Made by a program: the position numbers and the translations under genes. DNA of 58,553 nucleotides from Candidatus Deferrimicrobium sp. (GTDB lineage Bacteria; Zixibacteria; MSB-5A5; GN15; FEB-12). The stretch is taken from assembly GCA_035562415.1 (NCBI GenBank), contig DATMWY010000204.1:1-58553 (forward strand), in the 5' to 3' direction. Each line of letters begins with the position of its first letter. Positions within the stretch are counted from its first letter, which is position 1. This document shows positions 1-58,553 of the stretch, piece after piece. A model generated the notes under the pieces. The model was not told the origin of the DNA, made no database searches, and worked only from the letters and a program-made list of their open reading frames with translations.

Positions 1-749
1 CCCGCCGCGCGATCTCCTATACGCAGAAAGGACATGAGCCCCGATGAGGCGCCGCCGCCCGACAACGGTTCTCCGGAACCCCGAATGCTCGAGAAATTGG
101 TGCCGGTGCCGGAGCCATATTTGAACAAGCGAGCTTCCCGCTGCCAGAGGTCCATGATGCCGCCCTCATGTACGAGGTCGTCCGTCACCGATTGGATAAA
201 GCAGGCGTGCGGCTGCGGGCGCTCGTAGGCGTTTTTGGACTCCGTCAGCGTCAGGGTGCCGGGATCGACATAGTAATGTCCCTGCGCGACCCCCTCTATG
301 CCATAGGCGAAGTGCAAGCCGGTGTTGAACCACTGGGGAGAATTGGGAGCGGCAATCTGCGCCGCCAGCATATAACACAACTCGTCATGAAAGCCTTGTG
401 CGTCCCCGGGAGTGTCAAAATAGCCGTACTTCTCTCCCCATTGCCGCCAGCAACCGGCCAGACGATGGAACACGTGGCGAGCGTCCGATTCACCGCCCAG
501 GATCGGTTTCCCGTCGACTTCCCGGAGGACGTTTCCCTGCTCGTCTTTTTGGGGAACGCCGGCGCGACGAAAGTACTTTTGGGCCAGGATATCCACCGCC
601 ACCTGGGACCATTGTCGGGGGGCCTTGATATTGTCAGTCCGGAAAACAGTCGACCCGTCGGGATTCTTGATTTCGGATGACCGGCTGACAAACTCAACGT
701 CACGGTACGGAGAATCACCTTCCCTGGTGAAATAGCGCTCGACTTTCAA
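1..749 (-). CDS. nrdJ: Class II (adenosylcobalamin-dependent) ribonucleotide reductase, N-terminal ~249 codons; the rest runs off the left edge
   Basis: Own minus-strand translation (absent from the ORF track: TTG start, no stop in window): LKVERYFTREGDSPYRDVEF..WSQVAVDILAQKYFRRAGVP..ACFIQSVTDDL..LFKYGSGTGTNFSSIRGSGEPLSGGGASSGLMSF. GGAGG lies ~6 nt upstream of the TTG at 749-747. Confidence 0.88.
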   Translation of the reverse strand, partial: MKVERYFTREGDSPYRDVEFVSRSSEIKNPDGSTVFRTDNIKAPRQWSQVAVDILAQKYFRRAGVPQKDEQGNVLREVDGKPILGGESDARHVFHRLAGCWRQWGEKYGYFDTPGDAQGFHDELCYMLAAQIAAPNSPQWFNTGLHFAYGIEGVAQGHYYVDPGTLTLTESKNAYERPQPHACFIQSVTDDLVHEGGIMDLWQREARLFKYGSGTGTNFSSIRGSGEPLSGGGASSGLMSFLRIGDRAA

Positions 750-1374
750 GCTTTACCTCCAGTTGGCACTCGTTACAGTGCTCAAGCAAGTTGCCTAAGT
801 TGTTTCCGGACAATACTTCTCGAGCTGGTTATGCACACGGCCACGAGGGTCAATTGTCCCGAAATCCGACAAAAAAGTGCTGCCAGACTGAGAAACCCTA
901 TGTACGATGCAGCACGATTTCGCGGGGTTGCCAATATACGCCTGGCATCTGTGTCCACCCATTAAAACCATCGAATTTCAGCAGGATTCGTAGTGCGTTG
1001 AGCAGCAAGACGGTACGTTTGAAATCATGATGACCTATAACACGTCGTTGAGTTTTCGATCTCACGATTCGAGAAATGACTGTCGATAAGTTGCTTTCTT
1101 TCAGTGAAATGGACAGGTTTCGATTTTTACTCGCAATTCGGACCACTGCTCTAAAAGATTCGGTAAGTTCTAAGTTGTTGGTTTGATGTCTATTATATGA
1201 CAATCAACACGCGATCCACACATTATCTACAGAGATTGTGGAAAAGTTTGCTCCATATCCATAATAATTGAGCGGGGCATTTTTTGGATTTTATAGGAGG
1301 CCACCGATGGTAAATCCGGCTGCAGTGTGCCTTGGTTAGCGTGAACTTATTTTTGAAAAAGTTAAAAATTTTGC

Positions 1375-1403
1375 TTGACAAAAACCTGAGACGGCATTAT
1401 GCT
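1375..1403 (+). promoter_or_regulatory. sigma70-type promoter, TTGACA-N17-TATGCT, with upstream A/T tract
   Basis: TTGACA at 1375-1380, 17-nt spacer, TATGCT at 1398-1403. Preceded by ttatttttgaaaaagttaaaaatttt. Confidence 0.5.
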
Positions 1404-1409
1404 TGGAGT

Positions 1410-1493
1410 GCAATCGGAAAGTGTTACTCTTTCTGTGGATTACCTAATATCGTCCACCCAGGCAGGCCGACAAGACCTGCTTGGGTTTTTTTT
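1410..1493 (+). ncRNA. Candidate small RNA (~85 nt), family unknown
   Basis: Lies between the orphan promoter (1375-1403) and a strong intrinsic terminator (1457-1493). No credible ORF. Both neighbouring genes are on the other strand. The 5' end is approximate. Confidence 0.4.
1457..1493 (+). terminator. Rho-independent terminator
   Basis: 10-bp stem CCCAGGCAGG / CCTGCTTGGG (one G-U pair), 9-nt loop, followed by eight T (1486-1493). Confidence 0.8.
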
Positions 1494-1668
1494 GGGTGTG
1501 ACCCTGGTTTGAGGCGTCGGCTGTAATTGATCACGCGGGTTCATTTACTTTCCCTTCCATCAATACTCCCAGCGCCAAACGAAACTCCTGCGGGTTGTTC
1601 GCTTTGCGGTGGATAACGTGGTGAACTCCAACGTGGCCGGAAAGTCTGCCGAGGAATCGACGCGTCGG

Positions 1669-2979
1669 CTATTTCTCTTGATGCCCTGGCGGCAGCTGTG
1701 GCCAGCGTCCGGTTATCAGACGAGCGCCCCGATTGCGGGTGAAATAATTCCAGGCCCACTGGAAAAACACTAAGAGCCGATTCTCGAATTCTACGAGATA
1801 CATCAGATGGACGAAGAGCCACAACAGCCAGGCGGTGTAGCCGGAAACATGGAGCTTTCCGAAGAATCCGACCGCTGCGGCACGGCCGATAGTTGCCAGC
1901 GTGCCTTTGTCTCGGTAGTGAAAAGGCTTTGCTTGTTTGCCCTGCAGACGCCTGGCAATCAGCCGAGCAACATAGCGCCCCTGCTGCATAGCGACCGGCG
2001 CCAGCATAGGCAATGGCTGGGCGGCCCGGTGAGAACAATTCGCCAGGTCACCGATGACAAATACCTCCGGGTGCCCCGGCAGTGTCAGGTCGGGTTCGAC
2101 AATCACCCGTCCCTTGTCATCAAGAAGATCGGTATTCCCTTGGACCAGCAGGCGACCGAGCGGTGAAGCCGTGATTCCGGCAGCCCACAGGATGGTGCCC
2201 GCATCAATCAATTCCTGACGCCCTTCAGTCTCGAGTGTGACGCCATCAGGTTCAACTTGTAAAACTTTGGTGCGCGACCGCACCTCGATGCCCAATTTTT
2301 CCAGCGACTTTCGCGCCTCGTGCGACAATGACGGCGGAAATGCGGGCAGCACGCGATCAGCTCCTTCGACAAGGAGTATTCTCGCTTCCGCGGGATTGAT
2401 GGCCCGAAAGTCCCTGCGGAGCGTGTAATGAGCGATTTCCGCCAGAGCACCGGCAAGTTCCACGCCGGTGGCGCCGCTGCCGACAACGACAAAGGTCAGC
2501 CACGATCGACGCCTCTGAAGATCCGTTTCCATCTCCGCCGCTTCAAACGCCGTCAGGATTCGCCGCCGGATTTCCACGGCGTCCTCGACCGTCTTTAATC
2601 CCGGAGCGGTGTGGCGCCACTCTTCGTGTCCGAAGTAGTCGTTGTCGGCGCCGCTCGCCACGATCAAGCAGTCATAGCTAATCTCTTCCCGGTGATGCAG
2701 CGTCACTCGGCGCCGGGCAAGGTCGATATCAGTGACTTCCGCCAACAGGACGCGCGTGCGGCGATGCCGCTTGAGCACCGCTCGCAATGGGGATGCGATA
2801 TTACCGGGAGAGAGGCCGCCCGTGGCGACCTGATAGAGAAGCGGCTGAAAAAGATGGAAGTTTCTTTTGTCAATCAAGGTGACTTGGACCGGCGCGCGCC
2901 GCAGCGATCGAGCGGCATACAACCCGCCGAAGCCTCCGCCCACGATTACGACATGTGGTGTAGCTGGCTGCGAATTCAC
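1669..2979 (-). CDS. ndh: Type II NADH:quinone oxidoreductase (NDH-2)
   Basis: 436 aa. N-terminal HVVIVGGGFGGLYAA dinucleotide fold, FQPLLYQVATG, and a second GSGATGVELAG fold. Confidence 0.9.
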   Translation of the reverse strand: MNSQPATPHVVIVGGGFGGLYAARSLRRAPVQVTLIDKRNFHLFQPLLYQVATGGLSPGNIASPLRAVLKRHRRTRVLLAEVTDIDLARRRVTLHHREEISYDCLIVASGADNDYFGHEEWRHTAPGLKTVEDAVEIRRRILTAFEAAEMETDLQRRRSWLTFVVVGSGATGVELAGALAEIAHYTLRRDFRAINPAEARILLVEGADRVLPAFPPSLSHEARKSLEKLGIEVRSRTKVLQVEPDGVTLETEGRQELIDAGTILWAAGITASPLGRLLVQGNTDLLDDKGRVIVEPDLTLPGHPEVFVIGDLANCSHRAAQPLPMLAPVAMQQGRYVARLIARRLQGKQAKPFHYRDKGTLATIGRAAAVGFFGKLHVSGYTAWLLWLFVHLMYLVEFENRLLVFFQWAWNYFTRNRGARLITGRWPQLPPGHQEK

Positions 2980-3039
2980 AATCCGTCCTCAGTGCACAAA
3001 ACGATTTCGGTATGTTACCGAAACGTCTTGACGTACCCG

Positions 3040-5394
3040 CTATTTGACCAATTCGCGCAGCCGCTGCAAAACATCGACTCGGAAAGTAGCGCCCGCGGCC
3101 GGAGACCAGCCGACATCGTGTTCGAGCCGAGCCAGCGCGCGGTAGAAACCGTGCCGGGCGCTCAAACCGTTCAGTTCGGCGTCACGGGCGTTGTCCATGG
3201 CCTCAAGGAGAGCAGTCAGGCCGAGCCGCCCGGCCTCGTACTCCTCCTGTACGAGTTTCAGGTATCCAACGGCCAGCTCGGCGGATCGTAGTACTCTGGG
3301 CGTGCTGTGCAACTGCGCCAGGAGATCGTATATGTCGGCGCGAACGTTTTTGATCACGTCCAGTCGCACGGCATCCTGTTCGAATTCGATTCGGTTCAAT
3401 TCCGCTTTCAGCCGGGTACGCTCTCGCAGGCGGTCAGTGCCCAGAAAAAGCGGCCAGACCACTCCGCCCCACACCGACCACGTCGTGTGCTCTTCGGTGA
3501 ACACCGGCGGATCGTCAATCAATTCATCGTTGAAGTTGAGCGATCCGCGAATATCGAGCGTCGGCAGGAAGCGGGCCGTGTTCCTGCCGATCTGAAGCCG
3601 TTGAACGGAGACGTCGATATCGGCCGCCAGCACATCGGGGTGATTCTTGAGTGCCTCTTTGACAAGTGCTTCCTGGAGTCGGGCCCGGGAAGCTGCGCCG
3701 GCGGACATGGCGTCAAGCAGGCCATAGTCGTTCCAAAAGCGGGCTTCCGTGATGGCGTTGGTATCAAGCAGCAACGGGTCATCGGATGGCAGATTGAGCA
3801 GCGCGTTGAGCACAACTCCCGCAATTTGCACCTGTCCTTCGGCCGTCGCGATATTCGATATTGCCTGGTGTCGTTCATTCTGCCAGCGCAACAAATCAAT
3901 TTCGCCTTCTCGCTCATAAACCGTCCGGGCGCCGGCGGCCTCGAGGTTGTGCGCGACGAGTATCTGATACCGGCGATTCACTCCGAGGACTCCCCCGGCC
4001 TCAAGATGATCGAGATAGGCATTGGTCGTAGTGTTCTCCATATCCAGTCGGGATCGTTGAAGATTGGACACCTCGCGTTCTCGTTGCCGGCCGGCGATTT
4101 GGATGGTCCTGATTGCCGGGGCAGAAAAGAGGACCTGATGCGCTTCAAGCGAAGACGTAAGCGGGTTGCTCTGCAGCGTGCCGCGCGAATTGGCGACCGT
4201 GCGTTCGTCCAGATGCGCCGCCGACGCGCTGGCGCTTATCTGGGGTAGATATAAGGAATGGGTGCGCCGGTACTCCTGTGCGGACGCTTCAACGGCTTCC
4301 CGGCGGGCCAAGAGCCCCGGATTGAATGACAGTGCGCGGTCGACCGCCTGCGCGAGCGTTAACGGGGCGACCGATTCGGGCGGCGGGGCAGCAATGAGCA
4401 GCGCGTCATTGCGGATCTCCGCAGGGAGGCTGATGCGGCATTGGCGTGCCGTCAACTCGTGGATTGCAAGCATCTCCCCGTTTCGAGACTCAATCGGCAG
4501 ATCTGCCGGACGTTCTCCCCTGAAGATGCGCACTGCCTTGAGCGCGTTGAACCGCGAGTCCGAAACCGTCGAGAAAGCCGAGTTGCAGGCGAAGGCTCCT
4601 CTTTCGACTATGAGCAGCGGCTCAGCCGTGAAAACGGGTATCCCCTGGCGAGAGATTCTGGCCAGGAACTCCACCATCTTCGTTTCATTCATTCCCCACA
4701 GCGGCGGGAGGTACAGAGCGTCAACCTTCTCTGAAAGCTGGTTGTACGCTTTGAAAAACGCGTACGTGCCATAGTTGTCAACGCCACTGCCGGTGACGAC
4801 ATCAAATCCAAGACTATCGCCGAGAGAGTCAATAGCTGCAATTATGCCGGGGCTTTCGTCTCCGGACGGGAAGTAGAGCGCCCCCAATCGCTTGACAGTG
4901 ATGAGTTGAGTCAAGGCGCTCAGGTCTCTTTGGAGTCGCCCGGGTTTTGTCTGCACCGTCAGGTTGGGCGCTATCGGTTTGCCATCGGCGCCGATCAATC
5001 CCTGCGCCACCGGGTCGAATTGATGCATGGCCAGTATTGGCCGATCAAAACCGGCAGCCAGAAGGTCCTCCACCACCCATGGCCCGAGCGCCACGACCAT
5101 GTCGATGCTCTTGAGCGCTGTCAGCTCACCAGCCATGATGCGGCAGGAATCGCGCTTCCAGCCGGCTGAACGATAACCCTCCGGCACAAACGCGGCCTCG
5201 TACTCCTTCGGAAGCAGCAGACGCAACTGGCGGTCGAATTCAGCGCGCAGGATCGCATGAACCGGATACAGGCCACCCTCGAAATAACCGAGACGAAACT
5301 GCTTTGGCGGCTGGGCCAAAAGCGACGGCGTAATTGTCACGGGAGAGGCGGCAACGACGGCAACGGCAAGATAACGGACAATGGTTCTTAACAT
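3040..5394 (-). CDS. Exported fusion protein: ABC_sub_bind-like periplasmic binding domain (N-terminal ~330 aa) + TolC-family outer-membrane efflux channel (C-terminal ~440 aa)
   Basis: 784 aa with signal peptide MLRTIVRYLAVAVVAASPV. The N-terminal half resembles BMP/ABC_sub_bind binding proteins (DMVVALGPW, ILAMHQFDPV, NLTVQT, IPVFTAEP, RPADLPIE). The C-terminal half has two OEP-type repeats with long helical segments. Confidence 0.8.
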   Translation of the reverse strand: MLRTIVRYLAVAVVAASPVTITPSLLAQPPKQFRLGYFEGGLYPVHAILRAEFDRQLRLLLPKEYEAAFVPEGYRSAGWKRDSCRIMAGELTALKSIDMVVALGPWVVEDLLAAGFDRPILAMHQFDPVAQGLIGADGKPIAPNLTVQTKPGRLQRDLSALTQLITVKRLGALYFPSGDESPGIIAAIDSLGDSLGFDVVTGSGVDNYGTYAFFKAYNQLSEKVDALYLPPLWGMNETKMVEFLARISRQGIPVFTAEPLLIVERGAFACNSAFSTVSDSRFNALKAVRIFRGERPADLPIESRNGEMLAIHELTARQCRISLPAEIRNDALLIAAPPPESVAPLTLAQAVDRALSFNPGLLARREAVEASAQEYRRTHSLYLPQISASASAAHLDERTVANSRGTLQSNPLTSSLEAHQVLFSAPAIRTIQIAGRQREREVSNLQRSRLDMENTTTNAYLDHLEAGGVLGVNRRYQILVAHNLEAAGARTVYEREGEIDLLRWQNERHQAISNIATAEGQVQIAGVVLNALLNLPSDDPLLLDTNAITEARFWNDYGLLDAMSAGAASRARLQEALVKEALKNHPDVLAADIDVSVQRLQIGRNTARFLPTLDIRGSLNFNDELIDDPPVFTEEHTTWSVWGGVVWPLFLGTDRLRERTRLKAELNRIEFEQDAVRLDVIKNVRADIYDLLAQLHSTPRVLRSAELAVGYLKLVQEEYEAGRLGLTALLEAMDNARDAELNGLSARHGFYRALARLEHDVGWSPAAGATFRVDVLQRLRELVK

Positions 5395-5519
5395 GACTGT
5401 ACTATAGCCTTTCCGGACACAGGCAAAAACAACGGATGATGATAGCCAATTGCCGGTTGCCGTTAAAGTGAAATTCGCGGGCGGGGAAACGGCGGTAGGG
5501 CGAAATCAGGTACGCTTGT

Positions 5520-5587
5520 TAGGTCGAAATCTCCTCGTGGGTTTCGACCTACACAAAACTTCGTGGGTTTCGACCTACACAAAACTT
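5520..5587. repeat. Perfect tandem duplication of a 26-bp unit, combined with a 10-bp inverted repeat
   Basis: The unit cgtgggtttcgacctacacaaaactt occurs at 5536-5561 and 5562-5587. TAGGTCGAAA (5520-5529) is complementary to TTTCGACCTA in each unit. Confidence 0.85.
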
Positions 5588-5736
5588 GATGTAACGGACA
5601 CTGAAAGTGGGTCGGGTTAGGTTACCCGAGAAGGTGTTCACATGGTGGAAAGGCGTCGTCAGTACCATCGGCAGTTTAAGGAGCAAGCGATGATTGGTAC
5701 CGAGGTGTATTATAACCGATTTGCCGGTTGCCGAGC

Positions 5737-6087
5737 TTACTCTTTATCGAGCGCCTTAAATTCGCCCGTGATCTCGATGCGCACGTTGTATCCCTCAACC
5801 TGCGCCGGGATCTTTCCTTCCAGTTCACTAGCCGGTCGGCTGGCCATCACCACGATACACGGAGCGCCGTCACACTCACCGATCCCGGTCCCTTCCACGC
5901 CCGGAATGGCCATCCAGTGCTCAGTGTGATCGGCCAACACCTGTTCAATTGTTTTTCGAGCCACGGTTGGATCCTTTTGCGTTTCTCTTTTGTCGGCACA
6001 ACTTGTGACCGCGCAGGCAACAATGACCACGCCGACACCGAAGAGCAGCGCGAATATCGATGAGCGAGTTATGGCGTAATTGCACAT
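5737..6087 (-). CDS. Small lipoprotein homologous to the pro-region of the adjacent S1 protease
   Basis: 116 aa. Signal peptide and lipobox (VACAVTSC). WMAIPGVEGTGIG..VRIEITGEFKAL aligns with LMRIPGVVGTGTS..VEIEQTGPFKAL of the 6164-7189 product. Confidence 0.6.
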   Translation of the reverse strand: MCNYAITRSSIFALLFGVGVVIVACAVTSCADKRETQKDPTVARKTIEQVLADHTEHWMAIPGVEGTGIGECDGAPCIVVMASRPASELEGKIPAQVEGYNVRIEITGEFKALDKE

Positions 6088-6163
6088 CGGCCATCAGCCA
6101 GTTGAATACCGTAAAAAGGGGACGAGGTCGTTTGCCTCGTCCCGTTATGTTATCCAAACTCCG

Positions 6164-7189
6164 TTACTGCGTGCAGATCGACGCCGCAAACCGTTGGAGA
6201 ATCGGTCCGATAGGAGAGCAGACGGAAGTACCATCGTTGGTACCCGCGAACAACAAACCGACCGGATTGTTGTTGGCATCGTTCGTGACCACGAGAGAAC
6301 CCGAGTCGCCGGATTTGCTTATTCTTTTGGAGGTCATAAACTGGCCCACGTATCTCGCGGAACCGCTGTAGTAACCAACGGTCACGGTGACATTGACGGA
6401 CGTTATAGTGCCCGTTGTGAGTGAGGTAGTCCGCCCCACTTTTTTGATGGCCAGCCCCACGGAAGGCGACACGACCGTGCCGCCGGGGAAACCGTAGTAA
6501 TCCGGCAGCGTGGCGCAGGTGACGTCCGTGGTTGAGTACTGGGCAATGGCAGCGTCCATCGTGTTGTTGGCCGTGGGGGAAAAGACGATAGGCTCAAAAT
6601 CCGACAGGTCGGCCACCTTGCTCGACGCCCGGCAGCGCGTGTCGTACCGGCCGGGCTGAACGATATCTTCGCCGATGGCGGCATCATTTTCTCTGGCGAG
6701 CACGTGGTTGTTCGAGAGAATATACTTGTTGGATCCTTTCAACACGACGCACCCAATCGTTCCGGCGGCGCATTCATTGTTATTGCCCACGGATACACCT
6801 ATGGGAACGGGGCGATACTGCTTCGTAAGAGCCAGAGCCTTGAAAGGACCTGTCTGTTCGATTTCCACCGGCACGCCATCCAACCGGGCAGCTACCTGAC
6901 CGGCTGTGATCGGGCCGGCCGCAAAGACTTTTATCACGGGATTGCCGGCGGCATCAAGGCTCGTGCCGGTGCCGACCACTCCCGGAATACGCATCAAGGC
7001 ATCGGTGTGCCTGTTTTGGACGGCCATGACGGCGGCGACCCGAGCCGGATCTCCGCCAAGCATAGCGGCCATTTGCTGATTTGGATCCGGGGCATTGATT
7101 TCGCTCTGGCAGCCGAGCCAGAGAACGCACGTCGCTACGCCAAGCAGCAGAAGCGACGCTATCGTGAGGGCAGTGAGGCGATTTTTCAT
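6164..7189 (-). CDS. S1-family (chymotrypsin/alpha-lytic-protease-like) serine peptidase with N-terminal pro-region; probable lipoprotein
   Basis: Catalytic triad context: SNNHVLA (His), MDAAIAQ (Asp), GDSGSLVV (Ser). Signal peptide/lipobox LWLGC. ATG at 7189 preferred; ATG 7207 and TTG 7210 are alternatives. Confidence 0.85.
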   Translation of the reverse strand: MKNRLTALTIASLLLLGVATCVLWLGCQSEINAPDPNQQMAAMLGGDPARVAAVMAVQNRHTDALMRIPGVVGTGTSLDAAGNPVIKVFAAGPITAGQVAARLDGVPVEIEQTGPFKALALTKQYRPVPIGVSVGNNNECAAGTIGCVVLKGSNKYILSNNHVLARENDAAIGEDIVQPGRYDTRCRASSKVADLSDFEPIVFSPTANNTMDAAIAQYSTTDVTCATLPDYYGFPGGTVVSPSVGLAIKKVGRTTSLTTGTITSVNVTVTVGYYSGSARYVGQFMTSKRISKSGDSGSLVVTNDANNNPVGLLFAGTNDGTSVCSPIGPILQRFAASICTQ

Positions 7190-7842
7190 GAACGTTTCCC
7201 TTGACATCAAATCTTGGTTCAGACACTACGGGGAATGAGACTGGCGACATGACAACCTGCCGGACCGGCACGGAAGCTCTGCCTGCCTCTGCGCGCAAGA
7301 TGCCGCCACACCCGTCTCAAACTCCTTCGGACTATCACTCAGGTTTGCTCAATTGCTGCCGGTGAACCTCCTTTCATGTGACGCGAAGTCGCGCTCAGGC
7401 CACAGCCCGGCATGGCCGGACGGTAATGCTCAAAGATCGGATTCAGATAAACAGGCTCTCAGAGTTCCAACTACCTGATAGTGTACTCAAAAGACAAAAA
7501 AAGGCAAGAGAAATGTTACTCCCCGAGCTCGGGGGTACATTCCGGCGATTGTGGACTGCCGGGCTGTCCGCTCGATCTTGACTCTCGTCGACAAGTTTGC
7601 AGGTCGGGATTCCTGAAGCTGTCCCACAAGTTGACCGTGAGCACGATGATACCGGAGCATGGTACAGAGGAGGGTCACCAGTTTGCGCGTAGCGGCGGGC
7701 TTTATGTCCGCCGAAAGACAGGTGGGAGTCAAGCCCCCACCCTACGCGCTCCGCATCGCTTACTTTTGGGCCAATCTCTCTCGCCCTACCTAAGCGAGAC
7801 TCCAATCCCGACCGGCTGCGTCAGACTTGGTCCAAAGCGCTA

Positions 7843-8466
7843 CTACCAGGTGGCCTTGAACTCACCGGAGATCCTCTTGAAAATCTTGTAGCGGCGATCG
7901 ATTTCCTGCCAGTTGATATTCTTGAGGAACGCTTCGATGTACCTGGCTCGGGCCGGCCCCTGATCGTGGTAGTAGGCGTGCTCGTAGACATCGATGGCCA
8001 AAAGCGGAAACGTCCCCCAGACACCCCCCTGGTTATGCGCATCGCCGGTGAAATTGTGAATTGAGTCATCGAGCGGATCAAGCGCCGTCACGACCCAGCC
8101 GAGAGCGACCATTGCTGACGCCTTGAAATCTTCCACCCATTTGTCGTATGATCCATACGAACGCTCAAGATGCTTCAGGACCTCTCCGGTTGGGCGGCCG
8201 TCACCGCCGAGAATGTCCCAGAACAATTCGTGCAGAAGCTGGCCGGCGGCGTTGAACGTCTCATGGCGCTTAAGCCCGCCGAACTCGGAATAGTTGGCAT
8301 TGGCGGCGCTTCTGTCGACGGCCGCCAGCTTTTCGACAATCTCATTGCGCTTCTTGACGTAACCCGCGTAGTGGGTGTCATGGTGAAATTTATTGGTCTG
8401 CTCCGAGATCCCATCGAGTTTATCGTAGCGATAGGGGAGCGGTTTGACTTTGTATCGTTCAGCCAT
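7843..8466 (-). CDS. Fe/Mn-family superoxide dismutase
   Basis: MAERYKVKPLPYRYDKLDGISEQTNKFHHDTHY..AIDVYEHAYY. The internal ATG at 8466 has an AGGAGG upstream. The longer track ORF (to 8661) adds a non-protein-like extension. Confidence 0.92.
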   Translation of the reverse strand: MAERYKVKPLPYRYDKLDGISEQTNKFHHDTHYAGYVKKRNEIVEKLAAVDRSAANANYSEFGGLKRHETFNAAGQLLHELFWDILGGDGRPTGEVLKHLERSYGSYDKWVEDFKASAMVALGWVVTALDPLDDSIHNFTGDAHNQGGVWGTFPLLAIDVYEHAYYHDQGPARARYIEAFLKNINWQEIDRRYKIFKRISGEFKATW

Positions 8467-8602
8467 ATAGTAAAGACCTCCTGTCACAGTACATAGTGCC
8501 ACACGTGTGTGTCCGGCGTTATTGCCGGCGTGCCTAATGATTGGCGCTGGGAAGCACTGTGTCAAGCTGAAAATGGAGAAAGTCGAGCGAATCAGGCCAT
8601 TA

Positions 8603-10705
8603 TCACCGCTGAGGTGCCTGCTCGAGCATTGCTGCCGTCTGAGCCCAGAGCTGGCGGGCATACTGAGCCTTGAAGGGGTTGACCTTCACGGCGCACTCAT
8701 AGTATTGATTGGCCAGGACTTCCAGACTCCGGTCATGACCGAAGCCGGCCATCAGCTGCAAGGCCCGGCCACACTGAAGCTGAATATGAAAATCAGTGGG
8801 AAAACGATCGGCGAGACGAGCCAGATGCTGGTATGCCTCGCTATATTTTCCCTGCTGCCACACCAGGTCGGCCCGAAGAAGGCCGCCCGATTTCGACTCC
8901 GGATGCTGGCTGACAAACCTTTCAACAATTGTCAGGGCAGAGTCAAGCCGGCTCCGCTGAAACAAGTTTTGCGCCTGTTCGAACTCGCTTGGGCGATACG
9001 AACGCGCCTGCTCATTGGAGAACACATTACTGATATTGTAGAGCATTACTTCGACGTCGCGGATCCAGTACGCCGTCACGGGGACGAGGTCTTTCAAGAC
9101 CGGATAGGCGGCGATCGCCTCGGCCCAGTTGGATTCGTCGGCGGCAATATGAGTAATCGGTTGTCGGTCAAAGAGTGTCGAATCCAGATCGGCTACCTGA
9201 AAGAGATGAATAAACGATTTCAACGGCGTATTCAGCGTCAGGACCGGCCCATACGGCCCCGACACAACCGCTTCCGGTGACAGAATGGCCTGCAGATCCT
9301 GGTTGGCCTCCATGATATTGTAGTTGTCCGCGATAAGATGCTGCCGTCTGATTTGATAGCCATTGAATATGATTGAAAAGCACGCAAGCATCGCCGCACC
9401 AATCGTCAGCTTCCTTCGCGTGAGTGTGAAGTGGTATCGCCCGATGACGCGTCTGCTCACAAACGCCAGCACGATGCTTCCCGGCAGGGTAGCCCACGTC
9501 AGGGAGCGAATAGGACGCGGGAAGGTATTCCCAAAGAAGATATTGCCAATCGCATGAAACAAAAGGACCCAGAGCGCGAGCGTGAGGATCACCGTCGGTC
9601 CCTTGTTCAGTCTCACCGGAGTACTCACGCGCGCGTTCGACATCGTGTCGAACAGGCCAAAGCAGAACAGGATAATCGCAGCAATGACCAGCAAACCATA
9701 GCGCAAGGGCGAATAGTTGAGCGGCGCCAGTCCCAGAATGGCGGCGATGATAACGAACATCGAAAAGACAGTCGGCGGCGAAAGCTCGCCGATCTTCCTG
9801 CCGGAACTGAGAAATAGTACCAAAAGCAGCAGCCCGAAAAACCAAAACAGCAAAAGATCAATATCGAGGTAAAACAGGTGATTGGTGAACCCGTAGGAGA
9901 TGACATGCTCGACAAACGCCCACGGCGAGCGCAAACCGTCGGGGAATCCTCTCAGGCCATAGGATTGCTCGCCCACGTACGCAAATGCGGCGCGGACGTC
10001 ACGCCCGTAGAGCAAAACGGAGACAACGACGGCGGTCAGCAGGAAGGCAACTACGGCCGGTGCGGTCCGCCTGCGAACTTGACCTTGTCGAGAGAGCACT
10101 ATTGCCGCCACCAGCGCCGGCAGCAGCAGAGCGCCAAACAGCTTGCCGGTGAGCGTCGCCAGGGCCACCAGCGCGCCGGACAGAGCCACGCCCCACCAGC
10201 GATTTCCCCACCACGAATAGACGAAGACGACGAGCGCCGACAGAAATATGAGGCCGTTTTCAAGGTAGGACAGGCGCCCATAGGTAAACAATGTAACGTT
10301 CATGATGAAGCACACGGACGCCACGAGATATACCCAGGGCCGATGGTGGCGCGTCAGGGCGAGAAGGAAAAACAGCAATGCCGCCATCGATAGCAATACT
10401 CCCACGAGATTCGCGTCGCGCAATGACTCTCCCGCGACGGCGAACCAGACATAACTCACCAGCGAGACGAGTGAATGATGGTAGACCGTCCAGCGCGGAT
10501 AGTCATAAGGGTCGGGATCGTCAAAGAGAATCGCGTTTCTGGCGTGAAACACGTACTGGGCCGGGTCGGTCGATAGCGATTGGCCGAGACCCTCGTAGTA
10601 CATGGGCGGGTCGGACGTGAGATCGGATTGCCAGAAGATGAATCCCCCGACGATTATCAGCAGAGCGAAGAGATGGTACGGATACTGTCTGCGAGGCGGT
10701 CGCAT
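8603..10705 (-). CDS. Polytopic membrane protein, ArnT/PMT-like (GT-C) glycosyltransferase with C-terminal TPR-like domain
   Basis: 700 aa. Many hydrophobic helices in the first ~480 aa with GT39-like organisation. Soluble helical-repeat C-terminus. Function is inferred from architecture only. Confidence 0.55.
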   Translation of the reverse strand: MRPPRRQYPYHLFALLIIVGGFIFWQSDLTSDPPMYYEGLGQSLSTDPAQYVFHARNAILFDDPDPYDYPRWTVYHHSLVSLVSYVWFAVAGESLRDANLVGVLLSMAALLFFLLALTRHHRPWVYLVASVCFIMNVTLFTYGRLSYLENGLIFLSALVVFVYSWWGNRWWGVALSGALVALATLTGKLFGALLLPALVAAIVLSRQGQVRRRTAPAVVAFLLTAVVVSVLLYGRDVRAAFAYVGEQSYGLRGFPDGLRSPWAFVEHVISYGFTNHLFYLDIDLLLFWFFGLLLLVLFLSSGRKIGELSPPTVFSMFVIIAAILGLAPLNYSPLRYGLLVIAAIILFCFGLFDTMSNARVSTPVRLNKGPTVILTLALWVLLFHAIGNIFFGNTFPRPIRSLTWATLPGSIVLAFVSRRVIGRYHFTLTRRKLTIGAAMLACFSIIFNGYQIRRQHLIADNYNIMEANQDLQAILSPEAVVSGPYGPVLTLNTPLKSFIHLFQVADLDSTLFDRQPITHIAADESNWAEAIAAYPVLKDLVPVTAYWIRDVEVMLYNISNVFSNEQARSYRPSEFEQAQNLFQRSRLDSALTIVERFVSQHPESKSGGLLRADLVWQQGKYSEAYQHLARLADRFPTDFHIQLQCGRALQLMAGFGHDRSLEVLANQYYECAVKVNPFKAQYARQLWAQTAAMLEQAPQR

Positions 10706-10724
10706 TGGCTGACCGTTCTTGAGA

Positions 10725-11780
10725 CTATTCCACTTTGATGGAAACGCTGCCGCGAAGTTCGATCTCTCCGATGCGCTCCGCGAATATGCCGCGTCTCTCC
10801 GCTTCCCGCTCGAATGCGTCGGCCCGGCTCTTGGCGATGCAAATCAACAGACCGCCGGACGTCTGCGGGTCGTACATAACGTGAATCAGGTTTCGGTCGA
10901 TGGTGGCCGCCAGGCTCACTTCTTCCTGAACAAACTCCCGGTTGGCGGCGGTTCCGCCCGGTATCATGCCGGCCTCAGCCAGCTCAAGCACCTGCGGCAT
11001 GAGAGGCAAACTTTCGGCGAACATTCGAATAGTGACTTCCGAGGCCTGCGCCATTTCCAGCGCGTGTCCGAGCAAGCCGTAGCCGGTAATGTCGGTAGCG
11101 GCGTGGGCGTCAAACTCAATCATCAATTCGCACGCGTCTTTGTTAAGCTGAGCCATTTGCGCCGTCACCAGCGCGGTCAGTTCCGGGCTGACGGCGTTTC
11201 GCTTGATGCCCGTGGTAATGAGGCCGGTGCCAAGCGGCTTGGTCAAAAACAACCGATCGCCGGCCCGCGCGCCGGCGTTCGTGATTATCTTGTTCGGATC
11301 GATCAGGCCGGTTACGGCGATACCATACTTGAGTTCTTTATCCTTGATTGAGTGCCCGCCAACGACGACGGCTCCGGCTTCCTCGACCTTTTCCGTGCCT
11401 CCGCTTAGGATGCCGGTGAGGATTTCGATGGGCATGGTGTCGGACGGGAAACAGACAATGTTCATGGCCGTGAGCGGGCGCCCGCCCATGGCATAAACGT
11501 CCGAAAGTGCGTTGGCGGCGGCGATGCGGCCGAACTCGTACGGGTCATCCACGATGGGCGGGAAAAAATCCACTGTCTGCACCAGCGCCTGACGATCACT
11601 AATGCGAAAGACTCCGGCGTCATCGGCCGTGCCAAAGCCCACCAGCAGGTCCGGATGCGAGGACAGAGGAACACCTTGTAATGCTTGCACCAACAACTTT
11701 GGCGCCAGTTTCGACGCTCAACCGGCACAGCTTACTTCGGCGGTGAGCTTGATTTCCGTTTCTCGTCGGCGGTCAGTCAT
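10725..11780 (-). CDS. selD: Selenide, water dikinase (selenophosphate synthetase), selenocysteine-containing form
   Basis: The track ORF (323 aa from 11696) lacks the N-terminal active-site loop. Reading upstream in the same frame gives MTDRRRETEIKLTAEVSCAG-TGA-ASKLAPKLLVQAL. The TGA (11720-11718) aligns with Cys17 of E. coli SelD (GAGCGCKISPKVL). The rest is typical SelD (DDAGV, FGRIAAANALSDVYAMGG, GGHSI). Confidence 0.88.
11687..11720 (-). promoter_or_regulatory. Sec-UGA plus candidate bacterial SECIS hairpin
   Basis: Twelve nt after the UGA comes GCGCCAA-AGUUG-UUGGUGC: a 7-bp stem with one G-U pair and a 5-nt loop (11705-11687). Confidence 0.5.
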
Positions 11781-11923
11781 ATCATGACAATCTACACGAA
11801 GTGCCTGATATTGGCAACCGGTCTTAGATACGGCATTGACAGATTCGCTCGCGGCCGTCTCTACGATTATTTAGCACGAATAGGCAGGTTTCAAGAGAGA
11901 TGTGCCCTACGAAGAATTCACCA

Positions 11924-12601
11924 CTACAGTAAGTTGCCGTTCGATTCGATCACGCCGTCGCGAAGCTTGACGATTCGCTGCGCCTGGCGGGAGATTGTCT
12001 GATCATGAGTAATGATGATTACGGTCTTTCCGGAGCGCCACAGCTCGTGAAACATTTTGATTATTTCTCCGCCTGAGGCCGAATCGAGATTGCCGGTCGG
12101 TTCATCGGCAAGAATGACGTCCGGCTCGTTGGCCAGAGCGCGGGCGATGGCGACGCGCTGCATTTCTCCCCCTGACATCTCGGTCGGTTTGTTGGCGGCC
12201 TTGTCGACCAATCCAACTCGCGCCAAAAGCTCGGTGATGCGCTGCCGCCGTTTACGCGCGCCGACTCCCGCAAATAGCAGCGGCACCTCGACGTTTTCAA
12301 AGGCGGTGGCATACGGCAGCAGGTTGAACGCCTGAAAGACGAACCCGATTTTCTTGTTGCGGATGTCGGCCAACTGGTTGGAGCTCAGACTGCTCACCGG
12401 CTGCCCTTCGAGTTTGTACTCACCGAGGGTGGGCACGTCGAGACAGCCGATAATGTTCATGAGAGTCGACTTGCCGGAGCCGGACGGGCCGACCACGGCG
12501 ATCAATTCTCCGCGCCCGATGGTGAGGTCAATATCCCTGAGAGCCTGGAAGGTGACGGCGCCGGTGTTGTATGTCTTGGTGACACTGATGAGGTCTATCA
12601 T
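11924..12601 (-). CDS. ABC transporter ATP-binding protein, MacB/LolD family
   Basis: 225 aa. Walker [10 protein letters not shown], signature [14 protein letters not shown], Walker [12 protein letters not shown]. Confidence 0.93.
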
Positions 12602-12652
12602 TGCAGCTTACTCCATGCGACTGGTATCAAGATACGTTTTCATGGCGAGCTC

Positions 12653-13900
12653 TTACTCGTAACGTAACGACTCCACGGGATTCACGGAGGCCGCCTTCAG
12701 AGCCGGAAACAGCCCGGACAGAAGTCCCATGATGCTCAAGATGGCGACTACCATGACGCCGATTTCCACAGAGATAGTCGGGCGACCGAGAAACTCGAGC
12801 ACGTCGGATTCAATCGGCACCCGCTTGAACCCCTCGGTCAAAACATAGCTGACGGCCATGCCGCCCACTCCCCCGAGAAAGGTGATGAGCAACGACTCCA
12901 GAAGGAACTGCACGAGAATATACGACTTGCGGGCGCCGACGGCCATCTTGATGCCGATCTCGCGGGTGCGCTCTTTGATGGAGACATACATGATGTTGGC
13001 CACGCCGACGCCGGCGATGAGCAGCGTCAGCGCGCCGATAATGCCCAGAAATATCTGCAGGCCCAAAAGGATGTTGCTCATCTCACGCTGGTTTTCCACG
13101 ATGTCCCATACCCATAGTGCTTTGTCATCGGTCGGGTCGAACTTGAATTTCTCTCCGAGTACTTCAAACACGCGTCGCTCGACGGACTTCATATTATCCA
13201 GCGTCTGTGGTTTGTAGATGATCACCTGCAGATACCGATGGCCGAACATGGTCATGAACGTGGTCGCCGGAATCGAAAGCTTGTCTTCGTCCATGCCGCC
13301 ATAGGCGCCCATCTGCAGCTTGTGTTTCATCACGCCGATCACCGTAAACGGAACGGAGTTCACCATAATCTGCTTGCCGATCGCCTCCTCGTCGCCGAAA
13401 AGTCGCTTTTCAAGGGCATCTCCGAGAAAGGCGACGCGACGTTTCAACTGCATGTCGAGATCATTGATCATCCGCCCGCCGGACTCCGGAATGTGCGCGC
13501 GGATTTCTTCGAATTCCGGATAAATGCCGGTGACGTGCTCGCTGACCACCTTGTCCTTGTACTTGATGGTTTCGCCCCAGGTAGAGTATTCGCCGACGAC
13601 GTGTTTGAGCTCCGGCATCCGTTTTTTGAGGTACTCGACGTCATCTTCGGTAAATCGGATCGGTCGGCCCTTTCCCATGCCCTTATACGGCTTCGACGTC
13701 TGGTTTCCCCACAGGATGACGATTCCGTCGCCGATCCCCCGTTGATTCGTAGTCAGCTGCAGTCGCATCCCCTCGCCAAAAGCCAAAAGCAGCATGATCG
13801 ATATCGTTCCCCAGGCGAGCGCGATCAGCGTCAGCATGATACGCTTTCTCTGTTTGCGAAAGTCGCGGGCAAACACGCCGTAGATGATCGAGACTCTCAT
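12653..13900 (-). CDS. ABC transporter permease, MacB/FtsX type (periplasmic domain + FtsX C-terminal TMs)
   Basis: 415 aa. One N-terminal TM, a large extracytoplasmic domain, and a C-terminal FtsX-like helix bundle (ERTREIGIKMAVGAR). Confidence 0.9.
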   Translation of the reverse strand: MRVSIIYGVFARDFRKQRKRIMLTLIALAWGTISIMLLLAFGEGMRLQLTTNQRGIGDGIVILWGNQTSKPYKGMGKGRPIRFTEDDVEYLKKRMPELKHVVGEYSTWGETIKYKDKVVSEHVTGIYPEFEEIRAHIPESGGRMINDLDMQLKRRVAFLGDALEKRLFGDEEAIGKQIMVNSVPFTVIGVMKHKLQMGAYGGMDEDKLSIPATTFMTMFGHRYLQVIIYKPQTLDNMKSVERRVFEVLGEKFKFDPTDDKALWVWDIVENQREMSNILLGLQIFLGIIGALTLLIAGVGVANIMYVSIKERTREIGIKMAVGARKSYILVQFLLESLLITFLGGVGGMAVSYVLTEGFKRVPIESDVLEFLGRPTISVEIGVMVVAILSIMGLLSGLFPALKAASVNPVESLRYE

Positions 13901-13905
13901 CTTGT

Positions 13906-15147
13906 CTAAAATAGTTTCAGCGCCTGAACCGGCTGCAGGTTGGCGGCCCGACGCGCCGGGAAGATACCGGCCGCAAACCCGACTACCCCGAGGAGCAGCG
14001 TGGCCGCTATCGCGGCCGAGCCGTCAACCGCCGGCACGCCGATATATTCTTCGAGTTTGAACATCGGGAAGACCGTCACGACGCCGTAGGCAAACAGAAA
14101 TCCCAGCACGCCGCCCACGGCCGTGATGAGCAGCGTTTCAAAAACGAATTGTGACAGAATCATACTCTTGCGCGCGCCGAGGGCCATCTTGATGCCGATC
14201 TCCTTGGTTCGCTCTTCAAGGACGACGTTCATGATATTGGACACGCCGATCCCGCCGGTAATGAGGGTCGCCACACCGATTCCGACCAGAAACAACTGAA
14301 ACGCCAGAAAGAAGTTCTTGAGGAACACCAGACCCTCACTCACATCCCACACCGAGAGCGCTTCTTTGTCGGACGGATCAAAACGATAGCGCGCTCCGAG
14401 AATCTCCTGTATCTCGTTTCGACTTTGACGAATCGTGTGTTCCGGTCTGGCCTGCGCCACGAAGTCATTCAAATACAGGCGGGAGAACATAGCCTGAAAC
14501 GTCGACGACGGGATTATCCCTTTATTTTCATCTCGGCCGCTGTATGAGCTGTCCTGTTTTTTTGTCTTCAAGACGCCGATGACAGTGAACGGCACCTCAT
14601 TCACCAGCATGGTCTGACCCACCGCCGGCTCATCGCCGAACAGATCTTTTTTCAGCTTGTCGCCGATGAAAATGACGCGCCGCCGCTCGGCCATGTCGAG
14701 ATCATCGATGAAACGGGAACCCTCTTCCGGAATCAGATTGCGCATCTCGCCGAACTCCGGCCACACCCCCACGACATTCGTCAGCAGACTGTTTTTGCCG
14801 TATTTCAGGGTTACTCGCCAGCGGGAATACTCGGGCGAAATGCGCTCGATCGTGCGCGCCTTCGATTTTATGAGCGTCACGTCATCCTCGGTAAAACGCA
14901 CCGGCCGCCCTTTCGGCAGACCCTGATATTCCTTTGACGTAACTCCCGGCCAGAAGATGCCGATATTTTCGCCCAGCCCTTTTTGGGATTTCAATTGCGC
15001 CTCTTTTATCCCCTTGCCGAAAGCGAACAGCAGGACTATCGAGCATGTGCCCCAAAAGATACCGAACATGGTCAGAGCGCTGCGCAGCTTCTGGCGGCGC
15101 ATGTCGCTTAAGAACTGGCGAATGGACAATAGCGGGAGCATGGGCAA
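13906..15147 (-). CDS. ABC transporter permease, MacB/FtsX type (paralog of the downstream gene)
   Basis: 413 aa with the same architecture (ERTKEIGIKMALGAR). Only 5 nt separate it from the next gene. Confidence 0.9.
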   Translation of the reverse strand: MPMLPLLSIRQFLSDMRRQKLRSALTMFGIFWGTCSIVLLFAFGKGIKEAQLKSQKGLGENIGIFWPGVTSKEYQGLPKGRPVRFTEDDVTLIKSKARTIERISPEYSRWRVTLKYGKNSLLTNVVGVWPEFGEMRNLIPEEGSRFIDDLDMAERRRVIFIGDKLKKDLFGDEPAVGQTMLVNEVPFTVIGVLKTKKQDSSYSGRDENKGIIPSSTFQAMFSRLYLNDFVAQARPEHTIRQSRNEIQEILGARYRFDPSDKEALSVWDVSEGLVFLKNFFLAFQLFLVGIGVATLITGGIGVSNIMNVVLEERTKEIGIKMALGARKSMILSQFVFETLLITAVGGVLGFLFAYGVVTVFPMFKLEEYIGVPAVDGSAAIAATLLLGVVGFAAGIFPARRAANLQPVQALKLF

Positions 15148-15162
15148 GGTACCGTCAGCAAC

Positions 15163-16257
15163 TTACTCGCCGGTAATCTCCTTGGGCGGACGTTCGACCA
15201 GTAACTGCCCCTCTGAAAGCCCCTCAATGATCTCTATTTTGATGCCGTCTGAAAGGCCGGTCTTGACCTCGGCGGTCGTAATGATGCCGGCCGAGTCCTG
15301 CACTTCGACGGTGACTACCGAATCTTTCATTTTCACGAGGCGTTCCGGAACCAGGAGGATGTTTTCTTTCCTGGTAATGATGACGTCGGCATTGGCGCTG
15401 TAGCCGGCGCGGAGAAACTGCCGGCTCACTTCGCCGATCGCGATTTCGACTTCAAAGAGCGTCGATCCCTCTTCTTTGTGCGCCTTGGGTGAAATCTTTG
15501 ACAGGACGCCTGAAATTTTCTCGTTGGGCAGGGCGCCGATCTCTATCTCGACCGTCATTCCTTCCCGCAGCTTGCCGACGTCGATCTCGTCGACGTTCCC
15601 TTTGAATACGAGATCATCCATCTGGGCGAGCGTCATGAGCTCGGTTCCGGCCTGATACGAAGTGAGCGGCACCACCGGATCTCCTTCCTCGACCAAAAGC
15701 GACAGCACGGTTCCCTCGATGGGCGACTTGATGACATTGTCCACCATGCGATCGGCGATCTCGGTGTGTCCGGACTCGATGAGCGACAGCTTTTCCCGCA
15801 CGAGCTTGAGGCGCAGCTCACTCTCTTCACAGTCGGCGCGAGCTCGATCGTATTCCTGAAACGAGATCAACTGCTTGTCTTTGAGGCTGGTGGTGCGGTC
15901 GAATTCTCTTTTGGTATTGTCATACGTAACCTGGGCCAGTTCGACCTGCCGTTTGGCTTCCGCGAATTCCAACGGCGTCGGGTCCGGCGCGATGTCAAAC
16001 AGCGGCTGACCCGGTCGCACGACGTCGCCGACCTCGACATAGACCTTTCTGACGATCCCCGATATTTTCGATTTGACCGAGATTTCTCTTTTCGGATCGA
16101 TGCGGCCGACCGCGAGCGCTTTGTCGATAATCGTTCCCCTTTCGACGGGAACTGTTTTGAATCCGTTTTCCTTTTTGGCGGCGCCGTCAATGGCAAAAAA
16201 GAGCACGCCGCCGACCAGCGCGAGCGAGAATACGATCAGAAATATCTTCTTCAGCAT
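15163..16257 (-). CDS. Periplasmic adaptor (membrane fusion protein, HlyD/MacA family)
   Basis: 364 aa. N-terminal TM, lipoyl-like and coiled-coil hairpin segments, beta-barrel C-terminus. First gene of the MFP-permease-permease-ATPase operon. Confidence 0.9.
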   Translation of the reverse strand: MLKKIFLIVFSLALVGGVLFFAIDGAAKKENGFKTVPVERGTIIDKALAVGRIDPKREISVKSKISGIVRKVYVEVGDVVRPGQPLFDIAPDPTPLEFAEAKRQVELAQVTYDNTKREFDRTTSLKDKQLISFQEYDRARADCEESELRLKLVREKLSLIESGHTEIADRMVDNVIKSPIEGTVLSLLVEEGDPVVPLTSYQAGTELMTLAQMDDLVFKGNVDEIDVGKLREGMTVEIEIGALPNEKISGVLSKISPKAHKEEGSTLFEVEIAIGEVSRQFLRAGYSANADVIITRKENILLVPERLVKMKDSVVTVEVQDSAGIITTAEVKTGLSDGIKIEIIEGLSEGQLLVERPPKEITGE

Positions 16258-16352
16258 GAACTGTAACTCCCGTCCTGTTCGGTGTGAAATTCATCTATTT
16301 CAAGTACGCCGAAACGCCAGGAATGTTTCCCTCGCCGGCTCCGGACGGCATT

Positions 16353-16414
16353 GTAGGGCAGGTCTGCCTCAGACCTGCCAGATAGTAGGCAGGTCCGAAG
16401 CGGACCTTCCCTAC
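16353..16414. repeat. REP-like composite element, family A (two GC hairpins bracketed by GTAGGG..CCCTAC)
   Basis: GTAGGGCAGGTCTGCCTCAGACCTGCC-agatagta-GGCAGGTCCGAAGCGGACCTTCCCTAC. Confidence 0.85.
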
Positions 16415-16439
16415 GAAGCTGGCGGGCTCATCGACCTTC

Positions 16440-16484
16440 GTCATCCTGAGCGGACTTGTCCGCCTTTGGAGGAGTCGAAGGATG
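16440..16484. repeat. Hairpin repeat, family E (GTCATCCTGRGCGGACTTGTCCGCCTTTGGA)
   Basis: A second copy lies at 25284-25314. The outer arms CATCCT..AGGATG are complementary. Confidence 0.75.
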
Positions 16485-16588
16485 CCCTCCGTTTCGTAAC
16501 AACGTAATCATGGTTCGACTCCGCTCACCATGACATTGCTGATGTCCGTACAGCTTCTTGGGGAACTTCTGGGGCAGCCTCGAGACGT

Positions 16589-16673
16589 ACGCTCACCACG
16601 AATCGAGTGTGGCATCTCCAAACTGGTTTGGGGATGCATGATCACCCCCAGAGTCAATTTGGGGGTGGCACCC
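16589..16673. repeat. 85-bp repeat, family F, copy 1 (two internal hairpins)
   Basis: By eye, 74 of 85 positions are identical to 16795-16879. Contains CACCCCCA..TTGGGGGTG and GCATCTCCAAAC..GTTTGGGGATGC stems. Confidence 0.85.
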
Positions 16674-16708
16674 GGTGGTTAGGTCAGCAAGTGAGACAAC
16701 CACAATTA

Positions 16709-16733
16709 GTCATTCCTGCGAAAGCAGGAATCC
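16709..16733. repeat. Hairpin repeat, family D (GTCATTCCTGCGAARGCAGGAATCC)
   Basis: Also present at 36893-36917 and 57596-57620, with an inverted variant at 57632-57656. Confidence 0.85.
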
Positions 16734-16752
16734 ATCTGTGTTCGTACGCGGC

Positions 16753-16805
16753 GGACGTCCCCGTCCATCGCGGAGAGTGGGCGCACGGGGACGGACGCCC
16801 ACCAC
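16753..16805. repeat. 53-bp repeat, family G, copy 1
   Basis: GGACGTCCCCGTCC..ACGCCCACCAC. About three quarters identical to 17399-17451. Its 3' end overlaps the start of family F copy 2. Confidence 0.7.
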
Positions 16806-16879
16806 GGTTCGAGTGTGGCATCTCCACACATGTTTGGGGATGAAAAATCACCCCCAAAGTGAATTTGGGGGTGGCACCC
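16795..16879. repeat. 85-bp repeat, family F, copy 2
   Basis: Direct repeat of 16589-16673, offset by 206 bp. Confidence 0.85.
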
Positions 16880-16883
16880 AGTT

Positions 16884-16946
16884 GTATGGCAGGGGCTCCT
16901 TGCTTCTGCCTATCATTTTGGCAGGTCTGAAGCAGACCTGCCCTAC
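16884..16946. repeat. REP-like composite element, family A
   Basis: GTATGGCAGGGGCTCCTTGCTTCTGCCTA-tcatttt-GGCAGGTCTGAAGCAGACCTGCCCTAC. Confidence 0.85.
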
Positions 16947-16989
16947 AAATAAACTGACGCCGCTAAGGAGGAGCCTTTTGTCACGGTTG

Positions 16990-17364
16990 TTATACCCAGC
17001 CCCGCTTCTTGTACATGTCGAAACCGACCGCCAGAGCCGCCTTGACTTGTCCAATCAGCATTGGATCCAGCGTCTTGATATGGAAGCAGGACTTGCCCTT
17101 GAGCAACCTCAAGAGCTCCGGCTGGAATACCTTCTTAATGTCCGCATCGGCGTAGACCGGCATGAAGTAGAAGCCAACATAGCTGCTCTGAATTATCAGT
17201 CCGGCGAAATACACGTCCTTTCGCTTCCGGCCTTCGATCTCGACCGGCTTTGTAGTCCAGAGATCGTAGCGCGAGTCAGAGTCGACTTTCGCCACCAGCG
17301 GCGGCTCGTAGCGCTTGAGTTCTTTTTTCAGAGTTTGAAAGATTTCGGATAGCGTCGGTGCCAT
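16990..17364 (-). CDS. Small conserved hypothetical protein (possibly DUF1801/YdhG-like)
   Basis: 124 aa from the ATG at 17364, with GGAGG upstream. Protein-like composition (YFAGLIIQSSYVGFYFMPVY, LLKGKSCFHIK). The longer track ORF reads into a repeat. Confidence 0.65.
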   Translation of the reverse strand: MAPTLSEIFQTLKKELKRYEPPLVAKVDSDSRYDLWTTKPVEIEGRKRKDVYFAGLIIQSSYVGFYFMPVYADADIKKVFQPELLRLLKGKSCFHIKTLDPMLIGQVKAALAVGFDMYKKRGWV

Positions 17365-17398
17365 AACATGCCTCCAAATAGTATTCTCCGTGCGCGGT

Positions 17399-17451
17399 GG
17401 ACGTCCCCGTCCGCCGCTACGGATGGGCGCAGGAGAACGTACGCCAACCAC
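17399..17451. repeat. 53-bp repeat, family G, copy 2
   Basis: GGACGTCCCCGTCC..ACGCCAACCAC. Confidence 0.7.
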
Positions 17452-17460
17452 TCATTTGGT

Positions 17461-17521
17461 GTATGGCAGAAGCTCCGTGTTTCTGCCTAGTATTGGCAGG
17501 TCTGAAGCAGACCTGCCCTAC
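17461..17521. repeat. REP-like composite element, family A
   Basis: GTATGGCAGAAGCTCCGTGTTTCTGCCTA-gtatt-GGCAGGTCTGAAGCAGACCTGCCCTAC. The terminal CCCTAC contains the TAG stop (17518-17520) of the aminotransferase gene. Confidence 0.85.
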
Positions 17522-18624
17522 GCAACGAGTTTCTTAATGTGGCCGTACACCTCATCCTGCTCCCCTTCGGTCAGCTCCGAGTAGATCGGGATCGAAAGAA
17601 CCTGCAGAGCGGCCTTGCCGGAGACCGGGAAATCATCGGCTTTGTGCCCCAGATACGAAAAGCAGGGCAGCTTGTGGAACGGGAACGGGTAGTAGACCTC
17701 GGAGCCGATTCCCGCCTCCTTGAGTTTCGCTTCGACTTGGTCGCGATTCGGGACGGCAATGGTGTACTGATTGTAAATATGGAAGGTGGAATACTCTTTC
17801 ACGACCGGACACGTGAGGTTTTTGGTGCCGGCGAACGCCTGATCGTATCTTTTCGCATGCGCTCGGCGCTCCTCGGACCACTTCCGTAAGTGCGGCAGCT
17901 TGACCAGCAGAATAGCGGCCTGGATGGTTGCCAGGCGTGAATTGTACCCCACAATTTCACTGAAGTATTTCTTTTTCCAGCCGTGCACACGCAGCATGCG
18001 ACAGAGTTCATAGCTGGCCTGATCGTTCATCACGATGATGCCGCCGTCGCCGCCGGCGCCGAGATTTTTTGACGGGAAGAAGGAGAAACATCCGAAATCA
18101 CCGATCGAGCCCGCTTTGCGACCCTTGTACTCGGCCCCGATCGCCTGGGCGCCGTCTTCGACCACCTTGAGACCGCACTTTCGGGCAATCTGCATGATTG
18201 GGTCCATGTCGGCCACCTGACCGAAGAGGTGGACGGGGACGATGGCTTTCGTTTTGGGCGTGATGGCCGCCTCTATGAGACGAGGATCGAGATTATAAGT
18301 ATCAGGCTCGATGTCCACGAACACCGGCTTAGCTCCCAATCTCCAGATCACTCCGGCCGTGGCAAAGAATGAGAAATCAGTTGTGATGACTTCATCACCC
18401 GGCCCGACCCCGGACGCGCGCAGCGCCAGAAGCAAGGCGTCGGTGCCCGACGCGACGCCGACGGCATACTTGACGCCGCACAGCGCCGCGATCTCTTCTT
18501 CGAGCTTTCTTACTTCTGGCCCCAGTATGAATTGGCCATGTGTCAGGACACTGATAACGGCAGCGTCAAGCTGGGGCTTCAGCGCTGCGTACTGGCGCTT
18601 TAAATCCAATAGTGGAACTGGCAT
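17518..18624 (-). CDS. DegT/DnrJ/EryC1/StrS-family sugar aminotransferase (WbpE-like)
   Basis: 368 aa from the ATG at 18624: MPVPLLDLKRQYAALKPQLD..FILGPEV..GVASGTDAL..SFFPSKNLGA. Confidence 0.9.
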   Translation of the reverse strand: MPVPLLDLKRQYAALKPQLDAAVISVLTHGQFILGPEVRKLEEEIAALCGVKYAVGVASGTDALLLALRASGVGPGDEVITTDFSFFATAGVIWRLGAKPVFVDIEPDTYNLDPRLIEAAITPKTKAIVPVHLFGQVADMDPIMQIARKCGLKVVEDGAQAIGAEYKGRKAGSIGDFGCFSFFPSKNLGAGGDGGIIVMNDQASYELCRMLRVHGWKKKYFSEIVGYNSRLATIQAAILLVKLPHLRKWSEERRAHAKRYDQAFAGTKNLTCPVVKEYSTFHIYNQYTIAVPNRDQVEAKLKEAGIGSEVYYPFPFHKLPCFSYLGHKADDFPVSGKAALQVLSIPIYSELTEGEQDEVYGHIKKLVA

Positions 18625-18634
18625 TGTTGCTACC

Positions 18635-19396
18635 TCACTCGTCTTTCCAGCCCTGGTTATCCAGTAGCTGCTCAACCGGAACATCACGAAACACTTTGGC
18701 CGGCACGCCGGCGACAATCTTCTTCGCTGGAGTATCGGAGGTGACCAGCGCGCCGGCGGCAACGAGGGTATCTTCCCCGATAACTTTGCCGGGAAGAATG
18801 GTGGCGTTGACTCCAATTCGCGCGCCGCGCCGGGCGATGATACCCTTGAAATGCTTGAAGCGCTCCGCGGTGCGCCCGACGAAGTTGTCGTTGGACGTCG
18901 CCACGCACGGCGCTACAAAAACGCGGTCGCCGACCTCGGAATAGGCCGTGATATACACATTCGTTTCCAGCTTAACGTACTTGCCGATTTTGCAGAAATT
19001 CTCTATGGCCACGCCCCGCCCCACAATCGTGTATTTGCCGATGGTTACGTTTTCCCGCACGGTCGACAGGTCTGCAATCAGCACCTTTTCACCGATTTCG
19101 GACCCCCGGTAGACGACTACGTGAGTCCCGATAATACAGTTGGACCCAATAGTGCACTGCGGCAGCTCCTGATCCGACGTCGTCGCGGAAATGACCGCTT
19201 TCATCGGGCGCTTGCCGATAACGGCGCCGTCGTCGATACGGACGTGGTCGCCGATCCGTGTGTCGGCGTGAATCGTCACATGGTGGCCGATGACGCACCC
19301 CTGGCCGATGGTCACCCGGTCACCGATCACGCAGTATTCGCCGTGTTTTGTGCCCGTTCCAAGTGACGCCGACGGGGCGATAATTGATGTCGACAT
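18635..19396 (-). CDS. Left-handed beta-helix (hexapeptide) sugar N-acetyltransferase (WbpD-like)
   Basis: 253 aa with repeated [LIV]G-x4 hexapeptides throughout (IGDRVTIGQGCVIGHHVTI etc.). Confidence 0.85.
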   Translation of the reverse strand: MSTSIIAPSASLGTGTKHGEYCVIGDRVTIGQGCVIGHHVTIHADTRIGDHVRIDDGAVIGKRPMKAVISATTSDQELPQCTIGSNCIIGTHVVVYRGSEIGEKVLIADLSTVRENVTIGKYTIVGRGVAIENFCKIGKYVKLETNVYITAYSEVGDRVFVAPCVATSNDNFVGRTAERFKHFKGIIARRGARIGVNATILPGKVIGEDTLVAAGALVTSDTPAKKIVAGVPAKVFRDVPVEQLLDNQGWKDE

Positions 19397-19449
19397 GAGT
19401 ATTATCCTCGTTTGATACTGGTAAATATATTTGCGACCGATACCGGCCG

Positions 19450-20454
19450 TTACAGGTTGACCGGAGCGCCTCCTGCTTCGAGCGACTTTTGGGCGGCCTC
19501 CAGCACGCGCAGCACGCGCAGCCCTTCGGCTCCATCAGAACGCGGGCGCTCCCGTTTTTCGATACAGTGCAGAAAGTGCTTACATTCCTCAGTGAGCGGC
19601 TCGGAGGTTTTGACCTGCGGAATGAGAATGTCGCCGGTCCGGATCGACAGGTATTCGCCGTAGGTGCTGTAATCCTGACGGGTCGCCACGCCCTTATCGT
19701 ACAGCCGAATCTTTTCGCTGGCCTCGCCGTCGTCGAACACCGCCATCTTTTTGGATCCGACGACGACCAGCTTGCGGTCCTTGTGAGGGTCGAGCCAGCT
19801 GACATGGATATGCGCCATCGTTCCGTCGCCAAAGTGCAGCGTGGTAAAGACGACATCTTCGATGCCCGGCTGCAGATATGCGGAGCCGGTGGCCGTGACC
19901 CGGACGGGGTCCTTTTCCAGCAGGAAGAGAATGATGGAAATGTCGTGGGGCGCGAATGACCAGAGGGCGTTTTCAATCTCGCGCACTTTCCCGAGATTCA
20001 CGCGGCTGGCGTACAGGTAATACACTTGCCCCAACTCGCCGGCGTCGATGCTGGCTTTGAGGTAGAGCGTCGCCGGATGATAGACCATGATGTGCCCGAC
20101 CATCAGGATGCGATTGGCCTTCTCGGCGGCATTGACGAGTTTCTCCCCGTCAGCGACCGACAACACGAGCGGCTTCTCGACAAAGACATCCTTGCCCGCC
20201 TCAATGGCGGTCATGGCCATTTTGAAATGGTCGGCCGGCGGGGTGGCCAGGATGACGGCTTCGATATCGTCCCGTTTCACGACGTCTTCGTACTTTGTCG
20301 TCGTTTCAATGCCAGGGTAATTGGCCCGGGCATACGCCAGCCGAGCGTCATCCTGGTCGCACGCCAGCACCAGCCGCCCGCCGGTGAGACTGTGAAAATT
20401 CCGCAGCAGGTTTCTGCCCCAGGCGCCGATGCCGGCAATAGATAAGTTTTTCAT
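19450..20454 (-). CDS. Gfo/Idh/MocA-family NAD-dependent sugar oxidoreductase (WbpB-like)
   Basis: 334 aa. N-terminal Rossmann fold IAGIGAWGRN, and EKPL motif (VFVEKPL). Confidence 0.88.
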   Translation of the reverse strand: MKNLSIAGIGAWGRNLLRNFHSLTGGRLVLACDQDDARLAYARANYPGIETTTKYEDVVKRDDIEAVILATPPADHFKMAMTAIEAGKDVFVEKPLVLSVADGEKLVNAAEKANRILMVGHIMVYHPATLYLKASIDAGELGQVYYLYASRVNLGKVREIENALWSFAPHDISIILFLLEKDPVRVTATGSAYLQPGIEDVVFTTLHFGDGTMAHIHVSWLDPHKDRKLVVVGSKKMAVFDDGEASEKIRLYDKGVATRQDYSTYGEYLSIRTGDILIPQVKTSEPLTEECKHFLHCIEKRERPRSDGAEGLRVLRVLEAAQKSLEAGGAPVNL

Positions 20455-20480
20455 AGCGCGTTATACACTTTTCCGATCGT

Positions 20481-21686
20481 TTATGTTTTGTGAACCTTTC
20501 GCACCCCGGGCAGCCATCCGAAGAAAGCATCCGCGAATAATGCCGCCCGCGCGAAATCCTGCGGGCTGGACTTCTTCATGCGAGCCAGATATTCCAAAAA
20601 CGAAGCCAGGACAACGGCCACAATGAGCGAGAACCCGAATGTACTTCCCACAATCAGCAGCCGCTTGGGCCGGCTTTTTGTTTCGGGTGGTTTGGCTCGA
20701 TCCAGCACGGAGATCGTCGATGTTTTTTCGTTTTCCCGTATTTTGGCCTGTTCGAGTTGTTCCAGCAGGACGGCATAGAGGGACTCCCCCACGCGAACCC
20801 GGCTATAAAGGACTTCGTATCGGCCTCGCAACGCCGGAATCGAAGAAACCGGCAGGGAGAAGAAGGAACTGTCCGGGTTGTCTTCCTCCAGTTGACGGAG
20901 CTGTTCGCTGACGACATTGCGGCGGCGCTTCAGCTCAATCAAATCCGTATTGTCAGCTCCAAGGGTCCGTTCTCTCATCTTCAACTCGATATCCAGCTCG
21001 GCCAAAGCAACCTTGAGTTTGACCGCCTGTTCAACCGCCAGCCTGGTCTGCTGATCGAAATCCATAGCCCGGTTGGCCAGTTGAAATTCTTCGAATTCGT
21101 GGCGCGCCTCGGTCAGCTCCCGTTGAACCTGAGCGAGTCTTTCCTCGATGAATATACGGTTTTGGCGCACTCGTTCGGAGGCAATTTCACGGTTGACACG
21201 GTCGAGTTCGTCGACAAAGACGTTGGCCATCTCCGCTGCCACTGTCGGATCGCGATCCTCGACGGAAATAAGCAGCAGGCCCTCATCGGTGACCTTGAAC
21301 TTCGCCCGGTCCATCAACTCCTCATAGGCTTTCTGGAAATTATCCACATGGAACCGCGTTTGCAGGTCGAATTTTTCAACAATACGCTCGGTGATGGTCC
21401 GGCTTTTCAGGATGCGGGCGTACACGTCCGACGAAGTCACCATCACCGGCAGATCCAGCCCTTCAGTGACCGACACCACTTCGGACAAACGCGCCAGCCC
21501 CGGGACCGGCAGCGAGAGATCCTTCGGAGGCAGCAGGAGAGCCGAAGCCTTGTACCACTTCGGCAGCACCAGAGCGATCACCAGCGATCCGAGAGTCATT
21601 ACGAGAACAAATCCGAGGAGGAATGCTCGGCGTCGGGCTAGCGTTTCCAGCAGGATCCAGAAATTGTTAGGGGATGCTTGAGTCAC
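20481..21686 (-). CDS. Polysaccharide co-polymerase / chain-length determinant (Wzz/GumC type)
   Basis: 401 aa. N-terminal TM followed by PKWYKASALLLPP, a long coiled coil, and a C-terminal TM. The GTG start overlaps the upstream stop (GTGA). Confidence 0.85.
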   Translation of the reverse strand: MTQASPNNFWILLETLARRRAFLLGFVLVMTLGSLVIALVLPKWYKASALLLPPKDLSLPVPGLARLSEVVSVTEGLDLPVMVTSSDVYARILKSRTITERIVEKFDLQTRFHVDNFQKAYEELMDRAKFKVTDEGLLLISVEDRDPTVAAEMANVFVDELDRVNREIASERVRQNRIFIEERLAQVQRELTEARHEFEEFQLANRAMDFDQQTRLAVEQAVKLKVALAELDIELKMRERTLGADNTDLIELKRRRNVVSEQLRQLEEDNPDSSFFSLPVSSIPALRGRYEVLYSRVRVGESLYAVLLEQLEQAKIRENEKTSTISVLDRAKPPETKSRPKRLLIVGSTFGFSLIVAVVLASFLEYLARMKKSSPQDFARAALFADAFFGWLPGVRKVHKT

Positions 21687-23050
21687 TGGAGTTCTTGACG
21701 AATGTTGACAATCACCTCATCGCCGTCGTGCACGATGGCTGCGGGCGATTGCACAGACGTTTGTTTCGTGACGCGATTAATGATATGAATTTGGTCCTTG
21801 TCGGCCGTCGGAAGAAATCCGCCGGCAGCCGTGACATAATAGAGAGCGCTTTCGTTATCACGAAACGGAAATAAGCCGGCATTGTGCACTTCACCTCTCA
21901 CTTTCACATAACCCATAGTTACGGGAACATACACGGAATCATCCGCACGAATGGGGAATTGCTCCACCTGGCCGTCACCGTGGACGGTGTTCGAGATCGG
22001 ATACCTCTGGGTCATCGGTCGTCCCCACTCGTCGGCTTCAGCCTTTCGGAATACCGTTGTGCGGGCGGCATTCGCCTGAGGGGAAAACCCGCCCGCCTGC
22101 GTGATCAGCTCGGCCAACGTCAGACCGGGCCGAAATTCATACATACCGGGACGCGAGATGGCGCCGTATACAGTGAGAGACGCGTGAGTGATGCTCGTCG
22201 GCTTTGGCGGCACGAGTATTATGTCGCCCGCCTTGATCTTGTCCGCGTGACTGGCATGCGATTGCGACTCACTGATAATCTGCATCGCAGACGTATCACC
22301 GTTGGTACGCGCTCCGCCGGCCAACAACAGGAGCAATTGCAGAGAATCTTCGGGCAAGAGTTCTACTTCGCGTGGGTTGGCGACCTCACCCACCACTTGC
22401 ACCAGTAGATCCGACTTGCCGGGGACGTAAATACGATCGCCGGCGTACAGGCACGGGTTGGCCGTCAGGTCGCCAAGAAACTCCGCGCGGTCCAAGTCGA
22501 CCATTATATCCCTGGGGCCGCCGGACAGAATGATTCTCCGCCGGGAGCCGCTGGGACTGACTCCTCCGGCGGTATCGATGATCTCCGAGACCCGCTGCGA
22601 GGTATAGGCCACATAGAGCCCCGGACGCTTGACCGCTCCGCTGACCGTGATCGCCACTTTCGAGGGTCCGGCCACGGAGATAGCAATTTCGTCGGCCTTG
22701 TAGAGGCTCTGCAGCGCGCTCTGCAGTTCCTGTCGGGCGGCGGAGAGCGTCTTGTGCGACAGGTCGAAGATACCTATCGTGGCATCAATCACTCGTCCTT
22801 CCGGGTCTACGGTTAACGACACCGCTGGCAGCTTGGCTCTGATAAAGGTGACTACCAGTTCGTCGCCCGGCCGGATAAGGTACAAGTCGGGATCGACCGG
22901 ATGATCGAAATAGCGGTAGCTGTCCACAACCCCAACCATGAGGCTGTCCAGCCGGGCCGGCTTCTGTCCCGAGGCTGAGGACACCATTACCAGGCAGGCA
23001 CAGCCTACCGCCGTTACCGCGCGACGCACTTTTTTCCTCCGAAAGACCAA
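21683..23050 (-). CDS. Wza-like polysaccharide export protein (Poly_export + SLBB repeats)
   Basis: 455 aa. Signal peptide, IRPGDELVVTF export motif, and repeated SLBB-like segments (GAVKRPGLY, GEVANPREV, GAISRPGMY, GEVHNAGLF). Confidence 0.85.
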   Translation of the reverse strand: MVFRRKKVRRAVTAVGCACLVMVSSASGQKPARLDSLMVGVVDSYRYFDHPVDPDLYLIRPGDELVVTFIRAKLPAVSLTVDPEGRVIDATIGIFDLSHKTLSAARQELQSALQSLYKADEIAISVAGPSKVAITVSGAVKRPGLYVAYTSQRVSEIIDTAGGVSPSGSRRRIILSGGPRDIMVDLDRAEFLGDLTANPCLYAGDRIYVPGKSDLLVQVVGEVANPREVELLPEDSLQLLLLLAGGARTNGDTSAMQIISESQSHASHADKIKAGDIILVPPKPTSITHASLTVYGAISRPGMYEFRPGLTLAELITQAGGFSPQANAARTTVFRKAEADEWGRPMTQRYPISNTVHGDGQVEQFPIRADDSVYVPVTMGYVKVRGEVHNAGLFPFRDNESALYYVTAAGGFLPTADKDQIHIINRVTKQTSVQSPAAIVHDGDEVIVNIRQELQ

Positions 23051-23191
23051 ACGATCAATCCTCTCCTAAAATTAGAGGCGGTATTCTACCCAGACCAGCA
23101 GGTAAAGTCAACCGCCATCCAACAGACCCGCAAGGCACGCGGCCCCAGCCTGAGTGCCTCGACGATCAGCGGAACGCTGTCCCAAAAGTTT

Positions 23192-23301
23192 TGTAGGTCG
23201 GATTCCGAGTGCCGCGTTGGCGGGACGAGAAACCCGACATCTTCCGCGAAAATTGTTGTCGGGTTTCTCATCCGCCTGTGGGGGATTCGGAGCCCGACCT
23301 A
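23192..23301 (+). repeat. 110-bp MITE/REP-like element, family B, copy 1
   Basis: Terminal inverted repeat GTAGGTCGG..CCGACCTAC with nested palindromes (GAGAAACCCGACA..TGTCGGGTTTCTC). Roughly 80% identical by eye to 38930-39039, in the same orientation. Confidence 0.85.
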
Positions 23302-23348
23302 CTATCTGGAAAGGTTTGTCGTTTCCGTTCCATGTCGTAAATTGGACT

Positions 23349-24488
23349 GTGCCATTGGCCGACGTCAGACCATTTTGGAGCAGACTCATCCGAAGCCGAC
23401 GCTTTGTCGTGCCCACAATTTTTTGGGTTGCCTTTGTGCTTGGCTATGTCGTGCTCTTCAAGACTGGAAACCCAAAGTACTATTCTCTGGGCCGGATGCT
23501 GACTCAGTGGGACGGCCAGCACTACCTGTCGATCGCCCGCGATGGGTATGAGAAATATCCCTGTGCGCAGCGACCGGGCTACACCTGTGGAAATGTCGGC
23601 TGGTTTCCCTTCTACCCTCTGGTGGGGCGTGCGGTAGGCTTCGTTTTCGGTCTTTTCGGCCTCGACTTCACGGTCGCCATGCCGGCGACAAGCTGGCTGG
23701 CCTTATGGCTGGCACTGCTGGCGCTGTATCGACTGGTCGAGCGTCAGTTTGGAGACCGGCCAGCCGCCGTTTGTATCGGGACGCTGCTTCTGTTTCCCAC
23801 GTCATTTTACTACATCACGAGCTTTCCATACTCGTTGTTTTTGCTTCTCGCTGTCTGCTCGCTGGGCCTGCTGCAGTCGGAACGCTATGGACTCCTGGCT
23901 CTCCCGATTGCCTGTCTGGCGGTGACCTACCCTTCAGGAGTTGTCATAGGTATTCCCATTCTCTATACGGTCATAGTCAAGTGGCGCCACCTCGGTGCGC
24001 GCCAGAAACTCGCCCTGTTCGCCTCACTGGCGGCAATCGGCGCCGCCCTGGTATTGTACGCCGCTTACTACTGGTGGAAGTTCGATGACTTTCTTTTGTA
24101 TTTGCACTATCAGGAGCAGAGCCAGTACGCCCACCGTATTACGGTGCCGCTGCTTCCGATGATTGACTCGTTGCGGCATTGGTCATGGAAGGACCCGGCC
24201 GTGATTATGCTGATTTTCGTGTCGGTAACGATGGCCATCTTTTACTCTCGTCGTGTGCCGGTGAGTTGGATGCTGCTCATGTTTGGCATTATCCTATTCA
24301 CGCCGACGATGGGGACGATGATGTGCTACTACCGACACGTGGTGGTGGCGTTTCCCTTGTTTGTGATGGCCGGCCTGGCGTGGGAGTCTCGCCGGCGCCG
24401 CTATTTGCTGTTACCCTATGCGATTGTAGCGGCCGTTCTCACCTGGACCGTCTACCTGTTTTACTACAAAGCCGGAATGCTCATGTAG
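23349..24488 (+). CDS. Polytopic membrane protein, PIG-V/mannosyltransferase-like (GT-C)
   Basis: QWDGQHYLSIARDGYE motif after the first TM, then about 9 more TMs. The start is uncertain: GTG 23349 is proposed because the 5' part of the track ORF (from 23154) is the family B repeat. Confidence 0.65.
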   Translation: MPLADVRPFWSRLIRSRRFVVPTIFWVAFVLGYVVLFKTGNPKYYSLGRMLTQWDGQHYLSIARDGYEKYPCAQRPGYTCGNVGWFPFYPLVGRAVGFVFGLFGLDFTVAMPATSWLALWLALLALYRLVERQFGDRPAAVCIGTLLLFPTSFYYITSFPYSLFLLLAVCSLGLLQSERYGLLALPIACLAVTYPSGVVIGIPILYTVIVKWRHLGARQKLALFASLAAIGAALVLYAAYYWWKFDDFLLYLHYQEQSQYAHRITVPLLPMIDSLRHWSWKDPAVIMLIFVSVTMAIFYSRRVPVSWMLLMFGIILFTPTMGTMMCYYRHVVVAFPLFVMAGLAWESRRRRYLLLPYAIVAAVLTWTVYLFYYKAGMLM

Positions 24489-24493
24489 GCCGG

Positions 24494-24960
24494 CTATTTC
24501 GCCAGCCGGAAATAGTGAATCAAAGTATCCGTGTACTCACGAATGATCGGTGGCTCCTGTTGAATCGTGTCGGCCCAATCGACGATCTGCGTGTCGGGTC
24601 CAAGGTACAAGCTATCCCTCACGAAGGTCGAACGGAACGTCCCCCGCGGTACGTGCAAAGAGTCACATCCGCCCGTGTATTGAATGGAAGTCGGTGTCAG
24701 CGTCAGCCGGTTGGTGCCGAAATCGAGGACGCGTCCGTTAGACGAGCACAGGTTGCTGTTGTGGGTGACGTGGTTCAGTGAATAGGCGTCGTTGTTCAAG
24801 GTCAGTACCACGAGATCCGTATCGACAATCCAGATCGGGTATTGCTCCTGAAATTTTCGAAAGATCAGTTGCCCGGAGTATTCCTCCCTGATGTCGGGCT
24901 TCGGATCACTGCCGCAGGACACGATTATGGCGGCGAGAAGAATAACGTACACTTTCGGCA
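24494..24960 (-). CDS. Hypothetical lipoprotein
   Basis: Starting at TTG 24960 gives MPKVYVILLAAIIVSCGS, a clean lipoprotein signal. The track ORF start (25024) adds a charged extension. No recognisable family. Confidence 0.55.
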
Positions 24961-25283
24961 ACGCTGCATGCCGGTGCCGATTGGTGACAGCATCCTCTAT
25001 TCGGTCTGACGTCGACCTGGCCACAACTGCCTCCGCTGACAGGCGTTTAAGAACGGGTGAATTGTCATTTAAGTATAGTACGAGATTGCCCGTTTGGATA
25101 GTGCATTGCGCTCACACCGCAGCGTTACGCGCATTGCACAGTAAGGCAACAACTTAGGTGGTTCGGGATGTATCTCGTCTCGTCCTTCGACAGCGAAATC
25201 TTTCGGGGGGGTCGGATAGAACTTTCCTCAGGCGCAGGTACGATGGCTGTCCCAAAAGCCAGTTGGACAAGACATCGACATCC

Positions 25284-25314
25284 GTCATCCTGGGCGGACT
25301 TGTCCGCCTTTGGA
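25284..25314. repeat. Hairpin repeat, family E, copy 2
   Basis: GTCATCCTGGGCGGACTTGTCCGCCTTTGGA. Confidence 0.7.
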
Positions 25315-25372
25315 AGATATGTTCCTGCCAAACGTTCAACCCGCGGCTGGGGCCGCAGATTGGAGGCGCAAC

Positions 25373-25740
25373 ATGGAGAATATACCTTTTGATAGTCACA
25401 AGCGCTACACCCACTACTTGGTGGAGGGATGCGGCCGCAACTGGTGCATGCTCGGAAGGCGAAGCTGATGATGGGATGTATCAACATGACGGATCGCCTG
25501 GACGTACGCGGGTTGAACCGGTTGCAGCGGGCGGGGACGCTGCCGACGGTGTGGATACCGCCGGAAGAAATCCGACTGTTGCAGTCGGAGCCGGGGATCG
25601 GCTTTGTCTTGGGGGTTATCGTCCCTCTGGACGTGGGGGCGGTCGCGCGCCACTTGGCCGAGGCCACATATTGGATATTGATGAAGAGAGAACCCTGTCG
25701 AGATCCGTGTGTCAAGCGGGTGTTGCCGACGGACGCCTAA
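25373..25740 (+). pseudogene. Internally deleted, frameshifted remnant of an IS110-family transposase
   Basis: Frame a: [18 protein letters not shown] (IS110 N-terminal GIDSHKRY type). Frame b: [44 protein letters not shown] (KTDRIDA..VWIP motif running straight into a PGIG helix-hairpin-helix motif). Far too short for an intact gene. Confidence 0.5.
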
Positions 25741-26172
25741 GCGCGAAGACGTCATGAGCCGTTCAGGCTCGAACCATGATTGCGACAGGCGTCTGAAATA
25801 ACCTCATACTCCATTGAGGGTGAAGAGATGACTCCGGCAAGACCGGCCCGAGAACGAGCGCCACGCCGCTCAGACGGACCTCAACCAGATGCCGGCTTCG
25901 GCCGGCCACGGAAACGTATGTGTGAAACGACGGTTTCTCCTTGACAGCCGGCGCGCTCTCAGAGATGACTTTCTAAATGCCTTGAATGTCACAGACAAGC
26001 CTCTTGGGACAGCTTCTCCCCGGCTGCCGATTGAGACGGCATGTGTGATGAGGGTGGCTACGAACACGGCGGCGTGGTCTGCCCAGGATGCGCGTGCAGC
26101 GCTTTTTGATTAAGGAAGTTATCCAACTTGCATTATCGAGCAGGCTACCCAGGCTATTATGACATCGAATGT

Positions 26173-26212
26173 GAAAGACGACCACTCCGTCGTGCGGAGT
26201 AGTCGTCTTCCT
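26173..26212 (-). terminator. Long imperfect hairpin 20 nt after the stop of the 26233-29592 gene
   Basis: Minus strand: GAAGACGAC-t-ACTCCG-cacga-CGGAGT-g-GTCGTCTT. There is no U-run, so a terminator role is tentative. Confidence 0.4.
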
Positions 26213-26232
26213 TGAACCCACCTACAGTCACT

Positions 26233-29200
26233 TCACTTGAGCAGCATCATTTTCCTTGTTGCGCTAAAGCCGCTCGCTTCCAGCCGATAGAGGTAGACAC
26301 CGGTGGAGACGGGTTGGCCCTGAGCGTCGGTGCCGTCCCAGGTGACGCTGTGCGCACCGGCCTCCCGGAACTCGTCCACCAGCGTAACCACGTGTTGTCC
26401 CAGAAGATTGAATACCTCCAACGCCACCCTTCCTGCATTGGGCAGGCTGAAGCTTATCTGCGTGGACGGGTTGAACGGATTCGGATAGCTCTGGTGCAAA
26501 GCAAACTCGGCCGGCAGCGCCGCCTCTTTCAATCCCTGATTGATCTGTGGCGCGATGGCGGTGTGACTCCGGTCGGACGCAAGTGCGTCCGTGATTTGCC
26601 ATTCACCTTTGAGGCGCACCAGCGGTGTCTTTCCCGCGGCGATGACGGCCTCACCTTCGAGGTCGACAATACCGACCCGAGCCGTGTTGCCGCTGGGACG
26701 GAAGAAGAACTCCATTGCGCCATCGGTCAGGCGGTCGGCGCCGGCTCCCGCTACGCCGGACAGATCCATCTGAATACCGCGTATATCTACCGGCGTTTCA
26801 ATGGAGATTACGGTTTCTCCATCGTCGTACGTGGAATTGAGGTTGAGGCCACCGTAAGTTTTCGCAGCACCCGTCGTTTGCGTCTCACCACAGTTATACG
26901 GCAGCTCGCCGCCCTGGAAGATAAAGGCCACGAGGTACGTCAGGTCGGCGATGTCAACACTGCCGGAACCGTTGACGTCGGCTTCTTCAATACACGGCGG
27001 TGCATCCCCGCCCTGGAAGAGATAGGCGACGAGGTAGGTCAGGTCAGCGACATTGACTTGATCGTTAGAATCGCCATCGACGTTGCCGCGCATGTCCTGG
27101 CAGCAGCCGGCAGCGATATCAGTAAAGGTGATTGTCGGAATGTCAGCCGCCAGGAAGTCAATGTTTCGGATAAAGTCTATCGGTACAGTGGCGTCTTCCG
27201 GTCTTATGTAAACTGCATCTCCAACGACCGGTATATCCCCATTCTCTACACGGAGAAACATCGAGTCCGTAAAGGAAAATGTGCAACCGATCTCCACTAC
27301 AAAAAGACTATCTATATACGCGTGCCAATCTCCCCACGAGTTACGTATCATCCGAAATGCCGGGCCAGTATCCCCCGTTATTCTGGCAACCAATGAATCA
27401 CCGCTATACACCAAGATCTCCTGAGTGGTGCCACCGACAGGGGAAAAGTCAGCGGAAAACTCCCATCCTGCACCTGACTTGTAACCATTAACAATTCCCA
27501 AGACTTGATCCGCGGCGATATTCGATTGCCCCACTGCCGTCACCGTTAGGGAAGCACCATCAGGAAGAGTTCCCGCCGGGTCCAACTCGAGCCACTTGGC
27601 GTCGAAGCGGCTCGCAGCACCCAGATTGATTGAGACGCCATCATCACCGCTACCTAAACGCGAGACAATCAAGTTACCACCCGATGTGTCCAGGCACGCC
27701 GTTCCAACGGAAGTGTGCTCCAGACCGAAAACACGCACCGTATCCGGTGGTGGAGCGGGGCTCGGATTGCACGGGCCGGGGACCGGATAGCCGCCGTAGG
27801 GGGCAAATACCCCGATTCCGTAGACGAAGTAGTCTTGATAGAGCTGAAGGTCAGCGGCATCAACCACACCGTCGCCATTGAGATCACAGCTATTCAGCGG
27901 GATCGGCGCCGGGCCACAACCATTGATGAAGGCAGCAAGGTAGGCCAGATCAGCGGCAGTCAGACCAACAGAGTCATTGTTGGCATCGCCATCTGCATAG
28001 CAGCCACAGCACAGTTCGACATACAATTCAATGTAGTCTACTTCGGTTTCGTCCGAGACAAACATGTCGAGATTTCCGTCCTGAAGAACGGCCAGAATGT
28101 TCGTGGGCAGCCAGGAGCTGGGCGGCAGGCTCGCAAGGTTCAGCGTGACCGTCATCTCGTCGCCTGAGTTCCACGGAGCCGGTCCTTCGTCTGGGTCATA
28201 ATTCTCCAAATCATTCAGAAGTATCGACCAGATTCTTCCGCCCTGGCTCCAGTCGCCGAGTCCCAGAAAATCTGTATAGGGCTGACCCGGGTTTGCGCGG
28301 AGATGGAGTGTAAGTAAGGCTTGCACAACCTCGCATTTTTCATGATCCCAACATCCTTCAAAGGTGTGGCCAAACCAGTCGTCAGAGGCCGGCTGGTCGA
28401 AGTTTGTAATAACCCCCGCTCCAAAAGAATTGGCGGTGGTAACCAGCCAATTATAGAGATCCGGACTCATGTAAGAAGGCTCCGGCACGTTGAAATTGTC
28501 GTTTGTCCCGTGAATACAGGTTGTTTCGGTTTGATACCAAGTCGTAGTGGCATGATGATCGCAAGAGTCGTTTCCGAAGTCTAAGCCTACGCGATTGTCA
28601 CCCCACTGCAGATTGTTGAGCGTATAGAAAACAGATAACGGAAAGGTCTGTACCCATGGTGCCCCCCCCGAAGGTATGACGTCCTCCTCAACCGTGTACG
28701 AACCCGGTGTAAGTCCGGCGAAAAGGTAATTCCCCGAGCCGTTCGTAAGCTGGATGTTTTGCCATTCCACTGTACCATTGGGCAAGAACTTTGTAAGTTC
28801 GATCGGAAAATTCGCCAAACCTGTTTCTCCGAGTCCCGGCTCCCAAAGAGAGTTGCCGTTCATGTCATGGAACTTCCTGCCGGCGATGCTGATAGGGGGG
28901 ACCTTACAGAGTTCGACTGCAATCAGGAAATTGACGTCAACCCCCCAGTTGTTTAACATCCCATCCCAAACGTTGCCAGATGTGTAGACACTTGAGCGAT
29001 TGGTGCCAATAGATCCATCATCGGAGAGTATACTTTCATACTCACCCGAACTGCCGCTGGTCGAGATGGCCACATGGAAATCACTCGTGAAAGTAAGCCC
29101 ATCCGAACTGAAATCGACCGTCGTGACTGACGGATAAGCCGAGTAAGTGCCGGGTGGAAGAATCTTCGTCGAAAGGTCCAAGTCAGGGAGTCCCCCCAAA

Positions 29201-29592
29201 TCAGACTGAGTTCTCAGGAAGATGGTATCATTTCCAAAAGTGCCGTTGCCGGGGTCATACACGGCAAAGGCCACTGTTTTCAGAGTTTCGGGAGCACCAC
29301 TGACGCTGAAACGCATGGCGTAGGCCTCGTCGCCATACACGGGGTCGGGCAGTCGCCAGTAATAATACGGCGTGATGGCATAGTTCTGCCAGTAGCAATC
29401 TGCTGACGTACTCTTTTCGAGGGGGAGGCCCGGTCGCTCCAGCCCGGCCTCAACTTCTTTCATGGGTGTCAGCTGTGCTGAGCGATTCTTGCCGGATAGG
29501 GGAAGGCTGACATCTTCTCCAGCAAAGACGCTTGCAGCCATCATCATAAGCGCGATGGCCAAAAGCCTTGTGATCAGATTATGGCGTCTCAT
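26233..29592 (-). CDS. Large secreted protein: SdrD/Cna-B-like fold, dockerin-like Ca-binding repeats, T9SS/FlgD-like C-terminal sorting domain
   Basis: 1119 aa from the ATG at 29592 (AAGGAG upstream; signal peptide MRRHNLITRLLAIALMMMAASVFA). Contains DLNGDGVVDAADL, CCQDMRGNVDGDSNDQVNVADLTYLVAYLFQGG, and C-terminal YPNPFNPSTQISFSLP..GVYLYRL. Confidence 0.85.
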   Translation of the reverse strand: MRRHNLITRLLAIALMMMAASVFAGEDVSLPLSGKNRSAQLTPMKEVEAGLERPGLPLEKSTSADCYWQNYAITPYYYWRLPDPVYGDEAYAMRFSVSGAPETLKTVAFAVYDPGNGTFGNDTIFLRTQSDLGGLPDLDLSTKILPPGTYSAYPSVTTVDFSSDGLTFTSDFHVAISTSGSSGEYESILSDDGSIGTNRSSVYTSGNVWDGMLNNWGVDVNFLIAVELCKVPPISIAGRKFHDMNGNSLWEPGLGETGLANFPIELTKFLPNGTVEWQNIQLTNGSGNYLFAGLTPGSYTVEEDVIPSGGAPWVQTFPLSVFYTLNNLQWGDNRVGLDFGNDSCDHHATTTWYQTETTCIHGTNDNFNVPEPSYMSPDLYNWLVTTANSFGAGVITNFDQPASDDWFGHTFEGCWDHEKCEVVQALLTLHLRANPGQPYTDFLGLGDWSQGGRIWSILLNDLENYDPDEGPAPWNSGDEMTVTLNLASLPPSSWLPTNILAVLQDGNLDMFVSDETEVDYIELYVELCCGCYADGDANNDSVGLTAADLAYLAAFINGCGPAPIPLNSCDLNGDGVVDAADLQLYQDYFVYGIGVFAPYGGYPVPGPCNPSPAPPPDTVRVFGLEHTSVGTACLDTSGGNLIVSRLGSGDDGVSINLGAASRFDAKWLELDPAGTLPDGASLTVTAVGQSNIAADQVLGIVNGYKSGAGWEFSADFSPVGGTTQEILVYSGDSLVARITGDTGPAFRMIRNSWGDWHAYIDSLFVVEIGCTFSFTDSMFLRVENGDIPVVGDAVYIRPEDATVPIDFIRNIDFLAADIPTITFTDIAAGCCQDMRGNVDGDSNDQVNVADLTYLVAYLFQGGDAPPCIEEADVNGSGSVDIADLTYLVAFIFQGGELPYNCGETQTTGAAKTYGGLNLNSTYDDGETVISIETPVDIRGIQMDLSGVAGAGADRLTDGAMEFFFRPSGNTARVGIVDLEGEAVIAAGKTPLVRLKGEWQITDALASDRSHTAIAPQINQGLKEAALPAEFALHQSYPNPFNPSTQISFSLPNAGRVALEVFNLLGQHVVTLVDEFREAGAHSVTWDGTDAQGQPVSTGVYLYRLEASGFSATRKMMLLK

Positions 29593-29883
29593 AGCTCTGC
29601 TCCTTGCAGTTGTGGTTACAGTGTTTTGACCTATCCAAGTCATGTTTGTCGTTGACATTGCGGTGCGGTTCATGGTTTGTCTCCATTTCCAAGTTTTCTT
29701 TAGGGTTCTTGTTAGAGTTTCAGCGTGGCCGTGCGGCCGTGATCGTCAGATTAGCGCCATCCTGTCTCTCCTCCCGCAGACTACTGGTTTCCGCATTGTG
29801 TCTCTCCTGTTTAAGGTTCGTTAATCCAGTTTCTCCATTAGTCTGCTTTGTCGCGCCATGGTTCGCAGAAAATCCGGCTTATG

Positions 29884-29912
29884 TTGACAGATGTGGTCTA
29901 TTCAGATATAAT
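29884..29912 (+). promoter_or_regulatory. Consensus sigma70 promoter TTGACA-N17-TATAAT
   Basis: TTGACA at 29884-29889 and TATAAT at 29907-29912. The ATG of the sigma-factor gene is at 29921, 8 nt after the -10 element. Confidence 0.6.
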
Positions 29913-29920
29913 TGAGCACA

Positions 29921-30460
29921 ATGAGCATCTCGGTGGCTGCCGATCTTTTAGAGCGCATTCGAGTCGGGGATCGAAAGTTTCTCGCGGAGCTGCGGCTGAT
30001 TATCGAACGGATCGCCGGCCGGTGGAAGCTTCCGGAGTGGCTGTCTGTCGAAGACGTTGCTCAGGAGTGCCTTCTCAAAGTTATGCAAAACCTCGAAGCG
30101 GGGCAGTTCGAAGGAAAATCTTCTTTTATGACCTACGTCTACGCGGTCGCGCGCAACACGTGCATAGATCATTACAGAATCGCTCAGGCCGTTGAACTTA
30201 CCGGCATCGAGGAAGTTTCATTAGAAAGTTCTGATCCGGCGCCGGACGCGCAACTGATTACATGTGATGAGCGCCGTATTGCCTGTCAGGTTTTGCTGGC
30301 GCTGCCGCGGGAGTGTCGCCGACTCTGGCGGGTAATTTTCTTTGGCCGGCACAACTATAAGCAAGCGGCTGAACAGCTTGGACTTACGGAAGGAACAGTG
30401 AAGCGCAAAATGTGGGAGTGCCGACAAATGGCGCGCGAAATGGCCGAGCGGCTGGAATAA
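29921..30460 (+). CDS. ECF-type RNA polymerase sigma-70 family factor
   Basis: 179 aa. Region 2 (VEDVAQECLLKVMQNL, FMTYVYAVARNTCIDHYR) and region 4 HTH (YKQAAEQLGLTEGTVKRKMWECR). Confidence 0.88.
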   Translation: MSISVAADLLERIRVGDRKFLAELRLIIERIAGRWKLPEWLSVEDVAQECLLKVMQNLEAGQFEGKSSFMTYVYAVARNTCIDHYRIAQAVELTGIEEVSLESSDPAPDAQLITCDERRIACQVLLALPRECRRLWRVIFFGRHNYKQAAEQLGLTEGTVKRKMWECRQMAREMAERLE

Positions 30461-30543
30461 ACCGAACCATTAGGTGGCACTGGCGACTAACTATATGTCG
30501 TATCGTAGGCCGGATGATAAACGTGCCCCGTGAGGACAAAAAG

Positions 30544-31401
30544 ATGAGTCTCGATCAACATTGCAGGCGTATTCAGGAGCAGTTTCCTCTGTTGTTCAAT
30601 TCGAGTTTGAGCAAGCAGGAAATCGCAGAGGTTCATGAGCATCTGAACCAATGCCCGGCGTGTAAGTCGATTTTCGATAAGGAGCGGGTACTTTATCGCA
30701 TAGCGGTCGGTACACAGGCCAGGTTGCTGGAAGATCATCCTGCGGCGGACTTGCTGAGTCTGTACGTTCAAGCGCCTGAGCAACTGACGGAAGCGCAAAC
30801 GACCGAGCTGGCGACTCATGTCTCTCAATGTGAGCTCTGTCAGAAAGTCGTCGCGAAAATCCGGCACCTGCCGGAGACACTGACGGACATAGCAACCGCC
30901 GAAGAGATACCTTTCATTTCCGAGCTTGATAGTATCTCATCCGCGGAACGACCGACCTCAAAGATTATCGATGCGAAGAGAAGACAATTGTGGCGATGGA
31001 CTGCCGCCGCTGCGTTGGCCGCCGCACTCGCGTTGACCGCTATTCCGCTGTTGATGACAGATCAGGACGTATCAACGGCAAAGGTGGAAGCACGGTTTGG
31101 GGCAGTGGTGCGAAGTATTGGGCAGGATTTGGTATTCGAATCCGACGACTCCTCGTTCGATTTTCATGCTATCGTCTACGTGGGTCCGGAGGAAGGGCAC
31201 AACTATGCTTTGTCCGTGACCTGGCCAGACAGGGACACCGTCCTGTACCACATAGATGCCCTGTCGGGTTTCGACAACGAAGGGTATGCTCATTGCGAAT
31301 TTCCGTTGTGGATTGGCATTTACGAGATCACCCTTCTCGACGTCGAAGCCGAGGACACGCTTTTGACGCGGTGGCCGTTTGAAGTTCGACTCAAACCGTG
31401 A
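30544..31401 (+). CDS. Anti-sigma factor, zf-HC2 (ZAS) type, single-pass membrane protein
   Basis: Two HxxxCxxC motifs (HEHLNQCPACK and HVSQCELCQK), a TM segment WRWTAAAALAAALALTAIPLLM, and a ~115-aa extracytoplasmic C-terminus. Start ATG 30544 (alternative 30514). Confidence 0.8.
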   Translation: MSLDQHCRRIQEQFPLLFNSSLSKQEIAEVHEHLNQCPACKSIFDKERVLYRIAVGTQARLLEDHPAADLLSLYVQAPEQLTEAQTTELATHVSQCELCQKVVAKIRHLPETLTDIATAEEIPFISELDSISSAERPTSKIIDAKRRQLWRWTAAAALAAALALTAIPLLMTDQDVSTAKVEARFGAVVRSIGQDLVFESDDSSFDFHAIVYVGPEEGHNYALSVTWPDRDTVLYHIDALSGFDNEGYAHCEFPLWIGIYEITLLDVEAEDTLLTRWPFEVRLKP

Positions 31402-31403
31402 GA

Positions 31404-34055
31404 TTATCTCTGTAGCCGCCATTCGCCGGTGGCCACGAACGCGCCCCATGTGTACGGATGGTCAGGCAGGTTTCGCCGGCGAATATCACTAATCTGCTTG
31501 AGCGCCACTGTTCTCATCATCTCAGCCAGACTTTTTTCCTGAGAAGAATACAAGTGCCGCATGAAGGAGACGGTCTGTTTATCGGGAACTGGCCACAGGG
31601 AACTAATAACGGTACGAGCGCCAGCCATTTGGAATGACCGGCGCAATCCATATACTCCCTCACCGGTGGTTATCACGCCGAGACCTGACTCGCACGCCGA
31701 CAGAACAACCCACTCCGTTCCATAGAGATTCATGCCGGCTACTTCGTATGCGGTCAGGATACCATCTTCACTATCAATACTGTCAGTCCCGGGTTCGTGA
31801 CAATTGGCGCCGGCCAGCAGAAGACCAGAGAGAAGCAGCGGATGTTGTCCGAGCAAATGATCATCATCAGCCGCTTTTTCGCTGACCGTCTCTCGATGCG
31901 GCGCCGGCTCAAGAAAATAGCCATGGGTCGCCAGGTGAATAACCCTCTTCCCGGATGCTTCAACTTTGAGTTTTTCCTCGCTGGCATCAGGCCCCAAATA
32001 AACACGGGTGGATTCCTGCCAGCGTGCCGCCCAGCTTTCAGCTACAGCCTGCACTTCACGGCGCGTATTGGGCAGAGGAGTTGCTTGAGCCAGGCTGAAT
32101 CCGGAAACACCTGATCGAGTTGGTATCGACGGGTAATTGACTGACATAGAGACATGCTCTGTTGGAATGGGCAGTTGCAGTGATCGGTCCGCAATTACAG
32201 CTTCATAATCAGGGTCGCCGAAGGCCAACAGGCCCGAGCCCGGCCTGGAGAGATCCTGTAATCGAATGAGGTCCCGGCCGGCCGTCAGAAAATGGACTGC
32301 GTGCCGTTCAATGAGATAGTTGTTCTGGTCATCGATCAAACTGCCGAAAGACACAATGTTTAGTGCCCCATCCGGTGCTATGAGAATGAGCTGCTTATCG
32401 CTCAGCGAGGGGAGAAGTGGTTTGAAGACTTTCTCGCTCAGCGTGCGGGCGACCTGCCGATATGCTGTCTCGTCAGCTGGTGAGGGTACGCCGGATTGCG
32501 AAAGCCTCTTGAAGTGATTTCGGTAATCCTCCACCAAAGAATCGATATCTGCCGCCGGACCGATATCTTTCAACTGAGGATTCTCGCTGGAGGACAGACA
32601 GAGAGCCAGATATCTCGGTTCGACACTGTCCCGATCGGGCAGAGTGTACTCATAGCGTACGTATTCAATAAGACCGACCGTGTCGGGAAGCAGCGACAGA
32701 ATTCGGTCAACCGTGATCGGCTTGTGTTCCTGCAAGCGCCGGAAGCTCGCGCTCCGCCGCGCGAGATCGGCTTCACGTTCCTTAATCACCGCGGCCAACG
32801 ATTCCAGAGTATCACGGAGAGGCCGGGCGTTGGGGCTTTCGCCTCTGAAATATATCCGCGCCGCCTGGCGTCTCATGAGATTGAGTTCGTCAGCGAGTTT
32901 CTGTATATCCGGATCGTTTTCAAGCACCAGGCTCTTTTGTCGTTCGAAAAGCCCCTCGGAAACCTGGCCTTTTGTGGCAACGATGATGTCACCCACGAGG
33001 AAGGGAGATGGCCGTTGGCTGTCGGGGGTGTCATGAAAACATGACAGATAATTATTAGTGAATTGACGCAGGTACCGGGAATACCTAAGGACGTCGCTTT
33101 CTGAAAGCACTCTGGCATTGTCAAGAAGGTCACGATGTGCAATGGTGACGGCACGGGAAGCCGACGCAAGCGCCCTCGTGAATTCGCCCTGCTTTCGGCA
33201 GAGCCGGCTGATTTCCTGCAAGTCCACAGCCACGTCCCTGTGAGAAGATCCGAAAGTGTGTTCGTCAATAGCCAGGCAACGCTGCAAGAGCGATTCGGCT
33301 GCCACGTAGTTGCCCTGGTGAAAGTACACGTTCGCCAGACCGCGCAGTCCGTTGCACAGCCATGGGTGATTCGCTCCGTGCACCTTTTCCCTGTTTTTGA
33401 TATGCCGCAAATAAACGTCCTCAGCTTCCGGGAATCTGCCTTGAGCGGCGTAAACACTGGCCAAACTGGCCTGCTCGGAGGCCAACTCCCGCCTCTCAAG
33501 TCCAAAATGCTTCTCCTTAATGATCAGCGCTTTTTGGAACAACTGTTCGGCTTGAACAAAATCCCTACCCGTTGCATACACGATGGCCAGGTTGTTGAAA
33601 GTGGTGATTAGGTCCGGATGATCAGCCCCAAGTTTTGTCTCCTGAATGGTCTGCGCTCGACGGTACAATTGTTCGGCGTCGGCCAATTTGTTCCAACTCG
33701 CGTATACTGCAGCCAGACCGCTCAGGCTCTTCGCGACTTCCGGATCGTCTGGTCCCAGAATTCTTTGGCGTATTTCAAGCGATTTTCTGAGGCATGACTC
33801 GGCTGCCATCTGGTTGCCCTGAAAATAGTGGCATCGCCCCAGGCTCGACCATATCCTGGCAACTATGGTGTCCTCGGGACCCAATTGGGAGGCTGCCGAA
33901 TCCAGAGCCAGTTGAGCCAGCGAAATCGAGGAATCGAACTCCCACCGTTGGTAAGCCGAGTCCGCTTGATCAAGAAGCGCTTTCCAAGTCTGGCCAACGC
34001 AGTCAACTGAAATAAAGGACAGACATATCACAAACGAGATTCGATGAAGTTTCAT
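31404..34055 (-). CDS. Exported TPR-repeat + CHAT-domain (caspase-like) protease
   Basis: Signal peptide MKLHRISFVICLSFISV. About 7 TPR units in the N-terminal third. C-terminal CHAT domain with HLATHGYF (His) and VVLSACESGLG (Cys). Confidence 0.88.
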   Translation of the reverse strand: MKLHRISFVICLSFISVDCVGQTWKALLDQADSAYQRWEFDSSISLAQLALDSAASQLGPEDTIVARIWSSLGRCHYFQGNQMAAESCLRKSLEIRQRILGPDDPEVAKSLSGLAAVYASWNKLADAEQLYRRAQTIQETKLGADHPDLITTFNNLAIVYATGRDFVQAEQLFQKALIIKEKHFGLERRELASEQASLASVYAAQGRFPEAEDVYLRHIKNREKVHGANHPWLCNGLRGLANVYFHQGNYVAAESLLQRCLAIDEHTFGSSHRDVAVDLQEISRLCRKQGEFTRALASASRAVTIAHRDLLDNARVLSESDVLRYSRYLRQFTNNYLSCFHDTPDSQRPSPFLVGDIIVATKGQVSEGLFERQKSLVLENDPDIQKLADELNLMRRQAARIYFRGESPNARPLRDTLESLAAVIKEREADLARRSASFRRLQEHKPITVDRILSLLPDTVGLIEYVRYEYTLPDRDSVEPRYLALCLSSSENPQLKDIGPAADIDSLVEDYRNHFKRLSQSGVPSPADETAYRQVARTLSEKVFKPLLPSLSDKQLILIAPDGALNIVSFGSLIDDQNNYLIERHAVHFLTAGRDLIRLQDLSRPGSGLLAFGDPDYEAVIADRSLQLPIPTEHVSMSVNYPSIPTRSGVSGFSLAQATPLPNTRREVQAVAESWAARWQESTRVYLGPDASEEKLKVEASGKRVIHLATHGYFLEPAPHRETVSEKAADDDHLLGQHPLLLSGLLLAGANCHEPGTDSIDSEDGILTAYEVAGMNLYGTEWVVLSACESGLGVITTGEGVYGLRRSFQMAGARTVISSLWPVPDKQTVSFMRHLYSSQEKSLAEMMRTVALKQISDIRRRNLPDHPYTWGAFVATGEWRLQR

Positions 34056-34580
34056 ATCGTTCAATTCTCCAGCAGTCACCGATGCCCATCAGGGTGTTGA
34101 TTGGAATATGCCTTCGGCAAAGTTGCTGCAACCACAAAGCCGAACATAAGAATAAGCGCTAAGCCTGCATAACGCAAGAGGCACGGAGTCATGGCCTCTC
34201 CGGGGTAATGTGATCAAAAGTGTGTAAGACAATATAAACCGTTACCCGCAGGAGAAGACTCAGGAGCAAGTAATGGGTAGACAGCCGAGCGTGAGTCAGA
34301 GTTGTTGCAGGTGGAAGTCAAGCTTCGTGATTACTCCCGGACGGCAGTTATCGACTCCGGAATAACAGCGGACTATCCTGAGAATAAACTGGGCCAAAGG
34401 GCTGACATGCTCACGAGTCATCCGAGATGTCCCGAATTGCTCAAGCAGGAAACTCGAAATCTTTTCCCGAACGGTTTGACAGCCGCTCAGTAATGAGGTT
34501 AAAGAGGGGACTGTATTCCGAATCCGCGGAACAGCTAAGGTCTTTTCATCGGCCCTGCTGCCCGTATCCCTAATGTCACA

Positions 34581-34654
34581 TAGCGGTGCAGGGACTCGAA
34601 CCCCGGACACGCGGATTATGATTCCGCTGCTCTAACCAGCTGAGCTACACCGCC
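34581..34654 (-). tRNA. tRNA with CAU anticodon (elongator Met, or Ile2 if lysidine-modified)
   Basis: GGCGGTG-TA-GCTC-AGCTGGTTA-GAGC-A-GCGGA-ATCATAA-TCCGC-GTGTC-CGGGG-TTCGAGT-CCCTG-CACCGCT-A. 74 nt, cloverleaf folds by hand, no encoded CCA. Confidence 0.9.
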
Positions 34655-34684
34655 ATGATCTGTTGTAAAGGCACGCGCCAATTG

Positions 34685-34713
34685 ATTGTATCACCGGCGC
34701 CCATGAGAGTCAA
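34685..34713 (-). promoter_or_regulatory. sigma70-type promoter TTGACT-N17-TACAAT upstream of the tRNA
   Basis: Minus strand: TTGACT (34713-34708), 17-nt spacer, TACAAT (34690-34685). About 30 nt upstream of tRNA position 1. Confidence 0.6.
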
Positions 34714-34741
34714 GGGGATAATGTGCCGCCCTGTTTGTTCC

Positions 34742-34812
34742 GTAGGGCGGGAGTCCGCCGCGGCGGACTCACCTGCCTATTATGTGGCAGGTCTGAAGCA
34801 GACCTGCCCTAC
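34742..34812. repeat. REP-like composite element, family A
   Basis: GTAGGGCGGGAGTCCGCCGCGGCGGACTCACCTGCCTA-ttatgt-GGCAGGTCTGAAGCAGACCTGCCCTAC. Lies 30 nt downstream of the BCCP gene stop. Confidence 0.85.
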
Positions 34813-34842
34813 GCTTAATTGCGGTTTATGATGCAAACAGAA

Positions 34843-35340
34843 TTACTGAGCCAGCTCCAGCTCGATAATCGGCGACTCGGTGTCGACCTGGTCGCCGGCG
34901 GAAAAATTGATTGCCCTGACTGTGCCCTTCGCGGCGGCATTGACCTGATTTTCCATTTTCATGGCCTCGACTATCACCAGCGGCTGTTTCAACTCGACCG
35001 CGTCACCCAGGCCCACGAGAATCTTCACGATTTTTCCGGGCATCGGCGCGTACACTTTGTCCCGATCTCCGACATGGTGATCGGCTGCCTGACCATAGGC
35101 GATATCAGCGGCATCCCGCACTTCAAGCTGTACGGAATCGATTTCGATATAGTACACGCCCTGATGCTTGACGACCGCAACGACAGATCGCACGCCATTA
35201 GCGGTCAGGGCAAAAAGATCTCCCCCAAGGGGACGCAGGTGCAACTGCTGTCCTGACACCGTGACCTTGAAAGTATCACCGGTCGTCTCAAGAGAAGAGG
35301 TGACCATAGCGCCATCGAAGAGGAACTCATGGCTACTCAT
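34843..35340 (-). CDS. Biotin carboxyl carrier protein (biotinyl/lipoyl domain)
   Basis: C-terminal PMPGKIVKILV..VIVEAMKMENQV biotinylation motif. The ATG at 35340 overlaps the upstream stop (ATGAGTAG). Confidence 0.88.
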   Translation of the reverse strand: MSSHEFLFDGAMVTSSLETTGDTFKVTVSGQQLHLRPLGGDLFALTANGVRSVVAVVKHQGVYYIEIDSVQLEVRDAADIAYGQAADHHVGDRDKVYAPMPGKIVKILVGLGDAVELKQPLVIVEAMKMENQVNAAAKGTVRAINFSAGDQVDTESPIIELELAQ

Positions 35341-36838
35341 GGATAGAGTCCCCAATCTGCCAGCGTCCGATGAGTTCCCAGGGCGACGGCATCGCTGTCG
35401 CTTTATGTCCCTTCGAAGCTGTCGTCACCGTCGTGCACGAAGCCGCTGTGGCCGCGGCAACGGCGATATGTTTGTACGCTTCCATGTCAAGACGGCGGTC
35501 GGCCATGTTTTTCTCGATGAAGCTGGTAAACGTCCTACCGGCTGAAAAGTCCGGGTGCGACAGGACGTCGATCATGAACCTCTTGGACGTTTTGACACCG
35601 AGGATTTTGTACTCATTGAGTGCCCGAATCATCTTGGCAATAGCCAGCTCGCGAGTTGGCGCGTGGACAATGAGCTTGGCCATTATGGGGTCATAGTCAA
35701 TGGTGATCTCTGAACCGCACTGTATGCCGGAGTCAGCGCGAATACCGGGACCGGATGGCTCCGTGTAGTGAATGATGCGGCCGCTTGACGGAAAGAAATT
35801 GTTCTCTCCGTCTTCGGCGTAGATACGGCATTCGATGGCATGCCCGCGCTGCGTCAGATGATAAAACTGTTCGCTGAGGGGAAGGCCGGCGGCAATGCGG
35901 ATCTGTTCGATCACAAGATCGGTGCCGGTGACCAGCTCGGTGACCGGATGCTCGACCTGCAGGCGCGTATTGACCTCGAGGAAATAGTAGTGGCCCGTCT
36001 CATCAAAGAGAAATTCAACCGTGCCGGCGTTCGTATAGTGGGCTGTCTGTGCTACTTTGACCGCATCGGCGCCCATGCGCGCGCGGAGTTCATCGGTGAG
36101 CGCCGTCGACGGGCTCTCTTCGATTATCTTTTGATGCCGGCGTTGAATAGAGCACTCCCGCTCAAAGACGTGAACGGTACGGTCGTGGTGGTCGCCCAGA
36201 ATCTGAAACTCGATATGCCGGGGATTGACCAGATATTTTTCGAGGTAAACGGTGTCATCGTCGAAGGCGTTTTTGGCTTCACGACGGGCCGCTTCGAGCG
36301 CCGCCGGAAGTTCATCGGGCCTGTGGACAACGCGCATCCCCTTACCACCGCCGCCGGCTGCCGCTTTGATAAGCACCGGGTAGCCTGCCTGCTTGGCGGC
36401 CTTTTCGAAAACCGACAAATCCGTTGCGGTCGATTTCATGCCGGGGATAATCGGCACTCCGGCTTCAGCCATCTTGATCCGCGACTCGATCTTGTTGCCC
36501 AGAAGGCGTATCGCCTCCGGTGTCGGACCGATAAACGTAATCTTTTCCTGTCGGCAGCGCTCCGCAAAGGCAGGATTCTCCGCCAGAAAGCCGTAGCCCG
36601 GATGAATCGCCTCGCAATCGGTCTGCTTTGCGGCCGTGATGATCTTATCGATGTCAAGGTATGACTCTCGCGGCGGCGACGCTCCGATATGCACCGATTC
36701 GTCGGCATAAAGACGATGCTTGCTGTCCTTGTCCGCATCCGAATAGACCGCCACCGACGGTATCCCCAGCGTCCGGCAGGCGTTCATCACCCGGATGGCG
36801 ATCTCGGAGCGGTTGGCGACGAGGATTTTGTTGAACAT
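35333..36838 (-). CDS. Biotin carboxylase subunit of an acyl-CoA carboxylase
   Basis: MFNKILVANRSEIAIRV.., ATP-grasp core (GYPVLIKAAAGGGGKGMRVV), EMNTR-type motif (FLEVNTRLQVEHPVTE). Starts at 36847 or 36850 are also possible. Confidence 0.92.
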   Translation of the reverse strand: MFNKILVANRSEIAIRVMNACRTLGIPSVAVYSDADKDSKHRLYADESVHIGASPPRESYLDIDKIITAAKQTDCEAIHPGYGFLAENPAFAERCRQEKITFIGPTPEAIRLLGNKIESRIKMAEAGVPIIPGMKSTATDLSVFEKAAKQAGYPVLIKAAAGGGGKGMRVVHRPDELPAALEAARREAKNAFDDDTVYLEKYLVNPRHIEFQILGDHHDRTVHVFERECSIQRRHQKIIEESPSTALTDELRARMGADAVKVAQTAHYTNAGTVEFLFDETGHYYFLEVNTRLQVEHPVTELVTGTDLVIEQIRIAAGLPLSEQFYHLTQRGHAIECRIYAEDGENNFFPSSGRIIHYTEPSGPGIRADSGIQCGSEITIDYDPIMAKLIVHAPTRELAIAKMIRALNEYKILGVKTSKRFMIDVLSHPDFSAGRTFTSFIEKNMADRRLDMEAYKHIAVAAATAASCTTVTTASKGHKATAMPSPWELIGRWQIGDSIHE

Positions 36839-36892
36839 TCTTTTCATCATCTTTATTCGTGGCCAGCAGATGTCCACATCTGCCGCCGCTTC

Positions 36893-36991
36893 GTCATTCC
36901 TGCGCAGGCAGGAATCCAGTATTTGTAGGTCATGAACCTTGTGGTTTTGACATTCTTCTTATGAGTCAGGAGCGCAAGGCTCCTGACCTAC
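36893..36991. repeat. Family D hairpin (36893-36917) followed by a GTAGGTCA..TGACCTAC-bracketed hairpin (36926-36991)
   Basis: GTCATTCCTGCGCAGGCAGGAATCC, then GTAGGTCA..TCAGGAGC-gcaag-GCTCCTGACCTAC. Confidence 0.8.
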
Positions 36992-37029
36992 TCGAACTAT
37001 CGCGAAGCATACTCTGAATAAACGACTCG

Positions 37030-37989
37030 CTAATCGTCATGCTCCTTTTCCGGTCGAACCCATCGAACGACAGCCCGACTGAAAGCCTCAAAGTAAAGCG
37101 AAAGAAGGAGGGCACCGCCTGCAAGTACAGTAACTCCTCCGACCAATATCCACCATCCAATCGACTGGCCACTCACTACGAGACTCAGACCTATGCCTCC
37201 TAGATATTGAGTAAGTCCCCCAACTAATGCCACTGAGCCTGCGAAGATAGCAATATTAAATACTGAACGACTAATACCCGGACGCTTGGATGCTCTGATG
37301 AGGGTCCGGAGAACGTGACTTTCAAGCGCACGGATAGTATATGCACACACGAGCTGCCGATAAAAGTCGCGGCCGTCCGGCTCGTACATGTGATAGAACG
37401 TATCACCGCCATAAAACTCGTTACGAGGGTCAATGGGATCAATGGCGGCATTTGCAAAGGCAGACTTCGTCTCGTTGACTCTGTTCGGAATGACTGGTCC
37501 AAGGATATCAAAGGCCATCCGACTTGCCATACTTCTAAGTAGTACATCTCCAGTTGATAGGAACAGGCTATTGTTCTTATCAACCCCATAACCTTCATCA
37601 CGAAGGTGTGAGTGGTATTGATGAGCGAGGTCTCGAATCGTTAACAACCGACCTTTCGCTTCCTCCCGCGACGGTCTGCGGGAGCGATCTTTGCCCCAGA
37701 GGATTTCCTTAGCTTTCTCCTCAGCGAATCCAAAGTCTGCAATCACAAGATCATAAGGACCATTGCGCGATACGCGTTCGATATTTCGAATCGTTTTCTC
37801 AGAGACCTTCCAAAAACCTGGCTGCTCTGGAATTTCATCAAGCTCAACATCAACATGGTGAATATCCAATATCACCGTAACATCTTCATGAACCACACGA
37901 TGACCAGCCAACAGCTTTTCAAGTGCGACATTCATGTCCTCATCGTCGTCGATGAGTATTAGTCGGTACCGAATCATTCGCTGTCGCAT
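37030..37989 (-). CDS. Orphan protein: receiver-like N-terminal domain + two C-terminal TM helices, family unknown
   Basis: 319 aa, GGAGG upstream of the ATG. YRLILIDDDEDM and YDLVIADFGF resemble REC beta1/beta3. C-terminal hydrophobic segments VFNIAIFAGSVALVGGLTQYLGGIGLSLVV and IGWWILVGGVTVLAGGALLLSLYF. Spot G+C is lower than the flanks. Confidence 0.7.
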   Translation of the reverse strand: MRQRMIRYRLILIDDDEDMNVALEKLLAGHRVVHEDVTVILDIHHVDVELDEIPEQPGFWKVSEKTIRNIERVSRNGPYDLVIADFGFAEEKAKEILWGKDRSRRPSREEAKGRLLTIRDLAHQYHSHLRDEGYGVDKNNSLFLSTGDVLLRSMASRMAFDILGPVIPNRVNETKSAFANAAIDPIDPRNEFYGGDTFYHMYEPDGRDFYRQLVCAYTIRALESHVLRTLIRASKRPGISRSVFNIAIFAGSVALVGGLTQYLGGIGLSLVVSGQSIGWWILVGGVTVLAGGALLLSLYFEAFSRAVVRWVRPEKEHDD

Positions 37990-38101
37990 CTTCCCAAGCC
38001 TCCTTCCGATCTATGACAAAAAGCCTTGTAGGGCCTGTGCTCTGCGCACCTGCCTATATATTATTTGCAGCATCACAGGGATCCTGCTCCACTTGTGATT
38101 G

Positions 38102-38884
38102 TCAATCCACCCACCCCGGCTTCCTCTTGTGCAAATACGCCGCCATCCCCTCCTGCCCTTCCTCGGAGATTCGCAGGCGGGCGATCATCTCGGCGGTGTA
38201 CGGTTTGAACTGCTTTGGCGTCATGGATGGCACCTCGCTAATGAGTTTCTTTGCCATAGCTACAGCTTCCGGCCCGGAGGAAAGGATTGACGCGGTCAGT
38301 TTTTCGACTTCGGTGTCGAGTTGCTCATCGTCAACGACTTTGTTAACGAGCCCCACTTCGGCGGCGCGATCGGCGGTCATTCGTTCGCCGGTGATGAACA
38401 ATTCCCTCGTCCTTCCTTCCCCGACCTTCTTGACGACGTATGGTCCGATGCAGGCCGGAATGACGCCGATCTTCACCTCGGAAAACGAAAAGACGGCCGA
38501 CCGCGCGGCTATGGCAATGTCGCACACGGCGACAAACCCCGCGCCGCCGCCGATGGCAGCGCCGTTGATTCTGCCGATAATGGGACGCTTGCAGGTGTAC
38601 ATGCGATGAAACAACTCCGCCAAAGCGTTGGACTCGGCGAGGTTTTGCTCGAATGATTGGTGTATCACCGCGCGCATCCAGTTCAGGTCGGCTCCGGCGC
38701 AAAACGATTTGCCGGCGCCGGTCAGGACGACGACGCGCACCTTGTCGTCCTTCTCGATCTGTTCAAAGACGTCCAGCATCTCGGTGATCACGGTCGCATT
38801 GAAAGCGTTGTGGATCTCCGGGCGGTTGAAGGTAATCCGCGCCACCCGGTTTTGCTTCTCGTACTTAACAGTTGTGTAATTCAT
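38102..38884 (-). CDS. Enoyl-CoA hydratase/isomerase family (methylglutaconyl-CoA hydratase-like)
   Basis: 260 aa from the ATG at 38884: VARITFNRPEIHNAFN..VVLTGAGKSFCAGADL..GAAIGGGAG. Confidence 0.9.
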   Translation of the reverse strand: MNYTTVKYEKQNRVARITFNRPEIHNAFNATVITEMLDVFEQIEKDDKVRVVVLTGAGKSFCAGADLNWMRAVIHQSFEQNLAESNALAELFHRMYTCKRPIIGRINGAAIGGGAGFVAVCDIAIAARSAVFSFSEVKIGVIPACIGPYVVKKVGEGRTRELFITGERMTADRAAEVGLVNKVVDDEQLDTEVEKLTASILSSGPEAVAMAKKLISEVPSMTPKQFKPYTAEMIARLRISEEGQEGMAAYLHKRKPGWVD

Positions 38885-38890
38885 ACTCTT

Positions 38891-38917
38891 GTAGGGCAGG
38901 TCTGCTTCAGACCTGCC
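38891..38917. repeat. REP hairpin, family A (single unit)
   Basis: GTAGGGCAGGTCTGCTTCAGACCTGCC, 7 nt from the hydratase start codon. Confidence 0.85.
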
Positions 38918-38929
38918 AATAATAGCTCC

Positions 38930-39039
38930 GTAGGTCGGATTCCAAGTCCCGCTTTTGCGGGACGAGAAAGCCGACATCTTCTCCGAAAGTTGTTGTCGGG
39001 TTTCTCATTCCGCTTCGCTCCAATCGGAACCCGACCTAC
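38930..39039 (+). repeat. 110-bp MITE/REP-like element, family B, copy 2
   Basis: Same ends and nested palindromes as 23192-23301. Sits inside the carboxyltransferase-hydratase intergenic spacer. Confidence 0.85.
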
Positions 39040-39092
39040 TATCTACATGTAATCGGCGCACGAGGACGTACGCCGACCACGTAAGCCTGCCG

Positions 39093-40700
39093 TTACATTC
39101 TAAAAACGCCATACTGCTGATCCGGAATCGGCGCATTGAGCGACATCGAGATCCCCAGCGCCAGCGCCTGGCGCGTCTCCGTAAAGCCGAGCATGCCGTC
39201 ATCCCACAGCCGCGCGCCCGAAAAGTACGGCGTCGATTCGGCCTCGTATTTCTCGATGATTGGCCTGCGAATGGCGTCAATATCCTGTTGAGAAAGCTTG
39301 CGCCCCTCAGCTTCAAGCTGCTGAATCTTGACCGTCGCGAGCACGTCCGCCGCCTGCTCGCCGCCCATCACGCATATCCGCGCATTGGGCCACATCCACA
39401 TCAGACGCGGAAAGTACCCGCGACCGCACATGGCATAATTGCCGGCGCCATAGGAACCGCCAACGACGATGGTAAACTTGGGTACATCGGCGTTGGCCAC
39501 GGCGTGAACCATCTTGGCGCCGTCGCGTGCGATACCGCCGGCTTCATACTGCCGACCGACGATAAAGCCGGAAATGTTTTGCAGGAATATGAGTGGAATT
39601 TTGCGCATGGTACACAACTCTATGAAATGCGCCCCTTTGACCGATGACTCCGAGAAAAGGACGCCGTTGTTTCCGATAATCCCCACGAGGTATCCCATGA
39701 TACGAGCGAATCCGGTCACCAGAGAAGCCCCGAACAACTCTTTGAACTCATGAAAGCGCGAGCCGTCCACGAGACGGGCGATAACCTCGCGCACGTCGAA
39801 CTGCTTGCGGACGTCGCAGGAGACAACGCCGTAAAGTTCTTCCGGATCATAGTAGGGGTCCTCCGGGTCGGTGCGATCCAGATTGAAGCGCGGTGGGCGA
39901 TTGAGATTCTCGACGATATTGCGGCAGATTTTCAGAGCATGCTCGTCGTTCTGCGCATAATGGTCGGTTACACCCGAGACGCGACAGTGAACATCGGCTC
40001 CACCCAGCTCCTCAGCAGTGACGACCTCTCCGGTGGCCGCCTTCACCAGCGGCGGTCCGCCGATAAAGATAGTCCCCTGCTTGCGCACGATGACCACTTC
40101 ATCCGACATCGCCGGTTGATACGCGCCACCGGCAGTGCAGGACCCCAGCACCGCGGAAATCTGGGCGATGCCTTTGGCCGACATCCGCGCCTGATTGTAA
40201 AAAATTCGCCCGAAATGATCTTTGTCGGGAAACGTTCCGGCTTGCAGCGGGAGGAAGATGCCGCCGGAGTCGACGAGGTACACGCAGGGCAGATAGTTGG
40301 CCTCGGCAACGGCCTGGGCGCGAGCGTGCTTGAGGATTGTCATCGGATAGTACGTGCCACCCTTGACGGTGGCGTCATTGACGATAACCATTACTTCGCG
40401 TCCGTGCACGACGCCGATACCGGTGATGATTCCGGCCGCCGGAGCCTCGTTATCGTACATGTCACAGGCCGCCAACGGGCTCAATTCGAGAAAAGGCGTA
40501 TGGGGATCAAGCAGTCGCGCCAGACGGTCGCGGGGCAGCAATTTGCCTCGTTCAACGTGGCGCTGCCGTGATTTCTCCGGTCCCCCCCGTTTCACCTTTT
40601 CGAGGCGCTGTTTGAATTCGGCGTGAAAGGCCTTGTTCTTGTCGTAGTTTTCCTTGTAGACGTCGGACTTCGTATTGATTTTGGATTCTATTCGAAACAT
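39093..40700 (-). CDS. Acyl-CoA carboxylase carboxyltransferase (beta) subunit, methylcrotonyl-CoA carboxylase-like
   Basis: 535 aa from the ATG at 40700. Typical carboxyl_trans sequence ([39 protein letters not shown]). Confidence 0.92.
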
Positions 40701-40866
40701 CGAAAAGCACTCTACCGTTTGACTCGCATTGTTCCTTTCAGTCGCCCAACGCGTTCGCACTCAAGAAGTAACTTCGAACGTTCTGCGCCGGGCGTCATTT
40801 ACGCGAAAAATATAGGCGAGGAAGAACCGCTTGGCAAGGACGGCGAATAAACGCGCGTGCGGATAG

Positions 40867-41904
40867 TTACTGGCCGTCTCTAAGTCGAGGCTGATGAAAC
40901 ATAGCCGCCGAGAGCTTCGCCTGCTCACATAGCCGAGACACGAGCGCCGGGGATTCCACCAGCCGGATAATCCGGTCCGCGAGACCAACAGGATCGTTTG
41001 GTCGCACCATGAGGCCATTGACACCATCTACGACCATTTCCGAAATACCTCCCGCCGGGGTTGTGACGACCGGCAGTCCGATTGTAAGCGCAGCCGGCAA
41101 TGAATACGGCAGGCAATCGATGGTCGACGCGTTCACGTACAGGTCTACCTGCGACAACTGGGCGGCCAATTCAGTCAGGTTCAGACGGCCTGCAAATGAC
41201 ACGCCATGTATCCCTTTCGCGGCGACCAGATCCGACAACTGGCCACGCAGTGAGCCGTCACCCGCGACAACCATCTCAGTTCGCGGATACTTTTGTTTCA
41301 CAAGCCGAAGTGCTTCCAGAGCACAGGCGATATTGTTTCTGGCTTCCAGAGAGCGAGCCACTATGATCCGTGGCTGCACGCTATGAATTTCACGTGGTTG
41401 AAAAAGCTCATCGTCGACTGCCGGAAGGCGGACCTCCGTTGTGACGCCGTGACCCGCCAGCATAGTCGCCAGGAAATTGGTCGACACGACAATCTTGTCG
41501 CACAGGCGCATGAGCGGTGTCATCCACCAGCCGGCCCGTGCCAGCCGGGTCGGCGCATTGTTGTCGCTGTAGCTTAGAATCGTGCGTTTTCCAAGGAATC
41601 GTCCGAGGATGAGCGCCGGCGCCGCTTGTCTGGCGAATGAACTGCCGGAGGCAGTTTCAATGTGGACAGTGCCGCAATCGGAGATGGCTCGGAACAGATT
41701 TCTAGCGCCGAGCAAGACGCGCGGCAGTCCTGACCACCAGCCGATGGGAGATGCCGAAGCATTCGGGTACAGAAGGTCGTCTGTGTTATGATCGGGTGCA
41801 ATGAAAAGCACACCGTCCTGTTGCCCGTCGCCACCACGGCCCAGATCGTCGCGATTGACGACGGGCGACCGGTAGGCAGCTATATCCTCAGCCCTTAACG
41901 TCAC
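40867..41904 (-). CDS. GT4-family (GT-B fold) glycosyltransferase
   Basis: C-terminal half has the typical GT4 pattern (VVAGDGSLRGQL.., LYVNASTIDCLPYSLPAALTIGLPVVTT, EMVVDGVNGLMV). GTG start, uncertain. Confidence 0.8.
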   Translation of the reverse strand: MTLRAEDIAAYRSPVVNRDDLGRGGDGQQDGVLFIAPDHNTDDLLYPNASASPIGWWSGLPRVLLGARNLFRAISDCGTVHIETASGSSFARQAAPALILGRFLGKRTILSYSDNNAPTRLARAGWWMTPLMRLCDKIVVSTNFLATMLAGHGVTTEVRLPAVDDELFQPREIHSVQPRIIVARSLEARNNIACALEALRLVKQKYPRTEMVVAGDGSLRGQLSDLVAAKGIHGVSFAGRLNLTELAAQLSQVDLYVNASTIDCLPYSLPAALTIGLPVVTTPAGGISEMVVDGVNGLMVRPNDPVGLADRIIRLVESPALVSRLCEQAKLSAAMFHQPRLRDGQ

Positions 41905-42101
41905 GCCATCATTCCGCCAGTTTCCATTCTTTCCTTTCTACCCATGAGAGGAGAGATGGTTTTGTTTCCCGCCTGGTATGCCGTACTGTCTTGTCTTAAT
42001 GAGGTGGCGTCCGGAAACGGCGAAGGCGTCCGATTGCACTCAAGTGCATTCCCAGCCTTCCTGCTCTGGTTCCCCTCTGAAGCTGCCCACTTACGGATTA
42101 T

Positions 42102-44651
42102 CTAAAACAGTATGACCAGTTTCCCGATCTGCACGCCGCCGTGCTCGTCCTCAACCGTCCAGTAATACAGTCCGGAGACGACCATCTGAGTGTTGCGGGT
42201 GACCAGGTCCCACTCTTGATAGGACGAGTTTGGGTCCGATCGGTCGAAATCATGTTCGATCGCCCGAATCAAGTCGCCGTCGAGAGAAAATATCCGGATA
42301 GTGCATCGGGCCGGCAGATTGGCGAAGGTGATTTTCCGCACTCGATCGTTTGAACGATCTTCCTCTCCCCGACCTTCATACCCCGCGTCACGGTAGCCGG
42401 CATCGCCTCGGTACGGATTGGGATAAACATAGACGTTGCCGATTTTGTCGGGAGCTTCGGCGCTCTGACTGTTCGGGTAGGCCGACAGTGCCGTTCCAGT
42501 CTTGGACGATTCCAAAGGCGCCAATTCCGACTGGGGCGAGCCGACGTCGTAGGCGGTCACGGCAATAAAGTAAGGGACACTGGACAGCAGGCTCCTGATT
42601 TCAAACTCATATTCGTAGTACTTGAGCAATCCCTCGGCCGTCAGCTGCTCCGGACGGGCCTGATCAAGCGGGCCGGGTTCGGGTTCTTCGGGACATACCT
42701 TTCTGATAGGCGTCGAAACTCCCCACTCATCCTGGTTGAAGTCATGCGCGTCAAAGTAAAAGATGGAATCCGGAAACCGAGGATGCACATACGGGTAATC
42801 GGACGTAAACCGGAGGGGATCGAAACCGCTGTCCGAACAAGGGTCTGTTCCGCGGCCGTACAGGCAGCGAAGCTGTTCCAACGTGAACGGATCCTCCAGC
42901 TGCTGAAAGCCGGGATTGCGGCGCCGTTTGGCGCTGTACACGTATTTGTCATAGTTCTCCCGGTCATACTGCGCCACGAGCGAAAAACTCGTCTCTCGCG
43001 GGTCGCGGGCTATGTAAATCCGATACCCTTCAAAATCGATCAGGTTCGAAAAGATGTCTTTTGTTCTCTCCGAAAAGGTACCGTTGAAACGAATCTTCAG
43101 ACCGCCGAGTGTCGGCGTCACCCAGAAACGAGGCGCTGGCGGAGCTTCGGCCGCCTTGAGATCGGGTATGCCGTCCCCGCGAAAGTAGGTTGTCTCCCCT
43201 TCGCACGTCACGAATTCGCCCCGGTACTCATCGCCATCGGTATCATATCCGGGAATGTCGTATACCCAATCTGCCGTCACCGCGTTATCGATCAGCGAAG
43301 AAAAATCGACGTTTCTGTAATAGGCATCGGGGTTATAACGATTGCGCAGATTCGAACTGAAATTGCTGCGCACGGAATGGAATTCCTCGCCGGCCACAAA
43401 GGCGATGGGAACGGAAATGGAACCCCCGGGGAGCAATACGTACGGCCCCGACGAGAGAAGCTGCTGCACGTCGACGCCCAGGACGACTCGTTCCGCCGCC
43501 CGCTGACTGGGCATAACCCATACCGGGTCCCAACTGCCGATGGTGCGGGCAAAGGCCTGATCATAATCCACCTCGTCGTTGCTCAAGAGCCAGTAGAACC
43601 GACGATCACCATAGGGAGTGCCGGTGCCGTTGCCCATAAAGCGGTACTTGCCGCGACTCTGCGGCCCGAAGTCAAAGTCGGGACTATAATTGTAGACCCA
43701 CCAATTGTAGGTCATGGGGCGGTTCGACGCCGCCGGATGTAAAAACCTGACCCCGGCCACGTGCGGCACCTGAAATCCCCCGCCGCTCAATGGATCACCG
43801 TCATTGTCGGCCGTCCAGGCGATGCCCAGCGTGTCCATAAACTCACACTCCCCGCGAGTAACCGCGGAGGTGAAGAGGTACCCCGACAAGTCGTCTCTGC
43901 CACCGGTGGTCCCCTTGACCCCCCATGGTTCAACTCCCCCAAGCAGGCGCTGACCCGGATGGACATCCCCGTCCCAGTACATGCCAATGTACGCGTCGCG
44001 GAGTACCTTATCCCCAATGTTGCGAATCTCGAACACGATTATAACGAAATCGTCCGTGTGGCCATACGACCAGGCATAGGAGCGTTGCGTTACTTCGAGG
44101 TTTAACGGTTTATGTCTTCGACCTTCCAGGGCATCGAACGTGGGATAAGGCCCGCGGGCCACCGTGTCGACGTATACGGCGACAAAGTCCTCTTCCGAAA
44201 CCGCCTCCAACCGATCCGGGGAGTCGAAATCGACGACCGACCTGTGCAGAAGGTCAAAGACGGGATACATCTCGCTATTGTCGTTATTAAACTGATTGGC
44301 CGTGGTCACAAGCGTGTCTCGACCGACAACGGCTCCGATCCACAGCGCCCCTTTGTACAGATACGTCGTGTTCGATCCCTTCGGATACTCCCCCAGCGGC
44401 GCCAAAACACCTGTGAAGCAGTCCAAGCGCGCTACAACTCCTCGGCCGACGCCAACGCGACCGAAATTCGTTACACCAAAAACCAATCGGCCAACGTCGT
44501 TCAAACCGAGGCAGTACGGGACCCCGGCCGCGGCTTGCCGCATTTCTTCTTCCTTCGTGTCCGAGCTCTGGCCCCCGGCATCGAGGATCATTAGCAGAGA
44601 TAACAGCGCTGAAGCTGCGAAGACTCGAGTTATTGTACGAAGCTGTCTCAC
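42102..44651 (-). CDS. Large secreted hypothetical protein with T9SS-like C-terminal domain
   Basis: 849 aa. GTG start and signal peptide (RVFAASALLSLLMILDAGG). C-terminal VYVYPNPY..ITFANLP..TIRIFSLDGDLI..GLYYW. No family recognised for the body. Confidence 0.75.
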   Translation of the reverse strand: MRQLRTITRVFAASALLSLLMILDAGGQSSDTKEEEMRQAAAGVPYCLGLNDVGRLVFGVTNFGRVGVGRGVVARLDCFTGVLAPLGEYPKGSNTTYLYKGALWIGAVVGRDTLVTTANQFNNDNSEMYPVFDLLHRSVVDFDSPDRLEAVSEEDFVAVYVDTVARGPYPTFDALEGRRHKPLNLEVTQRSYAWSYGHTDDFVIIVFEIRNIGDKVLRDAYIGMYWDGDVHPGQRLLGGVEPWGVKGTTGGRDDLSGYLFTSAVTRGECEFMDTLGIAWTADNDGDPLSGGGFQVPHVAGVRFLHPAASNRPMTYNWWVYNYSPDFDFGPQSRGKYRFMGNGTGTPYGDRRFYWLLSNDEVDYDQAFARTIGSWDPVWVMPSQRAAERVVLGVDVQQLLSSGPYVLLPGGSISVPIAFVAGEEFHSVRSNFSSNLRNRYNPDAYYRNVDFSSLIDNAVTADWVYDIPGYDTDGDEYRGEFVTCEGETTYFRGDGIPDLKAAEAPPAPRFWVTPTLGGLKIRFNGTFSERTKDIFSNLIDFEGYRIYIARDPRETSFSLVAQYDRENYDKYVYSAKRRRNPGFQQLEDPFTLEQLRCLYGRGTDPCSDSGFDPLRFTSDYPYVHPRFPDSIFYFDAHDFNQDEWGVSTPIRKVCPEEPEPGPLDQARPEQLTAEGLLKYYEYEFEIRSLLSSVPYFIAVTAYDVGSPQSELAPLESSKTGTALSAYPNSQSAEAPDKIGNVYVYPNPYRGDAGYRDAGYEGRGEEDRSNDRVRKITFANLPARCTIRIFSLDGDLIRAIEHDFDRSDPNSSYQEWDLVTRNTQMVVSGLYYWTVEDEHGGVQIGKLVILF

Positions 44652-44947
44652 GCGGGTGGTACCGTCTTTCCGAAGCTGCGGAGGTTTGACCTTAAGACCT
44701 GAACGAGCGAAGTCTTTCTCTCAATAGAGATTCCGTATTCCTGACCATCGGCCGGTAACTAACAGTACGAGATAGAATCGGGCAAGCGTAAGTTTGTTCC
44801 CCCCGGAAAGCAAGGACATAGGGAGAAAGACGCTGTTCTTATGATGCCCTTCACCGGACTGCCGGCGGCAATGTCGTGCCGGTGACCGGACCGTTCGCCG
44901 CTAGCCCTCCGGAATCGCCACGAACTTTTCCGGAACTGGCGACACCC

Positions 44948-45265
44948 TCAGTTGGTGTCGTCGTCAAAGGGAGAGATTTTCTCGGGGATTCGGACGATGA
45001 GATCAGACCGTACTTTGCACTGGCAGGCCAACCGGGATGTCTCGCTGAGAGTCTCGACTTCGTCCAGCATATCCATTTCATCTTCGGTCATGCCGTTCAG
45101 AGCATCGAAACCGTCTTCAACGATCACATGACAGGTCGAACAGGCACAATTGCCGCCGCAGTTGTGGTCGATACGGATATTGTTGTCAAGGGCGGCATCG
45201 AGCACTGATGTCCCTTCGCGGACTTCGATTTCCACGTCGGCGGGCAGAAATCGCACTTTTGGCAT
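44948..45265 (-). CDS. 2Fe-2S ferredoxin, adrenodoxin/Fdx (ISC) type
   Basis: MPKVRFLP..CGGNCACSTCH..LACQ four-Cys pattern. Confidence 0.88.
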   Translation of the reverse strand: MPKVRFLPADVEIEVREGTSVLDAALDNNIRIDHNCGGNCACSTCHVIVEDGFDALNGMTEDEMDMLDEVETLSETSRLACQCKVRSDLIVRIPEKISPFDDDTN

Positions 45266-45348
45266 CAACAGAGCCTCGTCAACTGACATGCCGCATGCTC
45301 CCCAGTGTCTCCGAGAGTGGTTCGCCTGGCCATGTCACTGGCTTCGCA

Positions 45349-45603
45349 TTACTTTGATGATCGAAAAACCACGACATTGTCATGTTCATTACCGAATCGG
45401 ACCGAGTGCGCTACCGTTGCCAGCTTGCCGGTGATGCACATATAGGCCCAGGGAGGGATAATAGTGGAATGGCACCCCCGGACGAGAACTTTTTTTCCAA
45501 GACATTTGGACCAGTCGTACCGTTCGATCTGATCAAGAAATGCCTGCTCCGCAAAGCTCTTGCCGCCAAGGAATTGCTCCGGATCGATAACCTCAAACGG
45601 CAT
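45349..45603 (-). CDS. Short DUF2480-like protein
   Basis: 84 aa. ERYDWSKCLGKKVLVRGCHSTIIPPWAYMCITGKL resembles, from memory, the C-terminal half of Bacteroidota DUF2480 proteins. Starts 3 nt after the hesB-like stop. Confidence 0.5.
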   Translation of the reverse strand: MPFEVIDPEQFLGGKSFAEQAFLDQIERYDWSKCLGKKVLVRGCHSTIIPPWAYMCITGKLATVAHSVRFGNEHDNVVVFRSSK

Positions 45604-45606
45604 TTC

Positions 45607-45966
45607 TTAGCAGCTAAACGAGGAACCGCAGCCGCAGGAACGTTTGGCTTTCGGGTTTTCAAAACTGAAACCGCCCCCCATGAGGCCAGCCTTATAGTCC
45701 AGGGTCGTCCCCGCGAGATACATCAACGCCTTCAGATCAACGACCACTTCCAGCCCGTCGAAGTCGAACAGCCGATCGAATTCGCTTCGATCCGAGTCAA
45801 ATGCCATCGTATACGACAGGCCGGAACAGCCGCCGGCCGACACGCCCAGGCGCAGAAACAAGTTTGCCTGCTTTTCCAAGGTCATCAGGCGCTTGACCTC
45901 GACGACCGCGGCTGGTGTCAGATGCACGGGGCTCTCGATATTCGTCTCACTAACGTTGCTGGCCAT
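45607..45966 (-). CDS. HesB/IscA/ErpA-family iron-sulfur cluster insertion protein
   Basis: LTPAAVVEVKRL..LRLGVSAGGCSGLSY..C-terminal CGCGSSFSC. Confidence 0.9.
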   Translation of the reverse strand: MASNVSETNIESPVHLTPAAVVEVKRLMTLEKQANLFLRLGVSAGGCSGLSYTMAFDSDRSEFDRLFDFDGLEVVVDLKALMYLAGTTLDYKAGLMGGGFSFENPKAKRSCGCGSSFSC

Positions 45967-46353
45967 GTTCACCTTTGCGCAAGTCGGGTTTGAACTGTTT
46001 CACGGCAATTCGGGCCGTCGACGCTCGGCGGCCTTCATTACCCAAAGAACACATGTTGTCCTCTTTTTTGTTCCTCAGCGCAAAAGTTTTTTGACTTTTG
46101 ACAAGGCGCCGGCCATATTCGCGGCGATTCTTTGGATTATGTATGTCGCTGGGTTATCGTGAGATACGGCACGAAAGGCGCGCCTCGACTGAGGAGCCGG
46201 CGAACCGGAATTTGAACCGCCCCGGCGATTTTGTTGTGGACATCGTATGTCTTTTTTCGTAGTTTAACACGGACAACGTGGAAACAAGAAGATATATTCC
46301 GCGTTAAAGAGTGAAAAGATAGGCAGAACGCACATAACAGAAGGGATGCAACC

Positions 46354-46767
46354 ATGCATTTGTCACGAAAGTCCGATTACGCGCTCCGAGCGGTTCGGCA
46401 CCTGTCGAACCTGCCCTCGGGCAAGCTCGGCTCGATCAATTCCATCGCCGAAGGAGAAGCGATTCCCAGAGAGTTCCTGGCCAAGATTCTCAAGGACTTA
46501 ACGCGCGGCGGCATTCTGGTTTCCTTTCAGGGTGTTACCGGCGGCTACCGCCTGGCTCGCCCGTCCAAGGAAGTCAGTTTTCTCGACGTCATCGAGGCTA
46601 TTGACGGGCCGGTGCACTTGAACCTGTGCACCCAGGGGAAAAACTGCGGCTGCGACCAGTATGACTCCTGTGAGATGCGCCGATTCTGGGAAGGCCAGGA
46701 AGTGGTCTTCAAGAAGATGCTGGAGAAGCAGAACTTCACCAAGTATAAAATAAGAGGCCGCAGATAA
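46354..46767 (+). CDS. Rrf2-family transcriptional regulator (IscR-like)
   Basis: MHLSRKSDYALRAVRHLS.., winged helix, and C-terminal Cys cluster (CTQGKNCGCDQYDSC). Confidence 0.88.
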   Translation: MHLSRKSDYALRAVRHLSNLPSGKLGSINSIAEGEAIPREFLAKILKDLTRGGILVSFQGVTGGYRLARPSKEVSFLDVIEAIDGPVHLNLCTQGKNCGCDQYDSCEMRRFWEGQEVVFKKMLEKQNFTKYKIRGRR

Positions 46768-46931
46768 CCGTCGCTCCCGGGCAGCCGGGGGCTATAACTC
46801 TTCGAAGCGCGAAGCGGTTACAAAACCGCCCGGGCGTAGGCGTCGGCTTTTGGGCCGCTCTTCATCGCATTATACTGAACCTCATGGTGGTCGGCATAGA
46901 ACGCCGCCGGGATTCGTGAGTTCCTAAACTC

Positions 46932-46957
46932 AGGGGCTTTATCACAGGCCCCTTTTT
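46932..46957 (+). terminator. Rho-independent terminator
   Basis: AGGGGC-10 nt loop-GCCCCT followed by TTTTT. Confidence 0.7.
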
Positions 46958-47106
46958 CGTTATATTCTCTTAAGATACTATAGCGTGTCCGAGGACCGGC
47001 CGGCGCGGGCTGATCTTCGGCTGCTATGGAGACGGTAGTTTGGAGTGATCTTTTCGAGATCGGGCATGTTTAAGTAAATAGAGCCGAAAAATCGAGGAGT
47101 CGTGCC

Positions 47107-47991
47107 ATGATAGATTTTAGTGATAAGCAGTACAAAGTCAAAGTTGGCCTGGCCGAGATGCTTAAGGGGGGAGTCATTATGGACGTCACCTCCGATGAGC
47201 AGGCCAAAATCGCGGAGGCGGCCGGTGCGGTCGCAGTGATGGCGCTGGAGCGGGTGCCGTCGGACATCCGGGCGGAAGGAGGCGTGGCCCGCATGGCCGA
47301 TCCGGAGATTATCGAGGCGATCAAACGCGCTGTCACGATTCCGGTTATGGCCAAATGCCGCATCGGGCACATCGCTGAGGCGCAGGTGCTTCAGGCGCTG
47401 GAAGTGGACTTCGTCGATGAATCCGAAGTCCTCACTCCTGCCGACAACAAAAATCACATCAACAAATGGCCGTTCAAAGTTCCCTTTGTCTGCGGCTGCC
47501 GCAACCTGGGCGAGGCGCTGCGGCGAATCTCGGAAGGCGCGGCCCTGATCCGCACGAAAGGCGAGGCGGGCACGGGCGACGTCTCCGAAGCGGTCAAGCA
47601 CCTGCGGGAGATTAACACTGCCATGAAGGCACTGACCGTTTTGCCGGAGGATGAGCTTTACGGAGCCGCTAAGGAGCACCGGGTCTCAATTGAACTGGTC
47701 AAAGTGGTGGCCAAGACCGGCAAACTACCGGTGCCGAATTTTGCCGCCGGCGGGATTGCCACGCCAACCGACGCAGCGTTGTGCATGCTGCTGGGTGCGG
47801 AGTCAGTCTTTGTCGGCTCCGGCATTTTCAAGTCCAACAATCCGGACAAACGCGCCAAAGCGATTGTAAGCGCCACCACGCATTATCAGGACCCGGCAAT
47901 CGTTGCCGAAGCTTCCCGTGGCCTTGGCGGCGCCATGAAGGGCATCCAGGCCCTCTCCATCCCGCAGGAAGAGCTGCTGCAGACGCGGTAG
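47107..47991 (+). CDS. pdxS: Pyridoxal 5'-phosphate synthase, synthase subunit
   Basis: 294 aa: [42 protein letters not shown].. is near-canonical PdxS. Confidence 0.95.
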
Positions 47992-48019
47992 GACAGGATT
48001 AGACGATGACCCAGATTCC

Positions 48020-48724
48020 ATGAATTATAGTATCTATTGTGACGAAAGCTGTCACTTGGAAGGGGACCACCACCCCATCATGGTCCTGGGCGCAGTTTGG
48101 TGTCCCACCTCTTTGACGCGGGCGATTTTCAATCGCATACGAGAAATTAAAATTCGGAATGGATTGAGTCGTGAGTTTGAAGTCAAATGGACGAAGGTTT
48201 CCCCTTCTAAAAACCAAATATACCGTGACCTGCTGGATTATTTCTTTGATGACGACCACCTACATTTCAGATGTCTAGTTGCTGAAAATAAGTACAACCT
48301 GCAACACACCCTGTTTGGTCAGGACCATGATACTTGGTACTACAAAATGTATTTTAATTTGCTGAAAGTGATACTCTCTCCGCACGACACCTTTAGGATC
48401 TACCTCGATATCAAGGATACTAGGTCCGAAAGCAAAGTCGCCAAGTTGCGCGATGTCTTATCGAACAACATGTACGATTTTCAGCGTCGGATTATCGAGC
48501 GAATACAGACCGTCAGATCACATGAAGTGGAGTTAATTCAGCTTGCCGACCTCTTAACTGGGACTATTTCATACTTAAATCGCGGTATTTCGACCAATGA
48601 GGGAAAACTAGCTCTCGTAACACGGATGCAGGAACGTTCTGGCTATCAGCTCACTCAGACCACACTCCTTAAAGAAGAGAAATTAAATCTCTTCAAGTGG
48701 AAACCGGTGCTGCCAAAGTCATGA
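48020..48724 (+). CDS. DUF3800-family protein
   Basis: 234 aa. N-terminal IYCDES acidic motif, C-terminal VELIQLADLLTGTISY. Starts 28 nt after the pdxS stop. AT-richer than the flanks. Confidence 0.8.
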   Translation: MNYSIYCDESCHLEGDHHPIMVLGAVWCPTSLTRAIFNRIREIKIRNGLSREFEVKWTKVSPSKNQIYRDLLDYFFDDDHLHFRCLVAENKYNLQHTLFGQDHDTWYYKMYFNLLKVILSPHDTFRIYLDIKDTRSESKVAKLRDVLSNNMYDFQRRIIERIQTVRSHEVELIQLADLLTGTISYLNRGISTNEGKLALVTRMQERSGYQLTQTTLLKEEKLNLFKWKPVLPKS

Positions 48725-49203
48725 ACGATGAAGTTTCGTGGCTTCCGTCTCTGGTGTTTCTGAGCGCATTCGACGGTGATTGGGAAAGGTACGTGGAGCA
48801 ACTCTACACGTATTTCAAGCAAGATTTCGTCTATTCGCCACCGTTCTTTCGAGGCCAGCGCATCGGGTTAAAGAGGTTTCCCATAACCAAAGGCAAGGAG
48901 GCAACCTTCTGGCACCTAATATCGACTGGTACCAAAGAGCATTATCGGTATCCGGACTTGCGCCGTTGCGAACGAATTAGATGGCCAAGAGCGATCATTG
49001 AGAACGCCGAAGATTCAGTAGTGAAAACCTGGGAAAACATAAGAAATGGCGAAAGGCGCCAGCTTCTCTGGCTGGAACAGCATGAATACTTGGTGATTCT
49101 CGCGCGAAGGGCTGGCTACGCGCTACTTTGGACAGCGTACTTGGTAGATACGTCGCATCAAAGGCGAAAGCTTCAGCAAGAATTCGAGGAATTCCATCAT
49201 TGA
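48721..49203 (+). CDS. Hypothetical protein, translationally coupled partner of the DUF3800 gene
   Basis: 160 aa. Its ATG overlaps the upstream TGA (ATGA at 48721-48724). Protein-like composition (FWHLISTG..RCERIRWPRAIIEN..YLVILARRAGYALLWTAYLV). No family recognised. Confidence 0.7.
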   Translation: MNDEVSWLPSLVFLSAFDGDWERYVEQLYTYFKQDFVYSPPFFRGQRIGLKRFPITKGKEATFWHLISTGTKEHYRYPDLRRCERIRWPRAIIENAEDSVVKTWENIRNGERRQLLWLEQHEYLVILARRAGYALLWTAYLVDTSHQRRKLQQEFEEFHH

Positions 49204-49311
49204 TTAAAAGGCTGACGCCGCCCCGTTTCCGGAACGGCGTCGTTACTCCTTCTACGCATGGTAGATGAGCTTTTTGCTTAATCAACACTTAATATCGTAT
49301 TACTTTAACAC

Positions 49312-49340
49312 TTGTCAAGTACTTCTCAAGTATTTGACAA
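49312..49340. promoter_or_regulatory. 13-bp imperfect palindrome (operator-like) overlapping a TTGACA hexamer
   Basis: TTGTCAAGTACTT-ctc-AAGTATTTGACAA (12 of 13 complementary). TTGACA lies at 49334-49339 and a TATAAT at 49386-49391. Confidence 0.45.
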
Positions 49341-49496
49341 ATTCTTTTGCAGCCTAAGGACAGCCTCGCGTTCAGAAGCTGCACTTATAATGTACATAAT
49401 CTGCTATCGTTTTGAGATATAAGCAGTTACAGGGATCTCGCAAACGACTGAATTGTGATACCTCAATCTCTTCGACTCGAAGTATCTTTCATATCC

Positions 49497-50222
49497 ATGT
49501 CCCGCATCGAATGGACCTCCTCCACCTGGAACCCCGTCACCGGCTGTGACAAGGTCAGTGCCGGGTGTGAGCACTGTTACGCCGAGCGAATGGCGCGGCG
49601 GCTGCAGGCGATGGGAGTAGGCAAATACCGTAACGGCTTTAAGGTGACACTACATCCCGACGTGCTGGATGCGCCATTACAGTGGAAAAAGCCGCAAATG
49701 ATTTTCGTCAACTCCATGAGTGATCTGTTCCACCCGGAGGTGCCCATCGAGTTCGTTCAGCGGATTTTCGATGTAATGAATCGCGCGAATTGGCACGTCT
49801 TCCAAATCTTGACCAAGCGGTCAAAGCCACTAAAGAGACTGCACAGTCGGTTCAGTTGGCCGGAAAACGTCTGGATGGGTGTGACCGTCGAAAGTCGGCA
49901 CTACACATATAGGATAGACGACCTGCGTCAAACGGATGCAAAGGTAAAGTTCCTCTCCCTCGAACCGCTGCTGAGCTCCCTGCCCGGTCTTAACCTGAAT
50001 GGGATCGACTGGGTCGTGGTGGGCGGTGAATCCGGACCGGGCGCGCGGCCAATGAAGAAAGAATGGGTGATTGACATTCAGGCACAATGTCGGCGGCAAG
50101 GCGTTTCCTTTTTCTTCAAGCAATGGGGCGGAGTGAACAAGAAGGCCACCGGCAGGCTCCTCAATGGCCGAACCTGGGATGAAATGCCGTCGATCTCGCC
50201 GGTATTACAGCTAAGCTTGTAG
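49497..50222 (+). CDS. Phage Gp37/Gp68-family (DUF5131) protein with three-Cys motif
   Basis: MSRIEWTSSTWNPVTGCDKVSAGCEHCYAERMA..FVNSMSDLFH..FLSLEPLL..DWVVVGGESGPGARP..FFFKQWGG. Confidence 0.88.
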   Translation: MSRIEWTSSTWNPVTGCDKVSAGCEHCYAERMARRLQAMGVGKYRNGFKVTLHPDVLDAPLQWKKPQMIFVNSMSDLFHPEVPIEFVQRIFDVMNRANWHVFQILTKRSKPLKRLHSRFSWPENVWMGVTVESRHYTYRIDDLRQTDAKVKFLSLEPLLSSLPGLNLNGIDWVVVGGESGPGARPMKKEWVIDIQAQCRRQGVSFFFKQWGGVNKKATGRLLNGRTWDEMPSISPVLQLSL

Positions 50223-50380
50223 ACATCGTTGAGATTGCCGCGTCGTCCCGATATTTGCATGTCGGGACTCCTCGCAATGACCGCACTGAGGTTTTCCGGC
50301 AGGCCCTCAGTTTGGGGGTGCCGCCCGTGATACTCTTTCGTATCTTGGCACAAACCGGTAACTGACTTGTTGAATACACG

Positions 50381-50980
50381 ATGAACAAATACTCGAGTCT
50401 GAAAGTCGGCGTCCTGGCGCTTCAGGGGGATTATGCGCGGCACTGCTATCAACTTGAACTGCTTGGAGTTACGCCAGTCGAAGTGCGCACCGCAGAAGCT
50501 CTTGTGAAAGTCGCGGCGCTGATAATCCCCGGCGGTGAGTCGACCACGATAAACACGCTCATCGATCGTTTTGACCTGCGCCGGCCGCTGGTCGAATTCG
50601 GCCAGGCGAAGGGCGTTTGGGGCACTTGTGCCGGTATGATTATGATGGCCAAAAACGTTGAGGAGAATCGGGCCGGACTCACTCCGCTGGGTCTGATCGA
50701 CATCGACGTCGTTCGCAACGGCTATGGTAGACAGGTCTTTTCATTTGAAGAATCACTGACTGCCGATCTCGGCAACGGCCCGGCCGGTCTCACGGCAACT
50801 TTCATCAGGGCGCCCAGAGTGACGCGGCTGGGGGCTAAGGTACAGGCGCTGGCCGCGTATCGGAACTCGCCCGTGCTGCTCCGGCAGGGACATCTCGTGG
50901 CCAGTTCGTTTCACAGCGAATTGGATGATGACACGACGTTGCTGCGATATTTTTTGCAAAAGGTTGTTGGCGGAGCTTAA
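50381..50980 (+). CDS. pdxT: Pyridoxal 5'-phosphate synthase, glutaminase subunit
   Basis: KVGVLALQGDYARH..LIIPGGESTT..WGTCAGMIMMA..SSFHSEL. Confidence 0.93.
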   Translation: MNKYSSLKVGVLALQGDYARHCYQLELLGVTPVEVRTAEALVKVAALIIPGGESTTINTLIDRFDLRRPLVEFGQAKGVWGTCAGMIMMAKNVEENRAGLTPLGLIDIDVVRNGYGRQVFSFEESLTADLGNGPAGLTATFIRAPRVTRLGAKVQALAAYRNSPVLLRQGHLVASSFHSELDDDTTLLRYFLQKVVGGA

Positions 50981-51001
50981 AGCTTAACATATAATATATC
51001 G

Positions 51002-51964
51002 ATGCACAAAGTCCTCTTTACGCAATCGGCCGGAGAAAACTCGGCGCACAGTGCGCTGCCGAAAGCACCCCCGCCACAGCAGCGAGCGCTCGTGCCGCAG
51101 GCGCATCTGCCGCGCTGGATTAAGGTCACCGGCACGTTTGGCCCGAACTACGCTCGCGTCAAGAGCGTGTTGAAAGAGCACGGCCTGCACTCGGTTTGCC
51201 AGGAGGCTGCCTGTCCGAACATCCGCGAGTGTTTCGATGAAGGCACTGCCACGTTCATGATTCTCGGCAATCGCTGCACGCGCGGCTGCAATTTCTGCGA
51301 CGTGCTGAAGGCTCAGCCGCTGGGCCTTGACGAAGACGAACCGGCGCGTCTGGCCGAAGTCGTCGCCAAACTGCATCTCAAGCAGGTGGTCATCACGTCG
51401 GTTACCCGCGACGACCTGCCCGACGGCGGCGCGTCGATTTTCGCGCGAACCGCGCGCCTGCTGCGCCAGCGGGACCGGGACGTAAAAATCGAATTTCTCA
51501 TTCCCGACCTGCGAGGTGATCGCGACGCGCTCTACGTTATTCTCGACAGCGGAATCGACGTGCTCGCCCATAACGTGGAAACGGTATCGCGCCTGTACAA
51601 ACGGGTACGGCCGGGTATGAAGCTCGATCGCTCGCTGGGCATTCTTCGCCTGGCATCGGACTATCGGCCCCGTCCGGTCGTGAAGAGCGGCTTCATGGTC
51701 GGACTCGGCGAAACTCTCGATGAGCTGGTCGAATTGATGCACCAGATTTACGCTGCCGGTTGCGACATTCTCACGATCGGACAGTACCTGCGCCCATCGC
51801 CGTCTCACCTGCCGGTGGAACGATTTTACCGCCCTGAGGAATTCACCGAGCTGTCTCGAATCGGCGCGGCCGTCGGGTTCGCCCACGTCGAAGCCGCCCC
51901 GCTGGTACGCAGCTCCTACAAAGCATTTCATCAATCCCAAAAGCTGCTGGAGTCGGTATGCTGA
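51002..51964 (+). CDS. lipA: Lipoyl synthase
   Basis: VCQEAACPNIRECF and radical-SAM CTRGCNFCDV motifs. Confidence 0.93.
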   Translation: MHKVLFTQSAGENSAHSALPKAPPPQQRALVPQAHLPRWIKVTGTFGPNYARVKSVLKEHGLHSVCQEAACPNIRECFDEGTATFMILGNRCTRGCNFCDVLKAQPLGLDEDEPARLAEVVAKLHLKQVVITSVTRDDLPDGGASIFARTARLLRQRDRDVKIEFLIPDLRGDRDALYVILDSGIDVLAHNVETVSRLYKRVRPGMKLDRSLGILRLASDYRPRPVVKSGFMVGLGETLDELVELMHQIYAAGCDILTIGQYLRPSPSHLPVERFYRPEEFTELSRIGAAVGFAHVEAAPLVRSSYKAFHQSQKLLESVC

Positions 51965-52881
51965 AGCAGATCATCATGGCGCGGCATCACGGCTTCTGCA
52001 TGGGCGTCAAGCGGGCCATCAGCATTGCCGAGGAGACGGCACAGCAGCAACCTCGCGTCACCATACTCAACGAGATCGTCCACAATGAAGCTGTGGTCGA
52101 GCGCTTTCGACAGCAGGGAGTCGGGCAGGCCTTCTCGGTCGACGACGTCACGGAGGGGACCCTCATCATTTCCGCGCACGGCATTTCGCCTGACGTCATC
52201 AGCACGGCCGAAGCGAGAGGTCTTCAGGTGATCGACGCCACCTGCCCGCTGGTAAGCCGCATCTACACGATTATCGAAAAGGTCGTGCAGCACGGATACC
52301 ACGTCATCCATTTCGGCGACCGCAACCATGATGAAACTCATGGGGTCGTCGGCCATGCTCCGGAACATATAACGGTCGCGAGCACCAAAGAGGAATTACT
52401 GGCGATGCCGGAATGGCCGGATCGGAAGCTCGGCTTGACCGTGCAGACGACTGCTCATATGTCGGAGTTTGCCGAAGTGGAAAAACTGGCTCGGGAGAAA
52501 TGGCCGCATATCGAGATTTTTGACACGGTCTGCAACGCGACCACGCAACGGCAGACCGCCATCATGGACCTGGCGCCGCAGGTCGACATGGTGCTGGTGG
52601 TCGGCTCGGAGACATCGGCCAACTCCACGAGGTTGGCCCGTATTTCGGAGGCAATCTGCGGACGGGGTATCCTGATCGGTTCGGCCGCTGATATCGATGC
52701 GGCCTGGTTTGCCGATGGCGCCGGAGTCGAAAGCGTCGGTGTATCCGCGGGAGCATCGACACCGGACTTTCTCGTTGATGAAGTTATAAAACGACTGGTA
52801 GAGATTTCCGGCGGTACGGCTGAGGTCATTCTGCCTGAGAAGAAAAGTCGTGTCAGGGGAAAAGTTGAGGCCACGAACTAA
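51958..52881 (+). CDS. ispH: 4-hydroxy-3-methylbut-2-enyl diphosphate reductase
   Basis: ARHHGFCMGVKRAI..NEIVHN..SAHG..DATCPLV..VVGSETSANSTRL. The start overlaps the lipA stop (ATGCTGA). Confidence 0.92.
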   Translation: MLKQIIMARHHGFCMGVKRAISIAEETAQQQPRVTILNEIVHNEAVVERFRQQGVGQAFSVDDVTEGTLIISAHGISPDVISTAEARGLQVIDATCPLVSRIYTIIEKVVQHGYHVIHFGDRNHDETHGVVGHAPEHITVASTKEELLAMPEWPDRKLGLTVQTTAHMSEFAEVEKLAREKWPHIEIFDTVCNATTQRQTAIMDLAPQVDMVLVVGSETSANSTRLARISEAICGRGILIGSAADIDAAWFADGAGVESVGVSAGASTPDFLVDEVIKRLVEISGGTAEVILPEKKSRVRGKVEATN

Positions 52882-52920
52882 TAGTATCCGAACTTTGAAT
52901 TGCAATTTATAGAATAACGT

Positions 52921-55149
52921 ATGGCATATTTGGGTGACTTTTTCCTTTACGCCGCGACCGCGTGCGCACTTCTTTCGCTCATCGTGTACGCCCTCGCGTG
53001 GCGGGGCAAGCAGGAGTTATTCGGCCGCGCCCGACGTTTCTTCGTCGTGACGTCGACGTCTCTGACGCTCGCACTGGCGGTTTTATTGTATCTGATATTG
53101 ACGCATGACTTCTCGGTAGCTTATGTCCATGCCTATTCTTCCACTGATCTCCCGCTCGGCTACCTCATAGCGACGCTCTGGGCCGGACAGGAGGGGACAT
53201 TTCTCTTGTGGATCTTTTATGTCAGTGTGATGGGGCTGCTGCTCATCCGCGCCGCCGGGAAGTTCGAAGCCGGCGCCATGGTCGTAGTCAACCTGTTCGT
53301 ACTGTCAATTCTGTCAATCCTGATAAAGAAATCGCCGTTTGAGGTATTGCCCGTTTTCCGAGCCGAGGGCGCCGGACTCAATCCGTTGCTGCAGGATTTT
53401 TGGATGACCATTCATCCGCCGATCATGTTCGTCGGGTTCGCCGGCACCGTCATACCGTTTTGCTTTGCGATAACGGCTCTTGCGGAGCGAAAGTATGACA
53501 CTTGGGCCGAGGCAGCGCGCAAGTGGACGATGTTCGCCTGGCTGGCGCTGGGCGTTTCGCTCGTGATGGGCGGCTACTGGGCCTATAAAACGCTCGGATG
53601 GGGAGGCTTCTGGGCCTGGGATCCGGTCGAAAACTCCTCGTTCATTCCCTGGATATTTCTGACAGCGCAAGTGCACAGCCTGTTTATCAAGCGTCAGCGC
53701 CGGGGGATGATGCGGTTTTCGCTTTTTGTCGTCTGCCTGAGTTTCTGGTCAGTGCTGTACGGCACGTTTTTGACTCGTTCCGGCGTTCTGGGCGATTTCT
53801 CGGTGCACTCGTTTGTTGACCTCGGCATCAATGGGTTTCTGATCGCGGGACTCTTCGGGTTTATCGGGCTGGGAAGCTTTCTTTTGATCCTGCGCTGGAG
53901 TGATATCAGGCCGGAACCATCTTATGCCACCGTAAACTCACGCTCGTACCTGGTGACGCTCGGCATCGTAATCCTCTTTCTTGGCGGCGTGCTCACGCTG
54001 CTCGGCACTTCGGCGCCTTTGCTGACCCGCCTCACTGACAAGCCTTCCAACGTCGGCCTGCCGTACTATTTCGCCACCATGACCCCGATAGCGATAAGTG
54101 TACTGACCCTGCTGGCATTGTTTCCGAGTTTTCGCTGGAATCATGGTATATCCCGACCGAGGCTTATCATCGTGGGGGCATCAGTTGCCGCGTTAACGGT
54201 AATCGTGCTTTTGCTGTCGGGGATTACGTCGAATGTCATGTACCTGGCGCTCTTCGGCGCGGCCTCCTGGGCTATAGTATCCAACGGCTATGTGGTAATC
54301 TCGTCTCTGCGTACCAACACGTTTCAACCGGGCTATCTGGCGCATGTCGGCCTGGCTGTCGGCCTTGTCGGCGCAGCGACTTCCAACGGTTTCGAGCGCA
54401 AACAGACCGTGACGCTTCCCAGGGGACAAGATATTCAGGCGATGGGCTACACATTGACGTTTGCCGACATGATCGAAACCGCTAAAGGTTACAATTGTCA
54501 TGTCAACGTCGTGTCGGGGGATCGCCAATTCGCGGCACTGCTGCCGCACGAGTTTCCCCGCAACGCCGAGGGGGTAATGAAAAAGCCGCACGTGGAAAAG
54601 TATCTCACTTACGACCTTTACATCTCTCCGGTGGCGCTGGAGCAACCTGAGGGAACTGACCAGGGCGCGCTCAAACTTTTGAAGGGTGAATCGGCGAAGG
54701 TTGACAAGTATGAGATTTCGTTTCACGACTTCGAGCTAAGCAGCCACGGTCAGGAAGAGATGAGCGGCGCGGCTGCCCTGCTGACCATAACGTACGACGG
54801 CAAAAGCGAAGACATCAAGCCTTCACTCGAAGTGACGGGTAAGGAGGTCAAGCCGGTAGCCGCGTCATTCGACTACGGTCGTGGCACGATCGTTATTGCC
54901 GGTGTGCGTCCCGATGAAGGGGGCGTCATGTTGACGGTAACCGGCGATTTCGCAGTTGCGCCTGAGACCGGGGTGGCAGCATTGACAGTCGAGGTTTCTG
55001 AAAAACCTCTGATCAATCTCTTCTGGCTCGGCACCATTACCGTGTTTGCATCCGGGTTCCTGAGTATGTGGGAGCGACGCAAAAGAAAACGGGCGGAGCT
55101 GCTTTCCGAGGTGGCCGCCGGAGAGGCCGCTGCCCAGCCGGTCCCGTAA
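52921..55149 (+). CDS. ccmF: CcmF/NrfE-like cytochrome c-type biogenesis heme lyase/membrane protein
   Basis: 742 aa, polytopic, with the WWD motif WGGFWAWDPVENSSFIPW. Confidence 0.75.
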   Translation: MAYLGDFFLYAATACALLSLIVYALAWRGKQELFGRARRFFVVTSTSLTLALAVLLYLILTHDFSVAYVHAYSSTDLPLGYLIATLWAGQEGTFLLWIFYVSVMGLLLIRAAGKFEAGAMVVVNLFVLSILSILIKKSPFEVLPVFRAEGAGLNPLLQDFWMTIHPPIMFVGFAGTVIPFCFAITALAERKYDTWAEAARKWTMFAWLALGVSLVMGGYWAYKTLGWGGFWAWDPVENSSFIPWIFLTAQVHSLFIKRQRRGMMRFSLFVVCLSFWSVLYGTFLTRSGVLGDFSVHSFVDLGINGFLIAGLFGFIGLGSFLLILRWSDIRPEPSYATVNSRSYLVTLGIVILFLGGVLTLLGTSAPLLTRLTDKPSNVGLPYYFATMTPIAISVLTLLALFPSFRWNHGISRPRLIIVGASVAALTVIVLLLSGITSNVMYLALFGAASWAIVSNGYVVISSLRTNTFQPGYLAHVGLAVGLVGAATSNGFERKQTVTLPRGQDIQAMGYTLTFADMIETAKGYNCHVNVVSGDRQFAALLPHEFPRNAEGVMKKPHVEKYLTYDLYISPVALEQPEGTDQGALKLLKGESAKVDKYEISFHDFELSSHGQEEMSGAAALLTITYDGKSEDIKPSLEVTGKEVKPVAASFDYGRGTIVIAGVRPDEGGVMLTVTGDFAVAPETGVAALTVEVSEKPLINLFWLGTITVFASGFLSMWERRKRKRAELLSEVAAGEAAAQPVP

Positions 55150-55257
55150 AGCGGTTGCCCTCTGTCCTCAAACCCCGCCGCGTTTGCTTGGCATTTCGTA
55201 TTGGTGCTGTCCTCAGATTAGCGGTTCCGGTTGCCAAGTGTATTAAGAGCCAATCTC

Positions 55258-55557
55258 ATGCGGATTAAGATGGGCAGTCTCGTGCACCTGTCGCCCGGCC
55301 ACTGGCTTGACAAACAGGTTCTGGCCCGACGCGTAGCGGTGTACAACGATGGCGGGCGTTTCTACGGCATCGAGGCGGATTGCAAGCACATGAAGGCCTC
55401 ACTGGCCACCGGTCAGGTAGAGCATGGCATCGTGACGTGCCGCTGGCACGGTTGGCGTTATGACCTGAAGACAGGTCTCTGTTTGAACAATACCCGATTC
55501 AGGCTCAAGACGTATCGTGTTGACGTGGTCGGGCAGGACGTGTACGTGGAGATATAG
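55258..55557 (+). CDS. Small Rieske [2Fe-2S] domain protein
   Basis: CKH..(17 aa)..CRWHGW ligand pattern. Start is 55258 or 55270. Confidence 0.8.
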   Translation: MRIKMGSLVHLSPGHWLDKQVLARRVAVYNDGGRFYGIEADCKHMKASLATGQVEHGIVTCRWHGWRYDLKTGLCLNNTRFRLKTYRVDVVGQDVYVEI

Positions 55558-55575
55558 TCAGGAGACTCGCACATT

Positions 55576-56193
55576 ATGTTTCACAAGATTCACGACTACT
55601 TGCACCGGATGACCCCGGAACGCCCTCCGATTCTGAGGGAAATGGAAGCATTTGCCGCAAAGAGCGGGTTTCCCATCATCGGCCCTCTCGTTGGACGATT
55701 GCTATACCAGTTGACATCGCTCTCAAAAGCCCAACGCATCATGGAGCTCGGTTCCGGTTTCGGCTACTCGGCCTGTTGGTTTGCGATGGCAGCCGGTCCG
55801 CAGGGCCACATCACGTTGACGGACAGCGACAGCGCCAACAAACGCCGGGCGCTCGGCTATTTCAAACGCGCGCGGCTTCAGTCCTCCTTCGATTTTCGGG
55901 TGGGCGATGCCGTAGACATTCTGCACCGATTGGATGGCCCGTTCGACATAATTCTCAATGACATCGACAAGGAAGGTTATCCCGGCACAATCGATCCGGT
56001 GGCGGAGCGCTTGAGACCCGGCGGACTGTTTATTACGGATAATCTTATCTGGTCAGGCAAGGTATGCCGCAAAAGGCCCGACAAAACATCCGTTGCCATC
56101 ATCGAATTCACCCGGAAGCTTTATGCCGACCCTCGTTTTTTCACTACCATCCTGCCCCTGCGGGACGGTGTCGCCGTAGCCATCAGAATTTGA
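55576..56193 (+). CDS. Class I SAM-dependent O-methyltransferase (family 3, caffeoyl-CoA OMT-like)
   Basis: RIMELGSGFGYSACWFA SAM motif and DIILNDIDKEGY. Confidence 0.85.
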   Translation: MFHKIHDYLHRMTPERPPILREMEAFAAKSGFPIIGPLVGRLLYQLTSLSKAQRIMELGSGFGYSACWFAMAAGPQGHITLTDSDSANKRRALGYFKRARLQSSFDFRVGDAVDILHRLDGPFDIILNDIDKEGYPGTIDPVAERLRPGGLFITDNLIWSGKVCRKRPDKTSVAIIEFTRKLYADPRFFTTILPLRDGVAVAIRI

Positions 56194-56966
56194 TACTGAG
56201 GCAGCACACACGGCCGCGGCGAAACGGCCGGCGTAGCGGCAGAGGCTGTCTGCCAAGGCTATTGTTCGGTTAGGTCTTCGCTCCGCTGAAAGCGGAGGTG
56301 TGACCTGACCGCTCATAATCTACCCTGCAAAGTAATTACTCGCAGAACGACTCGTCAGGTCACACGTCCCCGCCGTGGCTGGGCCGCAAAACCTGACGAA
56401 ACCCGAGTCACCACCTTATGAGACAGCCTTAGAACTGGAGCCGCTCGTTCACCCGGGCGTGGACAGTGACGCCACCAAAGAGCGGTGATCGCTGAGCTGT
56501 CTGGCCAGTTGGAACTTTGGCAGTGGTGAGGTGTTTAAGCTCTGGAGGCGCAAGTAAAGCCAGGATTAATTCACTCCGATACAGTTAACACCGATTAATC
56601 CTGATCACAGTCTTTGCATTCAGGCCAGCCTCTGAAAAAGAGGGAGAAAAGGTTCCGTTTTAGGACATGGAGTGGTTCGGGAGTAGCGGAGACCGCGTGA
56701 TTTTAGGCGCTGCCTGAGGATCGATTGGCGGCGCCGGCTTGACCGGACCAAGATTTTATTGTTGACAAACGGGAACGAATCCGATTCTTGGTGATTACAA
56801 TCTGGTCAGTGGCGCAGCGTAAAGCGACTGCGTGCTTGCCTGACCAGGGGCATTATCTGACGCCTGTGCAGGTAATGTCGTCGTCACAGTTTCGAAAACG
56901 AACAAGAAACTTTCTACTCATGAACATGCGGGCACCAATGAAAATGGGTAGGTTTTAGGAGGTACT

Positions 56967-57422
56967 ATGGCACCGAAGCGTGCACAATATCTGACATACG
57001 GCGAGGACGACATCTGTGCCGAAACCAGAAAATTCATCGAAGGCGCCGGCGTGTTGCTGGACGTGCGTGACATGAGCAAACACCCCCTGAGCGAGTACGA
57101 GTTGTCGACCCTGATCGGCCACATGGAAATTACGCATTTCCTGAACCCGCTTTCCGACTCGTACGAGAAATTTCGCCTGGACAAGCATCTGCCCAGCCGG
57201 GAAGACATCATTCGGCTCATGGCCAAAGATCATACGTTGATCCGTCGGCCGATTATCCGCGCGGCTCGCCTGATCACCGTTGGCTGCGACAAGCGCAAGA
57301 TCTCCGAAATGCTGCAAATAGGTCCGGATGGTCAGAAGCTTGAAGACAACAGCGCCAGCAATGTCAGCAACCGGTCCAGAAAGCCGGCTCACCACCGGCA
57401 GTCGGCCCAGGCAGGCAGATAA
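56967..57422 (+). CDS. ArsC/Spx/MgsR-family (glutaredoxin-fold) protein
   Basis: AGGAGG upstream. YLTYGEDDICAETRKFIEGAGV..LIRRPII..VGCD. Confidence 0.75.
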   Translation: MAPKRAQYLTYGEDDICAETRKFIEGAGVLLDVRDMSKHPLSEYELSTLIGHMEITHFLNPLSDSYEKFRLDKHLPSREDIIRLMAKDHTLIRRPIIRAARLITVGCDKRKISEMLQIGPDGQKLEDNSASNVSNRSRKPAHHRQSAQAGR

Positions 57423-57595
57423 TCCCGCTCAAACGGCTTATCAGGTTTCAGAGATTGCGGAGGGGCGAGAGGGGATAGAGGACACAAAAAATCCTCTTGA
57501 CAGGGTGCGGGGTTTTCGTTATCCTTGGACGTAATCCGAGAGTAAATGCATTTTTCTGGTTTCACGTCAATAATGAAGTTTTGGAGTCGAGCGTC

Positions 57596-57656
57596 GTCAT
57601 TCCTGCGAAGGCAGGAATCCACTTACTTCCCTGGATTCCCGCATTCGCGGGAATGA
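57596..57656. repeat. Two inverted family D hairpins
   Basis: GTCATTCCTGCGAAGGCAGGAATCC (57596-57620) and GGATTCCCGCATTCGCGGGAATGAC (57632-57656). Confidence 0.85.
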
Positions 57657-57703
57657 CTCTCACTTCGGGGCCATTATCGAGAAAAACACAGGAGCGAAGT
57701 CCC

Positions 57704-58246
57704 ATGAGACCCTTTCGTGCATGTGTAGCATTTTCCCTGCCGGCGCTGCTGACAATGAGTCTCTCGGCCACAGCGAAGGACGAGTCAACCGCCAAATCCG
57801 CAACGGTCTCCTCGGTCAGTCCGCAGCAAAAGGCGCAAGTATCTCCTGCCACGGGCGAGCAGATCAAGTGGCAGGTGATCTCGTCCGGTGGAAGCCGAGG
57901 CACATCGACCAATTTCATTCTCAGCGGGACCGTCGGGCAGACAGCCGTCGGATCGGGGAGTTCCACGAACTTCCAATTGAAACACGGTTTCTGGCAGAAT
58001 TTTGCATCGGGCTGCTGCCAGAATCGCGGTAACGTCGACGGTGTGATCGGTCCGGCCGGACCGGTTGACGTATCTGACTTGACATTTCTCGTCGCCTTCC
58101 TGTTCTCGGGCGGCGCTGCGCCTCCGTGCATTGATCAGGGCAACGTCGGTGGTATCGTTGGCCCTGGCGGTCCGATCGACGTATCAGACCTGACATACCT
58201 CGTCGCATTCCTGTTCTCAGGTGGCGCTGCGCCGCCGCCGTGCTGA
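57704..58246 (+). CDS. Small secreted protein with two Cys-flanked dockerin-like repeats
   Basis: AGGAG upstream of the ATG at 57704. Signal peptide MRPFRACVAFSLPALLTMSLSATA. CCQNRGNVDG..VDVSDLTFLVAFLFSGGAAPPC is repeated twice. Confidence 0.8.
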   Translation: MRPFRACVAFSLPALLTMSLSATAKDESTAKSATVSSVSPQQKAQVSPATGEQIKWQVISSGGSRGTSTNFILSGTVGQTAVGSGSSTNFQLKHGFWQNFASGCCQNRGNVDGVIGPAGPVDVSDLTFLVAFLFSGGAAPPCIDQGNVGGIVGPGGPIDVSDLTYLVAFLFSGGAAPPPC

Positions 58247-58431
58247 GGCGACCTAACCCCCCGGGCCCTCTTCCCTAAAAGGAAGGGGGAGAAATGAATA
58301 TGAAGCATGGAGCGTTTATTGCCTTTCTTACCCCCTCTCCCTGTGGGGGAGGGGCCAGGGGAGGGGTCCAAATTCATTGAACCACGATTCAAACTGAATC
58401 GTAAATTGACATATTCGCAAAGGAGAATCAC

Positions 58432-58553
58432 ATGACTTCTGCCAGAACGCGAGTGCTGTCTGTTTTTGCGCTTGTAGCGGTGACGTGCGTCGCAGTCGCG
58501 GCAGGTGTCCCCACGGTCATGAACTACCAGGGGAGACTGACAAACCCATCCGG
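58432..58553 (+). CDS. 5' end of a secreted protein gene (runs off the right edge)
   Basis: AAGGAG 8 nt upstream. MTSARTRVLSVFALVAVTCVAVAAGVPTVMNYQGRLTNPS: a signal peptide followed by a YQGRL-type start. Confidence 0.55.
   Translation, partial: MTSARTRVLSVFALVAVTCVAVAAGVPTVMNYQGRLTNPS

Follow-up and report, generated by a model that had tools for sequence, protein, structure and literature searches.

A UGA codon in the active-site loop of selD from a Zixibacteria-like bacterium is probably read as selenocysteine

Forms of SelD that contain selenocysteine (Sec) have been known for decades. In the DNA analysed here, a stretch of 58.5 kb that we refer to as the window, the mechanical list of open reading frames (ORFs) begins selD at TTG 11696 and assigns it 323 amino acids. 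The same frame continues upstream of this TTG, across an in-frame UGA, to an ATG at 11780. This raises the question whether the bacterium has a SelD without the N-terminal part or a complete enzyme in which the UGA encodes a catalytic residue. Our analysis very strongly favours the second answer, namely that selD (10725-11780, minus strand) encodes a complete SelD with Sec at residue 21, in the catalytic N-terminal loop, and that the UGA at 11720-11718 is decoded by SelB, aided by a SECIS element.

No selenoprotein families are more widespread in bacteria than SelD and FdhA (PMC1794560). Among prokaryotic SelD genes, 19% encode Sec, 'always in the same position' (PMC4561486). We consider the selD gene of the window a solid but routine case of this long-known phenomenon; it adds nothing new conceptually, and its phylum is a taxonomic footnote.

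The selD frame and its active-site loop

On the minus strand, positions 10725-11780 translate to MTDRRRETEIKLTAEVSCAG*ASKLAPKLLVQALQG..., in which the TGA at 11720-11718 is the sole internal stop, and the frame is closed by a TAG codon (10727-10725). Read from the ATG, the frame gives MTDRRRETEIKLTAEVSCAG-UGA-ASKLAPKLLVQAL. No other frame disruption was found in selD. The features of the locus are as follows, with the basis of each assignment in brackets.

10725..11780, minus strand: predicted complete coding sequence of selD with 351 codons, Sec21 among them (translation; TIGR00476 and NF002098; PDB matches)
11778..11780, minus strand: predicted true start codon of selD, ATG (start position in relatives; drop of conservation upstream)
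11721..11777, minus strand: N-terminal peptide TDRRRETEIKLTAEVSCAG before Sec21, including Cys18 of a CxxU motif (purifying selection)
11718..11720, minus strand: in-frame UGA, predicted to be read as Sec, residue 21 (alignment; TGA and Cys codons of relatives)
11709..11711, minus strand: codon of Lys24, which corresponds to the catalytic Lys20 in E. coli SelD (alignment to 3u0o)
11687..11705, minus strand: putative bacterial SECIS hairpin GCGCCAA-AGUUG-UUGGUGC, with the 5' arm GCGCCAA at 11705-11699, the apical loop AGUUG at 11698-11694 and the 3' arm UUGGUGC at 11693-11687 (minimum free energy (MFE) fold; covariation; loop G)
11694..11696, minus strand: TTG start of the mechanical ORF call, probably an artefact, inside the apical loop of the SECIS (ORF list)

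With such a start, gene callers drop the first 28 codons of selD. The first-pass annotation of this DNA, made from the sequence alone, had stated that the ORF track starts at 11696 and misses the N-terminal loop, and had placed an ATG at 11780, the in-frame UGA at 11720-11718 and a hairpin at 11705-11687. All of these coordinates and sequences agree with the minus strand.

For profile scoring, the U of the 351-residue protein was replaced by C. The protein reached 390.5 bits with the selD equivalog TIGR00476 (cut-off 125) and 344.8 bits with NF002098 (cut-off 299), and its match to the profile begins at residue 11, so that it covers part of the sequence upstream of the UGA. The best PDB matches were the SelD proteins of E. 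coli (3u0o, E = 1e-70) and Aquifex aeolicus (2yye), and the alignment to the solved SelD structures reaches residue 341. For the AIRS/AIRS_C body, PF00586 and PF02769 are precomputed for all listed homologs and for P0001, a database protein from an independent assembly that is 100% identical to the part downstream of the UGA. The product of 10725-11780 is hence predicted, from its sequence, to be a selenide, water dikinase (SelD).

In the phmmer alignment to 3u0o, residue 21, which is encoded by the UGA, falls on C17, as the first-pass annotation had proposed, and K24 falls on K20. The segment AG-U21-AS-K24 aligns with AG-C17-GC-K20 in 3u0o and with SG-C-AA-K in 2yye, where residue 21 is matched by the Cys that was introduced in place of the native Sec of the Aquifex enzyme. 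Lys24 is invariant in 57/57 distinct Sec-type sequences, with the codon AAA in 39 and AAG in 18.

Aquifex SelD (Sec13; the structures 2yye and 2zod are of the Sec-to-Cys mutant) belongs to the same family, TIGR00476, and has Sec at the same position of a Gly-rich N-terminal loop, xxG-U-A-[AS]-K, with the Lys three residues later. E. coli SelD (3u0o), aligned over residues 7-341, shares the fold and the family as well, but it is a Cys-type enzyme with Cys (UGC) where the window has Sec, and a SECIS is unneeded there. Identity between the SelD of the window and the solved structures is about 45% or lower.

The UGA codon and the upstream peptide in related genomes

A scan of one genome per species yielded 80 related loci. 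The closest of them, with 56-76% identity, are labelled Zixibacteria or belong to unclassified or 'Ignavibacteriales' MAGs. We regard the host lineage of the window as Zixibacteria-like; the window also encodes a T9SS sorting domain, which we take to fit the FCB group. In most of the 80 loci, the tblastn matches span query residues 1-351, across the stop. The codon at the Sec position is TGA in 61 of the 80 loci and TGC or TGT in 10, with flanks that are conserved on both sides; the remaining nine showed no N-terminal loop in the DNA examined. The few database entries of 351 amino acids are of the Cys type and read RLTAEVSCAGCAAKLA, and a Cys is present in the full-length proteins P0044, P0083 and P0108. 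An alignment with Sec- and Cys-type SelD sequences, which had been suggested as a check, thus gives the Sec/Cys pair across 71 loci and in full-length Cys-type homologs.

These counts bear on the possibility that selD is a pseudogene, or that its TGA stands for a TGC or TGT misread in sequencing or assembly. The TGA is indeed only one base away from either Cys codon, and the DNA is evidently from an assembled metagenome. However, the identical TGA occurs in 61 independently assembled loci, including that of a cultured isolate, Sinobaca qinghaiensis DSM 17008 (L048). The lack of any further disruption of the frame, the score of the whole ORF as a full-length SelD and the independent assembly behind P0001 speak against an error or a decayed gene too, and we find this explanation barely conceivable.

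Alternatively, the UGA could be a true stop at the end of an upstream ORF of 20 codons, and an N-terminally truncated SelD could be made by translation that starts internally, at TTG 11696 or later. The mechanical ORF call at this TTG would agree with such a start, and so would the absence of Sec machinery from the window and the lengths of the relatives' database entries, nearly all of which have 301-327 amino acids and some of which are labelled SelD. But a protein of this kind would lose the loop with the Sec/Cys and the Lys that align with Cys17 and Lys20 of E. coli. Moreover, the starts of the relatives' entries are not conserved. They lie at varied codons just past the UGA (LVEALE..., MAPKVL..., LAPKLL..., MGFGTADD...), so that an entry may open with L, M, MAPK... 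or MGFG.... Homologs beginning past the UGA, with no such loop, had been named as the outcome that would speak against a Sec-type gene, and the DNA of these same relatives encodes the loop.

The peptide before the UGA also argues against an internal start. At the homologous position, most close relatives carry a start codon and then M-[ED]-D-[KR]-R-[KR]-E, and KLTAEVSCAG is nearly invariant within the close clade. Over the 14 codons before the UGA, 37 relatives show 210 synonymous and 78 nonsynonymous differences from the window, compared with 9 synonymous and 494 nonsynonymous differences over the 14 in-frame codons upstream of the ATG, which served as a control. The Leu, Thr, Val and Gly codons of the upstream peptide vary only synonymously. 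Because the two ratios differ in this way, the N-terminal peptide must be translated, and strong purifying selection acts on it in the frame of the enzyme body; in Cys-type homologs it is contiguous with that body.

The TTG itself lies within the covarying hairpin described below. It is well documented that SelD is misannotated at the Sec-UGA (PMC13326102), and this codon is a frequent reason for faulty SelD entries (PMC13326102; PMC4561486). We consider translation from an internal start highly improbable, and the shortened SelD entries appear, from the comparison of their DNA, to be a gene-calling artefact in a family that forms a textbook Sec/Cys pair. The earlier view of selD as a Sec-type gene with a miscalled start is well supported by the family match, by the 61 TGA and 10 Cys loci and by the purifying selection upstream of the UGA. 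The annotation of selD should accordingly describe a selenoprotein of 351 residues (transl_except at 11720-11718) and not a fragment of at most 323 residues without the catalytic loop. Dozens of database entries of Zixibacteria-like bacteria with 301-327 amino acids need to be corrected likewise.

The hairpin downstream of the UGA

The hairpin begins 12 nt past the UGA. It has a stem of 7 bp, one of them a G-U pair, and a loop of 5 nt, and it is present in the MFE fold. As an isolated segment of 23 nt it folds with -9.6 kcal/mol (z = -2.69), and 4/200 shuffles were as good; the fold of a 56-nt context was no better than that of shuffles (z = -0.35). The energetics of the single sequence are suggestive and give modest support to the hairpin.

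The consensus used by bSECISearch allows an apical loop of 3-9 nt and an upper stem of 4-16 bp, with a G within the first two loop positions that is usually followed by G or U, a distance of 16-37 nt between the UGA and the apical loop, and an MFE of at most -7.5 kcal/mol (PMC13188914). The hairpin at 11705-11687 agrees with all four of these published constraints (PMC13188914). Its loop of 5 nt and its stem of 7 bp lie within the permitted ranges, the loop A-G-U-U-G has the G at position 2 and then a U, the spacer of 12 nt and the 5' arm of 7 nt add up to 19 nt, and the MFE of -9.6 kcal/mol is below the limit.

Hairpins recur at the same offset in relatives with different sequences, mostly with a 3-nt loop and a stem of 7-8 bp. 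In the hairpin of the window the first two loop bases (A and G) are unpaired, unlike in most relatives. To assess covariation, 41 distinct Sec-type sequences were aligned without gaps (A1), with the helix in columns 16-23 and 27-34. In these sequences 86.3% of the helix cells are paired, compared with at most 61% in any slid register, and six of the eight pairs show compensatory changes on both sides. The covariation score was 0.387, whereas shuffles gave 0.166 ± 0.018 (0/500 as high, a count that overstates significance and is not a probability because the related sequences are phylogenetically non-independent) and slid registers gave at most 0.160. The slid-register and synonymous-site tests are less affected by this non-independence.

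Since the hairpin RNA is also coding, the synonymous sites were examined. For a Leu codon in the 3' arm, UUG is used wherever the partner base is A (32/32 sequences) and CUG wherever it is G (9/9). The next Ala codon is GCG in 9, GCC in 3 and GCT in 2 sequences in which its partner is C; where the partner is G, it is GCC in 14, GCT in 1 and GCG in none. When the segment of the window was recoded synonymously, 100/5000 versions (2%) kept 7/7 pairs, and 54/5000 (1.1%) were as stable locally. The core pairs are retained to 5.98/7 in Sec-type loci and to only 3.0/7 in Cys-type loci.

The loop G (column 24) is invariant in 41/41 sequences. It occupies the third position of a Lys codon, and this codon reads AAG in 31/31 cases, while the codon of the catalytic Lys, four codons upstream, is AAA in 39 and AAG in 18. 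Taken together, the comparison of relatives indicates a hairpin that is conserved far beyond chance. With this covariation, which includes synonymous sites, and with its fit to the consensus, the idea that a bacterial SECIS follows the UGA at a distance of 12 nt, likewise put forward in the first-pass annotation, has held up.

Known SECIS elements offer further points of comparison. In the SelD of Acetomicrobium mobile, the worked example of BSepDB (...TSGUAAKLGP...), the canonical SECIS shares this architecture and lies about one codon closer to the UGA, and the element again lies inside the coding sequence and has a small apical loop beginning with G. Sec-type SelD proteins including that of A. 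mobile are also truncated by standard gene callers. The elements of E. coli fdhF and Moorella thermoacetica fdhA are likewise stem-loops inside the ORF that follow the Sec-UGA directly on its 3' side and have a loop G followed by U, but they have no similarity in primary sequence to the hairpin of the window, which is a simple 7-bp stem. The bulged U that we take to be typical of the fdhF element has no counterpart that we could see in this hairpin. The host differs as well, being a Zixibacteria-like uncultured bacterium, unlike Aquifex and Acetomicrobium.

Decoding of the UGA and the selenocysteine machinery

Elsewhere in the window TGA is a normal stop. It terminates 15/50 ORFs, and in genes that end with it, such as those for lipoyl synthase and enoyl-CoA hydratase, the match to the family profile reaches the end of the profile just before the stop. 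The window therefore uses the standard code, with no alternative code.

This is relevant to a further explanation, in which the UGA is decoded without SelB and Sec, either through an alternative code that assigns it to Trp or Gly or through near-cognate read-through, with Cys or Trp as the inserted residue. Bacteria are known to show such read-through of UGA at a low level, and Sec machinery was observed neither in the window nor near selD in close relatives, as such an explanation would have it. However, the use of TGA as a stop in the window excludes an alternative code, and the codon aligns with Cys or Sec and not with Trp or Gly. A hairpin with an invariant loop G and covariation at synonymous sites is, moreover, a specific signature of SelB-dependent recoding. 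Near-cognate read-through without SelB would leave such a hairpin unexplained, and so would it leave the relaxed maintenance of the hairpin in Cys-type genes. We consider decoding without SelB and Sec very unlikely.

Hence we favour SelB-dependent insertion of Sec, for which established bacterial Sec decoding is the model. By this analogy, we infer that SelB binds the hairpin and that Sec is actually inserted: SelB would carry Sec-tRNA(Sec) and, competing with release factor 2, bring it to the A site, and translation would then proceed through Lys24 into the AIRS/AIRS_C body.

Using Rfam and ARAGORN, we found no tRNA-Sec in the 58.5-kb window, where a single tRNA-Met (34580-34655) was the only RNA family detected. 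An NCBIfam scan of 40 of the larger ORFs of the window gave no selA, selB, ybbB/selU, yedE/F or other selenium gene. Close relatives are similar in this respect, as no tRNA and no Sec machinery was found within ±3 kb of selD in 38 loci, and the ±10 kb around selD were likewise free of such machinery in a Zixibacteria genome of 3.18 Mb and a scaffold of 423 kb. More distant relatives include 15 loci with tRNA-Sec next to selD, which belong mainly to Gemmatimonadaceae and otherwise to Clostridia and Bacillota, and five loci with a SelB-like GTPase motif near selD. Where such a linkage exists in distant relatives, selD is associated with the Sec machinery as expected.

It is a reasonable inference, by analogy with other Sec-decoding bacteria, that selA, selB and selC are located elsewhere in the genome and that other UGA-containing genes are miscalled. 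The selD gene marks the organism as a probable user of selenium and Sec and gives a reason to seek further genes interrupted by UGA. Within the 58.5-kb window, a scan for ORFs that read through TGA gave 124 raw candidates, essentially all of them off-frame noise except selD, and no credible second selenoprotein gene was found. Two ORFs of the window were considered individually. The ORF of 113 amino acids that ends at TGA 44948 encodes a 2Fe-2S ferredoxin with a genuine stop, beyond which the continuation is not protein-like, and the ArsC/Spx-like ORF at 56967 has an ordinary Cys.

In the literature we found no link between Zixibacteria and Sec; one co-mention was incidental, and the main texts of BSepDB and of a 2026 review do not name the phylum.

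It might be speculated from the sequence of the loop that Cys18 and Sec21 form a selenenylsulfide, which would give a redox-gated or self-protecting SelD loop, or alternatively that SelD is the sole selenoprotein and maintains the Sec trait of the lineage; we regard this proposal as doubtful. A selenenylsulfide, if true, would make the loop mechanistically unlike the C-x-C loop of E. coli and the S-G-U loop of Aquifex.

The residues around the Sec position vary among the known enzymes. A Cys at -3 (C-A-G-U; CxxU) is present in 45/61 Sec-type sequences, which is mildly unusual; it occurs in the clade of the window and is absent from Aquifex (SSGU) and Acetomicrobium (TSGU). At +2, E. coli SelD has a second Cys (C-G-C-K), Cys19, whereas the SelD of the window has Ser, and in its clade Ser or Ala takes the place of this Cys.

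Active site of SelD and its Cys-type relatives

The Sec residue of SelD is preceded by a cysteine, encoded by the following codon:

window 11727-11729, minus strand: Cys18 codon of selD, three residues N-terminal to Sec

This arrangement, a C-x-x-U motif (SCAG-U-ASK) with Cys at position -3 relative to Sec, was found in 45 of the 61 Sec-type SelD sequences among the related loci L001-L080, and the C-x-x-C counterpart occurs in eight of the nine Cys-type sequences of the strict set from the same loci. At position +2, where E. coli SelD carries its second Cys, these sequences have Ser or Ala. The Cys at -3 may possibly serve as a selenenylsulfide partner of Sec.

In three Gemmatimonadaceae loci (L074, L078 and L079) selD is of the Cys type (TGC) and tRNA-Sec lies immediately downstream. 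The fold of the SECIS region is stable in L074 (-10.4 kcal/mol) and L078 (-10.3 kcal/mol) and not stable in L079 (-6.4 kcal/mol); just 2-5 of the 7 core stem pairs are retained in the three loci. These genes look like recent Sec-to-Cys conversions with a remnant SECIS, a process that has been described previously (PMC1794560).

The gene downstream of selD

The following genes lie next to selD in the window and in a relative whose SelD is 74% identical (L082, own coordinates):

window 8603-10705, minus strand: multi-pass membrane protein of 700 aa, TPR-like in its C-terminal part; 19 nt downstream of selD
L082 10989-13100: 703-aa TPR protein, 19 nt downstream of that relative's selD

The NCBIfam search gave no match for the 700-aa protein. 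The identical spacing in both genomes suggests that this is a conserved selD-linked gene.

Further proteins of the window

window 44948-45289, minus strand: 113-aa 2Fe-2S ferredoxin (CGGNCACSTCH...C), TGA-terminated
window 1669-2979, minus strand: 436-aa pyridine nucleotide-disulfide oxidoreductase (NCBIfam matches)
window 3040-5394, minus strand: 784-aa TolC-type fusion protein (NCBIfam search)
window 7843-8661, minus strand: Fe/Mn-type superoxide dismutase (NCBIfam match)
window 26233-29673, minus strand: protein of 1146 aa, T9SS type A sorting domain at the C-terminus

The TGA of the ferredoxin was rejected as a Sec codon and is a genuine stop, since the in-frame continuation is not protein-like; the ~300 nt to the next ORF downstream are unannotated.

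The selenium-related family names among the best matches of the 436-aa oxidoreductase are weak matches only, TIGR03169 'Nterm_to_SelD' scoring 104 bits (cut-off 310) and the selenoprotein subtype of type III sulfide:quinone reductase, matched by the N-terminus alone, 53 (cut-off 525), both far below threshold. Its ORF contains no in-frame TGA, and by sequence it is probably an NDH-2/SQR-like flavoprotein.

The 784-aa protein is an unusual fusion: residues 344-762 correspond to a TolC-type outer-membrane channel, and residues 98-331, in the N-terminal part, show weak similarity to an ABC substrate-binding protein. Its gene lies several kb from a MacA/MacB-type efflux set (window 11924-16257), on the opposite side of selD. 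In the superoxide dismutase, the SOD domain match (residues 72-259) is preceded by an N-terminal extension of ~70 residues, possibly a signal/anchor sequence or the result of a miscalled start. The T9SS type A sorting domain of the 1146-aa protein is consistent with a host from the FCB group (Zixibacteria-like), and the closest selD relatives agree with this.

Follow-up and report, generated by a model that had tools for sequence, protein, structure and literature searches.

We analysed a 58,553-nucleotide stretch of DNA (the window) and tentatively read four of its genes as an envelope signalling cassette that is related to the DdvA/DdvS system of M. xanthus but divided between two polypeptides; we put the chance that this assignment is right at somewhat less than even. 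An ECF sigma/anti-sigma pair encoded in the cassette probably switches on the adjoining gene for a secreted protein. The first-pass annotation had described a module of three genes, and all three ORFs lie where it had placed them, with the stop codons of the convergent anti-sigma and TPR-CHAT genes 2 nt apart. It overlooked a divergent type IX secretion (T9SS) cargo gene that is also part of the conserved unit, and with it the likely output of the system, namely the cargo gene and the anti-sigma gene, both reached through a conserved ECF-type promoter. The four genes are as follows:

26233–29673, minus strand: divergent T9SS cargo gene, 1146 aa (Pfam and NCBIfam matches)
29921–30460, plus strand: ECF sigma factor, 179 aa (Sigma70_r2, r4_2 and TIGR02937 matches)
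30544–31401, plus strand: single-pass anti-sigma factor, 285 aa (zf-HC2, 9.1e-07)
31404–34055, minus strand: exported TPR-CHAT caspase-like protease, 883 aa (CHAT, 1.8e-62; TPR_12, 4.7e-52)

The sigma factor matches Sigma70_r2 (3.4e-11, Pfam) and the TIGR02937 sigma70-ECF family (80.6 bits versus a cut-off of 42.9, NCBIfam). Its orthologues show 46–56% identity, and its closest solved relatives are SigW and RpoE.

Conservation of the gene arrangement

Gene content, synteny, and orientation are kept across loci. Conserved linkage to CHAT had been preset as a test of the module, and of 17 distinct anti-sigma lineages, defined as sharing less than 70% identity, 16 have a convergent TPR-CHAT gene. 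The linked loci comprise the window, L001, L003, L004, L007, L010, L011, L013–L015, L017–L023, L027, and L106. Across linked lineages, the anti-sigma and CHAT stop codons are 1–57 nt apart, and in most loci the distance is 1–14 nt. Locus L016 showed no CHAT C-terminus within the 305 nt left after the anti-sigma gene. Three further loci (L025, L026, and L032) have the same architecture with other anti-sigma factors.

Such a pattern could reflect shared ancestry of a chromosomal neighbourhood within a narrow group of related uncultured bacteria, with no functional link between the genes. All loci do come from related MAG lineages, most with the label Zixibacteria, 'Ignavibacteriales' or unclassified, and flanking genes are partly common to some of them, such as L003 and L004. 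However, the core is kept while the outer flanks are very different, with restriction-modification and transposase genes in L007, acetyltransferases in L106, and acyl-CoA carboxylase genes in the window. The arrangement is intact at anti-sigma identities to the window as low as 27%, variant modules with different anti-sigma factors share the architecture, and Myxococcota have an independent fusion of the same two functions (PMC11506125). We consider mere shared ancestry highly improbable.

The linkage is confined to part of the CHAT family: of 58 informative metagenome loci with 25–49% identity, only 2 have it. Close CHAT paralogues in L024, L028, and L030 have no sigma/anti-sigma neighbour, and neither do the second, tandem CHAT copies in L003 and L004; the protease family must therefore have other roles as well.

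The anti-sigma factor

Clustered at 50% identity, the anti-sigma family has about 30 representatives, and its closest solved relative by sequence is RsiW. An AlphaFold model (mean pLDDT 86) and profile comparisons divide the protein into four parts:

30544–30717, plus strand: ZAS unit 1, residues 1–58, with candidate zinc ligands Cys7, His33, Cys37, and Cys40 (matches RsrA and RsiW)
30721–30897, plus strand: ZAS unit 2, residues 60–118, with His92, Cys96, and Cys99 (hhalign against unit 1)
30973–31056, plus strand: transmembrane helix, residues 144–171 (AlphaFold helix)
31078–31392, plus strand: periplasmic beta-sandwich, residues 179–283, about 105 aa (eight strands, pLDDT ~95, AlphaFold)

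Both zinc motifs reported earlier are present, HLNQCPAC at residues 33–40 and HVSQCELC at residues 92–99. Of the candidate zinc ligands, His33, Cys37, and Cys40 do not vary among 29 anti-sigma sequences, and conservation of Cys7 is 90% or higher. Unit 2 is an internal duplicate of unit 1 (hhalign probability 96%, E 2.8e-9). The claim that a double ZAS is unusual did not hold: the 150 best cluster representatives matching the anti-sigma profile mostly carry a pair of HxxxCxxC motifs with a spacing of about 59 residues. Nor is the second unit needed, as its motif is lost in 7 of 29 family members and it is missing from the single-ZAS anti-sigma factors of the variant modules L025 and L032.

The single-pass topology proposed earlier is borne out by one hydrophobic segment at approximately residues 149–171, which contains the sole 19-mer above 1.6 on the Kyte-Doolittle scale. 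Lys and Arg residues flank the helix on its N-terminal side and acidic residues on its C-terminal side, and the 114-aa C-terminal tail is predicted to be outside. Foldseek searches with the beta-sandwich returned generic Ig-like or cupredoxin-like folds only. The domain is kept in single-ZAS variants whose cytoplasmic part differs, and six of its residues are invariant in the 29 sequences (Arg190, Tyr221, Gly247, Gly258, Asp266, and Asp271). Arg190 (codon 31111–31113), with Ser, Gly, Thr, Asn or Ala as the next residue, is in a loop near the membrane that comes after strand 1; this site, present in 20 of 20 locus sequences, is a candidate cleavage site, albeit a guess.

The exported TPR-CHAT protease

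The protease consists of a signal peptide, a TPR solenoid, a helical linker that extends to about residue 454, and a CHAT domain:

33993–34055, minus strand: predicted Sec-type signal peptide, residues 1–21, MKLHRISFVICLSFISVDCVG, with cleavage before QTW (orthologue pattern and hydropathy)
33108–33986, minus strand: kinesin-light-chain-type TPR solenoid, residues 24–316 (Pfam TPR_12, TPR_10, and TPR_NPHP3)
31425–32678, minus strand: CHAT protease domain, residues 460–877 (Pfam CHAT spans 534–877)

In all CHAT orthologues, W-x-E-L-x-x-A-D-S, the conserved start of the mature protein, is directly preceded by a small-residue site, with a basic and then a hydrophobic stretch ahead of it, and there is no other hydrophobic segment. 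Since every orthologue carries such a Sec-type signal peptide, the protease and the anti-sigma tail are predicted to be on the same side of the membrane, outside the cytoplasm, in agreement with the first-pass annotation. The estimate of about seven TPR units is matched by some 7–8 repeats (model helices H24–H316), and the solenoid resembles kinesin light chain (KLC) TPR structures. The structure model (pTM 0.80) gave Csx29 (E 5e-14), DdvA (~1e-12), and separase as top Foldseek matches. Both catalytic motifs are kept, HLATHGYF with His711 (codon 31923–31925) and LSACESG with Cys788 (codon 31692–31694), and this His/Cys dyad is invariant in 21 module-linked sequences and 44 homologues.

Promoters and the secreted cargo

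Two types of promoter, each conserved in position, were found in the cassette:

29838–29864, minus strand: candidate promoter P_cargo, pointing at the cargo gene (exact motif match)
29884–29912, plus strand: sigma-70-type promoter TTGACA-17-TATAAT, 12/12 consensus (promoter scan)
30464–30490, plus strand: candidate promoter P_anti (exact motif match)

P_cargo and P_anti, assigned solely from motif shape and position, are the only two exact matches to the ECF-type motif GAACC-N16-GACTAA in the 58.5 kb; both fall within the module, and an estimated 0.06 or so would be expected by chance. P_anti begins 4 nt past the sigma stop codon and 54 nt ahead of the anti-sigma ATG, and 17 of 18 related loci have a counterpart between the sigma and anti-sigma genes, 24–58 nt upstream of the anti-sigma start. 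Counterparts of P_cargo occupy the equivalent position in related loci, typically 150–175 nt upstream of the cargo ORF. The occurrence of the motif at these two fixed places, 5' of the anti-sigma gene and 5' of the divergent cargo gene, is new here. Of 13 loci, 12 showed no ECF-type motif ahead of the CHAT gene, and CHAT, lacking the motif that precedes the anti-sigma and cargo genes, looks like an input rather than an output.

The consensus sigma-70 promoter of the sigma gene is likewise newly noted. Its -10 box ends 8 nt ahead of the sigma ATG, a proximity that implies a leaderless mRNA, and about 14 of 16 related loci have a TATAnT box 6–9 nt 5' of the sigma start codon.

The cargo protein contains SdrD_B-like repeats, two dockerin-type modules, and a C-terminal Por_Secre_tail/FlgD_ig sorting domain; its true start may be at 29592, as the signal peptide begins at Met28. 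Nearly all related loci have a T9SS-type cargo gene in divergent orientation upstream of sigma; its functional domains differ between loci (Peptidase_C10, C1, S8, Laminin_G_3, and SdrD_B), and it is the predicted output of the sigma factor.

This near-constant presence of a cargo gene, together with the CHAT paralogues that stand apart from any sigma/anti-sigma pair, would also suit a protease that serves the cargo. TPR-CHAT would then mature, quality-control or degrade periplasmic T9SS cargo, and the beta-sandwich, with its likeness to CopC, cupredoxin, and Ig-like binding domains and its conserved acidic and His positions, would sense a ligand, a metal or secretion stress, all genes sharing one secretion-related function. 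We regard this as unlikely. The cargo domains vary widely, whereas CHAT and the beta-sandwich are constant; CHAT lacks the promoter motif common to the cargo and anti-sigma genes; and the tightest and steadiest adjacency is between CHAT and anti-sigma rather than CHAT and cargo. Moreover, sigma, anti-sigma, and CHAT all persist in L007, where a transposase occupies the cargo position.

Proposed mechanism

Our preferred reading, plausible if not quite an even bet, is a split, trans-acting DdvA-like system that governs secreted proteins through cleavage of the anti-sigma factor by CHAT. The sigma factor would be made from its sigma-70-type promoter as a leaderless mRNA and kept in the cytoplasm by the single-pass ZAS anti-sigma factor, which would show its beta-sandwich to the periplasm. 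There, the TPR solenoid of the protease may take up a signal, perhaps a protein or peptide, and the activated CHAT domain would contact and cleave the anti-sigma periplasmic domain, possibly after Arg190, some 19 residues past the membrane. Regulated intramembrane proteolysis (RIP) would follow, a site-2 protease and cytoplasmic proteases removing the rest of the anti-sigma factor as with RsiW and RseA. The released sigma factor would recognise GAACC-N16-GACTAA promoters: P_cargo would drive the gene for a T9SS-secreted surface or hydrolytic protein as output, and P_anti the anti-sigma gene alone as a negative-feedback reset.

Several features count against this mechanism, among them the CHAT paralogues with no sigma/anti-sigma neighbour and the lack of a CHAT C-terminus in the short stretch left at L016. 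The CHAT and anti-sigma genes are convergent and therefore not co-transcribed, and in the AlphaFold model the folded beta-sandwich begins only about seven residues beyond the membrane. The latter is awkward for a site-1 cut and would suit a non-proteolytic partner, which would bind the beta-sandwich like RseB on RseA or as a co-receptor and signal by binding or release. The CHAT protease would then target the signal protein, itself or something else, and another protease would make the site-1 cut. Synteny, topology, and promoter data fit this arrangement equally, kinesin-light-chain-type TPR solenoids are peptide-binding modules, and mutants of the DdvA dyad showed no phenotype under the conditions tested (PMC11506125). 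However, the invariance of the dyad in all linked orthologues indicates that catalysis is under selection there, and in both characterised TPR-CHAT/sigma systems the logic, proposed or shown, is proteolysis of a sigma inhibitor (PMC10028731, PMC11506125). We regard such a non-proteolytic partnership with the anti-sigma factor as unlikely.

Comparison with known systems

The first-pass annotation had drawn a parallel with CRISPR type III-E. The predicted fold of TPR-CHAT is indeed like that of Csx29, as well as DdvA and separase, but the closer parallel is DdvA/DdvS of M. xanthus. DdvA, described only recently, unites a ZAS anti-sigma domain, a membrane-spanning helix, and a TPR-CHAT portion on the periplasmic side in a single polypeptide, and its CHAT domain, whose activity and signal are still undemonstrated, has already been proposed as a site-1 protease; without TPR-CHAT, DdvA becomes exposed to RseP (PMC11506125). 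In the present system, by contrast, the anti-sigma factor and TPR-CHAT are encoded separately, and the anti-sigma factor has no counterpart of the long flexible linker of DdvA, which counts against cleavage by CHAT. The solved sequence relatives SigW/RsiW and RpoE are of the RIP type, in line with the proposed mechanism. Because the system looks like a two-protein version of the single-protein DdvA, the idea that the protease cuts the anti-sigma factor is open to direct test.

Organization of the module and its surroundings

The module comprises an ECF sigma factor gene, a zinc anti-sigma (ZAS) gene, and a convergent TPR-CHAT gene, with a divergent gene for a type IX secretion system (T9SS) cargo protein alongside. 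In the window, these genes and a nearby tRNA gene are arranged as follows:

26233–29673, reverse strand: T9SS cargo gene (1146 aa), divergent, upstream of the sigma gene
29921–30460, forward strand: ECF sigma gene (179 aa); the ORF list also gives a start at 29912
30544 (ATG)–31401, forward strand: anti-sigma gene (zf-HC2)
31404–34055, reverse strand: TPR-CHAT gene (883 aa)
34580–34655, reverse strand: tRNA-Met (CAT), about 525 nt past the CHAT start

The convergent stop codons of the anti-sigma and CHAT genes are separated by 2 nt. The ORF list and the domain searches agree with the sigma, anti-sigma, and CHAT coordinates of the first-pass annotation, and all motifs it had quoted were found: HLNQCPAC (residue 33) and HVSQCELC (residue 92) in the anti-sigma protein, and HLATHGYF (His711) and LSACESG (Cys788) in the CHAT protein. 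The cargo protein contains SdrD_B-like repeats, two dockerin-type modules, and a C-terminal T9SS sorting domain (Pfam/NCBIfam).

The neighbors of the module are the T9SS cargo gene and housekeeping genes, and the rest of the window resembles ordinary chromosome, with efflux and MacB-type ABC genes, polysaccharide export, acyl-CoA carboxylase, and cytochrome c maturation. A PADLOC search of the window returned only a generic TPR model and no Cas, CBASS, or other defense models. Identification of the module as a defense system was rejected, as it has neither PADLOC support nor Cas or CBASS neighbors. No convincing ORF lies between the CHAT start and tRNA-Met (34.1–34.6 kb). Further along, a 319-aa ORF (37030–37989, reverse strand) combines a receiver-domain-like N-terminus (DDDED…) with a hydrophobic, Gly-rich C-terminal membrane segment, and two large ORFs have no Pfam match at E ≤1e-5 (42102–44651, reverse strand, 849 aa; 23154–24488, forward strand, 444 aa). 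The G+C content is 0.476 at 48001–50000 and 0.53–0.60 across other parts of the window.

Conservation of the gene linkage

The anti-sigma sequence is poorly conserved: a word-indexed search returned one or two relatives, and an exhaustive profile search about 30 full-length cluster representatives. In the single relative from the word-indexed search, the contig stops 143 nt past the anti-sigma gene; this short remainder still codes for the C-terminal 46 residues of a convergent CHAT protein (…LPDHPFTWGAFIASGDWHMRR*), which ends 1 nt away from the stop codon of the anti-sigma gene. The same arrangement surrounds two close CHAT homologs (P0004 and P0010) and three anti-sigma representatives (P0150, P0123, and P0149). 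A genome scan with the sigma protein alignment yielded 13 loci in species-representative genomes, and sigma, anti-sigma, and convergent CHAT genes occur together in 11 of the 12 informative ones. The exception, L016, has no CHAT C-terminus within the 305 nt that remain after its anti-sigma gene. In CHAT's place, this locus has a short ORF on the forward strand whose N-terminus resembles that of a lipoprotein (11468–11772; …LLMAGVIQTAC…), after which the contig ends. Two anti-sigmas with divergent C-termini lie on contigs that are too short to inform on the linkage. The anti-sigma and CHAT stop codons are 1–14 nt apart in most loci and at most 57 nt apart. The relatives of the module are mostly labeled Zixibacteria, "Ignavibacteriales", or unclassified; the window itself carries the NCBI label of a "Candidatus Deferrimicrobium" MAG.

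The first-pass annotation had made conserved linkage of CHAT to homologous sigma/anti-sigma pairs a test of its proposal. With sequences collapsed at 70% anti-sigma identity, the CHAT gene is present in 16 of 17 anti-sigma lineages, so that the test is passed convincingly. The more distant CHAT homologs P0079 and P0122 have the same architecture with different anti-sigmas, and the homolog P0025 is found without it. Among 79 CHAT relatives sampled from metagenomes (25–49% identity), only 2 of the 58 informative loci have the arrangement, both among the closest relatives; the linkage therefore belongs to a part of the CHAT family, roughly at least 35% identical to the window protein, and not to TPR-CHAT proteins in general. 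Unlinked paralogs are interleaved with linked ones and include P0025 (45% identity), L028 (41%), L030 (39%), and the tandem second TPR-CHAT copies of L003 and L004. These second copies lie directly upstream of the linked gene (L003, 5014–7872; L004, 5029–7872), share about 46% identity in the CHAT domain, and retain the catalytic dyad. Synteny is strict across deep divergence. Mere co-inheritance of the genes is very improbable, and some functional coupling of CHAT to the sigma/anti-sigma pair seems clearly probable.

The sigma factor and its anti-sigma

The sigma protein belongs to the ECF (group IV) sigma-70 factors, scoring 80.6 bits against TIGR02937 (sigma70-ECF; cut-off 42.9) and matching Sigma70_r2 (3.4e-11) and r4_2 (3.3e-05). 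No specific equivalog scored above cut-off in the NCBIfam search. Sigma orthologs are 46–56% identical. Among proteins of solved structure, SigW and RpoE come closest in sequence to the sigma factor, and RsiW to the ZAS-type anti-sigma. Three cysteines (Cys81, Cys132, and Cys167), in one TCID and two ECR contexts, are invariant in six aligned orthologs, which is unusual for an ECF sigma factor and could be a sign that the sigma factor itself is sensitive to redox conditions or metals.

The anti-sigma protein matches zf-HC2 over the cut-off (9.1e-07). Among its candidate ligands, His33, Cys37, and Cys40 are invariant in the family alignment and Cys7 is at least 90% conserved. It thus combines HxxxCxxC with an upstream ligand within an N-terminal helical domain, as in class I ZAS proteins, and is predicted to bind zinc and the sigma factor. 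Its AlphaFold model (mean pLDDT 86) consists of a confidently modeled helical ZAS unit 1 (residues 2–56), a unit 2 (residues 68–108), a low-confidence linker, a transmembrane helix (144–171), and an eight-stranded beta-sandwich (179–283; pLDDT ~95). The sequence contains one hydrophobic segment (about residues 149–171), preceded by Lys/Arg, followed by acidic residues, and leaving a 114-aa tail.

ZAS units 1 and 2 are related by internal duplication (hhalign probability 96%, E 2.8e-9), which the first-pass annotation had called unusual. This description does not hold: the tandem HxxxCxxC motif is common among the best 150 profile-search matches, the second zinc motif is gone in 7 of 29 family members, and the L025 and L032 anti-sigmas have a single ZAS, lack the second motif, and keep the C-terminal beta-sandwich. 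The duplication is therefore real, but it is no rarity, and the module can do without it.

Foldseek found no specific relative for the beta-sandwich; its matches were confined to generic folds (Ig-like, RhoGDI, CopC, and cupredoxin) at E ~3e-3 or weaker. A metal-binding, CopC-like sensor, suggested by these weak fold matches together with the conserved residues His219, Glu216, Asp244, Asp266, and Asp271, was set aside as an idea, although it stays conceivable, and a chagasin-like protease inhibitor, which came only at rank 27, was rejected. Six residues of the beta-sandwich are invariant (Arg190, Tyr221, Gly247, Gly258, Asp266, and Asp271). Of these, Arg190 is located in the loop behind strand 1, some 19 residues past the membrane, and the residue that follows it is always Ser, Gly, Thr, Asn, or Ala.

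The TPR-CHAT protein

The CHAT protein matches CHAT (1.8e-62) and TPR_12 (4.7e-52) in Pfam. Its AlphaFold model (pTM 0.80) has as its best Foldseek match Csx29 of craspase (8eey_B, E 5e-14; target-normalized TM-score up to 0.59), followed by DdvA (8rw5 and 8rot; ~1e-12) and separase (~6e-11); the PDB sequence search returned only kinesin-light-chain TPRs. His711 and Cys788 are invariant in the 21 linked sequences and in 44 homologs. With a caspase-fold CHAT domain carrying this His-Cys dyad, an N-terminal TPR superhelix, and similarity to solved members, the protein is by class a TPR-CHAT protease and may have endopeptidase activity.

The N-terminus of all CHAT orthologs consists of a basic stretch, a hydrophobic stretch, and a small-residue site, followed by a conserved W-x-E-L-x-x-A-D-S motif. 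We interpret it, by inspection, as a Sec signal peptide. Beyond this segment, the window protein has no other membrane-like segments. These features favor the earlier placement of CHAT outside the cytoplasm and predict a periplasmic TPR-CHAT protein. An outer-membrane lipoprotein was rejected, as only few orthologs have a Cys after the hydrophobic segment.

Promoters, predicted regulon, and cargo

The promoter and regulon findings are new relative to the first-pass annotation. Three promoter candidates flank the sigma gene:

29838–29864, reverse strand: P_cargo, ECF-type candidate GAACC-N16-GACTAA, pointing at the cargo gene
29884–29912, forward strand: sigma-70-type promoter of the sigma gene, perfect TTGACA-17-TATAAT (promoter scan)
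30464–30490, forward strand: P_anti, ECF-type candidate GAACC-N16-GACTAA, between the sigma and anti-sigma genes

In the window, the -10 box ends 8 nt before the sigma ATG, and about 14 of 16 loci have a TATAnT box 6–9 nt before the first codon of the sigma gene. A -10 box so near the start codon implies a leaderless and probably constitutive sigma mRNA, driven by the housekeeping sigma factor. The sigma start codon is GTG in several loci.

GAACC-N16-GAC(T/C)AA is shaped like an ECF promoter. It matches the 58.5-kb window perfectly at just two sites, where we estimate a chance expectation of about 0.06 for exact matches. Across 237 kb of related loci, the motif is found almost exclusively at the P_anti and P_cargo positions: 17 of 18 loci have it ahead of the anti-sigma gene, and nearly all have it ahead of the divergent cargo gene. 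Extra GAACC-N16-GACTA copies were seen in L004 (~16690–16716, forward strand), L018 (~6345–6371, reverse strand), and L007 (~11762–11788, forward strand); in L004 the gene behind the copy is another T9SS cargo gene, and in L007 it is an unknown gene of 272 aa. The regulon may thus extend beyond a single cargo gene. Of 13 loci scanned upstream of CHAT with a weight matrix built from 27 sites, 12 gave nothing and L004 gave a single borderline site, and CHAT was accordingly dropped as a candidate regulon member. We infer a circuit in which a constitutively produced sigma factor, once released, would induce the cargo and anti-sigma genes, with CHAT outside the regulon, as expected of an input component.

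The usual ECF operon is positively autoregulated, whereas here the sigma-dependent promoter precedes the anti-sigma gene and not the sigma gene. Constitutive sigma expression, a sigma-dependent promoter found within the pair only at the anti-sigma gene, and a tightly convergent protease gene together predict pulse-like or adaptive responses. No terminator-like sequence lies between the anti-sigma and CHAT stop codons in the window (31396–31410) or in related loci. As the narrow gap in most loci leaves no room for one, the convergent transcripts would overlap, and sigma-driven anti-sigma transcripts may run antisense into the CHAT gene. The 5' untranslated region between P_cargo and the cargo start spans about 160–240 nt (a leader of about 150–175 nt in other loci). 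It contains the 10-mer TGTCTCTCCT twice (29763–29772 and 29799–29808, 36 nt apart), and an Rfam search of the intergenic regions, cargo leader included, gave no family match.

The divergent gene differs between loci and encodes Peptidase_C10, papain-like C1 with PKD, S8, Laminin_G_3, SdrD_B repeat, or BNR/sortilin proteins, usually with a Por_Secre_tail sorting domain and frequently with dockerin-type modules. A cohesin-like partner for these modules was considered and rejected, because the domains of the cargo are variable and no cohesin was among the matches. In L007, the cargo position is taken by a transposase while sigma, anti-sigma, and CHAT persist. Since the cargo varies and the other genes are kept even there, sigma, anti-sigma, and CHAT form a constant core with an exchangeable output. 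These observations also bear on a reading in which the CHAT protease serves the cargo and not the switch: a cargo gene accompanies the core in nearly all loci, and the core outlasts it in L007; we consider this reading unlikely. In the mostly Zixibacteria-labeled uncultured bacteria that carry it, individual secreted proteins (proteases, lectin-like proteins, and adhesins) seem to be under the control of the cassette. It offers an initial glimpse of the way in which uncultured bacteria with a T9SS may govern the expression of single secreted proteins.

Proposed mechanism

The first-pass annotation had proposed CHAT as the site-1 protease or sensor that releases the sigma factor, which is a plausible interpretation. 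In the mechanism we propose, the exported TPR-CHAT protein would act on the periplasmic beta-sandwich of the anti-sigma, most likely by cutting it, possibly after Arg190. Regulated intramembrane proteolysis (RIP) would then follow and free the sigma factor, which would start transcription at GAACC-N16-GACTAA promoters. This full proteolytic model, a split DdvA-like switch, is the best-supported reading, although we put its probability slightly below an even chance. It draws on the strict synteny, the predicted shared periplasmic location, the invariant dyad, and the separase/craspase/DdvA fold, together with the position of CHAT outside the regulon, the relatedness to the RIP-controlled SigW/RsiW pair, and DdvA, in which the same functions were fused independently. 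Against it count the near absence of a linker between membrane and beta-sandwich and the existence of unlinked CHAT paralogs. The one argument for site-2 cleavage by RseP/RasP after a site-1 cut in this module is its relatedness to SigW/RsiW and RpoE, which makes such a step conceivable.

If CHAT were instead a non-proteolytic binding partner of the switch, the missing linker would pose no difficulty, and the invariance of both catalytic residues would be left to explain; we regard this as improbable. Returning to the proteolytic model, its most specific form is held somewhat more tentatively than the model as a whole: the free periplasmic TPR-CHAT protein may be a dedicated trans-acting site-1 protease that cuts after the invariant Arg in the beta-sandwich sensor, couples an extracytoplasmic protein signal to individual T9SS-secreted enzymes, and is reset via the sigma-dependent anti-sigma promoter.

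Comparison with known systems

Bacteroidetes polysaccharide utilization loci contain ECF sigma/anti-sigma pairs that receive their input from a TonB-dependent transducer and a FecR-like anti-sigma. In Porphyromonas gingivalis, PorX/PorY-SigP controls type IX secretion, and SigP targets T9SS machinery genes (PMC4800418). Here too, as is predicted for the module, secreted or surface proteins of T9SS-carrying bacteria are under the control of an ECF sigma factor. However, the input of these systems is a two-component system or a TonB-dependent transducer and involves no CHAT protease, and the predicted target of the module, unlike that of SigP, is an individual cargo gene.

The actinobacterial ECF54 group has a conserved context with CHAT, subtilase, and carboxypeptidase proteins, lacks an anti-sigma, and is proposed to be controlled by proteolysis of the sigma factor itself (PMC8999054, PMC7826278). 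It shares with the module an ECF sigma factor conserved beside a CHAT-domain protein and a proposed proteolytic control, but differs in that the module has a canonical ZAS anti-sigma.

RIP is established for RsiW/SigW (PrsW, RasP) and RseA/sigma-E (DegS, RseP) (PMC10028731, PMC11506125). Both systems resemble the module in having a single-pass anti-sigma and, as is proposed for the module, an extracytoplasmic protease as trigger. Their site-1 proteases are a membrane metalloprotease (PrsW) and a serine protease (DegS), whereas the candidate here is a caspase-fold TPR-CHAT protein; moreover, the ECF-type motif precedes only the anti-sigma gene of the module pair and not the sigma gene.

Control of ECF sigma factors by TPR-CHAT proteins is described in two recent systems, craspase (PMC10028731) and DdvA (PMC11506125). 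Craspase (Cas7-11, Csx29, Csx30, and CASP-sigma) uses a TPR-CHAT protein to control an ECF-type sigma factor via its inhibitor, as is proposed for the module, the cut lying in a cytoplasmic inhibitor of sigma (PMC10028731). However, Csx29 is cytoplasmic, RNA-activated, and bound to Cas7-11, whereas the module CHAT is predicted to be exported, and Csx30 is not a ZAS transmembrane anti-sigma like the inhibitor of the module. The parallel to type III-E systems drawn earlier therefore extends to the fold and the general logic, but not to the Cas partners or the cytoplasmic protease. As the first-pass annotation had also stated, no Cas genes accompany the module: neither Cas7-11 (gRAMP), Csx30/Csx31, nor a CRISPR array adjoins it in the window or in any related locus.

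The closest parallel is DdvA/DdvS, with which the module shares a cytoplasmic ZAS, a single transmembrane helix, a TPR-CHAT domain with a His/Cys dyad that is periplasmic in DdvA and predicted to be so in the module, and an ECF partner; both suggest CHAT as site-1 protease before an RseP-type cleavage. In DdvA, protease and substrate form one chain, CHAT is only proposed as site-1 protease, with its activity unproven, and DdvA without TPR-CHAT becomes exposed to RseP (PMC11506125). Its active site is incomplete, lacking a three-helix motif, and is completed across the dimer, and the fused form is reported only in Myxococcota and one Comamonas species (PMC11506125). In the module, by contrast, TPR-CHAT is a separate soluble protein with a predicted signal peptide, and ZAS and TPR-CHAT are encoded separately on opposite strands in all of at least 19 loci. 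The module anti-sigma ends outside in a small, 105-aa beta-sandwich and shows the tandem ZAS duplication, and no DdvS chain is among the PDB matches of the module sigma factor. The predicted regulon consists of T9SS cargo and anti-sigma genes and not of a CBASS/CRISPR island, and the hosts are uncultured bacteria with T9SS sorting domains on their secreted proteins instead of Myxococcota. As the single-chain architecture is absent and regulon and hosts differ, the module would operate in the manner of DdvA/DdvS while falling outside that family.

Full-text searches of a library of papers turned up no account of the split form. If our reading is true, the module would be the first two-component "split DdvA" with an experimentally separable protease and substrate, and it carries the TPR-CHAT/ECF logic beyond phage defense and beyond Myxococcota. 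The natural split would permit a direct test of the TPR-CHAT/ECF proposal by in vitro cleavage and a three-plasmid reporter. The main value of the module, next to the single-chain DdvA, lies in offering a model of TPR-CHAT-controlled ECF signaling whose parts can be separated by experiment.

Follow-up and report, generated by a model that had tools for sequence, protein, structure and literature searches.

A receiver-like gene with a predicted membrane tail inserted in a leucine-catabolism-type carboxylase operon of Candidatus Deferrimicrobium sp., a candidate member of a rare modular effector family

The DNA considered here, called the window throughout, is a stretch of 58,553 nucleotides from Candidatus Deferrimicrobium sp. 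(GCA_035562415.1, DATMWY010000204.1:1-58553). It carries a cluster of genes encoding a carboxyltransferase (39093-40700), an enoyl-CoA hydratase (38102-38884), a biotin carboxylase (35333-36838) and a biotinyl carrier protein (BCCP; 34843-35340), each of them confirmed by Pfam. Between the hydratase and biotin carboxylase genes lies the subject of this analysis, the protein gene P0001 (37030-37989, minus strand), which encodes 319 amino acids comprising a receiver-like domain, a family-specific extension and a predicted two-helix membrane hairpin. The gene is co-oriented with the carboxylase operon and has its own ribosome-binding site, a strong Shine-Dalgarno-like sequence found by inspection 9 nt 5' of the ATG (GGAAGGAGG; 37999-38007, minus strand). 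A preliminary description of the region had reported this reading frame and its neighbors, and had seen no kinase or other obvious partner adjoining the gene; all of this holds in the window. A TPR-CHAT gene (31404-34079) was considered as a partner and rejected, as the carboxylase genes lie in between. The sole match in an Rfam scan of positions 34000-41000 was a tRNA at 34581-34654.

The P0001 gene is an insertion in a conserved operon of the leucine-catabolism type. The hydratase locus was compared with that of ten relatives from the same family and order, and in all ten the order carboxyltransferase, hydratase, biotin carboxylase, BCCP is kept while the P0001 gene is missing. The spacer between the hydratase and biotin carboxylase genes measures about 15-75 bp in these relatives (10/10), in contrast to 1263 bp in the window, and because it is short in every one of them, the additional segment of about 1.2 kb is most simply read as inserted DNA. 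In the closest relative (G008, L030), the spacer shares a hairpin, termed A below, and the start region of the carboxylase gene with window positions 36845-36886; since these are retained there, the insert can be placed at roughly 36887-38101 (minus strand), from the hydratase stop codon to the native hairpin before the biotin carboxylase gene. The preliminary description had proposed an orphan gene inserted in the carboxylase cluster and had suggested looking for its presence or absence at this locus in related genomes. The empty sites agree with that proposal, as does the failure to find the family anywhere in the genomes of 60 relatives or in 284 other genomes of the phylum.

The junction of the insert with the hydratase gene was independently assembled, as a Logan unitig from the single public run holding the sequence (a freshwater sediment metagenome) covers positions 36891-38517. 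The other junction crosses a 30-nt genome-wide repeat that forms a branch point in the Logan assembly graph. No transposase or integrase was found at the insertion site, nor was there a clear target-site duplication, a 12-nt direct repeat being only 83% identical.

Three hairpin elements lie in the spacer on the 3' side of the gene (36839-37029), and each of them is repeated elsewhere in the genome; copies were counted at up to 4 mismatches. Hairpin A (36858-36886; GCAGATGT/ACATCTGC; 11 genome copies) is native to the hydratase-carboxylase spacer and lies outside the insert, which it must predate because it is present in the corresponding spacer of the closest relative. Hairpin B (36891-36919) is REP-like, with an 8-bp stem (ATTCCTGC/GCAGGAAT) and about 71 matches in the genome, 15 of which lie within 400 nt of contig ends; it is the element at which the k-mers branch in the Logan graph. 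Hairpin C (36963-36995), also REP-like, has a perfect 9-bp stem (GTCAGGAGC/GCTCCTGAC), begins 35 nt past the stop codon and is present in 16 genome copies. Compared with shuffled sequence, this spacer is strongly structured (z -4.1 and -3.2). On the 5' side, the hairpin at 38021-38056 occurs once in the genome, the structure of the spacer is not unusual relative to shuffled sequence (z -1.1), and one weak terminator-like site follows the hydratase gene. The earlier picture of REP-type hairpins on both sides was therefore right for the 3' side, with its recurrent elements A, B and C, but not for the 5' side, where the hairpin is unique. The P0001 gene is followed by REP-type elements rather than bracketed by them, and the notion that such hairpins enclose it like a mobile cassette is unsupported on the 5' side.

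The composition of the P0001 gene is foreign. Its reading frame has 48.6% G+C and 44.7% GC3, against 56-58% and 65-75%, respectively, for the four operon genes, which bears out the lower G+C noted in the preliminary description. Among 1605 long open reading frames of the genome it ranks at the 2nd percentile for G+C and at the 0.8th percentile for GC3, and in a sliding window the G+C fraction is 0.47-0.50 across the gene versus 0.55-0.62 in the flanks.

The amino-terminal part of the protein (residues 1-169; 37483-37989, minus strand) has the characteristics of a divergent receiver (CheY-fold) domain, with a β-hairpin inserted at about residues 31-62. It is followed by a family-specific α/β extension (residues 170-235; 37285-37482, minus strand) with conserved R170, T174, D187, R189 and Y210; in the AlphaFold2 (AF2) model, the final segment of this extension is a long connector helix (207-234) that runs on into the membrane. 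The AF2 model of residues 1-235, built with a deeper alignment, reached a pLDDT of 96 and a pTM of 0.92, while that of the full-length protein had a pLDDT of 85. The receiver identity of the amino terminus follows from a profile match, low-scoring controls and a conserved pocket. When the family profile was aligned by hhalign to a receiver profile built from 37 receiver domains of the same genome, residues 7-169 matched positions 1-119 of the receiver model, which is the whole model, with a probability of 95.3% (E 6e-9). Twenty column-shuffled receiver profiles gave at most 1.8%, a reversed profile 2.6% and a TIR profile 0.2%. The extension (170-235) had no match to the receiver profile. The profile match places the domain in the receiver superfamily, and the secondary structure of the AF2 model is consistent with a (βα)5 fold. 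Residues 7-169 are thus assigned, on the basis of sequence and model, to a divergent receiver domain carrying a β-hairpin insert, as the preliminary description had surmised from receiver-like strands.

The pocket residues agree with this assignment. D14 and D15 align with the acidic pair that follows β1 in receivers, D85 with the phospho-acceptor aspartate at the end of β3 and T117, which is likewise conserved, with the threonine of β4. D85 is invariant among 61-67 family members that share a mean identity of only about 20%, and D14, D15, L121, R170, D187 and Y210 are each at least 90% conserved in the same set. The exception is the conserved lysine that ends β5 in receivers; its position is occupied by S153 in P0001 and by serine or threonine across the family, with alanine in one member. 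R170, which is lysine in a few members, is conserved and lies near S153 in the sequence. Without the receiver lysine, these proteins may be unable to carry out classical phosphotransfer.

The divergence of the domain is also evident from searches of a more general kind. The Pfam receiver model (PF00072) did not match P0001 (E ≤0.1) or any of 61 members (E ≤0.01). Foldseek searches of PDB and BFVD with the full-length and amino-terminal models returned nothing under E 1e-3; the best matches were generic three-layer α/β proteins, including Arf/Rho GTPases, the receivers RssB, DesR and ETR1, flavodoxins and SGNH-like proteins. Those to receivers were weak (RssB, E 5e-3; ETR1, E 2e-2), with query-normalized TM-scores of at most 0.30. 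A phage protein in BFVD labeled as a "cyclic-phosphate processing receiver domain" protein gave a target-normalized TM-score of 0.62 with an rmsd of 3.9 Å, at E 0.07. In a profile search of PDB, claudin-like proteins matched the membrane helices (E 0.03) and receiver matches were sub-threshold. The structure and profile searches suggested in the preliminary description thus gave a divided answer: hhalign identified a receiver, but PDB and BFVD held no close structural match. No claim is made for a Macro, SLOG, SAVED, CARF or STING-like sensor, as Foldseek found only generic folds, none at E <1e-3.

The carboxyl-terminal part of the protein (residues 239-310; 37060-37275, minus strand) is predicted, from the AF2 model and from hydropathy across the family, to be a glycine-rich two-helix transmembrane hairpin. 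The helices span residues 239-272 and 277-310 in the model, in line with the two membrane helices named in the preliminary description. Basic residues flank the hairpin on both of its cytoplasmic sides, and a conserved FE..F.R....W motif follows it. Two hydrophobic carboxyl-terminal helices are present in nearly all family members by hydropathy (61-67 sequences). One member matches DUF308 (PF03729) weakly (1.2e-4), and the homolog P0009 is named "DUF308 domain-containing protein" by NCBI.

The family to which P0001 belongs is small, uncharacterized and unnamed, and its cytoplasmic domain is without a close structural neighbor. Scans of P0001 with Pfam, NCBIfam and PADLOC assigned no family, the lone match being one of chance level to a small LAXTG protein (E 0.05). 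Homologs numbered 19 among 5.8 billion proteins, none more than 53% identical to P0001, and 64 clusters among 1.8 billion representatives; one of them, P0013, is annotated by JGI as a "CheY-like chemotaxis protein". When one genome from each GTDB species was scanned with a pattern, only 3 further loci came to light, one in a Calditrichia MAG and two in Verrucomicrobiota MAGs, and among 400 sampled Verrucomicrobiota the family was found only in one known carrier. Phage, plasmid and IMG/VR collections yielded no homologs. The distribution is extremely patchy and crosses phyla, and the gene contexts vary.

Several relatives connect the family with TIR domains. In P0016, P0018 and P0019, a TIR domain (PF13676/PF01582) stands in place of the membrane hairpin; their first 235 or so residues are colinear with P0001 and 48-57% identical to it, so that hairpin and TIR are exchanged at a single boundary at about residue 235. 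A fourth protein, P0017, which is seemingly truncated, is a frameshifted TIR fusion (TIR reading frame at L051:1535-1912; HMM E 3.7e-44). P0009, encoded in a Chthoniobacterales MAG, retains the hairpin and has a gene for a 170-aa TIR protein 46 bp upstream on the same strand, and this TIR is 37-40% identical to the fused ones. In the Calditrichia MAG (L010), the family gene is followed by a gene of 159 aa with unknown function and then by an overlapping ThsB_TIR gene (E 4.6e-21). The partner and fused TIRs match the PADLOC model for ThsB and other defense TIR models, and the catalytic glutamate in the S.W...E motif is kept in both the P0009 neighbor and the fused TIRs. In a maximum-likelihood tree of the amino-terminal domain, the TIR fusions form one clade (support 98/83), and P0001 is sister (97/84) to a group composed of this clade and that of P0009.

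About a dozen independent gene contexts were examined, with the distant half of the family thinly sampled, and an all-against-all BLAST of the neighboring reading frames found no conserved neighbor other than TIR. One context has a HEPN_AbiU2 gene and a SIR2-TPR gene; another has a gene for a 1399-aa nSTAND NTPase, a DUF3800 gene and an integrase; a PIN gene is present in one more, and several contexts otherwise consist of ordinary genes. Of the distant members, one is preceded by a MerR gene and another by an HTH_17-receiver regulator gene; the two regulators have no detectable homology to each other. A kinase gene next to the family gene was found neither in the window nor in the roughly 12 homolog contexts, and none of the latter contains carboxylase genes. 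An adjacent ThsB-type TIR gene is present for P0009 and the Calditrichia locus and absent from the window. A TIR partner acting in trans was considered for the window's gene and rejected; the two TIR genes on other contigs of this genome encode proteins that share only 23-34% identity with the partner TIRs, and they lie among housekeeping genes (PIN/archease/RtcB and SecA).

The preliminary description had likened the layout of the protein to that of abortive-infection effectors. This idea has gained circumstantial support from the exchange of hairpin for TIR, from the TIR and ThsB neighbors and from the patchiness of the family, but no defense model matches the protein (the PADLOC models recognize neither P0001 nor P0009), and the copy in the window has no partner. 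Several other observations speak against an effector. Most copies, including that of the window, are without a TIR, a kinase or a recurrent partner. The two distant members beside ordinary regulators would fit a role in signaling. To these may be added the lack of homologs in the phage, plasmid and IMG/VR collections, the missing receiver lysine and the ordinary genes that make up several of the neighborhoods.

The explanation that best accommodates the evidence, to which we would assign a probability of about one half, is that P0001 is a horizontally acquired, stand-alone, receiver-gated membrane effector of the conflict or abortive-infection type, belonging to a rare and unnamed modular family and present here as an orphan. 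The argument for a modular conflict effector comes from the hairpin/TIR swap at one boundary, the adjacent TIRs, the sporadic distribution and the foreign composition. Under this explanation, the cytoplasmic receiver-fold domain would act as a switch through its acidic pocket (D14, D15 and D85), either by phosphorylation of Asp85 or by binding of a small molecule that bears a phosphate. The state of the switch would reach the glycine-rich hairpin through the family-specific extension and its connector helix, whereupon the hairpin would oligomerize and compromise the membrane, leading to growth arrest or death. For the sister clade, the proposal is that this switch domain instead drives a TIR domain that either consumes NAD or makes a signal. 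Alternatively, the switch may work beside a separately encoded ThsB-like TIR protein, whose product would be the likely ligand, in a logic like that of Thoeris. The trigger, the damage to the membrane by a pore or otherwise, and the role in phage defense are the parts that we infer. A bolder form of this explanation, put forward tentatively and with less confidence, is that the lysine-less receiver fold is a receptor for a nucleotide signal made by TIR, or else a kinase-independent phospho-switch, gating either a pore or a TIR NADase, and that the family constitutes a new class of immune effector.

It is also conceivable, though rather unlikely, that P0001 is an atypical membrane-anchored signaling protein resembling a response regulator, without any role in conflict; it might be a phosphate sink, or a regulator tethered to the membrane and supplied by an unlinked kinase or acetyl-phosphate, and the links to TIR would then reflect signaling and not killing. 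In favor of this, the domain is homologous to receivers and its pocket is intact in the paired aspartates, the acceptor aspartate and the threonine. The JGI label of P0013, the distant members that follow the MerR and HTH_17-receiver genes, and the presence of at least 37 receiver domains in this genome, which implies that kinases are available in trans, all lean the same way. However, the distribution of the family is far too sporadic for a component integrated in host physiology, no context has an adjoining kinase, and the receiver lysine is absent. In addition, a TIR with its catalytic glutamate as the exchanged output, together with neighbors of the defense-TIR type, is typical of immune modules.

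An enzymatic role is improbable. According to this proposal, P0001 would be a membrane-anchored enzyme that uses the aspartate-rich pocket of a receiver- or HAD-like fold for phosphoryl or cyclic-phosphate chemistry, for instance to degrade or process a nucleotide signal; the hairpin would serve solely as an anchor. The near-invariant polar residues outside the receiver pocket (R170, T174, D187, R189 and Y210) count in its favor, and the phage "cyclic-phosphate processing receiver domain" protein offers a structural parallel by TM-score (0.62), but at E 0.07, and no enzyme family was matched significantly by sequence or structure. Moreover, the hairpin carries a conserved juxtamembrane motif and has been swapped for a TIR in relatives, not simply lost, as is more readily understood for an output module than for an anchor.

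It is about equally doubtful, or slightly more so, that the gene is a decaying or silent passenger, currently functionless in this genome. In favor of this, the gene is an orphan without partners, it interrupts an operon and it has REP elements packed behind it. Nevertheless, the reading frame is intact, the Shine-Dalgarno sequence is strong, all of the family-invariant residues are kept and the fold prediction is of high confidence. Finally, that P0001 is a functional accessory of the methylcrotonyl-CoA-carboxylase-type operon (a regulator, a membrane tether or a transporter subunit) is very hard to sustain, since its co-orientation and ribosome-binding site between the hydratase and biotin carboxylase genes are outweighed by its absence from the site in 10/10 relatives, which contradicts membership, by the roughly 12 homolog contexts without carboxylase genes and by its foreign composition.

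Should the explanation of P0001 as a receiver-gated effector be correct, the family would supply a previously undescribed sensor domain for bacterial immune effectors, one with a receiver fold that has no linked kinase and is tied to TIR signaling. It would link the chemistry of two-component systems to immunity of the TIR/Thoeris type and add one effector type to the 29 already cataloged. In the bolder and less probable form given above, and under the logic of Thoeris, it would represent an additional Thoeris type that has not been listed, with an effector able to persist also as a single gene, as it does in the window. The amino-terminal domain, with a confident model and no close structural neighbor, is a clean target for work on ligands or phosphorylation. 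The locus also places an accessory and candidate defense gene inside a housekeeping operon of this uncultured lineage. This has consequences for the annotation of operons in MAGs, and searches for defense genes that are based on islands would miss inserts of a single gene.

Two known defense systems invite comparison with P0001. In Detocs, the phosphorylated receiver of DtcC is described as activating a swappable killing domain, with transmembrane versions among them (10.1101/2023.01.24.525353). The P0001 family is similar in that an amino-terminal receiver fold with an aspartate at the phospho-acceptor position governs an exchangeable carboxyl-terminal effector. It differs in that the DtcA kinase and the DtcB buffer receiver are absent from the contexts examined, with no PADLOC match for P0001 or P0009, and in that the receiver of P0001 is without the conserved lysine and has both a β-hairpin insert and a 65-residue extension. 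Furthermore, the alternative effector of the family is a TIR, which does not figure in the effectors listed in the available part of the Detocs report (10.1101/2023.01.24.525353). In Thoeris, ADPR derivatives made by TIR proteins activate effectors, many of which have membrane-spanning helices; a recent survey gives 29 putative effector types, the membrane effectors including the Macro-TM of type II and, in types V-VII, proteins with DUF2270, DUF6650-TM and SLATT (10.64898/2025.12.03.692087). Two lineages of the P0001 family have a ThsB-like TIR gene nearby together with a candidate ligand-binding domain joined to transmembrane helices, which is the layout of pore-forming effectors activated by TIR signals. 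Unlike the Thoeris effectors, however, P0001 has a cytoplasmic domain of receiver fold and not of the Macro, SLOG, SLATT, DUF2270 or DUF6650 kind, most copies of the family (the window's included) have no TIR neighbor, and the fusion of TIR in place of the membrane part in some relatives is not a Thoeris layout. The terms "receiver", "CheY" and "DUF308" are absent from the text and supplements of the survey as available (10.64898/2025.12.03.692087).

Comparison with more general families leads to a similar mixture. P0001 shares with canonical receivers (PF00072, CheY-like) a profile homology that extends over the whole model and the equivalents of the aspartate pair, the acceptor aspartate and the β4 threonine, but it falls below Pfam detection, has serine or threonine in place of the invariant lysine, carries large inserts and has no linked kinase. 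The glycine-rich paired transmembrane helices are reminiscent of DUF308/HdeD proteins, as the NCBI name of P0009 reflects, although P0001 itself has no DUF308 match and HdeD proteins have no cytoplasmic receiver-like domain. With no DtcA or DtcB, no PADLOC match and no TIR neighbor, the P0001 gene belongs to neither Detocs nor Thoeris as these are defined. The logic that the family appears to follow is nevertheless one already known.

The operon that contains the inserted gene for P0001, a receiver-like protein with a two-helix membrane hairpin, has a second small insertion, between the carboxyltransferase and hydratase genes, since the spacer there (window 38885-39092) is 208 bp long, in contrast to about 10-80 bp in ten relatives of the same family and order. 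On the other side of the P0001 gene, the mechanically called biotin carboxylase ORF (window 35333-36877) starts at a GTG at 36877 and encodes 514 aa. The likelier start is the ATG at 36838 (501 aa), the position from which the biotin carboxylase homologs of the ten relatives align. The 514-aa ORF would extend into hairpin A, one of the REP-like hairpins 3' of the P0001 gene.

These short hairpins belong to three families and are found at window 36858-36995 and genome-wide, for example at window 16709-16734 and 57594-57621. Across the genome, with up to 4 mismatches, there are 11 copies of A, about 71 hits for B, and 16 for C. The MAG is split into 303 contigs, and the repeats have probably caused much of this fragmentation, as 15 of the roughly 71 B hits genome-wide lie no more than 400 nt from a contig end. 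In the Logan assembly of run X1 (a freshwater sediment metagenome), the P0001 ORF lies, together with 416 nt of the hydratase gene, on a unitig with a k-mer depth of 15.3, compared with 3.6-7.2 for the adjoining unitigs (window 36000-38800); this difference may be a sign of strain heterogeneity in the sediment sample.

Homologs of P0001 were found in several other contexts. Two related metagenome contigs are syntenic (L004:9225-16086 and L050:2810-5435), sharing the gene order family gene, PTR2/MFS transporter, LigT-like gene. In L004, the family gene is separated from the transporter by an insertion of approximately 4.4 kb, made up of additional small ORFs and a fragment of a PTR2 gene. In two unrelated contexts, NMT1-type ABC transporter genes (L001:13083-16101 and L045:2077-4679) occur no more than a few genes downstream of the family member; the recurrence is probably coincidence. 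P0017 (297 aa; L051:780-1912) is a frameshifted receiver-like-TIR fusion in which the TIR portion resumes in another frame (L051:1535-1912); the gene is a pseudogene, or else the frameshift is an error of sequencing. Nearby, the opposite strand carries a PIN gene.

TIR genes are also present elsewhere in the genome of the window. One, on the minus strand at C296:9293-9781, encodes a stand-alone TIR protein of 162 aa (PF13676, E 5e-22) with a hydrophobic C-terminal tail, LVVGSLAAFFLLLYMGKK, and adjoins PIN-like, archease-like, and RtcB-like genes. The other TIR is the C-terminal part of a larger protein of 357 aa (C261:13979-15052, minus strand), the gene for which adjoins a SecA-like gene; the names of these neighbors, at both loci, come from sequence reading rather than family search.

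Follow-up and report, generated by a model that had tools for sequence, protein, structure and literature searches.

The locus described here raises the question of what three extra genes are doing between pdxS and pdxT, and whether they belong together. In the window, by which we mean the whole 58,553-nt stretch of DNA that was analysed, pdxS (47107-47991, plus strand; NCBIfam PdxS equivalog, 493.6 bits, cut-off 395; Pfam SOR_SNZ, E 9e-105) flanks the insert upstream and pdxT (50381-50980, plus strand; NCBIfam TIGR03800, 184.1 bits, cut-off 105.55) flanks it downstream. The 2.4 kb separating them holds an rlfA-like gene (gene 1, 48020-48724), an rlfB-like gene (gene 2, 48721-49203) and a DUF5131 gene (gene 3, 49497-50222), all on the plus strand. 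The original prediction took these for one undescribed three-gene accessory cassette; its coordinates, its motifs and the split of pdxS from pdxT were all reproduced. The insert nevertheless consists of two unrelated accessory elements, an RlfAB module (48020 to ~49320) and an orphan DUF5131 gene. For the RlfAB module, the best explanation appears to be a nuclease gated by a small RNA encoded beside it, to which we give a probability of about 0.5.

Comparison with related genomes and base composition both identify the insert as an acquisition. None of its three genes is present in 80 related pdxS loci (0/80), so it is accessory rather than ancestral, as had been proposed, and the empty-site order rrf2-pdxS-pdxT-ispH is seen in loci L002 and L005. 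Measured against 35 long ORFs (mean G+C 0.564, sd 0.032), genes 1 and 2 have a low G+C content (0.438, z -4.0, and 0.493, z -2.2), as the spot counts in the original prediction had indicated, while gene 3 is host-like (0.554, z -0.3). The AT-rich spacer between genes 2 and 3 is 293 nt long with a G+C content of 0.413; genes 1 and 2 and this spacer are compositionally foreign. On the basis of the 80 pdxS loci, the empty sites and the G+C z-scores, the RlfAB module was horizontally acquired. No integrase or transposase ORF was found in the ORF list and Pfam scan of the window, in keeping with the first reading, and the sole flanking repeat is a weak direct repeat (11/13 matches, 47997-48009 and 50372-50384). 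With nothing better than this repeat, a target-site duplication is not supported. The recombinase and terminal repeats or attC that characterize a transposon or integron cassette were not found in the insert, nor were phage genes found around it among the ORFs of the window. No promoter proper to the RlfAB module is evident; the module starts 28 nt past the pdxS stop codon.

By sequence comparison, genes 1 and 2 are homologs of phage P1 rlfA and rlfB (rapB in P7), corresponding to PDC-M04A and PDC-M04B in PADLOC. Gene 1 matches the PDC-M04A model with an E value of 1.1e-92 and gene 2 matches PDC-M04B with an E value of 1e-64, and P1 RlfA and RlfB match the same two models. The pair is therefore not undescribed. 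P1 has the same rlfA-rlfB order and start/stop overlap, similar gene sizes (234 and 154 aa, compared with 234 and 160 aa here), and the same convergent small RNA (sRNA) after rlfB; in P1 (NC_005856) this sRNA falls between rlfB and pmgF, at about 52909-52980. The two copies differ in that the P1 pair follows a lytic replicon behind a C1 operator, whereas the copy described here starts just past pdxS, and in that the two RlfB proteins are only 36% identical. Genes 1 and 2 overlap by ATGA at 48721-48724, and rlfB is translationally coupled to rlfA. The coupling anticipated from this overlap extends to other genomes, as homologs of rlfA and rlfB lie side by side, on one strand and coupled, in each of the 14 other distinct RlfAB loci. 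Together with the PDC-M04A/B matches, this supports the view that genes 1 and 2 form a true coupled pair with an anti-phage flavour.

Gene 1 encodes a 234-aa DUF3800 protein (Pfam E 7e-16) in which both IYCDES and IQLADLLTG are present, as originally described. Its AlphaFold2 model (pLDDT 87) predicts a compact alpha/beta fold, and in Foldseek searches RNase HII/H2 structures rank at the top (1eke, E 2.5e-6, probability 1.00; 3puf, TM 0.55, within a range of 0.5-0.55 for RNase H2 matches). The gene 1 product is thus predicted to have an RNase H2 fold and to be RNase HII-like, in agreement with published statements on DUF3800. At the sequence level it has no RNase HII match in Pfam or NCBIfam, and a PDB sequence search returned only three unrelated matches (E 0.03-0.07). 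Residues D8, E9, D104, D130, D133, Q174 and D177 are invariant in RlfA, and the position of the acidic ones suggests a catalytic role. The 160-aa product of gene 2, as had been noted, matches nothing in Pfam or NCBIfam, but it is no longer without a family, since it belongs to rlfB/PDC-M04B. This family comprises 1633 clusters at 50% identity, and the best 150 listed span 104-255 aa. The gene 2 model (pLDDT 91.7) also predicts a compact alpha/beta fold. Structure searches had been suggested for these proteins; they gave a fold for gene 1 but no significant PDB fold match for gene 2 (best E 0.18). A speculative likeness of gene 2 to RelE or barnase is unsupported, given the same E value and TM scores of 0.25-0.31 to RelE/HigB. 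A PDB sequence search with RlfB found no match, and a search of BFVD found one uncharacterised homolog.

The genomic contexts of RlfAB fall on two sides. RlfAB relatives are embedded in type I restriction-modification (R-M), BREX-like and DISARM-like operons: 7 of 9 non-phage loci lie in or beside R-M, BREX-like or DISARM-like operons, and one further non-phage locus adjoins a TIR-domain gene and a HEPN/nucleotidyltransferase pair. The PDC set of PADLOC is made up of candidates defined by embedding in BREX, DISARM or type I R-M systems; the pdxS-pdxT copy sits in a housekeeping operon and has no such surroundings. DUF3800 itself is a repeated find in retrons and CRISPR accessory loci, and among genes embedded in defence operons. 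RlfAB is also found in temperate phages and P1-like plasmids, with 103 plasmid records. In P1, where a C1-controlled operator precedes them, rlfA and rlfB come after repL/oriL and carry the annotation 'possibly associated with lytic replication', yet they are non-essential and their knock-down by CRISPRi gave no phenotype.

The 293-nt spacer had been predicted to contain a hairpin at 49214-49241 and an operator-like palindrome, and both are there. The original prediction missed that this hairpin is part of a conserved sRNA gene on the opposite strand. The gene runs on the minus strand from ~49284 to 49205, is ~80 nt long and convergent with rlfB, with ends placed from its promoter and U-tract. 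It consists of a 5′ hairpin (49246-49269; minus-strand reading CUCAUCUACCAUGCGUAGAAGGAG) in which the pairs are close to invariant, followed by the hairpin at 49214-49241 acting as a putative terminator and by a U-tract at 49209-49206. A sigma-70-like promoter (49291-49318, minus strand; TTGACA-16-GATATT, 10/12 positions) precedes it; no other site in 47900-50450 looks more like a promoter. The palindrome (49312-49340), with 13-nt arms that are 92% complementary, overlaps the -35 box of the sRNA and could represent back-to-back -35 boxes or an operator; L084 and L104 have similar TGTCAA...TTGACA dyads at this position.

Conservation of this element was assessed with a covariance model, which detects it at 49208-49272 on the minus strand with 68 bits (E 5e-15). 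In each of the 15 distinct RlfAB loci examined, P1 included, the sRNA adjoins rlfB; the 4 that were obtained after model building score 69-73 bits, against at most 20 bits in 816 kb of control loci. The alignment is 89% paired, compared with 37-58% in slid controls, and its covariation score of 0.329 is not reached by any of 500 shuffles (0.179 +/- 0.010). In the 5′ hairpin, one pair swaps among U-A, C-G and A-U and another alternates between A-U and G-U. In the terminator stem, the sequence varies while pairing is kept, around a conserved C-G/G-C/U.G core. A T-rich tail follows 18 of 25 RlfAB-linked copies, and 17 of 24 have a promoter-like site, compared with 3-4% of random windows. From these sequence signals, we infer that the sRNA is expressed. 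Our first reading, which placed it on the rlfAB strand, was overturned by four lines of evidence that assign it to the minus strand: the A-U/G-U alternation, present in 39 of 99 copies and legal only on that strand; the T-tract; the promoter; and the orientation of neighbouring tRNA genes, which lie on the same strand in all 24 of the orphan copies that have a tRNA no more than 500 nt away. The sRNA is single copy in each locus, with two copies in L087 only. Searches with Rfam 15 gave no match to it in 5 kb of the window at E values up to 1, no match in a 321-nt spacer segment at E values up to 10, none at the P1 sRNA, whose locus L103 gave one unrelated weak match ~2 kb away, and none to the sRNA in related loci. 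Of 5426 complete E. coli genomes, 121 have it in P1-like elements; there, as in P1, it is unannotated. As judged by these comparisons, the sRNA appears to be a previously unannotated gene and a constant companion of the P1 RlfAB/PDC-M04 pair.

Copies of the sRNA also occur apart from RlfAB, in 95 of 131 motif loci. These orphan copies sit in phage contigs, often within tRNA clusters. DUF3800 is not among the 25 most frequent Pfam families in 150 ORFs taken from 54 orphan loci, and in three phage loci the DUF3800-VIII RNA adjoins an orphan copy. The phage orphan copies may serve a purpose independent of RlfAB.

Several known systems combine related parts. Eleven DUF3800-associated RNA motifs (I-XI) have been published (Weinberg et al. 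2017, PMC5737381), and like the sRNA they are conserved structured RNAs beside a DUF3800 gene, on the opposite strand and ending in a Rho-independent terminator (PMC5737381); none of the Rfam 15 models matches the sRNA, which may still equal a motif missing from Rfam. In type VII retrons, a reverse transcriptase and an RNase H2-like DUF3800 effector are found beside a dedicated non-coding nucleic acid. RlfAB resembles them in pairing a DUF3800 protein predicted to be RNase H2-like with a non-coding nucleic acid of its own, but it has an ~80-nt terminator-ended sRNA and RlfB in place of a reverse transcriptase and msr/msd: no reverse transcriptase ORF was found in 47992-50380, and no retron RNA by Rfam. 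Type VII retrons and the 11 RNA motifs thus provide a precedent for a nucleic-acid ligand of a DUF3800 effector. In ToxIN, a type III toxin-antitoxin and abortive infection system, a tandem-repeat RNA antitoxin precedes the toxin gene on the same strand; the nuclease is neutralised by its cognate small RNA, and phage-borne copies of the RNA provide an escape route. The likeness of RlfAB to ToxIN is in the proposed logic only, that is, a nuclease, a cognate small RNA and phage-borne copies of this RNA. The RlfAB module has no upstream repeat array on the same strand; its sRNA is single copy, convergent and downstream, and RlfA is predicted to be RNase HII-like and has no ToxN fold. Type I toxin-antitoxin systems differ in that RlfAB encodes proteins of 234 and 160 aa and no small hydrophobic toxin, and resemble it only in the 3′ overlap.

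Gene 3 is a separate, orphan element. Its product is a three-Cys protein that matches Pfam DUF5131 (E 8e-102) and carries the C-x6-C-x2-C motif originally noted (GCDKVSAGCEHC); a PDB sequence search with it found no match. RadicalSAM.org counts DUF5131 as a subgroup, and the protein is radical-SAM-related, but the canonical CxxxCxxC of radical SAM proteins is missing and the TIGR04471 score of 86.6 bits falls short of the cut-off of 355. The PADLOC check that had been proposed, which gave PDC-M04A/B for genes 1 and 2, assigned gene 3 to PDC-M30B/M41B (E about 1e-120). The partner in this pair is TcmP (TIGR04474; PDC-M30A/M41A), which lies directly upstream of DUF5131 in 49 of 80 viral loci. 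Gene 3 shares the three-Cys DUF5131 protein with the PDC-M30/M41 pair but has no adjacent TcmP, and neither a TcmP gene nor a remnant was found in the whole window, spacer included (best tblastn E 0.42). It is the orphan half of a TcmP-DUF5131 pair and lies outside the RlfAB unit.

We propose that RlfAB is an RNA-regulated nuclease module, probably directed against phages. RlfA would be the nuclease effector and RlfB its partner, and the sRNA would be the cognate RNA ligand of RlfA-RlfB. Two of its features would serve for recognition, the invariant 5′ hairpin and the C-G/G-C/U.G core conserved in the terminator stem. The sRNA would hold the nuclease inactive in the manner of an antitoxin; upon phage infection its level would fall and the nuclease would be released, and the orphan copies in phages would serve as counter-defence decoys. 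Some observations count against this model: the CRISPRi knock-down of P1 rlfA and rlfB is silent, the pdxS-pdxT copy lies outside any defence island, and a single-copy, convergent sRNA is unlike known RNA antitoxins. The stronger claim, that RlfA and RlfB together with the sRNA represent an RNA-gated immune module of a new class, which phages counter with promoter-less orphan sRNAs, is considerably more doubtful.

Three alternatives have to be weighed against an sRNA-gated nuclease. The RNA element could act only in cis, as a bidirectional terminator and convergent antisense RNA that tunes rlfAB mRNA in the way of 3′-overlapping type I systems. The 3′ end of the sRNA does lie at or over the rlfB stop codon (-20 to +30 nt across loci), and no T-run follows the plus-strand reading of the hairpin at 49214-49241, so that transcripts reading through from rlfAB would run antisense to the sRNA. 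This explanation seems unlikely to us when 95 of the 131 motif loci lack any RlfAB for it to act on, and when the 24-nt 5′ hairpin is near invariant among E. coli phage P1, a Bifidobacterium phage and the metagenome-assembled genome (MAG) with the pdxS-pdxT copy, despite RlfB identities down to 28-37%. Somewhat less likely still is a role in the replication or maintenance of mobile elements, with RlfA as an RNase H on primers or R-loops, the sRNA as primer or regulator, and chromosomal copies as mobile-element leftovers. The predicted RNase HII-like fold, the placement and annotation of rlfAB in P1 and its distribution in temperate phages and P1-like plasmids would all suit this role. But rlfAB is non-essential in P1 and is replaced by other cargo in P1-like plasmids, most non-phage copies are found inside R-M, BREX-like or DISARM-like operons that have no replicon in their neighbourhood, and the pdxS-pdxT copy has no phage genes around it.

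That DUF3800 and its partner work together with DUF5131 as a single cassette, as first proposed, is suggested by the presence of all three genes on one strand between pdxS and pdxT, and by a viral contig, listed both as L132 and as L229, in which the sRNA lies ~0.5 kb away from a DUF5131 gene that shares 68% identity with gene 3. The idea has very little left to recommend it once other loci are considered, as DUF5131 is present in 0 of 14 other RlfAB loci and RlfAB in 0 of 80 DUF5131 loci, the usual upstream TcmP is missing here, and the composition of genes 1 and 2 (z -4.0 and -2.2) departs from that of gene 3 (z -0.3). A unit of the sRNA with DUF5131 was also rejected, the sRNA being found in only 1 of 80 DUF5131 loci.

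With the sRNA, the P1 RlfAB/PDC-M04 association becomes a defined three-part system, open to experiment in a classical model phage. RlfAB-type modules can lodge in housekeeping operons, and searches based on defence islands or embedding would overlook such copies. The phage-borne orphan sRNAs suggest an arms race at the level of RNA. If an RNA-gated module is indeed what RlfAB and the sRNA form, it would account for the function of the DUF3800 RNA motifs, a question since 2017; phages would also carry other DUF3800-associated RNAs, such as DUF3800-VIII, in tRNA clusters as counter-defence, and P1 would provide a ready experimental model.

The 2.4 kb separating pdxS (47107-47991) from pdxT (50381-50980), both of which pass their NCBIfam equivalog cut-offs, hold three genes: gene 1 (48020-48724; DUF3800), gene 2 (48721-49203; joined to gene 1 by an ATGA overlap and assigned to no family in Pfam or NCBIfam) and gene 3 (49497-50222; DUF5131). 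Our ORF map returned the same coordinates, from pdxS to pdxT, as the original prediction, and the sequence contains all of the peptide motifs as well as the hairpin (49214-49241) and the palindrome (49312-49340). We conclude, with a probability above 0.9, that the insert consists of an RlfAB-sRNA module, related to the rlfA/rlfB pair of phage P1, and an unrelated orphan DUF5131 gene.

The insert is a horizontally acquired accessory element and not ancestral. A scan in which each GTDB species was represented by a single genome yielded 80 pdxS loci, none encoding a relative of gene 1, 2 or 3. pdxT lies downstream of pdxS in 44 of the 80, with gaps of -4 to 761 nt (≤35 nt in 29 of the 44), and the empty order rrf2-pdxS-pdxT-ispH, which is that of the window minus the insert, was found in loci L002 (77% PdxS identity) and L005. 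In the two nearest relatives, L001 (84%) and L004 (89%), pdxT is not adjacent to pdxS. L001 holds a SocA/Panacea antitoxin-domain gene and an adjoining ORF between rrf2 and pdxS (L001:4576-5616, minus strand). The neighbourhood therefore tolerates small accessory inserts, and it appears to be a repeated point of entry for such modules. Relative to 35 long ORFs of the window (mean G+C 0.564, s.d. 0.032), the lower G+C originally noted holds for genes 1 (0.438, z = -4.0) and 2 (0.493, z = -2.2); the spacer is at 0.413, and gene 3 is host-like (0.554, z = -0.3), as had been suspected.

An imperfect 13-nt direct repeat (11/13 matches; GATTAGACGATGA at 47997-48009 and GAATACACGATGA at 50372-50384) flanks the entire insert, with the pdxT start codon inside the second copy; it may reflect either duplication of a target site or chance. 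A 319-aa ORF at 37030-37989 (minus strand) without a Pfam family has the lowest G+C (0.486) and GC3 (0.447) of the window outside the insert and may be another foreign gene. The contig belongs to a MAG labelled Candidatus Deferrimicrobium sp. at NCBI. Among the species representatives of GTDB, however, its PdxS and Rrf2 are closest to those of MAGs from Zixibacteria and Ignavibacteria (PdxS identity 84-89% and 77%); the taxonomic label or the binning may be questionable.

Genes 1 and 2 had been proposed as part of an undescribed module, a view that did not survive comparison with PADLOC models: they match PDC-M04A (E = 1e-92) and PDC-M04B (E = 1e-64), as do RlfA and RlfB of P1. In tblastn searches of phage records, gene 2 matched RlfB of P1 and RapB of P7 (36-37% identity) as well as Bifidobacterium phage Bbif-1, and it also matched 103 plasmid records, mostly P1-like elements. 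As in the window, P1 rlfA (DUF3800, 234 aa) precedes rlfB with overlapping stop and start codons. The sole annotation of the P1 pair is "possibly associated with lytic replication"; both genes were non-essential in a CRISPRi screen, and some P1-like plasmids carry other cargo in their place. Several E. coli and Salmonella records of RefSeq P1-like plasmids name the rlfB homolog "oxidoreductase" or "replication protein" (e.g., NZ_CP158318.1, 9620-9731), names that none of our results support. The PADLOC PDC set comprises 145 untested candidates picked for their embedding in BREX, DISARM or type I R-M systems, and the window pair is a new member of one such listed family, PDC-M04.

The AF2 model of RlfA (pLDDT 87) has an RNase HII-like fold, its best PDB matches being archaeal and human RNase HII/H2 and RNase HIII (E = 2.5e-6, probability 1.00, TM ~0.5), in agreement with published remarks on DUF3800. 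Seven residues (D8, E9, D104, D130, D133, Q174 and D177) do not vary across 42 homologs. The RlfB model (pLDDT 91.7) gave no significant PDB match (best E = 0.18), and the RelE/barnase-like toxin fold tentatively suggested for gene 2 is not supported, RelE/HigB matches having TM of 0.25-0.31. BFVD holds a single, uncharacterised RlfB homolog. At 50% identity the family forms 1633 clusters, the best 150 of which span 104-255 aa (mostly ~155-190 aa) and so give no sign of a large fusion. A PDB sequence search with RlfA, RlfB and DUF5131 returned no solved-structure relative.

Elsewhere, RlfAB lies inside type I R-M operons or at their ends (L087, L093, L306, L309), between a DUF1156 protein and a PLD-SNF2 helicase (L086), after an Eco57I/N6-methylase gene (L097) or a DUF499/HEPN_Swt1 gene (L100), beside a TIR-domain gene and a HEPN/nucleotidyltransferase pair (L307), or beside a transposase and a PIN gene (L305). 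Because the start of rlfA and the end of hsdM or hsdS overlap in several loci, riding on the transcript of another operon, here pdxS, is typical of the module; its placement in a housekeeping operon is unusual.

Alignment of the DNA 3' of rlfB from four loci, whose proteins share only ~60% mutual identity, revealed a variable G+C-rich hairpin followed by ~30 nearly invariant bases. This element, a predicted sRNA, was present 3' of rlfB in every protein-found locus with downstream sequence, including P1 and Bbif-1, and absent from 816 kb of control loci. Four concordant lines of sequence evidence indicate transcription from the strand opposite rlfAB. One stem pair is A-U in 60 copies and G-U in 39, which favours that strand since the pair would become an A·C mismatch on the rlfAB strand. 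A T-tract follows the hairpin in 18 of 25 RlfAB-linked copies. Sigma-70-like promoters occur in 17 of 24 such copies, compared with 3-4% of random windows, and in most of the 17 end 7-8 nt upstream of the conserved hairpin; the window promoter, TTGACA-16-GATATT (49318-49291), ranks first among the promoter-like sites of the region. Where phage loci have a tRNA within 500 nt, it shares the strand of the sRNA in 24/24 cases. The palindrome at 49312-49340 (TGTCAA...TTGACA) overlaps the -35 box and could represent a repressor site or two divergent -35 boxes set back to back; L084 and L104, both distant loci, have similar dyads upstream of their sRNA.

The 5' part of the predicted RNA, 5'-AG-CUCAUCYRCCAYGYGURGAARGAG, forms 3 + 5 bp with a 1x2 internal loop and a pentaloop, followed by a 4-6 nt linker, a terminator hairpin with a conserved C-G/G-C/U·G core, and a U-tract. 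In a plain MAFFT alignment of 58 distinct copies, 89% of cells were paired (slid controls, 37-58%), 85 were changed on both sides (21-41), and the covariation score was 0.329 (shuffles, 0.179 ± 0.010; 0/500 reached 0.329). One pair, not imposed by the search pattern, is U-A, C-G or A-U in 81, 15 and 1 copies. At the level of sequence comparison, the structure and the strand of the RNA are established. A covariance model found one copy in the window (49208-49272, minus strand; 68 bits, E = 5e-15) and nothing above 20 bits in control loci. A marginal match at 43579-43654 (plus strand; 20 bits, E = 0.027), a level that control loci also reach, is probably noise.

Linkage of the sRNA to RlfAB is strict, and rlfA, rlfB and the sRNA make up the module. 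The sRNA accompanies RlfAB in 15/15 distinct loci, its 3' end -20 to +30 nt from the rlfB stop codon, and it is also present in each of the four loci retrieved once the model had been built (69-73 bits). L087 has two tandem copies ~200 nt apart (L087:5682-5742, 66.8 bits; L087:5487-5546, 51.8 bits). No Rfam 15 model matches the sRNA. Of 5426 complete E. coli genomes, 121 carry the P1 copy, left unannotated by RefSeq.

Viral contigs yielded at least 120 motif loci in a pattern scan, 131 with the 11 found via RlfB. RlfAB lies within 3.5 kb in 36 of the 131 listed; the other 95 are orphans in ordinary phage settings (Pfam terminase, portal, integrase, GIY-YIG and HNH domains), and DUF3800 is not among the 25 commonest families in 150 ORFs from 54 orphan loci. 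Of 74 unique orphan copies, 24 have a tRNA no more than 500 nt away, and most orphans lack a promoter of their own (present in 9/71). Rfam DUF3800-VIII RNA (RF03075) neighbours an orphan sRNA copy in 3 of 15 scanned loci (L136, L164, L175), all in phage contigs, ~50-100 nt away on the same strand (e.g., L164:683-706 and L164:799-865), with no DUF3800 protein detected nearby. One of the 15, L138, contains ROOL RNA. PF04308 (RNaseH_like) proteins, found in 2 of the 150 ORFs (best E = 1.5e-41), may be a different RNase H-like neighbour.

The original prediction grouped all three genes in one cassette; gene 3 does not belong to it. DUF5131 is common in viral contigs (467 relatives), and in 49 of 80 fetched viral loci a ~370-aa protein, TcmP (TIGR04474; PDC-M30A/M41A), is encoded directly upstream. 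Since the window has no TcmP, RlfAB occurs in 0/80 DUF5131 loci, and the composition of gene 3 is host-like, we regard it as a separate orphan element. The sRNA occurs in 1 of the 80, L229, on the same 100-kb viral contig as motif locus L132: an orphan copy with its own promoter (~L229:3438) lies ~0.5 kb upstream of a DUF5131 gene (L229:4001-4690) 68% identical to gene 3 and likewise without TcmP. As the sole case in 80, this proximity is probably coincidental. RadicalSAM.org lists DUF5131 as a radical-SAM subgroup; gene 3 scores far below the cut-off of its nearest curated NCBIfam model.

Judged by Rfam 15, RefSeq annotation and the literature open to searching, the obligatory sRNA and its phage-borne orphans are undescribed. 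In a speculative model, which we consider rather unlikely to hold in full, the sRNA would be expressed, bind RlfA or RlfB and restrain the nuclease; the module would act in phage defence, and the orphan copies of phages would serve as decoys. Both the sRNA and its orphans fit the published pattern of DUF3800-associated RNAs.
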